This document shows positions 1-64,000 of a stretch of DNA of 64,000 nt, in pieces. The stretch covers positions 9,300,001-9,364,000 of the forward strand of contig CM022666.1 of NCBI GenBank assembly GCA_012295275.1, read 5' to 3'. Under the pieces are notes generated by a model, which worked only from the letters and a program-made list of their open reading frames with translations, did no database searches and was not told the origin of the DNA. This stretch comes from Chrysomallon squamiferum (lineage: Eukaryota; Animalia; Mollusca). Every line of letters starts with the position of its first letter. Within the stretch, counting starts at the first letter, position 1. The position numbers and the translations under genes are program-made.

Positions 1-2350
1 ACATTGCTTTTAAATATAACCATATATATTGCTTTGTAATCTCACTTGCTCTGTAATTTCAGTAACTTTGTTTACATTACATGGAAAAAAAACAAAGAAC
101 TACACAGTATTTGGAATGTCGTTTAATTAATATTTTTATTAGTTTCATGTAAAATATGTGAAAATGGTATTTTAACGATAATAAAATTCTGATAAATGAA
201 AAATGGTAGAAATAACAGAAAGAATAGCCACACATTGTTTTAAAAAAAACTGTTTGGGTTTTTTTGGGGATGATTTATGACTGACATGAAAGGCAGTTTT
301 TCAAGGTTCAAAATAGTTGGTGTAAGGGTGGAGAGAAAAGCAAACAAAATGAATGTTCTGTTTTGACAGGTAGGTATACTAAATATCTCTGCAGATGTTC
401 TAACTGTCCTTAGTGAATTAAATAGATATCTGATAGTTGTAGCTGTGTGATACTCAGTGAAGAGATTCAAGTAGTAATACAAACAATTTAAGTGTGTTTT
501 AACTCAAGTAGTGATACATAAAAAAAATAAGCATTTTCAGATTTTGACTGAAAAAGTGATAAAATGAATTTAAGAATGTGTTGACTGAAGTATTGATATA
601 AATAATTTAAAAATGTCATTGACTAAAGAACTAATTTAAAAAAAAACAAAAAAACTTTGATTGAACAAATGATATAAAGATATTTTAACTGAAGTAGTGA
701 TATAAATAAAGATATATGAACTGAAATTACGTATGTAGTAGATGTGTGAATTGTGTTTGTGTGTACATAATACATCAGCTGTGTGTGAAATATGACAGGT
801 CCTGTTGACATCACTTTTTACCTGTATCTTACCTTCATTTTAACTCTATTTAACTTTTTACAGTCAAAATATTTAAGATTTATTTATTTATTTTGTTTTA
901 TGATTGTTTGAAATTAATTTATCTTAGTGTTTTGGAAATAATAACAAGAAGGAATACTAATGATTAATAAAATAAAGTAAAATGAAATAAACACACACAC
1001 ACACACATGTACACTCACACATTTTTCTCATATGGATATATGTATATTTGTGTATCAATGTGTTCTTGTGTATGTGTATTCACACATACATTTTTCCATC
1101 ATTCTGATTTTCTCTGTTTTTCTTTCACTTCTTCAATCTCTTATCATCTGTTACTCTTTCTCGTACCTTCTCAATGGGTTTTGAGTAGATGCATATGCAT
1201 GTTTCTTTCTATATATAGATGGAGAAAAACAGTGAGAACAAGATTAAGTTTGCTGTGGAATACAGGAAAGGTTTCAGGAAAAGCATGATAAATGTCAAAT
1301 TCAAAATTTACTTTATTATAATTTATATATAATATTTAGTCAAACTTATCTTTACCTAAATATTTTGATTTCCTTAAAACATATTTCTTCCCTTTAGAAA
1401 ATGTAACATATTCCCGTCACAGATATATATGCATAAAATGAATGTGTCTAGCTATAAGGATAACTAATATGTAAATAATTTTATAAATTATTTCTATATT
1501 ACTCTATTTTATTATTATTATTATCATTTATTAATTTTTATTATTATCATTTTTTAATTAAATTTAAAAATGATTTGACATTGCAGATTAGATATCTATG
1601 CCAGACTTGCATAAAATATTTTCTTTTTCTTCCATTTTGCATCACAAAATAAACCTGGTTTAGATTTCATATTCATTTCTTTGTACTGACAACCTAAACT
1701 ACATGCAGCCTAGAAGATAACTGTAAATATTTTGTAAGCTGATTTAACCTGGAATAAATGTAGGTTGGCAGATACAGATTCAGCTGTCATACTTTGCCTT
1801 TGGTATTTATTCTTTCTTTCTTCCTTTCATTTGTTTCTTATTTTTATTTTTTATTGCTTCACAGTCTAAACTTGATGAACTTTTTAATTTTTAAAATCAT
1901 TCTTATATGAAAACTTTTCCTTCATTCATCTCTTTTCTTTCCTTTCTTTTTTCTTTTTCTGTCTTATTTTTTCTTTTTCTTTGTCTCTCTATCTGCATTT
2001 CTCTCAATCTCACTCTCTCTTTCTCTCGCGCTCTCTCCCTCTCCACTATTCCTCCTCATTTCACAGTCCTAGCCTTCTGTGAGAGTTAATATAAATTTAA
2101 ATTGTGACTTTAACATGAAAGTACGTTTCAGATATTTGACATAGTTCAGAATCTGCTATCTTGTCTTGGAAATCCATACCAGCACTGAGAGATAAGTAAA
2201 AACATGGAAAGAAGAAAGAAAAAAAGTTATGTACATGTCCTGATTCCTGTATATCTAAAAATAGAACTGTCTACTAAGAACAAAGCAATGTTTCCAAATC
2301 TGTGTGTAAATAATTTACCATATTTAAGGGGGAAAACAGAACACACACAC

Positions 2351-2389
<39 letters not shown>

Positions 2390-3217
2390 CCACACATCAA
2401 CACATAAAGACACAGTTCAATTTACATTAGTCATGTTATAAACTTGGAGGTTGGGGAAACATCTGTTTATTTATAAATAAAATAAAATTTAAAAGATAAA
2501 AATTGTACAAGTTACGTTAGATGTATTATTATTTAATTTATGTAAGAATTTGTGTCTCAGTAGGCTACAAGATACTTTGTAGTAATTGTAAATAGTTTAT
2601 TTATGTAAAGATTGTAATAATTAAAATGTACAAACAATTACAAAACAGTCATAAGTGTAAAAAAAAAAATACTAGCACTTTTACAAGTATAACCAAAAGA
2701 AAATAATGTAATACATATTGTTAACTGCAAACAATTAAATACATTATATTAAAAGAAAAAATTACATATAGTAAGATATACAAGTGTAAATTGTAAAACA
2801 TGTAATTTGTAGTTAAATAAAATTACATTGTAATACAAATGTCTAACTCAGTTTTATTATCTGTGCTACAAAGTGAGTTTTGTAGCTGCATGTTATTATT
2901 CTGCTCTGTGGCCGGCTGCTGCTGTTTTCATACAAAACTGAAATACTGTATTTGTAATGAACTGATTACAGATGCATACTCAGAGCAGCTACATCAGAGA
3001 ATCCAACATTTATGTCAGATGTGTAATGATTTATTAATATTTATTTTTACTGAAACATTATCTGTAGCCAAGAGAACTAGCATCACCTCAGTTTCCATCA
3101 AATACATTTCTTTATTAATAATATTTCGCTCTCTGTTTCTCTTTTTTCTTTCTGTCACTCTTGCTCTTTTTCTTCCCCCTCTCTTTCTAGATGCACATAC
3201 ATGAAGCCATGTGATAA

Positions 3218-3252
<35 letters not shown>

Positions 3253-4139
3253 TGATAATAAAACTAATAAATTTGGATTTAATGATTATGTACTTGTTAA
3301 GACTAGCAGACTGCAGTGACTCACACATGAATCATTTGATTTTCTTTCTGCAGGGCAGTTATCTAAAACATGTCTAATAGCATTCCGAGACAGAACCAGT
3401 CAGACACACATAACACACTATAATACACAATAACACACAGTAGATGTAATCTAATGTAATTAACACACACTTAATGTAAGATAAAATTAAACACATACAT
3501 CAGTGTTACTGTTAGAAAGTCAAATCAAAACACCCTGACCAACTTAAGATAGAGTGAACAGTGCTAAGAATCAAATAATGAAATTTGAGGCTTCTAATTA
3601 TATACAACAAGAAAAAGAAAGGAATTGTTCTCTATAATTAGAATCCTTGAATTTCAAAAAATTATATATTTAAAATAAAGAAGGAAAGAAATAAAATCTG
3701 TTCTTATTTTAAAAAAAGATTTTTTATTTTATTTTAAACATCTCACTGATTCAGTTATTTAATTTTACTGACTGCATGCTTCCTTATAACTTTTTGTTGT
3801 CTTTATTCCTAAGAAAACAAAGTATTCATAAAGCAATTTATAATTAGCTATGTGTCTCTGGCAATGTTTTTTGGTAGCTGTTTCTTAAATGTTTTCAATA
3901 TTATAATAAATATTATTTTTGGATTAATGCTGCAAGAATACCACAATTGCTCTGTACAAATGTGCATGTGTGTGTGCATGAGTGAGTGAGACACTTTCCT
4001 GTATTTTTGAAATATGCTTCATTTCTGATAGTTCAGTTATGTCCCATGGCAGTATCGGTATACAACAAGTATAGATAACTAATAATGGTCACAAACAAAT
4101 ATATTTACAATTTGTGTATCTTTATTTTTTTTAATTCAG

Positions 4140-4284
4140 ATTTATCAAAGAATCGACTCAATGAGGTACCACCAGAAGTGTGTGAGTACCAGTCAATGGA
4201 GAAACTCAGCTGCTACCACAACGTCATCAAAAACATACCTGAAGCCATTGTACAGCTTCAAGCACTAACTCATCTTAACTTGAG
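4140..4284 (+). CDS. LRCH: LRCH exon, LRR (DLSKNRLNEVPPEVCEYQSMEKLSCYHNVIKNIPEAIVQLQALTHLNL)
   Basis: ttcag acceptor, AG|gtaatt donor, phase 1 to 2, LRR consensus. Confidence 0.92.
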
Positions 4285-7200
4285 GTAATTTTTATTTTTA
4301 CAACAGCAAATTGTTTTTGTTTCACAATTAACTTTGTTACTTATATTTATAGTTAATTTGAGACAATTTTTATTTTTAAAATAAATTGACTTTGTTACTT
4401 ACATTTTTAGTTAACTTGAAGGCATCAGATATTTATCACATAGTAAAAAGGTTATATTTAGTACATAATTTATTTTAATTATATTTAAAGCTAGAATTAA
4501 TCTGAGACTACAGTATCCCATTACTAAATAGTTTATGTTAAGAGGCTGACATTTTTTATGTTAACTACACTTGCACTCACTTGGTAGCAGGTTTTAACAG
4601 GAAAATATGGAATTATTTTTACACTAAACTAAAAGAGCAGATCTAAAACAGAATGAGTGTATTTTAGGTGGTGTGATCAAGCAACCTTAATAAACTTTCT
4701 CATTTTCCAGATAATTTTTATTTATTCCTACAAACTAATCTTTATTAATAATAAAGTAAAATTAAATAACAAATATTTATTAATAATAAAGTGTAATTAA
4801 ATAACTCTTTATTAATAATAAATTGAAATTAAATAACAAATCTTTATTAATAATAAAGAAAAGCTAAATAAATCTTCATATATTATGTATATATATATAT
4901 ATATATATATTATGTACAAGATGACAGATGTAAATGTGACAAAGGAAAGTTATTAAAGACAGTTTGTTATTTAATTTTACTTTATTATTAATAAAGATTT
5001 GTTATTTAATTTTGTTTTATTGTTAATGAAGATTTATTTAACTTTCCTTTATTATTAATAAAGATTTATTTACGTTCCTAGGATATTAATAAAGGTTTGA
5101 ACTGGAAAATATGGAATAATTTTTTTTTTTATTATTTTTTTTAGCCGGAACCAGCTGACAGTGCTACCACCATATTTATGTCATCTGCAGATGTTAGAGG
5201 TTCTTATTGGCAGCAACAACAAACTGGTTTCTCTTCCTGAGGAAATTGGAAAACTTGAAAAGCTGATGGATTTGGTAAATCTTGTCTATTTTAAGAATTA
5301 ATAAATGAATGTTGATCAAACCATAGTGGCTTCAAAAATTGCATGTCTGTGCCCAAGTTTATATTAATAGTTCCCTTTCAGATGCCTGATTCTGAAAACT
5401 CACCAAGCTGACAGACTTTGTATTAAGAATTAATAATGATTAACTTCAGCACTATTTATATGTGTGTGATTGTGTGCAAGTTTATATCAATATGTCCATA
5501 TACACATATACACACACATACACATTCACACTATTTTATGTATGTGTATAATATGTATGTATGTTTGTATGTATATGTATATATGTATGTATGTATTATC
5601 TTGTGTACGTATGTATGTATGAGCATGTTTCTGTGTTAGAGAGCAATTCACACCAATGTTTTACCTGTATGTACAGTTTAAAAAATATATATATATTTTC
5701 AGGATGTGAGTTGTAATGAGATTTCCCACCTACCTGTACAGATTGGAGATCTGACATCTTTGAAATGTCTCAACATCAGACGAAATCTCCTTGTCGAGTT
5801 ACCAGTAGGTCTGTACTGAATTACTTGTATATTTGTATTTGTTGAGTTAATTGTAGCTTTGTATCATTGAGTTACCAACAATTTTGTATTTGTTGAATTA
5901 CAGTTTGTTTCCATTGAGTTATAGACAACATTGAATTGCCACTAATATTTATCTGTTAAATTATAAATAGTTTGTTTTGTAAATTTAAGGTTACCTGTAT
6001 ATAGTTTACAGGCCTGTAGGATATGTATGCATCATCCCATAGCGTGCCACGGTCCATCCATGGATATGTAAAAAAATAATAAAATAAAAAATAAATTGTC
6101 TGAAAATATGAAATTTACTTCCCAGAATCAATCAATGAAATGCATCTCCAGCATTCTAAATTTAAAATTTTTTATGAAGGGGAGATCATGCCCCAACACA
6201 CTAGCCATCGATTACACACATACCCAATAGACATTTATCCATAGAGGCCCGAGTTTATATATTTTTAGTTACCACAGATTTATATCTTCACAGTAATGTT
6301 TTGTTTTTATCCTAAACATGTTATACTGTATTTTATTTTTTTATTCTGTTATTTAATTTTTTTAATTTTTGTTACAGAAATTAGCAAACTAAACCTAAGA
6401 AAGTTAGACTTTGCTAGTAACCGAATAGAAAAGATCCCAACTGTCTTTCGCAAAATAGACACCTTACAAGAAATCATCCTTGACAACAACCCTCTCTCAG
6501 TACCTCCTGCTCATGTGAGTACTGTTACTGTTGTTATTGTTATAATTATTATTGTTATTTTATTATTATTATTACTTGTTGTTTTTGTTATTGTTATTAT
6601 TGCTATTGCTATTATTGTAACTGCTGTTACTGTTATTATTATTGTTACTATTTACCTATATAAGATAGTAAGTACAACTCACTGTAAATATATGTCTAGT
6701 TCATGTTAGTACAAAGGATTATTACTACTTCTCTCTCTCTCTTTTAATACACAGTGTATATAATGCAACAACTATCTGTTAATTTAACACAAAATGATGA
6801 TAAAGTACATATAACATTAATATAAAAACAATAAATAAGAATATATGTTGTTCAAGAAATGCCTTTTGATTACATATATCATATCACATTAAAAGTTAAA
6901 ATAAATATTCTGATATTTAAATTGCATTAAACAATTTGTTTACATAAATGGATGCTTAAAAATCAACTTATTTATTGTCCAGTAAAAAGTTCTATTTAAT
7001 TCAGTGTGTGATGTTTTATTTTTCATTGTAATTTCTATGTCAGATCTGCACAAGGGGACGACAGCACATAATGAAATTTTTACAGAACGAAGCAGTTCGT
7101 GAGGATCGAAAACGAGGCATTCTGAACGACACAGACATGAAGCGACTAGTCAGAAAATCTCTACCTCCACAGCAGTGAGTACATCAGTGTAGATTTACTT

Positions 7201-10200
7201 AAATAACAGAAAGTAGACTAGTGTAGATTTACTTAGGCAATATTAAGTACACTAGCATAGATTTAGTTAAAAATAGTATGTACACCAGTAACGATTTAGT
7301 CAAAAAACAATAAGTACTCAAGTTCAGATTAACTTAAAAACAGTAAGTACATTTGTTCAGATTTACTTAAAAACAGTAAGTATATTTGTTCAGATATACT
7401 TAAAAACAGTAAGTATATTTGTTCAGATATACTTAAAAATCTCAGAAATCAGACTGTTAAAAGTTTTTTTTTTTTTTAATTCTTACTGAAAAACAAATTA
7501 TAATAACATAATGAAACTATTTCTCTTTGTCATAAATGGAAGACTTCAGTAAGAAAACAGATAAAATACGGAAATACACAAAATTCAGAACTGCATTTTT
7601 TGAAATTTAAATCCTTCTTTTAACAATGTATATTTAACAGCTTCTTCTTTTCATTCATTAGTGTTTGCTTTACTGTTAATTAATAGTTACATTTTCAAAT
7701 TGGAGTATATTTAATTTTTAAAAATTTCAGGACATCTGATGAATTCCGCAACATACTGGATTCTCCTGAGTCTCGCTGGAAGCGACACACTGTACTGAGC
7801 AGTGACTCGGGGTACAGCACGACAGACAGCATAGAAAAATGTGGCTGGTCAGAGGTGAGTTGACCCTGTACTAACGAGCTTCTACCTGTAACACCTGTCC
7901 TGTGGTAGACTTGAGTACAAATGTTGTTATGTGAAAAATCTCTTTTCTTTCTTTTAATAAATTAGTGCTAAAATTTATAAATAGAAAAATACTGCTTCAT
8001 TAATTTTAGTTTTTATTTTATTGTTCGTTTTTATCTAGTTATTCATCTTTCAAAATTTAATAAATAGAAATCTTAAAACTTTCTCAAATGATAAATTTTG
8101 AATAATTTATCAAGTGTGAAACATAATATACTTTATTTTGACAAAAATATAAATAAATAAATAAAAATCAAACAAATAAACAAATAATCAAACAAACAAA
8201 CCAACCAAAAAATCAATAAAAAATCAAACAAATAAATAAAGAAATAAAACAAGGAAATATAAACAAAGTAAAAGAGTGGGAAAATATATATTTCTACTTT
8301 CTGCATGTTTGAGATGGAAAGAAGTTAATACAGGCAATTTTCTGCATGAAAATATTTTTAAAAGGTGAATCTTTCTGTATTCATTATTTATGTGAACTCA
8401 ATGTTGTTTGCACACTTTGGTCTACAAGAGTTATCTTTCTTGCTAATATGACATTTGTAACAGACAGTTGTCATGGAAAATTAATTGACTGTTATCTTAA
8501 AAACTGTTTTAACACTACAAACTATTTTTATTTTGCATGGTATTCTTCAAACCTCATTGTTGTAATAGAACGTTTTTATAATGTTTTAGACAACTTTGTT
8601 ATAATTACTTTTAATTGTTAGTCTTTATTTGTCACTGGTTTAACATGTCAAAGAAAGATGAAATAACTTTCTATTAAAATAGAGATTAAACAAATAAAAC
8701 ATGTTTTTATTAAAAAAAAAAAGAAGACAAAAATAAAACAAAATGAATACAGTTTAATTGACTTAGAATAAGTAAATAATTTTTAAAAATCACTAGCAAC
8801 TTTACTATTTTGAAAATTTACAATCCTTGGTGGTTTTGCAAATGATAAAATTTTCTCTGTTCTTTCTTTCTGCCATTTATATATATATATATATAATTAT
8901 AGAGTTTTATTATTTTATTTTTTAATGTTTTGTGGGGAATTTTGTTGGGTTTTTTATGATTTATTTTACTGTGTTTATTTATTATTATTATTAATTTTGT
9001 AATTTATATTTTTCTCACAGTAAATCATAAAAAGAAGTAGGTTAATGATATGAGGTATTATCAGGGTTTGATAAAAACTTGTGAACTTGTTAACTTGATT
9101 TGTGAAACAGCTTGAAAACACTGTAAAATAATTTCTGTATTTAATAGGGGTTTTTTCTCTTTGTTATTAAAACATGGCAAATTATTACAAAATATCAACA
9201 CTACTTGAAACAAAATTAACAAAATGGTCAGCTGTTTCCAAACAGTGACACAAATTTAGGAGTGTGACAACTCCACATCTCACCAGACATACACTGAATT
9301 TGTCAAGCCCTGATTTTTCCACATTTGTTGTATTAATTTGAAAACAGTCTTTCTTTGAATACAATGTTCAATATATACAGTTTGTTGTATGTAGATTGTA
9401 CTTTTGTATCTTTTTCAGTTGAATGGCATGCAGTTCTTTTTCAAACAAAATAACTGTATGTTCATAGTGTATTTATGTATAACAGACATTTTGGTTTAGC
9501 TGTTGGAATCTCCCTCCCAACACCACAGAGCACTTGCTTGTTTCTCTGTGATATACACCAAATTTGTGAAATGCCTTTTCATCCTTTCTTGCATGTAATT
9601 TTTTAAAATGTATTTTCTTAAATTGTCTCATCAGATTACATAGCCTGCTACTAGTATTAGTTATTAGATATATATATATATTTTTTTTTTAATTTAAAAA
9701 AAAATCATCAAACAAAATATAAAGCAAATAGTCATTATTTCATGCATTTAAAGTTAATCTGCATTAATAGATATAATAAAATAAAGTTCATGTAATTGAA
9801 TTTATAAATTTATATTTATTTTTATCCCATATGAGATTTTATTTAGAAAAAAATATCTATTACTTCAAATCAGTTATAACTGATTAATAAAAAGAGAAGA
9901 GATTTTTCAGTGTGATGCATCTGTGATGTTGGGAGGAAGATCCTGTAGACAGATTTTAAATTGTTTTGTGTACTCAAGTTAATTGTGGTGTGTCCATTTT
10001 TTCCCAATACGACAATAGGGATCATCCGAGTACGAGGAAGTGAACATTCTTGCCATTAAGGCAGCTGAGGTGGTGAGAGAACAGAGGCAGGGGAGGGAAG
10101 TTGATCTACATCGCCGGTTTGATCCACACCCCCACCGTAAACTGCCATTAGAAAACCACGACATGCCCGACTATCCTCCTCCTCCCCATCCACTCTCTCC

Positions 10201-11647
10201 TCTTGAAGAGTCCCCACCCATCACCCCTCCCACCCCTGTAGCCCACGTGTCAAGTTCGTCACTCGAGGATCAGTTTACAAGGGTTAGTTGTTATTGGTTT
10301 TCCGGAAAATACTATTTACAATTTTACTTGTATTTATATTGGTTTTCAGGAAAATACTATTTAAAATTTAATTACATTTATATATCTTAAAACTAACCTT
10401 TACAAGAGCACCAAAATAGAGGATTGTGCTGAACACAGATATTACTTGACATATGGTGGTGGGCCTGGGGATTGCATGGTGTTAGCTTTCTTAAGTTTAG
10501 ACTGGATTTCATAAAAACTCACACATATACTGAAATGTTTCTGTTATTTGGAAGAGGACATACCTGATCGTATTTTTATGATATCTGATTATTTAAATAC
10601 TTGCTGTTTGATATTAATCTGAGACTAATATAATATTTAAAACTCATTTTCAATGACTAAAGAAAAAATATGTTAATAAAAATAATCTGTTTTTCTATAA
10701 CAAATTAATCAATTGGTAAAGTCAGTTCTCTAGTTCTAGTTTCATAATTCACTATATTTGTAAATTAGATTCATATAGAGATGGATTGATGGAATTAAAT
10801 ACTGGCTCAGTAATTTAGATGCAGTGGATTTAATTCATTTTTCCCAATCCAGCCAGATCCTACATCTAAAGTATGTTGTGTCCTCTGTATGTAAAAGTCT
10901 GTATTCTTCACACACATACAACTAAAACTGTATTTAGTTGAAAATCAACATGGTGCTAGTTAGTATGTTAGTGTTAGATAATATTTTGTGGATTAAATAA
11001 TTTAACAGATGTAGAGTTAACATCACTGTCATGTCACATAGACTTTGATTAATCAGCTTGGTAAAACTGAATAAACTAATCTGTTCAAAGTTAGACTTGT
11101 TTTATTTTTATTACAACAATTTAGAATTTTTTAGTAAGAAGTGGGGATTAACTAGTAAAAAAGAACTCCCTCATTGTTTAACTGTCACTCAATCTTTCTT
11201 TCAAAATAAAATAATTTAACTTTAACAATCTTCTAAAATTCTCTTTTAGAAATGTGAAATAATTTATTACAAAATTTAGAAAACTAAATCGATCCTAGAT
11301 TATGCTCAGTAATTTTTGGATTATTCAGAAAGTTACAAAACCCTTCAAACAGAAGTTTGATAAAAAAAATCTTTTACATTATTATTATTTGGTGTTTTTA
11401 TTATTAAATTTGGTGTTGAACTTTTAATCACAACTTAAATGTTCTTTCTTGCTTTTGTACATTTTGCTTTTTTGACACTGTTTGCTTTCTGTGTGTTTTG
11501 TTTGTTAGTTTATTTTAGCACACTGATTTGTAGAAAGTAGAATATTTCTAACATAATTCATGTTTCTCTTATTTTTTACCATGAAACTATAAATTCTGTT
11601 TAATAATTATTATTTACACATAAAAAATCACAATATTTCTGATTTGA

Positions 11648-11692
<45 letters not shown>

Positions 11693-13305
11693 ATTTATTA
11701 CTTGCTTTTACTAAAATTGTGATATGTTGTGTTGCTAGGATTTACTAAATAGTGGTTTATTGAGTTGCTCAGGCATACAAAATAGTGATTTATTGTGTTG
11801 CTAGGAGTTACAGAGACAAAAAATGGATTATGAACGTCGCAAGAAACTGGCTGAACAGCTTCGACTTCAGCAGGAGGAGGAGGAGAGAGAGGAACGTAGG
11901 AGAATGGCTTTGAGGCTGCAAGAGGAGCAGCAAGCTGTGTTAGAGAGGCAGAGAGAGGAGCAACAGAGGCAGATGGAGGAGGCAAAGCTTGCAGAGGAGA
12001 CAAGGAGGCAGGAGGAAGCTAGACAGCAAGAAGAGTTGAGAAGACAGGTATTAAAATCTGTGTTTACTGAAAATACTCTGTTACATTTATATGTGCATAC
12101 AATGTTTACTGCACCATAGTAAATTGTTAATTCTTTTTCTAAATATTTTTTTAACTTTTTTCTTTATTTTAGCAAAATATTTTTTATTTGCACTTTTTCT
12201 TTCACATCTTTATCATCTCTCTCTCTTATCGCTATCTCTCTCTCCATTTTTCATTCTCTATATTTCTGATCATTATTTCTTACAGGAAGAACTGCGACTT
12301 CAGGAAGAAGAACGGCAGAGGGAGGAAGCTCGACTGAAGGAAGAGCAGAGACTAAGAGAAGAACAGAATCAGAGGGAGGAAACTAAGAAAGCTGAGGCAG
12401 GCAGACGTACAAAACTTGACAACAAGTATGTTTTTGTGTTTATTTAATTTATTTATTTATTCATATTATAATTACTGCAAACAGTAATAAAGCAATCAGA
12501 ATTTTATTTGAGAGAAACAAATTTAGGGTTTAGACTTCAAATTCAGATGATAATATTTTAATTAAATAAAAAGTATGTATATCAAATCTAAATTCTTTTT
12601 AATTATATAAAAAATAAAATAAAATGACATTTTATGAAAGAATTTATTAAAAAAAGTCATTCTGTGCATATTTCAGACATTTTTTCTTAAAATCATTAAA
12701 CATTTGCTATACACAGATTTCATTTCTAAATTCATTTTAATTTTCTTTTTATAATACAGAGTTAAAATAAATAAATAAACTCATCCTGCCTAATCATAAA
12801 AATTTGAAAAAATCATGAAATAATTTTGAGATTAAATAAATAATTATTATAATTTTATGCTTTTACACATAGAATTATTTATGTGTCCATTAGTAATTGA
12901 AAGATATTTTTGTTTTGCAAATATATTTGAGAAATTACTTTTCAAAGCACAAAAACTACTTTTCTTTGTGTATTTTAAACTATTCTCTTCCTGTTTATCA
13001 CTGCTTACAATTAATCAAATATACACTAACACATCAAATAATAAAATAATGTTTAATATGGTAAAAACTTAAATACACTTTAGAGGTTATTAAAGTACAA
13101 TTCACAACTCATAAGTCATGTGACTTGTTTAGTGAAAATAATTTTTTAAACTAGTTTAAAACATTTTATATTATCTTTATATATGCTGTACATATATTCT
13201 AGAACTAGAAAATTTAGAAACATTCCTTTTACTTCATAGGGTATAATATATCACTTTATTATATTTTTTATTTATTAACATGTTTAGTATAGAAGTGTTT
13301 ATATA

Positions 13306-13361
<56 letters not shown>

Positions 13362-13949
13362 TAAATGTACAAAAAGTGTAGTATTACACAATTATGAAAT
13401 TTTAATATTAATAAATATTTGACAGTAATTTACACAATAGTATAATTAAGTGCATATATACTGAGGAATTTTTCTCTGCACTTTGGCATGCCGATTGTAG
13501 ACTAGCAATAAAGCTTGTACATATATACACTTTCCATTAACAAGGAGGTCAACGACACGACCCACTCCCCGCCGTCACACGGTTACAGTAGATACTAGCA
13601 AGAAGAGGTATATATATATATATCTATATATCTATATTCGTGGCATTGTTTTAGGTGGAGGGTCTTTAACGGCTAGTGCTTTTTACAAATTAACGCTTTC
13701 ATAACTCCACAGCGGTCAGTTTTCATTATCAGTCCTCTTAGTTTCTTCACATTCTTAAAATCATTAATTAATGTTTGTACCCATTTTGATAAATCCTATA
13801 TTCAGGGATTTTTGGTTGCTGTTGGACAGAGGTGTGTTTTTTTGGTGTGGGTTTTTGAAGAAGGCTTTTTGGAAGGTTGTGTTGGTGTTTGCTTTTGGAG
13901 TGAAACATTAACTTGATAATTATTAATAATTTGATTTGATTGATTTATA

Positions 13950-14007
<58 letters not shown>

Positions 14008-16764
14008 CATTATTTTTAATTTATTTATTTATTTGACTTTTTATTCATTTATTTATTTATTTAGGCTTGATGGATTTTTTGAGAAATTTGTAAAAATACT
14101 TTTAAGACCTGCATAATAATTATAATAAAATCTACATCTTTAATAACTTTATAAAATAATAAGTATACTGATAGAACTTTTTTATTTTTTAGTGAATTCT
14201 TATGAAATATAACAAAGAATAATTAAATATTAATTAATAGGATAAGAAAAAAATCATTCTCTGCCTGTATTCTTATGTTGTTCTTTTATTTTTATTTTTA
14301 TTTTTATGATTTGTTTTAACAATGAAAAAAATTAGTACTAATTTGATGGTCTGTGTGAAACACACATGGATTATAATAATTTAAATAAAGCAGATAAAAT
14401 ATTTAAATAGCTTTAATATCACATATAGATAGGTGTGTGTGTGTATATATATATAATTCTGAGGTGTAGTTCAAGGTATTATTATTATTATTAAACATTT
14501 TAAATAATTCTTCATTATTTCACCTTATATGGAATAATCAAATTATCAGTGAAAATGCTCTGATTAAAAAAAAACCAAAGATGTATTATGGATAAATAAT
14601 TTTTAAGTATTTTATTAAATATTCAAGATCTCTTTTCTTGAGTTAATGTTTCTGTGTTTCAAATATTTTTTTCCTGAATTTTCAAGACAAAGTTTTTAAG
14701 TTATTCAGTGGTACAGTCCATGTTATTAATTTAAGCTGTGTAGAGAGGATCTGAGACATGAGATACAGTCTTATACTTGTATAATCTAAACAAAAGAGTT
14801 TAATTAACATAATTTACATTTTGATATTGGAATTGACTTCTCTGTGGACTCTGCTATTTAGCTTTTTACCCTCCAGCTTTTTGTTGCCATGGTTGCAGTA
14901 GTTTATAACCTAGAGTATTTGGCTTACTGCTTTGTTTGTCAGTTTATATGAATGAGTACTTGAATTTATTTTTTCTTACAGCCTGCTTGTTTTTACATAA
15001 AATCAAGTGTTACTGACACTGGGAAACTTCATTCACATACATTTACATTCATTTTTATTTATTCATCTATTCATTCATATTTAATCATATCAATTACTCA
15101 TCTACTGTTTTAATCATCCATTTATTTATTTTTGCTCTTGCAATTGTTTCTTATCTCAGTTCATCAGTCAGTTTATTTGTCAGTTCATCTTCTAATTTAT
15201 TTAAACACAACAGACATTGCATTAGTTCATTTGTCAGTTTATTTACCTATTTATTTCAGTACTCATTCACACTGTCACTTTATTCAACTATTCATTTGTT
15301 AACAACAAATAATCTATTTATTCATTTATTTTATTTATGTCTAGTATATATAAATGATGATACAGAAAATAAATGTCACAACTGATTAATGTATCTTTAT
15401 TGTTTTAAAGTTTCATTGCTGTCAAAAAAAAAGAAAGAAAGAAAGAACCAAAGACATTATTACTATCAAAACTAAATAAATAATTTAAATGCTGTGTAAA
15501 TAATAATCTAGTTCATCTGAAGAACTTTTAACTTGTGGATTGTATAAATAAATAAATAAATAAATATTAATAACTACAAAATAAATCGACCAACATTAGT
15601 GAAAATTAATTAGTTTTTTTAAATGTTTGTATTCATTATTAGTCATAGTATCCAAATGTTTTATTATTGATATTGGTTTTATTCATGAAGATTGTATTCA
15701 ACCTTGGTAGTAGCTTATTCTGTGAAATCTGGGATTCCTCTTTGCTGAAGTGACTAAAATTAGCTTCTTTCTTACCAGCCAAACATTTTAAAGATTTTCT
15801 TATTTATGTGATATTCATGGTTTTTTGATTACCTGGAATTTATCTGTAATCAATCAGCATGTTAATCATATAACAATGACCTGTAATCTAATAGTGTGTT
15901 AATGATATAACAGTTACCTGTATTCAGAGATTACCTGTAATGTAACAGTGTATTAATGATATAGCAGTAACCTATATTCAGAGATTACCTGCAATCTAAT
16001 AGTTTTAATGATATAGCACTTACCTGTATTCAGAGATTACTTGTAATGTAACAGTTTATTAATGACATAACTGTTATCTATATTCAGAGATTACCTGTAA
16101 TTTAAAAGTGTTTTAATGACATAAGTTACCTATAGTCAGAGATTACCTGTAATCTGTCAGTGTTTTGATGATACAGGTTACCTGTATTCAAAGATTAACC
16201 TGTAATCTAACAGTGTTTTAAGGACGTAACAATTGCCTGTAATCTAAGTGTGTTGATGATATAACAGTTGCCTGTATTCTAACAGTGTTTTAATGATATA
16301 ACAGTTACCTATATTCAGAGATTACCTGTAATCTAACAGTGTGTTAATAATATAACAGTTACCTATATTCAGAGATTTACCTGTAATCTAACAATGATAT
16401 AATAATTACCTGTATTCAGAAATTACCTGTAATGTAACAGTGTTTTAATGGGATAACAGTCACCTATATTCAGAGATTTACCTATAATCTAAAGACATAA
16501 CATTAGAAAACTTGATAATCTAACCTGAGTATATAGAAATATTCAGAAATTTTGAAAAATGTACACATAACATACACTTTCTATCTGGTAGAAACTGTGA
16601 TGGTGGCAGCTGTAACAGTAAATAAGAAAATGGAGTAACCAGATAAGTGTGTGAGTGTATATGTGAGTGTGTGTGTGTGTGTGGAGAGAGAGAAAAAGAG
16701 ATTTATAAATATCTATAAATGATAAAATGTATATTTTCTGCCAAATAGAAACTGTAACAAAATG

Positions 16765-16798
<34 letters not shown>

Positions 16799-19700
16799 CT
16801 TTAAATTTAATATATATTTATAAACAAACAGAGAGATTGATAAATATGTTGTATCTTTTGACAAGTAGATGCAGTTTATAACTTTAAACTGGAAATCTAT
16901 TAGAAATCCAACCACTGAACCAACCAACAAACCAACCATCTGTCCATCTGTCCATCCTTCTTTCCATCCTTCCACTTATCTGTTTGTCCATTTCTGTCTG
17001 TCATTCTGCGATCCTCTACATACATCTGTCATTCAACCTATATATACATCTATATATCTATCTGTCTGTTGTTCATTGGTATGTCTCTATGTCTACCTCT
17101 CACTGTTTATACATATCCATCATCATCTATCAATCTACATCTGATATTTCTAACTGCCTTTTCATATACCTTTTGTGTGTGTGTGTATGTGTGTATATAT
17201 ATCTGTATAGATCTATATATATATATATAACATTTTTTTGGTAATTTAATTTTTTTTTTTTTTATCTGTGTATCTTTGCATGTTTCCCCACCAATATATC
17301 TGCATGCATTCCCTCCTGTCTGCCTCAATGCCTACAGACCTAGACACAACCTATATACAGATACAGATTTTTTTCCAGGTATAAAGTTAAATAGATTTGT
17401 TAACGAGAATCCGGCCTGGTGTGTTTAATCAGGTTAATTACAGACTCACATGTCTGAATGTTTCAAACTGTCCTGACTTATTATTTATTGACCTGATATT
17501 TTTATCTCCAGATAGGTTTACCTAGCAACTTTACCTCTTGATAGACTTACCTGATGAATTTACCTGCTGATAGATGGGTATTATTTACCTGGGATATTTA
17601 TAGTGTAGAGTTATTTGTGTTAGTCAGAGCTGTTAGTTTCTGAGGAGAGATTTTAAATTTAGAATCAGTGTTTTGTCATTTTCTACATTTTTATATTTAT
17701 AAGGTAATGTTTACATTTATATTTTTCTGTTACTTTTTTCAGTTTTATTTTAAATTTAGCAAAACTAGTTTTAATTTTCAAAAAAAAAAAGTTTTATTTG
17801 AAAATAGTTCCACAAACATTTAAAATATAATAGGTTTGTTTATTAGTATTTGTTTAAAATAATGTAAGTGCTGTCGTAAATATTTGTAAAATACTTGATA
17901 GTTTGTATAAAAGAAAGTTACTGGTATAAATGTGATGAAAAAATAGATTTGTGTAAAATAAGCTAACAGTTATATGTAAAATAGATTAACAAATATTTGT
18001 AAAACACTAAAGAAACTAGTTTCAGTTAAATACATATGATGTTGCGATGTTGATTTGGATATAACATCTATTTCTAAAAAAACAGATTTATAAAAATTTT
18101 AAATTAAATAAGTCTTGTAAAGTCTGAAATAGTGAAAGATAAAGTATATTAGTAGGTAATGCTTAAATGATGTAGAAATCTGTGTATTTTTTGGACAAGA
18201 ATATTTCATGTTGTCTTTTTTTTAGGCAAATGTCTGTATTTTACATTCATACATCAAACAAACAAAAAAAAATGCAAATCTACACATACAAATGTACACA
18301 CACATCCACACACATACAAACAGAGAAATACAAATAATACATCTGATGCTGGAAGCAGGCTAATGGGTCTGAATAAAATTTGGCTTTTTAAACTGTGCAT
18401 TTGCTGCATACAGGCTTTAACCTGCAGTACTAACTCAGAGTAGATTTTTCTTTTTAAAAACTCACCCAGTTAACAAGACAGTATGTACCTGAATGTCGCA
18501 TGCAGACTTTCTGTTTCAGTTTACTCTACTCTACCCTGCATGACGGTTACTATAGCACCACTACAACATCATCGTCTTCTCACAACGCATCGTTTGAGTA
18601 TGGTCGTAGGCTCGACTCCTCGTTCGAACATCGGCTTGACACGTCCCACGAACGTAGCTTTGATAGTTCGTACGATGAGGAGTATACCAACTATATCAAA
18701 GAGTGGGCTTATAGGTAACAAGTATATGTGTGCATGTGTGGTTTTGTACACAAACATATAGCATATCTGTGTATTGTATACAAGCTTACAACAAATATCT
18801 GTGTATTATACATTAGCTTATAGGAAAGTTTATGTAGAGCACATAGGGTCATTAGGTATAGCTTTATACTGCACCACAGATTATTAAACAAATATCTGTA
18901 TCACACATCAGCTTATATATTTGTGTATTGCACATTAGATATATATGTGTATTACATGTCAGTTGATAGGATATATTTATGTATGTGTGTATGTATATGA
19001 ATATATACATGTGTGTGTGTGTGTGTGTTACATGTTAACTGTAATACATGTATTACATGATAGAGTATATCTGTGTATTGCATATAAATCATGCAGCATG
19101 AAGTAACTGTCTGTGTATGTTCATACCCATTGCTTTTGCATTGTGGTTACATTTGTTTAAGCATTATGTGTATTTTTATGTGTATGTGCATACATTTAAT
19201 ACATTTTTAATTGTTTTTATTATTTAAAAAAAAAAAAAAAAGAATTTAAGAAATAATAATAATAAAACCAGTTGTTTTAAAATCTAAAGATTCAAATTTA
19301 AAACAGGATAATGTTTTCTTTGTTAAATAAAATTATCTTTTTGGTTCATAATAAATTATTAATCTCTGGGTCTGTAATTCAAATATTCAATGTTATATAT
19401 TTTTTATCTTTTATTTTGTCTGAGGAAAAAAAAAATTGGTTTTTCAGTTTCTGTTGATTAGAAAGTGATGTAATTAAGTTTTTACTTTGTATCTGTATTA
19501 CCTTGTTTTACCAGATCACTGTTTTATTTACATCTTTTTTCTTCACATTTTTTAACTTTTGTAGTAATATTAGTTCATACTTTACTTCACATTATTTATT
19601 TTTTTAAATTCACCACTTCACAAATACTTTGAGGGGGTTTTTCTGGGGTTTTTTTAAAATTAAAATTTTATTATAAAATAGTGTAAGAATTTAACTAAAA

Positions 19701-20768
19701 ATAATTTTGAATATTTGAAATTTTCTAAGTTTAAATCTCATGAAGTGATAAGCATGATTTATTTTTTAATTTAAAATAAAAAGATTTATAACATTTTATT
19801 TAATTAAACAAGGAATTACTAGATGCTATATATATATATATACATATTTTAAAAAAAAGTTTTTCGAAATGTATACATTAAATAAAAGAATTGCTGTATT
19901 ACAAAATTTATAAATGTTTGTAGGTGCTGGATGCATGAAAACAGAATATAGGCACAATAAGATATCTATATTTTGGGAACTGGTATTTGCTGTACATGTA
20001 TAATTATGAAGTGGTTAATAATAAAAAATATTTGTGATAGGTCACTCAGAAAGCAAGTATTGAGGAGAAAGCAAATCAATTAACATATTAATGAGTAAAA
20101 ACTGTTGTAAAATGAAAAGATACTGGCCCATCTGGTTCACTGAACAGAGTTGTGGGGTTCCTGTTTTATACACGTATAGAGTACATTACAGCTAGTTTAT
20201 CAAAGTATTTCATCTCCTATCTTAGAGAGGGTGCATGTCACAGACTTCTTCTTGCTACTTGGCATTCAGAAACAGAAATAAGTGGAAAAAAGATGGATAA
20301 AGAAATTGTGGAAAATACATTTGTTGTGTATTTTGGTTCTTCATTATAGAATATTCATCTAAGTGACATATGACACATTTGATTATATAATAATAAATAC
20401 ACGTGTTTTGGTAACACATTGTATATTCCTCTGTGATATTTGACTGTGGGATATTAAATATGTATGTCAGATTGCTGAAAACAAAGCTGTAGTCATAGAA
20501 CTGAAGACAAATACATTTATAATTCTACTTGTATATATGAAATCTGTTTTTCACTGATATATTTGTCTTGTCCTTGTTATGGTAAAGATGATTTATTAAT
20601 GTGGTATCTCAAATGTTTTGTCAGTGAACTATAAAAATAAACTTTATAATTCAAATAAGTCAGGATAATTTTTTTTTACATAATAAGTTAATTGTTTTTG
20701 TGTGATTGTATACATAGAAAACTATATTTCAGTCTTATAGTGTATAAACATACAGTAATTCACCATCC

Positions 20769-20809
<41 letters not shown>

Positions 20810-22715
20810 CTAATTTAAGTATGTTTTTTACACTCAGAAACAAACAACAACTGGGAACGTCTCAGAGTTTCAAAGAAGAAAGGAAAGTACAGAATGCTCA
20901 GTATCGCCGAACTACATCAGACACAGCAGCACGGAGACTGAACCAAAACAACAGCAACGCTCATGTTGACAACCTCAATTACATCAACAGGAAGTATGTT
21001 CAAGAATTGTGTGTCTGTTTCTGTGTGTTCATTTTTCTTTCTTTCTTTCTTTGGTTATGTAGTATTTTATTTTGATTTTTAATCTTTTAACAGAAGTTCT
21101 CATTTAAAAATAATTAAAAAATAATTGTATGGACAATTTTTGATAGTTAGAAATTTGTTTGAGATCAATTTTAAAAAGAATGTTTTTTTTTCCAATGTTT
21201 AGTTGTTGACATATTTTTCACTTGAAATGTGAAACTATTTCTCATCTAACATATTGTAACCTCATAATGTTTGTTGTTACCACAGTGGTGTAGCTGAGGA
21301 CATCAACACATCAGCTGACTCTGCAGCATCAACCAATCCCAGCCCACGTACCTCAACCAGTTCCCAGAGTTCCATTCCCACCAGTCCCGCCTCCACACCC
21401 ACCTCTAACATCCCGTCTGTTTCGCGGATCCAGTCTTCAGACAGATCCAACCAGTCTTCGCCTGTTGTGAGACGGGCCCGGGCAGGAGAGAGGTCGGGGG
21501 TTTCGAGCCCTGCTACCAGCCGAGCAGGCTACCGGGCAGGGACTGCTAACACAAATTCAAGAATACAGCCTCCGTCAGCAAAAAGGAATAACACTGTAGT
21601 TTCTGTAAGTTATATCTTCAGAGTGTGGTTGGTATTGGTTTATTGTTATTTGTGCATATTTGTGGGGGGGGAGGGAGAGAGAGAGATATATATATATATA
21701 TATGAGAGTGTCAAAGTGTGTGGGTGAAACTGTGACCATGCACTAGTATGTTGTCTACATCCTCACTGCATGCATTGACTTATTGTAAATGTATTTGTCA
21801 GTCTGTGGGAAGGCACAGATTAAGGATTCTTTCTTGCTAATTAGTATTAGCAGCCCATGATGTAGTTGCAGTGTTTTTAAATTTAAAGAAATCATAACAA
21901 AACAACTCCAACAACATCTCCAATAATAATCATAATAACATGAATGTGAATATGAATGATATGAACAAATTGAAATGTTTTTGACACATAGTAACACTAA
22001 AGGAGTTTTTGAAGTGGTGTTAAGAATTGTTTATTTACAAACATCCAGGAAGAGGAGTTCAAACAGAAACATCAGGCCCTGAGTAACAAACACCAGACTG
22101 AGTCGCAGATTCTCAAAAAGAGGCTGGAAGAATCAAAACTCAAACACATACAGAAGGAAGCAGTTCAGAATTACGTCTCTAAGGTTTCTGCCACTCGGGT
22201 ATTTTATGTTTGATGTTGTTCATTTTCAGTTTGTTTCTCTTTTTAGTAGATGGGAAATTACTAAGAATTTTTGTTACTCATTTTTGTCATCTGTTTGTAA
22301 TTTATTTTATTTAATTGGTTATTGTAGATGAGATTAGCAGAGAATAAATATATTTTTTTGTTAATTATAAATTACCATTAAACATTGTTACTATTATTAT
22401 TATTATTATTATGTTGTTGTTGTTGTTGTTGTTTTTTTGTTTGTTTTAGTTATTGTTTTTAATTTATTGTATTTTATTGTTATTGTTGTTATTTACATGT
22501 ATGATTTTTATTATTTGTTTATTTAAATGCTATTATTATTATATTTATTATTATTATGTTATTGTTGATATGTTATCACTATTAATGATACTATTATATT
22601 TTGTTATTCTTATTTTGTTTTATTGTTACTGTTATTGTTATTATTTTTACTATTTTTTATTATTATTTTATTATTGTTATTGTTATTATTATTATCATCA
22701 TCATCATCATCATCA

Positions 22716-22776
<61 letters not shown>

Positions 22777-23526
22777 GACAGCGTGGCACTAATGAAGTAG
22801 AAGATAAGAAGAAATCGACAATCAGTTCAGGGTCACGGTCAGCTCGGACGGGTAAGTGTCTCAACGGTCCGAATCGACTCACACATTCAAGTCCAGGCAC
22901 ACACGCCCCAGGTATGTTCAAAACACTCAGAGTGATGTCCCTTGCCTGCTTGTGGCTGTGGAGTGGCCTCCCTTTGCTTGAAATTTCCAGGAACTTGTAG
23001 ATTTTTCTAACCAGATTTATCTATTTTGCTTGAAATCTCCAGGACATTTTAGATTCTTTTCTAACCAGATTTAATCTCCTCTTGCTTGATTTAAGGGTCA
23101 CGGTTTGATTGATTCTTTGCTTTGATTCAAAATCTTTAAAAGGAATAATGTAAACAACATTTCATGTTCACTGTTATAATGTTTGACAAAAATTAATAAT
23201 AATTAATCAGCTTATTGCCAGGCTTGAAAGTGTATAGAAAAAAACTAACATTTATAAAAATATAGTAATTTTTTTTCTTAGTAATTTTCTTCAGTAAATA
23301 ACATCTCTCTCTCTTCAGGGTTATTTTTCTTTTTTTTTTGTATATTTTTCATCATTATCTCTGTCTTTCTTTCGCTCTTTCTCTCTTACTCCATGCATTT
23401 TTTCTGTATTTCTTCATCACACTGTTTTTCTGGTTTCTTTTTTCTGTCCATCCCTTCCTCATTGTGTCATTCAGTCTTTGTCTCTTGATTTCATTCTTAC
23501 TTTGAATTTCTTTTATCTTCTTTTAC

Positions 23527-23584
<58 letters not shown>

Positions 23585-23723
23585 TATGTATTAATTATAT
23601 TAACTAGAAATGTAACACATTAATTCTTAATAATTCAGTCACTGTCTAAAGTAAATAGTTGTTACTTTAATCTTTATTTTTATATTTAACCTTCTTTTTT
23701 ACTCCTCAGATCATTGTTATTAA

Positions 23724-23781
<58 letters not shown>

Positions 23782-24901
23782 GCATATGCTTTTTATGAAT
23801 TTATTTTTCGAATAATTTAATTTAATACATATTTTTTTATTTATTTATAATTTTTATTTTTATTCATTTATTTATGTTATTAATTATTTAAAATATCTTT
23901 AGTTAGTTTTATAGTTAAATATAAATTTTGGAAAATTCATTATACTGACTAATTGACTAATTGATTGATTGATTGATTTATTGTTTATTTTTATAGGTCT
24001 GTCACAAGGCTCTATAAAGCTGTTAGAGGAGTACAAAGAGGCAAATCCAAATTTCACAATTCGTCGTCAACATGAGATGCAGTTAGAAGAACTACAACAA
24101 ATGGACCAACTTAGAAATGTGAGAAATTGAGAGAAATTTTAATACATTATGTTTATTGTTTTATTATTGTTACTTAAATGAGCCAGGACAGTGAGAAAAC
24201 CACAGTTTGAAGCCCAACTACTAGAAATATGACAAACTGATTTTGAAACTGACTAAACACTAATTTTGGTGACGTTAACGATCAAGACAGTAATTAAATG
24301 TTTAAGACACTTTGTCTAAGGATGCAGGGGGTAATTAAAAGATTTGTGAGAAGATATCCTGACCAGTAAATTTTATTTCCAGTTGAGCAAACAGCAGGAA
24401 CTGAATTATGTATGCACACAAACTGACAAGGAATTTCTTTTTTTGAGTGACAGCTTAAATTGTTTCATTGTTTCTTTTTTTCCTTACATTTCTTTGTTTA
24501 ATCTTATTTCACTCCTTTCTTTCTTTTGAATTTTATTTATTTTATAGTTATAAAATAGAAGTATATGTTCGTTGTAATTGCAATAAAAACATTGTAAACA
24601 AGTAATTTACATTACAGACAATTGAAACAAGACTCAAAGTGACTTTACCAGACAATTTACCTGAAGCTTTGAAAGATGGAGTTGTCTTGTGTCACCTTGC
24701 AAACCAAATTAGACCTCGCTCTGTTGCTAGTATCCATGTTCCATCACCAGCAGTTGTAAGTTTTAATGTTTTACTCTGCTATTAGTAAACAAATAAATAA
24801 TAATTTTGAATTATGAAATGAAACTGTTAAAAAAGTAATTTATTAATATTTTTATTTTTTATTTTATAATTGTTTTATAATTTTTTTTTGATGAGGGATG
24901 T

Positions 24902-24933
<32 letters not shown>

Positions 24934-27900
24934 ATTGCAGCCAAAACTGACAATGGCAAAGTGTCGAAGGAATGTAGAAAATTTCTTGGAAGCTTGTCGT
25001 AAAATAGGTGTAAATCAGGTGAGTTAATTAAGAGGTGTTATTAAAAAAATATTTAAAGGCAGGTGTTTTTAAATAACATCTATTGTATGATGCTGTGAAT
25101 CAGGTGAGCAAATTAACAGGTAAAAAGTTGTTAAAAACCAAGTGATATGTAGAATAAAACCAGGATATTTAACTATAGATTTACATGGAAGTTGTATTAA
25201 AAATATATCTATGCAGCCATTCTTGAAATTTTTTTAAAAATAATAATAATAAAATTAATAGTCCACATTTCTGGTTGCTGTATATGTTTATTTTCAAAAT
25301 ATTGTCAAAACACATTTTTTATTTTTTACAAATGTGAACAGTAATGTTACTGTGTTGATATGCAGAATGCATGGAACTGGAGTTGTGTTCTCATGCATGA
25401 CAGCGTCATTTGTTTTTACTGAAACTAAATATATAATTTATTTTTTTTACTCTGTACATCATTTCTGTCTGTTTTTCTTGTTTTGTAATTTTTATTTACT
25501 TTCAGTCAGTGTATTATGATCATTTTATATTTGATCTTTGTTTTTGATTTTTCTACTTTGTAAACTGAAGTTTCCATATGTCTGTTTTTCCTGTCAAATA
25601 TTCGCATCAAATTGTGAGATAGAGTATACAAATTGTTGAAATATTTAATCAGTCACCATGTTGGTCTTTGTGGAATCCATTAATCATGATTAGTCTGAAC
25701 TTAGCAGTTTGTTTTGTTTATCTTGGTACACAGATTGTTTATAAGAAAAACAAAATTATGAAGACATATTTTTAATTCTGGTTTTGACAACAGCAAGAAC
25801 AAATAAATGTCTCAATATTGTTATTTAAGCAGGTAACAAATCTAAAACTGATTTGGGTTGGAAATTGTTCTCTAATTCTGTCCTTTTGAAATTAATTTCA
25901 TCAAACTTTAATAGATGGGTATATCAGGATGTCAGATATTCTCAGTGTAAACAAGATAGCATGATAGCTATACTTATAATCTAATTAATCAAGATTATAG
26001 AAACCATCTATATAAAATAAATAAATAAATAAATAAACATTTGTAGCAACCAGCATTTTTCCAACTTGACATCCTAATTGTGGGTCCTGCACATTACAGT
26101 CCCAGCCCTTCAAATATTTATTACTCATTTTGAATGCTAGATTGGTACTTATTTGTCAGAACTCAGTATTTCTGTAGATTGCTTGTAAACTGATGATTTT
26201 ATATACATGGAAAATGTTCATATGGAAACAGTTCTATTCATGAAATATGTTGCACTGTGAATTGTTTTCATGTTTTTTGTTGTTTTTTATTTATTATAAT
26301 TAATGTTTTAATTTTTTTTTGTCAGTTAACAAGTTTCTTTGTTATCATTTATTTAAACAGACTGAAACAAAAATTAAGTGTGATAACATTCAAATACATT
26401 TTGATTAAAACTTATTCATCAAAATAAATTATTTTAAAACAAAAGATATTTTGATTTAAATTGAGAATACACATTCTCAGTTTAAATGTAACCATTAAGT
26501 TACAGTTAAGTTTTTGTACATTAGTTTACCAAATGTATATGTGTTTTGAATACTCACGTTATGTTTTCAGTATATTATTTATTTAACTAGGTATTGTTTG
26601 TTTTAATTATTTATTGTATTATTTATTATAAGTATTATTTATGTAAATGTGTTGTATCACACACTGCACTGTGCTGTTGTCTGGTGTCTGAGTTTTAACT
26701 AACAACACCTTCTTGGACAACATCGGCTACTGGGCCGTCTTTGTTGTGGTTCATGTTCATTTTGACACTTTTGTTTGACATTTCTACTAACCTGAATCAG
26801 GGCTTTTGAGAGGATTAAGGGATTTTTTTTTTTTTTTTTAATCAACATTCAACACCCCACTCCCCACACCCCCACCCCATACCCACCAATAATTTCTCAG
26901 CAAACTAATAATGTCATCTCTTTTGGTGGGTTTTTAATTAATTTTATCAAATAATTAATTAATTATAAATATTTAAAAAAACAAACAAAAAAAACAACTT
27001 ACTGAAATGTGAAATTATCATCAAAGTTTATCTTTCAAAGTTTGAACATAAAGTATTTTTACTTACAATTTCATCTGAGACAACCATTTGTAAATAATTT
27101 TTTTTTTTTTTTTACAAAATCCTTACTGATTATTATAAAGACTATTTTTAACTGAGTTTGACTTATTGTTAACTGAATATTTTAATGTTATGATCAGTTT
27201 AAACTGGTTTGTTCTTAAATGTTTAAAATGAGAAGAAGCAGAGAAAAGTAAATTTGTAAATTTACTTCAGAGCAATGTAATCCTCTTGAGGGATTAAAGA
27301 AATAATTTTAATCTTAACAGAAAATACTAACTGTAATTAATAGGTTTGATTCCAAATGTAGATTTGATTGAAATCCATTTAGAAATAACAAAAATTGCCT
27401 CTGTCGGCATACAGAGTAAAGTCATTTTAATACTGGCTCTATTGTTTTAAATGTTCACTGATTTTAAAAGGGAATATATCAGGATACACACTAAGATAAA
27501 ACTGGTTACATTAATTTCAAAAAGGAATTGATCAGGGTACATAGTACAGATTTTGTAATCTGCTTTTACTGAACATGATTGTAAGTGTTCATGATAGGAT
27601 ATCATTTAAAACTGATTATATTAATTGTAATAGAGAATTATGTTAAAGGAAACATTGGATGGAAATCTACACTAAAATTAACAAATGTACTACACCAGTC
27701 GGCAAGGATGACAGCAGATGCTTTAAACTGTTAAAAATGGTTGAAAAATATATACCTTTCAGTACATAAGTTGTTACAGATGTAGGTAATGAACTTTCAG
27801 TTTATATGTTACAGATATAGGTTATGATGCTTTGTGTATATGTTCATTCAACTGTAGATCTTAGTTGTAAGTAGATAAAACACAAATTATGAAAGAAATG

Positions 27901-30900
27901 GAAATCAGGCTGAAAATGGACCACAGTGTGTGAAATAAAATACATCTGATGTACAAAAATTGTGTAGTTAATGACAGTGTAGTTTACCACTTGTGAAGAA
28001 TTTGACAAACAAAACTTCTTATCTGGAAGAAAATAAAAGAGAAACTTACGAAACAGTCCCCATCCAAGTGAAGGTAAGTATTTTATTCTTAATTTCTGTA
28101 TTGCAAGTTAACAAATTACCCAGAAAATCATACTCATACAGTCTATAAATATATACAACTTTATTCACCTATACTAACTGAGGTAGCTGGGAAATGAATA
28201 ATGCTTTTTTGTTCACTTTTTTTTTTTCCTATTTTCTATTTTTTAAATAATTAATCTAGGCCCTCTTTTAATCTTGACAGCCGCAGTTACTTGTATTAAT
28301 TACAGTGTTTTCTAGATTCATCTTCTAAAAATAATAAATATATATTACCAAAGTTATGTAAAAAAAATAATAATAAAAATGTTGTGGTCATTTTTTATTT
28401 TTTAGTCAGCTGTTTTGCCCATTAAAATCTTTAAATGAAATGGAAAGGTTTACAAAAAAATAATAATAATAATAAAAAATAACTAATAAAAAATAAATAA
28501 AATATAAACAAATTTGTAACTATAAATTTTTTTTTTTTAAATGTAGGTATTATTGTTAAAAAAAAGAAGATTCATTGCCTCTATCTGGAGTGGTACAGAT
28601 CATTTCAGTACTGACACGCTGAACTGAAATAACGTTTATATACCAGAGTAATTAAATGGCTGTTTAATTCAACCATAGAAAATCAAACTTAAAGTTTAAT
28701 AAGAACATTCTCTGATTTTGAAAAGAAATGTCAAACCACATTAGTTTCATTTGTTTTAAGTTTCTTTTCATTTAAAACGTTTTTCATCTTGCATTGTTGT
28801 CTTCCCAGCATGCAGTTTAATCAAAATGGCTGACATCTGTTGCACAGTTTTAGCTTGTTTGCTTTTAGCTCATCCATTGTGAAATTGTTCTTCATTATTT
28901 TTTTTTTTCAGTTTCAACTTCATTTGTTTCTACTAACCAACTTAACATTTATGTTTATTGTTAACTGTAAATCTTTAACCACAGTTTGTGATTATTAGAG
29001 GACGTATAGACATACAGACTGATATACTGACATTCATAAATAGTTCACATTTTTTTCCTTTTCCTATTTTTTTAAAAAGTAACAAAATTAACAAAATCAG
29101 AAATTATTAGCCAAAATTTAAGACTGATTACTAGATCTAAATTTAAGTTTTAGATTCTAGCTTAAATGAGTAAAAATATATATGTTAATTTTTATAAATG
29201 ATATTAATAATTGAAAGGAATTAAAATTCACATATACGTGGGTGTCGTTTTTTCAGAGAGATCTCTGTAGTTGTGAGGACATTACAGAGAACCTTCGACC
29301 TGTCCGCGTCGCTAAAACTGTGCAACACTTAGTGGCCTTCCCTCGACTAACAGCACGCGACTACCACATCACCTACCTGTGCATCAGCATCTTGTGTCTC
29401 ACCTGTTTACTGCTCTTCTTAAAACCTCTGTGAACTGTAGACTAACTATTTTATGAAAGCATGTAGACTAATTGAAATGTGTGTGAGTTAATAGTTGTGT
29501 GAACTCACAGAGTAACCAAGTACTTTGTGAAAACTGTAGACTAATTAAAACATGAACTCACAGTAGATTAACTTTTTGTTAAAATGTATTGACTAATTAT
29601 AATGTGTGTGAACTACTTTGTGTGCTAACTACTTTGTGAAAACAGAACAAACTAACTTGTATGAAAATACAGACTAACTACACATAGATTGTCTTGTATG
29701 ATATTTCAACTAAAAACTGTTTGAAAACATTAACAACAAAAATTGTGTGAATTGTGCAGATTAATATTTGTGTGAAATGCTAGTAGACAAATTCCATATG
29801 AACAAGTAACAGCATAACAGCTGTTAAAACATAGATCAGTAATCTATATGTGTGAAAATATTAAAATTTAAAAAATCATGCATCATTTTATAAAATCTTA
29901 GTGAAGACCACTAGATTACTTTACAAAAATTTCAGTTCTTGTTAATTATTTTAAAATAAATATGTTTATTTGTTATTTGTCACATACAAGCCAAGTGTCA
30001 TGCTGTCCTTTTTTCTTTCTTTTATTTAAATTGGTTTTTTAAATTGTCACAGTGTTAAACAGAACATTGGATACATTTTTACATTGTATATGTAATTAAG
30101 GCACATAAAATAAATGTCCAAAAGCTGTTTATTGGGAGTATTTATGACATGTGACTTTCAGCATTTAGATTAAAATAAAATTGATAAAAATAAAACTACA
30201 GGATGATTATGACTATAGCAAGTAGATTCAAATATGATAAAGATTTAAGGTATGTGATGTCTCATCAGTAATGTCACTGATAGCAAATAGATTGAGAAGT
30301 AGTATATATTAAAGTGTAGAGTTAGTGCTGTAATATTGTCAATTTATCACTGATATGATAAGGATTTACTAATACTTGAATTTTATAAAGAAAATGGATT
30401 ATTTGATACAAATAAATGTTAATTAATGTATTAATATTGCAGGTTTATGGTCACAAAACAATACTATTTGTTAATTTCTAATAATATACAAATCCAGTTT
30501 AAAAAAAAGAATGGACAATTTAGTGTCTTTTGTGAAGATGTATGGTAATAAAGACAATGTATATAAAGATACACTGATATATAAAAAATATTTTATAGCT
30601 GTACAAGATTAATCTCAGAAATATTTCAAAAGTAAGTAATTACAACAAAAACAAAAACTGCATACATTTGAGTTTGGTTAACAGGAAACAATTAGATAAC
30701 ATGAGATTTGTAATATATTATTGCTTTTATTATTATTTTATTATTATTATTTATTATTATTGTTATTATTATTTTTACTATTATTATTATTATTATTATG
30801 ATTATGATTATAATTTTTGCTATTGTTATTATTATTATTAATATTGCATAGGTAATAAAATTATTAAATATAGAGGAAATAAAGAATACAACTGCTTGCT

Positions 30901-32526
30901 ATTATTGCTAAGACATTCCAGAATTATTATTATTATTATTTTTTTTTCATATATATATATATTTTTTTTTTATTACTGTGAAAAGTGATCTCAAACACTC
31001 ATGTACTCAGTGTAATGTGTTGAATATTTACAGTATTTTATATTTGTTTATTAATGTCACTGGCTTTTTGCCTGTCTTATAACCATACTCACTGTAATAT
31101 GTTGAACATTAAATTCAAAACATATGTTTCTTTCATAACAATGTCATTGGCTTCTTGCCCCTTTTATAACTGTATCTTAATAAATGTGTATATATAACAG
31201 TTCATTTTACTTCACTCTGTAAATCAGAGAATGCTTCCAAGTTTCAAATTTGTTATTGTTATTTCTAAAATCATTGTGATATGTTTTGTGACATAATGTA
31301 TAAAGAAAATATACATGCACAGTAACTAATTATAGACACAAAACACACTCACTTATATCCAATCAATATTCACGTGCACTGTATTTTACATAATTACTAT
31401 GACTCGCACAAATGCTCAGTTCATAAAGAGTTAAAAATCAACTGGTATATCCAAATGTTAATAATAGAAGAAAAAAAATTGAATTTTAATCAAAATGATT
31501 AACATATGTGTGTATGTATTATATAATGTAACTAAAAAAAATGTTCTTCTTTGAGATTTTACAGAAAACTAGATCATAGAAAACTGATGCTAAAATATTA
31601 TATAAAGTAAAAAAATAAAAATAAAAAATACAGATGTTAAAGTATTAAATGTTAGAAAAACCATAGAAAACAGATGTTAAAATATTAAAATAAAAAACAC
31701 AGAAAATATGTTAAATTTTTTTTAAAAAATCCTTCAGATGCTAGCAGCCAAACATTTAGGAAATTATAAATTTGTATTTTAATTATTATGTGTTGTTGTG
31801 TTTGTTACCTTGTTTGAGTGTTTACAAATTTTATTAATAATTTCAAAAAATCAAACTGAATTACTCAATGTTCCAAATTAGATTGTAATAATTTCGAATC
31901 TTCAGAAATGAAATTTAAAAATTTTGACAGGTTCTGAATTGAAATAATTTTAATGTTTTGAAATCAAATTATTTAAAGATTTTTATAAAATCAGTTTGCC
32001 AATGTCTTGTTATTGGTAAAATGTCTATTGTTAATGCAATAATGCCTTTGTTTCATTTTATGCAAAATCAGTATTTTACACAATGTTAAACTTTCAACAA
32101 GTGAGCTAAAGATCTGCCTTGCATTTTTGAAATCACTTGTTTTAGCTACATATTGCCAGCTGTCTGTCTGTACATATGTTACTTTGCTATTTTGTGATAA
32201 ATTTAGCATTATGCATCCTCAAGTATTAGTGTCAGTTTAAAATAAACTTGTCATATGACATTGGTATTGTTCATTAGTTCTGAAAAATGAGCCTGTAAAA
32301 TAAAAGGGTTTTCCTAAAGATGTATGTAATCTCTATTACTGATTATTTAAAAAAATAAATTCAAATTAGTATTACTATTACAACTGCTACTACTACTACT
32401 ATGACTACTCCTACTACTACTGCTACAACTGGTATTGTTACTGTTATTACTACTATTACTGTTGCCATTATTATTGTTATTGTAATTATTGTAATTATTA
32501 TTATTATTACTACCAATACTATCACT

Positions 32527-32557
<31 letters not shown>

Positions 32558-33306
32558 CTGTTTTTGATTGTATTTTAATACTAAGAGACTGCATCATTCT
32601 ATAAGGCACTTTCATTGGTTAGTAGCAAGATAATCTTTATAAGAACTTTCTAGAAAAATCACAAAGACACAGCATAACCTTTTATTACCAGTTATGGCTG
32701 GAATGCAAAAACAACACATGTAGTACTCCAGCCTATTATTTTTTTTTTTTTCAAACATTTTTATATAAGAATTCTTTAGATCTGTAATTTAAAAATGAAC
32801 ATACACTTGTCACAGGACAAGTTGAATTAGTTGTTTCTTTGAAAGCTGATACCTTTATTGTTAAATGTTTATCTGTAATAAAAATTAATTTCCTTGAATT
32901 GTACTTTATTATTATTATTTATTTGTCAGTTTTTTCTTTCCAATTTTTTTTTTTTTTTTTTTTTTAACTAGCTTCTGAGGAGAACGATGTGCTGATCATT
33001 ATTATTGTCATCATCATCATTTTAATTGTCATGTTATTACAAATAGATATTAATTGTTATTAATTTCTACATTAATTATAATTTATTTTGTGATAATGTG
33101 AGCTAACCATAGTAAAATTAGATCATTATTATTGTTAGTTTTACACAATATCGATGATTTACATTTAGCTGTTTTATTATTAAAGAAATATAATTTCATA
33201 TTTTAAAAGAATATTTGTTTTTATTTATTTTATTTGTTTTGTTACTGACATTGTAACATTCGTATGTTATGATAAAAATATATAAGTACTGAAGATCTAT
33301 TGCTGC

Positions 33307-33348
<42 letters not shown>

Positions 33349-33501
33349 TTTGTTAAAAATAACTAATACACATATTTAATTTTTCAGGAGCAGGTTTGTT
33401 CAGCGCATGATGTACTGGATGAACGAGGCATCTCCCGTGTGGCTATCACAGTTGCAGCCCTTGTTGCTATTGGCACCAACCCTAAACAATCTGCTGTCTG
33501 A
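4140..33501 (+). CDS. LRCH: Leucine-rich repeat and calponin homology domain-containing protein (LRCH family), multi-exon, 5'-partial (exon 1 upstream of window)
   Basis: Phase-consistent GT-AG exon chain: 4140-4284, 5145-5274, 5703-5808, 6378-6514, 7044-7174, 7731-7854, 10019-10282, 11805-12047, 12286-12425, [13545-13607], [18520-18714], 20838-20993, 21286-21604, 22049-22183, 22782-22911 (or -22851), 23997-24118, 24618-24755, 24941-25018, then 29257-29433 or 33388-33501. It encodes LRRs (DLSKNRL, LDVSCNEI, LDNNPL) and an LRCH-type CH domain (DGVVLCHLANQIRPRSVASIHVPSPAVPKLTMAKCRRNVENFLEACRKIGV). The vertebrate paralogue number cannot be assigned. Confidence 0.93.
4700..5112. repeat. Foldback (inverted) element built from ~33-bp AT-rich subrepeats
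   Basis: 4701-4878 (attttccag...ctttattaataataaag...attaaataacaaa) is approximately the reverse complement of 4961-5112. Confidence 0.7.
5145..5274 (+). CDS. LRCH: LRCH exon, LRR (SRNQLTVLPPYLCHLQMLEVLIGSNNKLVSLPEEIGKLEKLMDL)
   Basis: poly-T ttag acceptor, gtaaat donor, phase 2 to 0; not in the ORF track. Confidence 0.92.
5703..5808 (+). CDS. LRCH: LRCH exon, LRR (DVSCNEISHLPVQIGDLTSLKCLNIRRNLLVELPV)
   Basis: ttttcag acceptor, G|gtctgt donor, phase 0 to 1. Confidence 0.92.
6378..6514 (+). CDS. LRCH: LRCH exon, LRR (EISKLNLRKLDFASNRIEKIPTVFRKIDTLQEIILDNNPLSVPPAH)
   Basis: ttacag acceptor, gtgagt donor, phase 1 to 0. Confidence 0.92.
7044..7174 (+). CDS. LRCH: LRCH exon, LRR C-cap (ICTRGRQHIMKFLQNEAVREDRKRG...)
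   Basis: gtcag acceptor, gtgagt donor, phase 0 to 2. Confidence 0.88.
7172..7440 (+). repeat. ~33-bp minisatellite starting at an LRCH splice donor
   Basis: about 8 copies of cagtaagtacatttgttcagatttacttaaaaa. Confidence 0.8.
7731..7854 (+). CDS. LRCH: LRCH exon (TSDEFRNILDSPESRWKRHTVLSSDSGYSTTDSIEKCGWSE)
   Basis: tttcag acceptor, GAG|gtgagt donor, phase 2 to 0; DSGxxS/T motif. Confidence 0.88.
10019..10282 (+). CDS. LRCH: LRCH exon, proline-rich (GSSEYEEVNILAIKAAE...LEDQFTR)
   Basis: tag acceptor, AGG|gttagt donor, phase 0 to 0, GC-rich open frame. Confidence 0.85.
11805..12047 (+). CDS. LRCH: LRCH exon, E/R/Q-rich helical segment (ELQRQKMDYERRKK...EELRRQ)
   Basis: ctag acceptor, CAG|gtatta donor, phase 0 to 0. 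Confidence 0.87.
12286..12425 (+). CDS. LRCH: LRCH exon, E/R-rich helical segment (EELRLQEEERQREE...RTKLDN)
   Basis: ttacag acceptor, gtatgt donor, phase 0 to 2. Confidence 0.87.
13545..13607 (+). CDS. LRCH: Candidate 63-nt symmetric cassette exon of LRCH (RSTTRPTPRRHTVTVDTSKK)
   Basis: aag acceptor, AG|gtatat donor, phase 2 to 2, open frame, local GC/CpG island in a CpG-poor intron. Confidence 0.6.
15828..16495 (+). repeat. ~54-bp intronic minisatellite
   Basis: roughly a dozen copies of ttacctgtaatctaacagtgttttaatgatataacagttacctatattcagaga. Confidence 0.9.
18520..18714 (+). CDS. LRCH: Candidate 195-nt symmetric exon of LRCH (LLYSTLHDGYYSTTTT...EYTNYIKEWAY)
   Basis: tttcag acceptor, AG|gtaaca donor, phase 2 to 2, CpG-rich open frame. 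Confidence 0.75.
20838..20993 (+). CDS. LRCH: LRCH exon (NKQQLGTSQSFKEERKVQNAQYRRTTSD...NYINR)
   Basis: ctcag acceptor, gtatgt donor, phase 2 to 2. Confidence 0.8.
21286..21604 (+). CDS. LRCH: LRCH exon, Ser/Thr/Pro-rich (GVAEDINTSADSAAS...RNNTVVS)
   Basis: cacag acceptor, gtaagt donor, phase 2 to 0. Confidence 0.85.
22049..22183 (+). CDS. LRCH: LRCH exon, coiled-coil-like (EEEFKQKHQALSNKHQ...QNYVSK)
   Basis: tccag acceptor, AAG|gtttct donor, phase 0 to 0. Confidence 0.82.
22782..22911 (+). CDS. LRCH: LRCH exon with two in-frame donors (RGTNEVEDKKKSTISSGSRSART[GKCLNGPNRLTHSSPGTHAP])
   Basis: gacag acceptor after (TAT)n; donors G|gtaagt after 22851 and G|gtatgt after 22911, both phase 1. 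Confidence 0.8.
23997..24118 (+). CDS. LRCH: LRCH exon preceding CH domain (GLSQGSIKLLEEYKEANPNFTIRRQHEMQLEELQQMDQLRN)
   Basis: ttatag acceptor, gtgaga donor, phase 1 to 0; PxFTIRR motif typical of LRCH proteins. Confidence 0.9.
24618..24755 (+). CDS. LRCH: LRCH CH-domain exon (TIETRLKVTLPDNLPEALKDGVVLCHLANQIRPRSVASIHVPSPAV)
   Basis: ttacag acceptor, gtaagt donor, phase 0 to 0; calponin-homology signature. Confidence 0.95.
24941..25018 (+). CDS. LRCH: LRCH CH-domain exon (PKLTMAKCRRNVENFLEACRKIGVNQ)
   Basis: ttgcag acceptor, CAG|gtgagt donor, phase 0 to 0. Confidence 0.95.
29257..29433 (+). CDS. LRCH: LRCH alternative last exon A: CH C-terminal helix plus C-terminal transmembrane anchor (RDLCSCEDITENLRPVRVAKTVQHLVAFPRLTARDYHITYLCISILCLTCLLLFLKPL*)
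   Basis: tttttcag acceptor, phase 0, completes the CH fold, hydrophobic tail. Confidence 0.85.
   Translation, partial: RDLCSCEDITENLRPVRVAKTVQHLVAFPRLTARDYHITYLCISILCLTCLLLFLKPL
33388..33501 (+). CDS. LRCH: LRCH alternative last exon B: CH C-terminal helix plus class I PDZ-binding end (EQVCSAHDVLDERGISRVAITVAALVAIGTNPKQSAV*)
   Basis: tttttcag acceptor, phase 0, paralogous to exon A (xxCSxxDI/V...RVAxTVxxLVA); ends in S-x-V. Confidence 0.87.
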   Translation, partial: EQVCSAHDVLDERGISRVAITVAALVAIGTNPKQSAV

Positions 33502-33606
33502 CAGTTAGGGGAGCTGCTAGGGGGGGTTGCCTGTCTCTTTATTGTGCTGGTTTTATTACTCACTGCCACTGAACAAATGGGCATTCCTGTGTATCCATAC
33601 ATGTAA
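33502..33606 (+). other. Candidate stop-codon readthrough extension of LRCH isoform B (QLGELLGGVACLFIVLVLLLTATEQMGIPVYPYM*)
   Basis: TGA CAG TTA = stop+CARYYA context; 34 in-frame sense codons with exon-like GC content encoding a ~19-residue hydrophobic helix; ends at TAA 33604-33606. Confidence 0.55.
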
Positions 33607-34152
33607 CCATGGCAACCATAATGACCCAAGAAGCAAAGTCTATCTATGAGACATGCAAGTGGGTTTGTGAATTGAGGGGGTTATTCTCGTTTTTTAGTTA
33701 TTCATAGAATTTATTTTCAGAATAATATATATATAAAAAAATTAAAGGTAATGATGATAAAAAGATGAATTTCAATTAAGTAAGTTAAAAAAACAAAAAG
33801 AAAAATATAAAGTTCTGTTAAGATACTTTTAGGTGTTTTTTTTACAGTTTTGATTTATATTTGTTATTGCAGATTAAGTGTGCCATGGTTGATTTTTAAA
33901 TAATGTTTTAACACAGGATGTTTGTTCAGCACTGGTTGAGAAATTGTTTTATGTAAATAATGTTTTGTCTTTTGCTACATTTTTTTATCATTTTACATGT
34001 CTTAATGGCCTTTGTACTTACATATAGAAGGGATTTTTTTTTTTTAATTTATTATATTTCCTCAGTGTTCTTTATTTTTATTTTTATTTTTTTTTTATAT
34101 TCATAAAAATTTAAATGTACATTTGTTGGGTTTTATTTGTTTATTTATTTAT

Positions 34153-34218
<66 letters not shown>

Positions 34219-37200
34219 CACATTCTTCTGTCACATAACAAAAATGAAAACCAAAGATCAATTTTATTTCATTCAGCTTCACTGCCAGCATTTTTTAAAT
34301 CATTTAGTTCAGTCTTTTTATCGCAGACTGAAAAAACCTTTTTCTATGAGTGGGGAAAACAATTCTAATAATTACCTTGATGATAGTTTTAAAAAGTAGG
34401 TCAATTATTCAGTATAATTTAAATTAACTCATTAAAAGAATGCAATCCTATAAAACACTCTCTAAACAAGACACACAAACTTGCAGTTAGAAATATTTCT
34501 GTTTTTTCTTGAATTAAATTTTCTCCACAATTATGTTTTATTTTACATTATTATTATTATTTTCAGAGATGTTCATTTTATATTATTAAAGTCTTTCATT
34601 AAATTAAACTTTAAAGACAAAAATTGTAAAATGCTGATCTGTGCTGTGATTAGATGGTGAAGGTCATGTGATCTGTAATAATATTGAAACAACAACTTGT
34701 TACTGTTAGAACAGTTTTCTCAGTGGACTCTCATTCTGTTTTACAATTAACATGCATAATTCAGAGTTGAATGCAGAACTATAAAGTCTCTATGGTGACT
34801 TGAAATGTTTGCCATGGTAATTGAATTTACTCAAATGATTGGCAGATTTTTAGTCATAATATCATTTTTATTATTATTATTATTTTTTAATTATTATTAT
34901 TACTTAATCATTATTATTTATATATTAATTATGATTTATAATTAACAGAATCATAGCTCATTTAAAAGGTATCATCATCAAATGATAGATACTAAGAATA
35001 ATTTTGTACAAGTTTTATTTCATACAAATCTCTTATTTATCTACGCATTTTTAAAACCATTCCCAAGATCCTTCAGAATTAGGGTCAGCATGTTTATGTT
35101 TTGTCATTTGTCATATTTTTTGTTTCTGCTTATAAATTAATTTATGTTAATCAAAACATGTATATTATTTTGCAGTGTAGAAATCGAATAGAAAGTTTTA
35201 AAATGTTTTTGTATGTTTCTCAACCAGTATGACATGGCAGTGAATATGTAAATTATGTACAGACATTTTTAAAACTGTATTACAGAAGTGTGCAATAGAT
35301 TAACAGTTACAAAAAACACAAAATACATAGTAATATATTTTTAAGTGGTAAACTTCCAGATAATTCAAACAAAATTTAAAAAACACTTTGAAAAAGATTT
35401 CTCAATATTTTTAGTTCTTGTTTATTTTGATTTAGTTTTTAGTTTGAAAACAGGGTGCATTATAATGTGTGTTTCATTATAAACATTAATTTTTGTTATC
35501 TTACAAAATTAACAATGATGACTAAAATAATATCAGTGTCAACTAACTTATTTTTACAAAGCTGTTTTTCTTCTTTCTTTTTAACCAAAACCTTTAATTA
35601 TATTTAAAGTATATGTAAGAATTTGATAAAGAGTATATTGTATTGAAAAAGAAATAATAAAACATGAAAAGAGAAATTTTGTTAAAATTCTATGACTAAA
35701 TCGTTATTTTATAATTGCTTGTAATTATTTTTATCTCTGAAGCACTCTTAAAATCTTTATCATCTAAACTGTGGTGTTTTGGGGATTTTTTTTCTGTTTA
35801 TAATTTTTTTTTTATCAAGCAGCTCATTACAAAACAAACTTTGTAAAACTTTTGATAGCTCATGTTAACAACAGCAGAAGACAATCATTTGATTTTGCTC
35901 ACATCAATAATTTCAAACTAACATCAATTCATTTAAATATTAACTCAGTTTAACCACAAAATTAGCACAAGTAATTTATTGTTTTTGTTTTTGTTTAGGT
36001 ATTTGTTTTTCTTTCTCAAGTACAATGAATACAAAATTGCAGGAGATTTTAATTATTTATTCATTAATTATATTATTTTTCATTAATTATATTTATATAT
36101 TATTACAACATTCTTTTTTAATTTCAGATTTACATTATAACTAAGAAAAATAAACAGTATATATATATATATATTAAATGTTTCAGTTTGTTATGGTGTT
36201 TATTTTTACTCTTATTACTTCATAAAAGAAAAGTTAAATTAATTAAATAATGTATGTTAGATAATTTGATCTAAACTTTAACATAAAAGTAAATAACACA
36301 CATTGTAGTGCTCAGTATCTGTAGAATTCCACAACTGGGTATGTACTGCTCTATACTCTATTTAGATCATTATTTTATGTTTCAGTACTTTTATCTTTAA
36401 AGCTACTGTCAGTTACAACTAGTTCTGAGATGGAGAGGTTTATATAGCTTAATTTTATTTCATTTGGTGTCTGAACTTATTATTATTTATTTCTTTGTTT
36501 TTTGTTTTATTATCAAAGAAAATGGTGATCAGCCACTACTACTGTCATATCACATACTGTCTTACAAATTTCATGTTAATATTACTGCTACTAGGATTTT
36601 CAAATATTCCTTTTTAAATTACTTATTTTATCAGAAAAACAGAAATCTAAGTACATGGTGGATACATTTAAAGAGCAACATAAATAAAAATATTTTGTTG
36701 TTTGTTTTTGTCAACAAGTCATCACCATTTTTATTTTATTTATTACGTACATATACATGTATGTGTAAGGGGAGGTAATCATTGACTACACACACAGACA
36801 GACAGATGGGCAACAGACGAAAGACGAACCTAGCAGCCAGTAATCTCCTGTTTTCTTGTGACACAACTGAGTGCTTCCAACTTGTGTGAGCAGTGTATGT
36901 TGTGAGCAGTTTTGTTTCTGCTTCTTGTAGCTACCATAGCAACACATTTCAGAGTCCATACAGTCTTTGTTTTAAAGTAATTAGAACAAAAATAAAAATA
37001 AACTAAGAAAAAATCTACTTTATTTCAGAAATTAGAAAAATACTTTAAATACTTTTAGTGAAATAATTGTTAAAGAAAGAAGTTGGGATAAACTGTATGG
37101 ATTCTGTTGTTTCTTACTGTATGTATACTGAAATTTATTTGACTGAAAATGGTGTGAGATAAAATATTACATCTATGCAAATCGCAAAACCTTGTGTAGT

Positions 37201-37851
37201 TTGTTGCTTTGTGAGATGACTATTTAGCCGTTTTCTTTAATAAAAACACATAAACAGATCTGTTTGATGAAATGTATTTTTAACAGTGAAATGACATGCT
37301 CAGATACAAATGTCACTGGTGCACTTGCACAATGTTTTAAGTATGTAAAAAAAAAATATCTGCCTTGTTTGAAATGTGTGTAGACAACAATATGTTTGAT
37401 TTCTCATTTTACTTAGTCTCTTTTTTATACATGTTTATTACTTCAATTTCCTCAATGTTACATAAATGTATTTTAACGTAGTCTGAGAAGTCAGAATTTT
37501 ACTTTTTGTTTTTAAATATTACATTGATATATGTATGTGTTATTTTGTATATGAAGTATACGAAGTATATTAAAGATATGTGAAATAAATGAATGAATGA
37601 ATAAATAAATAAATAAATATGTTAAATAATGAGTAATTGAATTTTGAAATTTTTATTGCACACAGGTATTGGATTAGTAAATAGGATTAGTGGATTTCAG
37701 ATCACTGCAAGTTCTACAGTTTTCATTTTACCAAAATTACAACAGTTTATAACAAAAAGCAGTCATTTCTAATTTTATAAACATGGTCAAAAACCACTGT
37801 ATTATTGTAAATTAATAAATATCTTTAATTCAATTTCTCAATTTATTAATG

Positions 37852-37910
<59 letters not shown>

Positions 37911-39752
37911 AACTGTAAATATATATTGCTATAGATTACTAGTGTAATATTTAAAATAAAACTCCAGAACAAAGGCAGGTCCTTTTTCAAAAAAAAAAAA
38001 AAAAAAGTTTTCACTTCTCTATATTTTACAAATACAGCCAAAATGTTTTCTCTAATTACACATTATACATATTTTTATATGTCAGCATTGAAAATATACT
38101 CATAAAAGTGTTTAGCTGTTTGTGATAAACAATGTATTCCAAAGACTTCAATTTCTTATGAGTAAATAAAAAGTTGATGATCTGAAAATATTTAAAATGT
38201 GTTTCTCTATATCTAAATTGTTTTTAAAATATACATCTCATTTGTTGGCATAATAATTCTTCTTTTAAATAATTTTTAAATGCATTTTTCTCTCTCTCTC
38301 ATCCCTTTACCTTTTTTTTCATTCGTGTTCCCTGCTTTTTTCCCCGTCTCACCCCCATCCTTTTTTTCTCTCAAATGTATATCCACAAACACAACACTGT
38401 TGTGTTTTTATAAAACTATTTATTGTGTAAATGTTTTCTTTTTTCTTGTATAAATTTAACAGTTCTACATACCACATACTGCTAGTCTTAATAAACAAGT
38501 TTGTACATACTGACGTGTTTGTTGTTTCTGTTGTTTTGAAGTGGGAAGGAAATACTAATGTAAAGAGATTTTATTTATTAGTGGACATGTCTATCTTATG
38601 ATTCAGTAGTAGTCTATCTGTGTCTTAGAACATAGGTATAAAACAGAAGACAATCAGATTAACAATCAGACTGCCATTAGAATAGATTGTCCATCCAGCC
38701 AAACTGAGAAACATTAAAATGTAACAAAATACATGAATATTTACACAGCATTAAAACCAACAAATTTTTGCCTAAAAATCAATACATAAACATGAAATAT
38801 TGAAGGAAAAAAAGATATGTGCACCAATTACATTATACATGTCTATAAATTATTTATATCTATAATAGGACAGGATAATATAGGATAATTTGGATCACAT
38901 AAAGATAATTAATTGAAGGTAACTCGTAATAAGTATGCTTCATTTCATCAGTATGCACATAAAATGCTTCCACCAATTTCATTCCTGCTACTAAATAATT
39001 TTAAAAAGTAGATGTCATGACCCTCTATCCCTTCAACTTGAAAGCTGCATAAAAAATAAATTAAGAAACAAACTAATGACTATAAAACAAATTGTTTTAT
39101 TCTTAGTATTAAACCATTGGTTACATTAATTTTTTGATATTAGTCGTTTTTTATTTAGTTTTTTTTTTATACATTTTTTAAAATTATTTAGTTAGTTTAT
39201 TATTCATTTACTTGAATTTTATTTATTTATTTATTTATTTTGCTAAAATTAGAGTATTTCATTTTCACACTCAATAAGCCCTCAGATAATCGATAACAAT
39301 AAGAAATTAATAAAAAAATAGAAGCACTAAATTTTGTGTGTTCCGATTTACCTTCATCACGTACTGTACAGAAAATCATCAAAATGATAAACACTAAAGT
39401 TGAAATAAATAAACATTATTTTACATAAACTTTCACGTGGACTTCCTTCGTTTTTATTGTAGTTCATTTTCAACGCGAAATAATTGTGTCGTCTGCTGCT
39501 TCCTTTGACGGACTGTGACGTAATGGTAGTCCGTCGAAAACTATAACTAAAACTATGGTAGACAACTAGTCTTCACTTACTGAAAACAACAGAATGGATG
39601 GGGATTTGTATGTCTGTCGTAATATTCCTATAGATTTCTTCTTCTTCTTCTTCTTCTTATTCTTATTATTGATATTTTTATTTATTTATTATTATTATTA
39701 TCAGCATCATCATTATCATCACTAAAGAAAAATACGGAGCGGCTGTTAACGG

Positions 39753-39819
<67 letters not shown>

Positions 39820-40231
39820 AAGCCGCCAGGGATTAAAGGAATATATTAATGAAATTTAAAAAAAGAAAAAAGAAACCTGATTCAGCTACTATTGAATTTA
39901 ATTTATTGATTCGGTAAATAGTACATTACATCGTTGTTTGGAAAGATGTCCGCAGTGCTAATCCATACTGTATGTGTTACATTCGCTCACAGGTGATTAA
40001 TTAAACTAACATTTCACATTGTACTGTCTCGAGCGTTGCTAGGAAACTAATGCCTTCCATTAAATACATGATGTACAGCTTCATTTAGGAGAAATATGGT
40101 AAATATTGACAAGATATCAGACGACGACGATGAAGAAGAAGAAGATTAAATTAATAATGAAAACAACAAAAGAAAAAGAAACCAACTAAAAACCTAGAAA
40201 ATAATAAATTGACCGAAAACATCATACGTGT

Positions 40232-40851
40232 TCATCTATGTAACTGTTTTGTAGAAGATGTCAACGTTGTTGCTGCTGTCATTTCCAGCGTAGTGGATGA
40301 CATTTTCTTGTAGTGCTCGGATGCCTTTTTGATAACATCGGCCACAATTACCGCTGCTCTCTCTTAGTTTAAGAAATAAAAAAGGAAGAATAAAATCAGA
40401 TGCGGACCTACTTTTCATATTGTATTATGTTTCAAACATAACAATTATGGTCACAAAGTATGTAGTAAAACCGTTATATATAATTTTTTCACATATAATT
40501 TAAACATCAGTATTTCAAAGGGAAAAGAAATAATCATTACATCCTAAATAATACAGTTTATTACTTACTATGTACGTCATAAAAGAAAGAATGGAGAAAA
40601 AAAGCTACAGAAAATATTTTTTACAACAATTTGACATAACCATTATGACTAAATGGATTCATAATGTTGATTTTATCTTTTAAAAATCTAAAATAGTCCT
40701 TAAAAGCATTCGTTTGAAAAACGAAACAAATAAAAGAGGGGAAAGGGAAACGCATACCTTTAAGTTTTAAAGATTCAGCAGCTGTCAAATCTTTTTCGTC
40801 ACATTCCGAACTCACTCGGCTGTTCCCGTAAATAGGTCGCTGATGGCACAT
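40232..40851 (-). CDS. Putative small AKAP-like protein, ~74 aa, two coding exons (40851-40758, 40362-40232)
   Basis: Exon 40880-40758 (ttttacatcag acceptor, AAG|gtatgc donor) splices in phase 1 to a pyrimidine-tract/taag acceptor, with the next exon starting at 40362. Product: MCHQRPIYGNSRVSSECDEKDLTAAESLKLKERAAVIVADVIKKASEHYKKMSSTTLEMTAATTLTSSTKQLHR*. The AxxIVxxVIxxA RII-binding pattern sits just after the junction. The true start may lie further upstream. Confidence 0.55.
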
Positions 40852-42552
40852 TGGGTGTTGAGTTTTCGGATTTATCGTCCCTGATGTAAAATAATAATTA
40901 TTATCAAAATTATTATAATTAATGAAATTGAAGTAACTGTTTTTGTAATGGTGATAACTATAATTATGATAATAAAAATGATGCTGATGATATTAAATTA
41001 GTAATAAGTAAGGCAGGAAAACCAGGGTCTAACCACGAACACCAATAATTTTACTAATGCTAAAGTGTTCTTTTTATTTCGAGTATTTATTTTATTTTAT
41101 TTTTTACTCGAATATGATTTAAATGGAAACATATTTATACGTAATACGAATATTATTTAATTGGAAATAATATATAAATACATAACTCGAATATGATTTA
41201 ACTGCAAATATTATAGACGTATTTAAGTTTACTTTATTAAAACACATGAAATAAGTATATGCTTACGAGGGCCTCAGACTACATTATCAGAGGATGGATC
41301 TGCACTTTTTGGGGAAGTCTTACTGCTAATACAGGGGCGGCAGTGCATTTCCTCTGTCAAATCATTATTATAAACAGAAATAAATAAATAAATACATTTT
41401 AAAAACAATAATAATAATAAAATTTAAAATACAAAAAAGATGAAAGAAAAACATACTTATGACTGACACCTTATAAAAAAATTTAATGTTAGAATAACAG
41501 TTTTTATTTTTTTATTATAATTGTTGTTTTTTTGTTTTTTTTCATTCATCAAAGCGACAGAAGTGTTTACATCATCACTGTTTTTTTTGTTGTTGTTGTT
41601 TTGTTGTTGTTATGTTCGTTTTATTTTTTATTTATTTATTTATTTTTTTTTTGCAGTGATAAATAAACTGCCGGTATTGATGGCTACTGCCTGCACTATG
41701 TTAAAAACACATGATGAACCGCCACTGACAAAAACAGTGTTGTTGTTATTTTATGAAAATATACCGCTTACAGCGTCTCTTGATAAATCAAACGTCTAAA
41801 GGAATAATTATTAAATCCTCCAGAGACAAAACAGCGCGTGATCTGAAAACAAAATAATAAAATGCTCGCTACTTGGTTTGTTCTTGAAAAGAAGATGCGA
41901 AAAAATCCACATCTCAGGGGTTCTTTGATGTAGATAACGTTCTCTCAGAGCTCTTTGCTGCGCATTATGACGTCACGTTTATCAACGAAAGCTTACCCTT
42001 ATCAAAAATTAAATTACAGACGTGTCTGCTAATTAGTAACCATGACAACGTCTTTCTGGTCTGTCATCGTTAGTGAGAAATTTGTGTGCTTAACTTAAGA
42101 AAGGGGGAAAAAAAAGAGAAAAGAAATAGTTTTAATTTATTTTAAAGACACATTTTTCATAATTTTATTATGTTTCTTAATAATTAAGTAAAAGAATAAA
42201 ACAATAAAACAATAAATAAATAAATAAAATACCAAAATATATGTTTATTGGATTTATTGATTATTTTCTGACTTATGTGGAAACCAACGCCGTTTGTAAA
42301 GGTTTAAAACTAATAACTTGACTTGATTTTGTTTTAACGTTTATTCTATCTAATTAAACAAAGGTGGAAAACCGACTATGGTCACAAGTGGTAAACGATA
42401 ATTACGGAGTTTTTAGCATGAATTTGATCCAAGACATGGAAATTATAATTTATTGTTTTTATACTATATACTATATGCGCCATTCTTTAATTAGCATAGT
42501 GCTAATCTTCTCTTTCTCTTTCTCACTTCACACTCACATGTATGTATAAAAC

Positions 42553-42583
<31 letters not shown>

Positions 42584-43604
42584 CGGTTCAAAATATACCT
42601 GAAAACGACACAAATACTTAAGGACTAAAAGGTGTCAATAATTCAGCAACTGATTAAGTAAAATTAGTTATAAAAATAAAACCTTTACGGTCTTTTGTAA
42701 ACTTCATTGAAATTGGTAAAAAACATAAAATGATATGATTACAGATCAACTTTAGTTCAGAATATACAATCTGAGTATCTCAAAGAATGCTTTATTCATA
42801 GCTTTTGTTTTTTTATATTCCAAAAGAAAAATATAATAATATAAAATAAAATAAAATAAAATTCATGATTATATAATATGAAAATGTGTTAAGAAAAACA
42901 CAGACACAAATAAGATATTTTTAAAATTAACTTACTTGAAACTGTCTCTTCACAACATAGAAAGCAACGGCAGAATTCAGTCGCTGATGATGATAATATC
43001 TTGTACAAACTGGAAGGAACTGGGTTGTTCAAATAGCACCGCGTGTTCGATTGATAGCTGAATTGTTAGTATTATCGACTGAATGGAGTTGAAGGCTCAA
43101 ACTGCTGACGTCAGAAAAGGAGGGGATTTGCTGCCTGTCTGCTTTATCGAACAGAATAGGTTTTATTATCTTACTCCTGTTTCCATCAGTGAAAGAAAAC
43201 TCTTTGATTTTATTTAGACTATAAAACCAATTTCAGTAAACTTGCAGATGAAAGACTTGACAGAGGGCATTCTTTTCAGCACATCGTAATTTTATTTTAT
43301 CGCAAGGGCAAGGATAACGAGATAAAATGCCAGAAGAAATTTTTAACTTGTCAAATAAACCAAATTTTTCCTTTCATGGTGTTTGTTGTATAAAGATCCG
43401 AAGTTTAGCATCGACCCTTTGTCTGTACGACTATCTAGAGGTATGAAGCAGTGTCGTTGTGGCTGAACCTGCAACGAATTCTGAACAAAAATAAATAAAA
43501 AATAAAAAGTACTTAAAGAAAAACGATTCATTGAACAGACCAATTTTGACCGCTGATATTAGTTTATATGAGTCTTCTTTACTCAGGTACCAATAATGTA
43601 AGAA

Positions 43605-43610
<6 letters not shown>

Positions 43611-43697
<87 letters not shown>
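43611..43697. repeat. (AG)n microsatellite, representative of many SSRs in the window
   Basis: Also (AG)n 39756-39817, (CT)n 23530-23576, 54522-54562 and 61151-61230, (TAT)n 22720-22776 and many (TAA)/(TTA)/(CA)/(TA) runs. Confidence 0.95.
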
Positions 43698-43700
<3 letters not shown>

Positions 43701-45894
43701 ATGCAAGAGTAAAAAGTTGATGACATCTGAGAAACTGTGGACTTGCCCTAGTTATACAGAAGTAAAAAGCTATGTGAACTAATACTTTTTTTCCCTAAAA
43801 ATAAGATATTTTGTTCTGTACTAAGTAAAACGTTTGTCCACATAGTTCAAACACACCGTTTGTACCGTTTTATTAAGTATCTTTTGTTATGTGACCATAT
43901 TAATAAAAAGAAAGCGCGTGTGTGTATATGTATACATGTAAATGCACCTTTCGTAACAATAATGAAAATAAAAATAATGATGATGATAATAAAAATAATA
44001 TTAATAATAACAATAACAACAGTAATATTTAAGTCATTCAACAGTAACCCACTTAAACAGAATAACTCTTACGTTATCAGAAAAATACAATTTTCTATAA
44101 AAAAACAATGTCTCTAAAATCACGTTTAATTTTCACTGTGACAGAGACGCATTAGAGTCAAAACAATGAACAATGCTGTAGACAGTCACAAGATTCACAC
44201 ATGTAATTTATTCATTCGTTAGTTTACAGAAATACGAAAGTGGAAACATTTCATGTATTTGTGTTATCTAAAATATTTCATTTACAATGGGTCTTTTCTT
44301 GTTTTAGGAGGAGTATCTTTATTCTGTTTTTAGTTTATTATTGTTATCATTATTATTAATAACCAGATCTGACGATCATTTATCTGAAAAACTCTGACAT
44401 CCGATACATTTTTTGATGAGCAGAAACAGTGATATCTTACAGTCTTCGGATTATTTTGCATAGCTTTTTTTTTTTATGCACAGAATTTTTAAAACTATTA
44501 TATATTTAAAAATCCCGCAGTGTTTTTGTTTACGTTGTAATGGAAATTTAAATGGAAATCGTATTTAGACTTAGATTTTAAACTCAGGCTATCCCCTTAC
44601 ATTTCAAAATCAAGATAATTCAGATCTCAAGCATTTCAGATAAGGCTGTACACTTTTCTAAATAAAACTCATTTGCAGACTATATTTATGATTTTTCTGA
44701 AAGTAAATAACGTATCGATCTTTGCTTTCAATTAGTAAGAAGAAGGTGACTGGAAAACTGTATTAACTATGGAGTTCCAGACACCACTCGGATGACAGAA
44801 AATAGGTGGAGAATACTGTACAACAATATTTTGTTCTTTCCGCTGTATGTTTGGAAACAGCTGTTCCATGTGACTGACATCAACGTGACCAGCGTCAGGC
44901 TCTTCAGTCTCAACTCCTCGTGATGTCTCAAAATAAAATCTCGCCTTCTCAGTCTGATGAGACTTTTTGTTCTTTTTAGAAAACGCTTTCGTTTTCAAGT
45001 CTTTGTTTGTTGGGGTTTTTCTGGTTGTTTTGTTGTATTTTTTCTTTGTTTTTTTAACATAATGATTCTCCGAAACATGTTTAGTTTTTGTTTTAATTAT
45101 TTTTGCATTTTGTTTTTCTTTTTAATACTGATATGTTTTGAAAAAGTGTCAACACTCTTATTTAGTTATTATTTTAAGTTCTATTTTATTTTAAATTTGA
45201 TTTGTTTTGGTCGATTTATTTCAACTAGGTGTTGAACCTTCTATGTTATTAGACGATTTCAGAATATGACAATATTTAATCTGGTAAGAAATCTAGTTTG
45301 ATAACGAGGACGACAACTTTATGTGTTTAACAATGCATTTAAACATTTTAATTAAAATACACTAATAATTCAATACAGATTATATAATGCAAACTTTAAC
45401 ACAGAGAAAGAGACATTAACACTTTATAAAGAAATCCAAGTTATTTGATAAAGGCAGATTACTGGAGTTCGGCATAATATTTTATAATGAGATGCAAATT
45501 TTGAAATTCATTTAATCGATTTATTATTATTATTTTTAAATATATTTTAAAAAAAAAGATTAGAAGATATATATATAGTTTAAGGTTCTGAATTGAATTT
45601 TTATAATTAAATTGTCCATTCAGCTTTATTATTATATATACTTTATTTTGTTTTTAAAAGAAATAACAAGTTTATTTCATTATTTAATAACGGCAGTTTA
45701 ATGTTGGGTATTCAAAATGTAGATAATATTAAGGTAGTTTGATACTGAGAAGTAGAATTCGTCCATTTTAACTGGACGACGGCTTTCTACATCATTTAAC
45801 ATACTTTGATATTTTTATTCCAATGTAAAAACTGTAGGAAATAATTTAAACTGATTTAGAGTTATCTCAACCCAAAAAAAAAAAAAAAAAAAAT

Positions 45895-46102
45895 GTGACG
45901 TTTTACACACTCTTCGGTATCGATGACGTTTTGTACATACTACGAGAAAATACAAAACAAAGCAGACAGCTGATATGATCATGAACTAATTTTAGCATCG
46001 ATAGCTTGCATTTTGACCGACTTACATAAACTGGATCACTAGGTTTGTTTTGAAAGAACTAAAACTTAACCAATGTTTTTATTTACCGTCAGAAGTATTC
46101 AG
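45895..46102 (+). promoter_or_regulatory. Probable MOSPD promoter and non-coding first exon
   Basis: CpG-retaining segment with DRE-like ATCGAT motifs and TGACGT half-sites, ending in a consensus donor CAG|gtaagt after 46102; next acceptor tttcag at 47667 precedes the ATG. Confidence 0.5.
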
Positions 46103-47709
46103 GTAAGTACCGCATATTCTAGAAATTTGACTGAAATGTAAACAAAATATTAACAATTAATGAATTATCATTTTATTTGACATTTATTGACCGCAGACTG
46201 TTTAATTCAGTCACAGTGAATCGCATATTGTAAAGAAAACACATCCAAAATGACAGTTAGTCGCAGTTCCGTTTTACTAACTATAGGAAACATAAACTTA
46301 ATCATACTGGATGCAGATCGATGTTTTTTTATTTTTTTATCACGAATAATCAGAATACTAAATTAATTTTAGAGTTTTGTTCAGGATATTACAAACAAAA
46401 CAAAGGAAAAATAATAATCATAATTAAAATAAAAAAATAAATATAAAAAATAGTCTTTCAGTTATTCATATTGTTTGTTTAAAAAACAATAGTGAGTAAA
46501 CAAAAATCTATTTCATTATTTACTTTTAAACGTTTATCAGTGTTGAAATGAAAATTATTCAGATTATTTTTAATTTTACGAAATTGTTCCAATGCTAATT
46601 TACACTGTCTATTGGTAAACAAAAGACATATTTCTTGACTTTGTTTTTCAATTTGACTCCATCATAAACATAATAGAAATTATTCAGTTTACATTTATTT
46701 TTTAAAATTATTAATGGCTACAAATATTAACTGAGACTTAAAAAAAATATAAAAATAAAGAAAATATTTTGAGAAGAATTTTGTCAGTAAGATTAGCTGT
46801 TTTAAAATTGTTAATTAAAGTTTTAGAAAAGAGAAACATTCAGTTTCTGTCAGTACATCCCTCTTTACCCTTGTGTATTTACATATTTTAGCATGTTGGT
46901 TTTACATGTTCATTAATATATTATTATTATTATTATTACAAAAAACAAACAACAACAACAAAATAATAATATATTCTACCAAATGAAAAATAAAGCTAAG
47001 CACACATACTTCATTTGAAAATGAATTGATTAAACTTGAAGTTTTGATGAAAACATTTTGATAAATTCTCATATTGCTGTTAGTGCAACAGTAAAGAGAT
47101 ATGATTGTTTTTAGCTGTAAAATAAATATTTTTATCAAAGTTCTGACAAACTGTCTTTACTGACAAAAGTTTTTCTTTTAATTCAAGGAGGTTAAATAGC
47201 AAGTTCTGTAAAGCATAGGCTAAAGTGAATTCTAAATTTATTTTCTTCAGTATTAAAGGTAGCATACTGCTGGAGAAAATAAATTTATCTTTAACATATT
47301 ATATCTTTATTCTTTCATGCTCATAGCAAAATATTGTGAAAAACCGATGTTTCTTCAGACCTTTATAAACAGCAAACATTACAAGGAATTATTCTAAAAC
47401 TTTAGAAAATGTCTGATGTTGTTATTAAACTCTTGACTAGCAATTGATAACAGACATCCAACTATTTGACTGAATATTATAGAAGTATCCAGACATTGTA
47501 CTGTACTGATAAAAATATCATCTGACACACCAGAAATTCTACTACAGCACAGAGTATTGTGATCTTGAAAGTTGCCATCATATGTATAAGAGAAATCAGA
47601 ATCATGATTGTTGAAGAGTAATCAGTAAAGATACTCAAGGGACTCACTTAGTTTTGTTTTGTTTCAGATTTTCTCTACTCCTGTGTGCCTGAAAGCAGAT
47701 GAGGTCTAG

Positions 47710-52282
<4,573 letters not shown>

Positions 52283-54514
52283 CAATATCTACTTGTAGAG
52301 TTCATTTTACTCATGGAAAGTAATAAATACTTTTCCTGTGAGTTGTTGTTTCATCTCCACTATCTGATGGACAGTCTTTCAATGTTTAGTCAGTGGTTTT
52401 TCTCATTTTTATATATTCTCACATTTGTTCATGACAATGTAAATTATGCTTAACGTGTGCAATAAATGTCAGTTTTAAAACCAAACAGTATTGATGTTTT
52501 GTTACTTTGTTTTGTACCTTAAAATATAATAGTTATACTTTATAGTGTAACAGAGTAACATTTATTCTTTATAGTGTAACAGTAATATTTATACTTAACA
52601 GTGTAACAGAGTAACTCTTGTAACATTTGTATTTTATAGTGTAACATATCAGTTTTAACCTATGCTGACAAGACGTTTATCAAACTGTAATGAAGTGTTT
52701 TATTACTGGAGGTACATGCAAACCAGAAAATAGCAAAATGTTTTGTGTGTATCATAAAAAGAAAATAATTTTTATGTCTGTCATAAATTGTAATGGTGTT
52801 AACATACGATTAAGGACAACTGAGTCTTCTTGAGAGGACACATTGACATTACTTCCATAACTTTCCGATTAACATCATAAACCTCAAATGCCGTTGATGA
52901 AACACGAACGTTTGGCACCCATTCGACCGCATATCGTAGGTGGACGATGCATTAATATTTTGGATTCGAATTTTGATTATACGCTACTGAAATGTCAGTT
53001 TAATGGTCAGAATTTATGTTTTCCTTTTTTGTTTCGGTTCGTGACATGCATGTGTGTATGCACGAAGCAAAATAACTAAAAACAATAATAATTTAAAAAT
53101 ATGAAATAAAGAAACAGAGTATAATTTAAAATAATAACGTCGTTTAATTATAGTGGGTACATGTACTCCAAACCGCCCGCATTAGTGGTCCGCTATATTA
53201 TTTTTACCTATTCGTACTGATTAATTTATTTGGGGTCATATTTGAAGAGAATATATATATCTTATCTTTTAGTTTATTGGATGAATGTTCCCTCATTTTG
53301 TGAATCAGAGGTGATTTCGGTAGCTGCCATTTCGTTATGGATCACCGATATATCACTGAAAACAACAGTTTTTCACCTCCTTAAGGACAGTGAAATTGAA
53401 GCTTAAAGCAACAACGTAGCCAAACGATGACTAAGACAGATGACATGAAGGCGATTCTTCGCAACCAGACCCTCGTGAATTCTGATTGAAGGTTCTTGTT
53501 TGTGAGCAAAATGATCATTATTTTCGTAACATCTCAATTTAACCTCTTAAAATTACTATTTAAATAATCATGTCAAGGTTGAAATGGTACCGGAGCTGGT
53601 ATTGTGCCTCTCTGACATGGTTAATGAATCATCAAGGTTATTTAGGCACATCACTACTCGGCAAAACGTTGCTTACAGGCTATATGGAGGTGAATTTTTT
53701 TCATATAAACTGTAAAGATTTTGAATATTTTATTTATTGTTCATGTCTGAAAATCAAATAAATAAATAATATTAAAACTTTAACAAAACAAAAATACGGT
53801 CACGTGACTTCAGTTTCTCAAACATTGATTTTGCCTAATTGACTTCTCCGTTGTGGTATTTTTTGATTTTTTTTTTTTGATTTGATTTTTCTCTGGTTGT
53901 GGCAATGCCTTGGAAGTAAATATTGGAACTGACGATGGAATAAATATGGTTAATTAGTATCAGTGAGAAAAACTTATTATGTCTGACACTTGATTCAAGA
54001 CGTGATGCTACTCATTATGAACTACGTATTACGTAATGAATAATAAATAACATAGTAAGTAATATATTTCCTTATTCATTTCCTGCAACTTAAATTGAAA
54101 ATTGATGAAATATCAAGAACTTAAAGGAAGAAAACTGCAGCTTTCTAAAGAAAAAAGTTCAACGACAAAAAATAACATTTCAGATTTTCTAATTTAACCC
54201 ATTATCTATATCTTTTCACTCTGATTAATTTGGTATAAAATTTATATTTGTAATAGAATAGAAATGGGTTTATGATTTTCAAAGATTTATTATTATTTTT
54301 TTAATGATAATTGTTTGTTCTTTTTCTTCTTTTTTATGAAGATGATTTTAAAGAGATAATTAATAGGTGTTGGCGGCGTATTACTGATACGCCAGGTAAA
54401 GTCAGTACGATAAAGTCGTTGAGCCCAACGTTACGTCATTTCTCAAACTATTAGGTCATTGTACGTAGACAAAGTAGTCAATGCACTGAAATGAAAACGT
54501 TCATGCAAATAAAA

Positions 54515-54594
<80 letters not shown>

Positions 54595-54796
54595 CTTTGC
54601 ATTTTGAAAATATTACTTCTTTTTCCAGTTTTATCTACAGGCGTACGTCCACCTGCATTATAATGAACTGCCTATCAACATTTTAAAATATAAAACATAT
54701 TACAAAGAACACTACAAAGAATTCATATAGCAGTTTACAATTTTCTTGATTACGTCAAAGATATTTACCAAGTAGCTTACTCTGTTATTAGCTATG

Positions 54797-54867
<71 letters not shown>

Positions 54868-55204
54868 AAATAAAATAATATTTAGGACACACGAAAAATC
54901 TATTCAATTTCTTCGTAACCATTAAACTGAATCTATATTATTTTGAGTCCTACTGACAATTATAGACAAACATTTTTCGATATTTCTTAACATACATGTG
55001 TATACATACATATGTGTTTATGTACTTTTTATGTATGTGTGTATGTATGTATGTTTGTATGTATGTATGTATGTATGTATGTATGTATGTATGTATGTAT
55101 GTATAGACTTATTAAATATGTAAACAAAATCATGTTTACGATTAAATAGATTTAAGTTTACTGTTTAATACAAAGATAGCCTTGCAGAAAATCTAAGACG
55201 AATG

Positions 55205-55420
55205 AAAAAAGGGCTCGGTGTTTGAATGCTGGACTCACGGATCGCTATCGAGCTGTTCTCCGATATACTGCTGTTTCATCAAAATCCTGGGTGTGGGAAG
55301 ATGCATGTAAAAGATCTCTTACTGCTAATGGGATCAATTAGTATTTTGTATGGCCGGGGAGAGTTTTCTCTCTCAGTACCAGTCCACGGTCAAAATTATG
55401 ACACCATGTAAATGTAACAA
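55205..55420 (+). mobile_element. Decayed SINE-like element with Meta-domain-like core
   Basis: tcctgggtgtgggaagatgcatgtaaaagatctcttactgctaatg...ttttctctctca resembles, from memory, the central domain of Meta-type SINEs common in molluscs; no library search run. Confidence 0.5.
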
Positions 55421-55739
55421 AGATTACAAATAATATATATATATATACATACATACGTAAATATTTACATACATACATACATCTTCATATAGCATCATTC
55501 ACATAATTAAGCAAAGACATATCGGACGATCAAAGGATATCGTCTGCTTTTGAAGCAACAAAGACGAATTCGATAACTAAATTATTTAGAGTGTTTCGAA
55601 ATAGCAGCCTCCTCCTCTAAACTCGAAAATAGCTGCTCAAAATAATACAAACCTCTATAAATCAAGAATTTATACGCGAATAGGAAAAGATAGTTTAAAT
55701 TTAGTACGAAACGGAGGCAAGAATAACTTTTCTGTTGAC

Positions 55740-55947
55740 ACTGCCAATCCAACAGACGGCTGTTGGCGAAAGTTGACGGAGATAGACGGAGATTGGTTAG
55801 TCCGTAATAACTCACTGATTAGTGGTTATTTGAAGAGGAAATCAGCCAGTATAAAAAGTTCTTTGAAGCGACTCCGCCTAAGCAAGCACAGAAAACTGAA
55901 TTCTGTTTTCTTCCTCTCTCAGACAGCTATCGAGTTCGTTTAAACAG
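55740..55947 (+). promoter_or_regulatory. TATA/CCAAT promoter and short non-coding first exon, probably of the peptide precursor gene
   Basis: CCAAT near 55744, reverse CCAAT (ATTGG) near 55792, TATAAAAA at 55850, donor CAG|gtcagt after 55947. The link to the acceptor at 62238 is inferred. Confidence 0.45.
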
Positions 55948-56685
55948 GTCAGTTATGTCTAAGGTTTTTATATAAGTGTAATATTATGCTATTACTGACT
56001 ATAAAAATATACGATAATACAAGTTTAACATATTCTTCATAGACAATATATGTATGTATGTATGCAATTTGTTTGCAAAGAATAATTAAGAATTAAAAAG
56101 TTTTATTTATTACAAATTTTAAACAGCCATCTAGATGTTTTTGTATCATAATATAAAACAAACTTTTATGACTTTCAGAAAATACAAGAAAAATATTTTT
56201 TTAGTGTTCCAAAAAGTTAAAAAATAACAACAAATCGGATAAAATTAAATGTTAACTTAGATTATTCTGATTTGATATTATCTATTAAAGGATAAAATAT
56301 TGTATAAAATTCTAAATTTGTACAGGGACACATGTATGTCAACAGTTCCAAATTCAAATAGATATCTCTTTGGTATATTCGTTTTTTGACTGATATTAAA
56401 ATGACCGCTACTTTATAAAAATATACAAATATAACATATTTAGTTATTTAGTACGTAATACAAAATTTACAATACATGGCTGTTATGAATGATAAATATG
56501 TAATTGTTAATGACTGAGATTTTTACAATTATAGTCTCAAATAGAGATTAATAATTTCAGAGAATACAGTATTAAGAAATATAGTCTTAAAAATATTTAT
56601 TAATGACAGATAATTCAAATATATAATATAAATGATAAAATAAATTAATAATACTGTTTTTTTTGTGTTTTTTTTTTTTTTTTAT

Positions 56686-56739
<54 letters not shown>

Positions 56740-58169
56740 TTTTATTAAACAGAAGTATTGTTATTTAAGTCAGTGGTTTCAAAATAGGTGTTTCATTAAT
56801 TTCAAAGCATACCGTCATTTGTTGTATATTATGTTTATTATATTACGCTATGTTGCTACGCAAACACATACACACGATTATTCACAACCACTTACATACA
56901 CATATATAAATTCATACAAATAAACATACAGACACACACAAATAATAACGATTAATTTCATTAATTCCACTGTACTGTTGACCCACTATTTCACGGAGTG
57001 GACGGGTTCGGAAAATGCAAAACTGAAATTTTACCGAAATATTAAAATTTAGTACACATAACAGCTATACAGTACAATAATATAGAAATGTAAAGACAAA
57101 TATACAGATATAAAAACAATTCAAATAAATGTATAAGCAAAGAAAAATGTTCCGTAGAAAAATGTAGGCTCATTGGGTGAAGTTCGTTAGATTGGGATTG
57201 TTAAAGGTGCCGTTTTAAAAATTACTCTTACGTTTATGGAAAGTGGGTTGAGAGAAGGTTGCCACAATCGTATAGTTGTACTCAGAATAACTTAATAATA
57301 CCTACAGATAAGATTTCAAGTAGGAAATGGCGGTAAGTTCAGATTTTGTGATTTTTTCAGATTTCGAGGTTCTTAAAGTCAAGGGCCAACACTATACGAT
57401 GTTATAAGTCAAAATGTATTTTACTAAGGACTTAGATGTTTTAACGGTGTACATCACAGCTGAATATATTTATTCAAATTTTATATTTGGTGGGAATAGT
57501 ATAATAACGACTAGGAAAATATTATAATTGTGACGCAATACCCTTCTGTGACGTAAGAAACTAACCACATACATTCTCTACTGAAATAGTTGTTATTGAA
57601 TGATGAATATTTTGCAGACTTATTAACAAAACGGCAGGATGTGAATGTCAAATATTTTATTTAGTTTAGTCTTAGCTATACGTTTTGTATGAAAGTACGA
57701 TTCTGCGGTATATTTGTGTATGTGTGTGTATGAGCATATATATATTATGTATATAGAGATCACAATGTTTATGCCGTATGTCGTTTTTTTCGAGGAATGA
57801 CTGAAAAGAGACACAGGAAACTCAGGTAATACTGATTTGTTTCTTGTTGTTATTGTTATTTTTATTTTTTATTTATTTAAAAATTAAAGTAAAATAATTT
57901 TATTAAAGATCTAATAATGTAATATATACATAGTTAAGTTAGAGATACAGCTAAGTATTAATTAATTAATTAATTCTTAAACTTTAATTCTGATCCAAAA
58001 CATATTATCAGTTTCAATAAAAGTGTTCACAAACCGGATGTGTGTATCAATCATACAAATATTTACTTTTAATAAAACTAGATATAATTAATGTCAAACG
58101 GAACAAGATTTTATATTCATTAAAATATTTGTTTTATTTAACAAAGAATATTAAATCACATTGTTTCAA

Positions 58170-58530
58170 ATTCTATCATTAGCTGTTTCATATTAGATTT
58201 TTTTAATGACGTCACTAGAACAATAATTTTCCATCATAAGCTTATCGTATGTCAAACATTTGTTTAATGACGTCACTTGAACAGACTGATTAATTTTCCA
58301 TCATCAGCTTATCATATGCCAAACATTTGTCTAATGACATCACTAAAACGACTGATTAATTTTCTATCATCAGCTCTTGAATGTTGAACATTTGTTTAAT
58401 GACGTCATTAGAACACATTGATTAATTTTTTATCACTCATGAGTTATTGTATTCAAACATTTGTTTAATGACATCATTAGAAGACACTGATTAATTTTCT
58501 GTCATTAGTTATTGTGCAGTGAAACGTTTG
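58170..58530 (+). repeat. ~61-69-bp tandem repeat carrying CRE palindromes
   Basis: about 5 units of aaacatttgtttaatgacgtca...ttaattttccatcatcagctt; TGACGTCA at 58207, 58268 and 58400. Confidence 0.85.
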
Positions 58531-61147
58531 TTATTTCTAACATGCTGTGTGTAATATATCTTCAAAGAAAATCTCAACATGTTCCCACGATATAGTTATA
58601 TTTTGTTATTCTTAGACATGAAAACACGCAGAAAGTCAGTGACAACATTTTTAAATCTTTGTTATATTTTTTCTTCTTTAATGTTAAAGAATTAAAAACA
58701 AAAATTAGACATCTCTCTAGGAACGGAAAATAATTTAAAGGAAATACTGTGTAAAGGAGATCCTGTGACCCTGAATCCTGGGATAAGTGTCCTTACAGAA
58801 TTACAGTTAATTGTGTTTTTATACTGTTATTATTCTTCATCATCAAAGTTTAGTGTTCAGAAAAAAATAAATAAAAACCATCTTCCTTTAATATGATGCA
58901 GATGATCCTTGATAATGATTTTGACGAAGACAATGACAATGACGTTAATAAAATAACAGATCTTTATTAAATTATTATTATTTTTTTTTTTAATATAAAT
59001 TTGAAAGATTATAGAGTAATTTGTTTTAGACAATGTTTTCCTATCTCCCAGTTTCTGTTTCTGCAGATGAATCACATTATTTAACATTTACAAAAATATT
59101 TCACAAACTTATAGATTTTTGCAGGAATCCATCATCACAAATTTAGTATTATTTTATTAATATTAAAGACAATTATTATTATCATTTGTTTCTCTTTACA
59201 TGATAATTATTGTGTTAGTGTTAATATGTAGGCAGCATTCCGGATGGGAGGTCATGAAAAACAATTTATCATAACTTAAAAAAATAACTTTCAAAACTTT
59301 GAGTTTTTAAAATTAATATTTGTAAACTCTCACATAAGGATATAGATCTCGGATTTTCTTTGGTTAACTTTCTACATTTGGAAAACCCGAGTTACTGAAT
59401 TAGTTAGGTAACGTCACCTTTCTTACAAGTGAAGTCAGAGATTTGGTAGACTGTTTATTTCTGTGTAATCACACAAATATTTCCTATTCGTTGTCCGACA
59501 AATAAAATGTTCAGTTTTAAAATATTTTTGTTAATATAAAATTAGTTGAAATGTTTCGTCTACCTGCAATATTTAATCAGTTCAAACAATTTAAACAATT
59601 ATTTAATACGGAATTAAGATTTTTGTTCCTGAGAAAATATACAAAGATTTCCGATGCATTCCGAATGATTCCGAAACCATTTCAATTTGATAAAAGCTTA
59701 CGCAATGCTCATAATTACAACCGTTCTGTTCAGTGGTAGTCTCACGAACCTCCACCGTTATTCCTTTAATTTCTGTAGTACTTCGTGTGTATATTTGAAA
59801 AAATAAATATTCAGACTGAAATAAATGTTCCATACATAATAGTAGCAATATTTCCTTATTAACAATTATAGCAAACTTGGTCATTGATCTTTGGGTAAGA
59901 GTTGTTCAAAATTGAAAATAATGACATACTTTTATTTTTTTAACTTTTTCTCTCGTTTTACTCTTTGTCTCTCTCTCTACCTCTGTCTGTCTGTCTCTGT
60001 CTCCCTCTCTCTCTCTGTCTTCTTCCCTCTCCCATTCTCTCCCTCTTTATTCTCTCTCTTCCTCTCATCCCTCTCTCTGTTGTTCTGTCACTTTCTCTCT
60101 GTCTTTCTCTTTTAACGATGTGTACATTTATAAACAACAGTATTACAGATATAATGCAAATATTCTCAGACATAAAGATAAATACCTACATACGACTTAC
60201 TCTATTACAAATGGAGACGTCGTCTTTGATGTTGCTGAATCGATAGTATTTATAGATAAATAATGATGAAGCATGCCTACAATTTGAACTCTTAATACAC
60301 TTACAAACTGAAATTCGCCAACAAACTGAACTGTACACTTTCACAGTGAAACACACACCGGTACATATGAAAACTTTTGTATGTATGTGCGTTTGTATGT
60401 ACATTATGTATGTGTGTATATGTATGTGCATATCTCTCTATGTATGTCTGTACGTATGTACACATGTGTGTGTGTGTATATGTATATTTATGTGTATGTA
60501 TATGTCTCTCTGTATGTATTTCTATTCGTATGTATGCATAAAGCAGTGCAGTTGTTTGAGAGTAGAAGAAAAAGTAAACAGATAAACTAAATAGTGTACA
60601 GATAAGTAAACTGAATTTAAGACAACGAATATTGTAAAGATTAACCAAACCAACATCTAACAATGTCAGTTATCTTCTAGAATTAAAACAAAGCCACTGG
60701 GATTAGTTCTTAACAAACAGAGAACGATGCAACGTCAGGCTCGGCAAACCTGAGTCAGAAATACGAAACTGTACGAATACAAAAAGAAAATCAAAAAATA
60801 AAGAAAGAGATTTTCCCAAAATGACGACTGTGACGTAAAAGAAATTTAACGTCTGCTTCGCGCTCGTCTCACTTGGAATTGAACAAATGAGTTCCAGTAA
60901 GTAATGACTGTAGCGCTAATCTGGTATTCTTTCAAGCAAACGAAGACGTAGATGATGCATACATTATGGGAGTTTTCTGCGTGGAATAGCGACAAGCCTG
61001 ATTAGTCAAACTGAGCCAATTGTAGCTACTTAAAGAAATGTCAGTAATTCACTACATTAATACAACTCAACAGAATCACTGCCAGATGTACGTGGCGTTA
61101 AATTGTAGTAGTTGTATGCACTGCATATATGTTGTGAGTTTTCAAAA

Positions 61148-61249
<102 letters not shown>

Positions 61250-61555
61250 GACACACTTTATCTATATATCATACATACAACCATAATATGTATTTCCTTT
61301 ACGCTGACATCATTTACCTCTTTCGGATTCACATATCCTCTCTCATAAAGATACGTAAGCACATTCACAAACACATTACAATTGTACAATTATTGTTCTC
61401 GTCGTCATCACCATCATTGTTACTACTACTACTACTACTATCATCATCGTCTTTAAAATAACAAACGTTTCACAAATAAATTTTGTAACCTCTTAAAAAA
61501 TCAAAGTTAAAAATAAACAAGGAAAAAAGTAGTAGTAGTAAAGGTAGTAGTAGTA

Positions 61556-61611
<56 letters not shown>

Positions 61612-62277
61612 ATAAATAAATAGATAAAATTAAAATGTAAAATAATCTTAAATCATCCAATCACTAATTTTTAAATGACCAGTTACCATGACAACAATTT
61701 CGCCTGAGTGACTTGACGTCGCTCTAGTGAACTCAAACGCAATCAGCTATCATTTCAGCCAGATTTTTCACGCATTAATCAATTCTCTACGACATAACCA
61801 TTATTTTACCTTTTCTTCTTCCATCAAAATAACCATTATAAAAAATACAGTGAACATTTTTGGGCTCTTTTTTTTTGTGACCAAAAATAAAATTAAAAAT
61901 AGAAAAAAGAAGAAGAAGAAGAAAAAATGAGAAAAAGAAGTATGTCACCATAACATTGTGATAAATACTGCGCCTGAATATCAGTGGAACGCAAAATCAA
62001 TTCTCTTAAATGAATCCATTGAGTTATTTTTCCATTCCAACTATCGCCTTGTCATTTAATTATACGAGACTTAGGGTTTCTTGCCTAAGGGATGGTGAAT
62101 GTAAAAATAAATAGTTTTGCTAACAGAAAAAAGTAAACTGTGAAGTTGAAGTATTGTGTATCACAGTTGTTGTTGTTGTTGTTGTTATTGTTATTGTTTT
62201 TGTTATTGTTATTGTTATTGTTATTATTATTATTTTAGAAAGCAAAGAAAGAGAAGACAATTCGGTGTTCTGCAGGA

Positions 62278-62775
62278 ATGAAAATCAACCCGATTCAGAC
62301 ATGTTGGATACTGGTCGTCTGTTTTCAACTCGCCCTTTCTATGACCGTGAACTCTTATAGAAATACTGATTCTGTCGGTCACGTTAAAATTCTGAACGAG
62401 GACAAACTGCGATGGTTGATGTCAGGACCAGCGAAACAAGAACCTGTAAATTTAATTTCAAAGCTCTACAAATTAATGGAGGAATTTAAGACAACTACAC
62501 AACCGGAAGGCAACAGTGGATTTAACAAAGAACATGCGAAACGAATGAAACCGAGCTTTAATCCAACCGGATGGCGTAGGAAGAGGGATGTTGGCTGGAA
62601 TACAGAATTGGAACAGGCGCTGAACAGAGCTTATGAATCACCAGATAACTCTCTTCAGGAAAAAGCTGACGAACAGTGGCGAAAGAGAACGATTGAGCAC
62701 CGTTCGTCTAGAAGGAATTTTGACGATCGTTCGTTAAAACGAGAACCTCTACAGTTTAACCCTACCGGCTGGTAA
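62278..62775 (+). CDS. Secreted neuropeptide/prohormone-like precursor with two FNPTGW peptides
   Basis: N-terminal hydrophobic signal-like stretch (WILVVCFQLALS); basic cleavage sites KR, RRKR, RKR, RR, KR; KR-MKPSFNPTGW-RRKR and KR-EPLQFNPTGW-stop; upstream acceptor ttttag at 62238; AATAAA motifs downstream. Confidence 0.85.
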   Translation: MKINPIQTCWILVVCFQLALSMTVNSYRNTDSVGHVKILNEDKLRWLMSGPAKQEPVNLISKLYKLMEEFKTTTQPEGNSGFNKEHAKRMKPSFNPTGWRRKRDVGWNTELEQALNRAYESPDNSLQEKADEQWRKRTIEHRSSRRNFDDRSLKREPLQFNPTGW

Positions 62776-63644
62776 ACGACAACAATTTCCGACTCTTACC
62801 GAAAAAGACAAAGAAAATAATATGTCACTAAGAAACAAAAAGAGAGAGAAAAAAAAAATAAAATAAAAATAAAAATATAAAAATAAAATAAAAAAAAGAT
62901 TTGTATAAGAATTTTTTTTTTTTTTTTTATTTTTTTATTTTTTTTTTTTTAAATGCTAAAGAAAACGGAAAACAAATAAACTGTTGACTATAAATTAACA
63001 CTTTATTTTATCAAGTTACCAAACAGTTAGGCCTGAAGATTTATTAATGACGCAATTTGTTAGGTGGAAAATCATTTCACCGCTGTGGTCTATGTGTTTC
63101 AAAAGGTTAGAAATCGACTTTCAAATATGAACAGCAGCTAATTAACGTAATTTGATAAGGTTCGCGGAAACTGTTTTATCTTTAACTGAAAAAGGCAGGT
63201 GTTTTTAGCTTCAGCAAAGGTGTTCTGTCAAAAATATTTCATTGCCCTGCTGTCGACAGACACGGAATGTGAACAAAATGTCTTTTATCGTGTCAACAGA
63301 TAAATAACAATTTTGCAGTGGATGGGAAATGACGGATGTATTTCTGAAACGATTTTTGAGCAAAATGAAAAGCGATGATAATTCTTGAAATACAGCTCGT
63401 TGCTCCAACCAGTCAGAAAATTTTAATTTGATCCTTTAGCCAGTTTCTAAACTTTGGTAGAGAAACTTTGAGAGTGGAAAATTTTGTTTTAAAAATTTAA
63501 AATGATAATCTTAAAGAAAGAAAGAAAGAAACAACAACAAAGAAACAAACAAATAATTAAATAATAAAAATCTTTATCGCCATATTGTTAAATGCATAAA
63601 ATAATTATATATCTATAGAATAACAATGAATAATAATAAAACTC

Positions 63645-63900
63645 CACACTTTGTTTTAGAATGTTGCCAAACATTTCATAAACGTATTAAAACTAACACT
63701 TTGTTTTAGAATACTGCCAAACATTTCATAAACATATTAAAACTTAACACTTTGTTTTAGAATACTGCCAAACATTTCATAAACATATTAAAACAACATT
63801 TTGTTTTAGAATACTGCCAAACATTTCATATAACGTATTGAAACAACACCTTTCTTTTAAAATACTGTCAGACATTTCATATATGTTTTAAAATCCAACA
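63645..63900 (+). repeat. ~50-bp tandem repeat
   Basis: 5 copies of cactttgttttagaatactgccaaacatttcataaacatattaaaac. Confidence 0.85.
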
Positions 63901-64000
63901 ATTTGGTTTCATATGAGGACAAAGATATCGTCTGCTTACTTGTGAATATATAATTCATTAAAGGAGAACTATCAATAAAGATAATTATGATTTTTCTCGC

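Follow-up and report, generated by a model that had tools for sequence, protein, structure and literature searches.

Functional stop-codon readthrough has been catalogued chiefly in insects, together with a few mammalian cases. Among the species tested for it, abundant readthrough was found only in Pancrustacea, according to the available portion of PMC5100048. The sequence context of the stop codon is treated in the accessible parts of two further sources: UGA-CGG is among the contexts listed for animal viruses (PMC4132726, PMC13517186), in an OPRL1 reporter, readthrough at UGA-CAAUUA reached about 15%, about equal to UAG (PMC4132726), and the type I motif requires no downstream structure (PMC13517186).

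In human and mouse, LRCH1, LRCH3 and LRCH4 have isoforms with and without a putative C-terminal transmembrane segment, and the functional difference between these forms is presented as an open question in the available sections of PMC7536344. Neither transmembrane segments, nor PDZ, nor isoforms are mentioned in PMC2923620. Lrch (CG6860) is absent from the searchable supplement of PMC5100048, a 687-row table with gene names (one further file was unreadable), and from 8,584 characters of the PMC3840789 supplements, where its absence carries little weight because the supplements were covered to that extent. A literature search of titles and abstracts, with most subscription papers outside its scope, returned no report of readthrough in LRCH, in agreement with the original prediction, which knew of none. 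Within the same scope we found no readthrough report for any mollusc gene and nothing that combines readthrough, a transmembrane segment and PDZ.

The LRCH gene and its alternative last exons

The DNA analysed here (the window) is 64,000 nucleotides long, and its + strand encodes an LRCH protein, a regulator of the cytoskeleton, from about 4140 to 33606. When proteins from Haliotis, Littorina and Batillaria were placed on it by tblastn, the leucine-rich repeat exons, the middle region and the CH exons were collinear and bounded by canonical splice sites. LRCH proteins are recognized by leucine-rich repeats at the N-terminus combined with a CH domain at the C-terminus; here both are encoded in a single gene, and Pfam detects both in a homologue. 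The exons between 4140 and 33498 match named LRCH proteins in order, which bears out the gene assignment made from the sequence at the outset. What is probably an alternative LRCH exon, with a high content of Tyr, Ser and Asp, lies at 18519-18716 (+); similar optional inserts occur at the same place in some Haliotis and Littorina models.

The gene has two alternative last exons, A and B (Table 1). Exon A had been proposed to supply a hydrophobic tail by splicing, and indeed a Haliotis rubra model has the same ending, with 37 of 58 residues identical at the C-terminal end. For exon B the closest named match is likewise from Haliotis (33/37), which makes a gastropod source most likely, and in a homologue of 939 amino acids the Pfam CH domain extends to residue 929. 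The heads of the two exons are homologous (none of 5000 shuffles scored as well), and 29257-29433 and 33388-33498 each hold a copy of the last CH helix, duplicated in tandem. A shared origin of the exon-A tail and the sequence that follows the stop codon of exon B found no support, as 184 to 3800 of 5000 shuffles score as well. Two models, P0022 (Batillaria) and P0029, join exons A and B, which is probably an artefact of gene prediction.

Elsewhere in the window, a single open frame at 62281-62775 (+) resembles a secreted neuropeptide precursor; it has a signal-peptide-like start, two repeats ending in FNPTGW and the basic cleavage sites KR and RRKR, and it has no Pfam match.

Table 1. Features of the LRCH gene around its alternative ends (window coordinates)
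Feature	Position	Strand	Basis
LRCH CH domain, first exon	24618..24755	+	80-84% identity to Haliotis and Littorina LRCH (tblastn); splice sites
CH domain second exon, donor joins exon B	24941..25018	+	tblastn; splice sites; contigs of X7, X8 and X3
Alternative last exon A: duplicated last CH helix and hydrophobic tail, TGA at 29431-29433	29257..29433	+	predicted, from homology
Last exon B, coding part: CH domain end, then -SAV at the C-terminus	33388..33498	+	33/37 identical to Haliotis; acceptor ttttcag
First stop TGA, likely leaky	33499..33501	+	sequence; no variant listed in 6 runs of this organism that cover it
CAG TTA, match to CARYYA	33502..33507	+	sequence; CARYYA directly follows 3 of 1204 TGA on the + strand of the window
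In-frame extension of 34 codons	33502..33603	+	25/34, 25/34 and 21/34 identity, gapless, in three gastropod-like gene calls
Predicted transmembrane helix (residues 5-23 of the extension, with a hydrophobic core at 9-19)	33514..33570	+	Kyte-Doolittle 19-residue mean 2.65; AlphaFold helix
Second stop TAA	33604..33606	+	sequence; likeness to relatives stops there
Palindromic X-box-like motif that contains most of the proposed 3' stem arm	33603..33616	.	found 6 times in the window (0.55 expected)

An open frame follows the stop codon of exon B

The coding part of exon B closes with TCT GCT GTC (-SAV) at 33498, directly before the TGA, and the frame then stays open up to a TAA. The original prediction had placed the TGA, the CAG-TTA, the 34 open codons, the TAA and the two 7-mers of a proposed stem, and every one of these lies exactly where it was put. 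It had also described a coding-like GC content that gives way to an AT-rich untranslated region: the GC fraction is 0.48 in the extension and 0.47 in the 16 upstream exons, and drops to 0.39 in the next 102 nt and to 0.13 in the 102 nt after that. On the + strand of the window, at least 34 open codons follow 416 of 4436 stop triplets, and when a 19-residue hydropathy peak of at least 2.6 is added 29 of the 4436 remain. Together with the scarcity of CARYYA after TGA (Table 1), each of these features is by itself modestly beyond chance, and the pattern is suggestive, not decisive. What places the extension beyond chance is its conservation across lineages.

Conservation of the extension in other gastropods

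We sought relatives with the 72-residue read-through translation. The search returned many LRCH proteins that end in -SAV and, in addition, five unnamed gene calls that continue past -SAV with a W. P0031 was pooled with P0003 as one cluster, which gives four clusters, and P0020, P0027 and P0033 were excluded as unrelated. This sample is small and ascertained, as its members were found through similarity to the extension and solely as calls in which TGA is read as W.

The extension is present, in frame and gapless in three of the four clusters that run past -SAV. P0002, whose exon-B part is identical to Physella acuta (37/37), and P0003/P0031, whose exon-B parts match Littorina saxatilis in 28/28 and 32/33 residues, each share 25 of 34 extension residues with the window; P0018, closest to Aplysia in its exon-B part (34/37), shares 21 of 34. 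None of 100,000 shuffles reaches any of these values. Compared with one another, the three relatives are identical at 20-23 of 34 positions, and 17 of the 34 columns are invariant. The reference species belong to Heterobranchia and Caenogastropoda, and Haliotis to Vetigastropoda, so that three gastropod subclasses are represented. Their divergence dates back over 400 million years.

Conservation runs as far as codon 35. At this position the window has TAA, P0018 terminates, and P0002 and P0003 have W. Past this codon the tails share 2/19, 2/34 and 0/19 residues. The named models of Physella (8/8) and Littorina (3/3) end at -SAV, so the first stop is common to the lineages. Since these models end there and the tail of P0003 holds 8 W in 89 residues, we infer that W in the relatives' calls is a TGA decoded by a gene caller that used another code, and a second TGA at codon 35 is then likely in P0002 and P0003. 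In three of four clusters, then, the second reading frame is kept without a shift as far as a second stop that is itself conserved and that is read from W in two of them. The extension is omitted from every named gastropod LRCH model that we examined.

The original prediction had called for an alignment of orthologous 3' ends and had named indels or stops in the frame of close relatives as evidence against readthrough. At the protein level the alignment supports readthrough in three of four clusters (gapless, 21-25/34, ending at the second stop), but P0028, the fourth and more distant cluster, matches exon B in 18/37 residues and lacks the extension (0/34). Searches for the DNA of the relatives gave no usable locus: a metagenome scan produced 112 pattern matches, none of which was confirmed by alignment, a pattern scan returned one unrelated bacterial-type locus (L001), and genome and viral scans had no matches.

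The pattern of conservation also bears on a rival in which ribosomes reinitiate, or initiate leakily, at CTG codon 5 or ATG codon 26 and so make the extension as a micropeptide of its own. Leu5 and Met26 are indeed invariant in the four sequences. However, the ATG has the larger part of the conserved block on its 5' side, and Leu2 and Glu4, which precede the CTG, are likewise invariant. An independent reading frame would also have no need of the constant frame and distance from the first stop that we observe. We regard a micropeptide as very improbable.

Probable constraint on the protein sequence

Conservation of the 102 nt could instead reflect a non-coding element of the 3' untranslated region, with the open hydrophobic frame a by-product of DNA conservation. 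As a proxy for this case, the window extension was mutated uniformly until its amino acid differences equalled those of each relative. About 15-24 uniform nucleotide changes are enough to give equal amino acid identity, and the replacement types are not clearly protein-like in two of the three comparisons (mean BLOSUM of replacements against uniform DNA change, P 0.41, 0.34 and 0.021). Summed over the three relatives, on the other hand, the hydrophobic core has acquired 1 non-hydrophobic residue against 5.0 in simulations (P 0.027), and the replacements cluster within codons, with 8 multi-nucleotide replacements against 3.4 (P 0.020); the corresponding values for absence of charged or polar core residues and for absence of W are P 0.11 and P 0.38. 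Taken together, these values give modest support for constraint at the protein level, as the three comparisons share the window branch, and so are not independent, and several statistics were tried. Stronger arguments come from the lack of gaps, the unvarying frame and the loss of similarity past the second stop. A non-coding element is unlikely given that four lineages are gapless up to an in-frame second stop, that no Rfam family reaches its gathering score and that the RNA folds worse than shuffled sequences.

Transcripts and variants across the stop codon

Eight of 11 sequencing runs were examined over 33352-34060 as assembled contigs. X7 and X8 are RNA from one study, and X3, from a second study, is labelled "DNA?" but is spliced. 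Each of these three runs has one spliced contig in which 33388 directly follows CH exon 2 and the sequence extends across the TGA and the extension into the untranslated region; the loose ends of the contigs at 33384 match CH exon 2. In X2, X6 and X9 the contigs cover the region and include the intron, while X10 and X11, from organism B, have no contig across exon B at 80% likeness and only short chance pieces. The mature mRNA, as represented by three spliced contigs from two studies in which minor forms are invisible, therefore carries the stop codon and the downstream frame unspliced and unedited.

We looked in the same contigs for a joint at or near 33505, a check proposed at the outset, and found none inside 33388-33606 in X7, X8 or X3, with the proviso that assembled contigs lose minor splice forms. 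No difference at the TGA is listed in these three contigs, and minor edited forms, like minor splice forms, would escape notice in data of this kind. X9 has two synonymous third-position changes, at 33405 in exon B and at 33597; the latter is the sole variant seen inside the extension. All listed indels are located beyond base 1 of the second stop. One of them, a duplication of 9 nt at 33604 in X7 and X6, preserves the TAA. An antisense open reading frame at 33384-33680 was considered as a source of constraint and dismissed because the natural variant at 33597 places a stop codon in it.

The alternative that the extension is coding but reached by splicing was raised in the original prediction, which pointed to the CAG at 33502-33504 as an in-frame acceptor. 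CH exon 2 could be joined directly to 33505, or 33394-33504 could be removed. The CAG is in phase 0, on a matrix of the gene's own 16 donors the GT at 33394 reaches 9.7, above 99.4% of background GT, and contigs can hide minor isoforms. The acceptor is poor, however: 33505 scores -5.3 on the matrix of the gene's own 18 acceptors, where 17 of 18 true sites score at least 3.4 and one scores -7.8. Additionally, P0018 has Arg as its first extension residue, and no Arg codon ends in AG, and relatives carry Ile or Leu where the donor requires a Val codon; neither splice site is therefore common to all lineages. Either route would also remove about 27 residues at the end of the CH domain. Among 54 models of more than 200 amino acids with the CH motif, 53 end in -SAV, one ends with exon A and none carries the extension. 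With no joint in the three spliced contigs as well, the splicing explanation is weakened in spite of its strong donor, and we consider it distinctly unlikely.

That the TGA is recoded, either as Trp after A-to-I editing or as selenocysteine, is extremely improbable. One loose SECIS-core-like pattern is present at 34346, but 1.6 such patterns are expected in 2.9 kb and this one has a weak fold, an Rfam scan of 33300-38000 detects no SECIS family, and A>G at 33501 is not listed in the three spliced contigs.

The proposed readthrough signal

The leaky context of UGA followed by C is present in the window as TGA-CAG-TTA, which matches the CARYYA signal on which the original prediction relied. In the relatives, at the protein level, the extension begins with Gln-Leu in two and with Arg-Leu in one, so that P0002 and P0003 are compatible with CARYYA but the Arg of P0018 breaks it, and the motif is not strictly conserved. 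If the Arg codon of P0018 is CGG, its context could be the type II-like UGA-CGG.

Pairing of 33525-33531 with 33611-33617 had been proposed as a stimulatory stem, and this part of the prediction was rejected. All of 200 shuffles of 33499-33640 fold better than the native sequence (z +2.41), as do 198 of 200 shuffles of 33502-33606 (z +1.83), and the 3' arm lies in a repeated palindrome beside the 9-nt length polymorphism. The poor folding of this region fits a type I motif that acts without structure, as the available part of PMC13517186 describes it. The readthrough signal is probably the local context alone.

The palindromic motif, which resembles an RFX X-box, occurs in the whole window at 14883, 33603, 34808, 36930, 42036 and 61682, and the copy beside the second stop is probably unrelated to readthrough.

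The predicted product

A membrane anchor is predicted from hydropathy, as the 19-residue Kyte-Doolittle peak is 2.3-2.65 in the window and the three relatives. Residue 21 is Asp in two relatives, one of which also has Arg at residue 20, so that the hydrophobic span is shorter. An AlphaFold model of the 72 residues, made from a shallow alignment and of low overall confidence (pLDDT 70, pTM 0.38), was used only for the extent of the helix, a block with pLDDT of about 90. The extension has no Pfam match.

A free C-terminus of the form S-x-V fits the class I PDZ ligand consensus, and an extension would remove the free end. The -SAV terminus is accordingly a predicted class I PDZ ligand. Distant LRCH last exons (P0037-P0039) end in -SVV instead of -SAV, which still fits S-x-V and suggests selection on the ligand consensus.

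A proposed conserved switch between two LRCH forms

We conclude that gastropod LRCH probably represents an ancient, conserved case of programmed stop-codon readthrough. Of the original reading, readthrough itself stands as the best explanation, with gapless conservation and unbroken transcripts behind it, whereas the stem is unsupported and CARYYA is not strict. The last exon ends in TGA-CAG-TTA and is followed by the conserved frame of 34 codons. The majority of ribosomes would stop at the TGA and release soluble LRCH with -SAV as a predicted PDZ ligand, while a minority would pair a near-cognate tRNA with the TGA and go on to make the predicted transmembrane tail. In this second form the CH domain would remain intact, the free -SAV would be lost and the protein would be anchored by its tail, some 11-15 residues of which would span the membrane. 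The sequence itself, the uninterrupted spliced transcripts and the conservation among the proteins are observed; passage of ribosomes beyond the TGA, insertion of the helix and masking of the PDZ ligand are what we infer.

Both LRCH forms would then derive from one mRNA, a PDZ ligand being traded for a membrane anchor. On balance we favour the view that gastropods have kept this translational switch, between a soluble PDZ-binding scaffold and a membrane-anchored form, since before their main subclasses split, in parallel to the anchor that is spliced from the duplicate exon. If true, this would be the first mollusc case within the literature searched, and it would hint that functional readthrough in molluscs has simply gone unsurveyed. 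A deeply conserved mollusc case would be a ready target for reporter assays and motivates a survey across the phylum. It would also bear on how tailed and tailless LRCH forms differ, the question posed in the available sections of PMC7536344.

Comparison with known systems

As far as the accessible parts of the sources describe them, animal readthrough genes, both those of Drosophila and Anopheles (PMC5100048) and the OPRL1-type UGA-CUAG genes (PMC4132726), share with gastropod LRCH the TGA-C, a first stop common to relatives and an in-frame second reading frame with a conserved end that is somewhat less conserved than the upstream coding sequence. The LRCH context is CARYYA, in contrast to the CUAG of the mammalian genes (PMC4132726). 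LRCH also differs from the Drosophila, Anopheles and mammalian cases in that its host is a gastropod and its extension is a predicted membrane anchor. With the type I UAG-CAR-YYA signal of TMV, as given in the available parts of PMC13517186 and PMC4132726, it shares the 3' hexanucleotide, and no stimulatory structure was detected in LRCH; it has UGA instead of UAG, it is a cellular gene and one relative has Arg at the first position after the stop. Finally, the mammalian LRCH isoforms, in the sections of PMC7536344 available, involve the same leucine-rich repeat and CH protein in soluble and predicted tail-anchored forms; there the forms are isoforms and not products of readthrough, whereas here a second tail would lie behind the -SAV stop.
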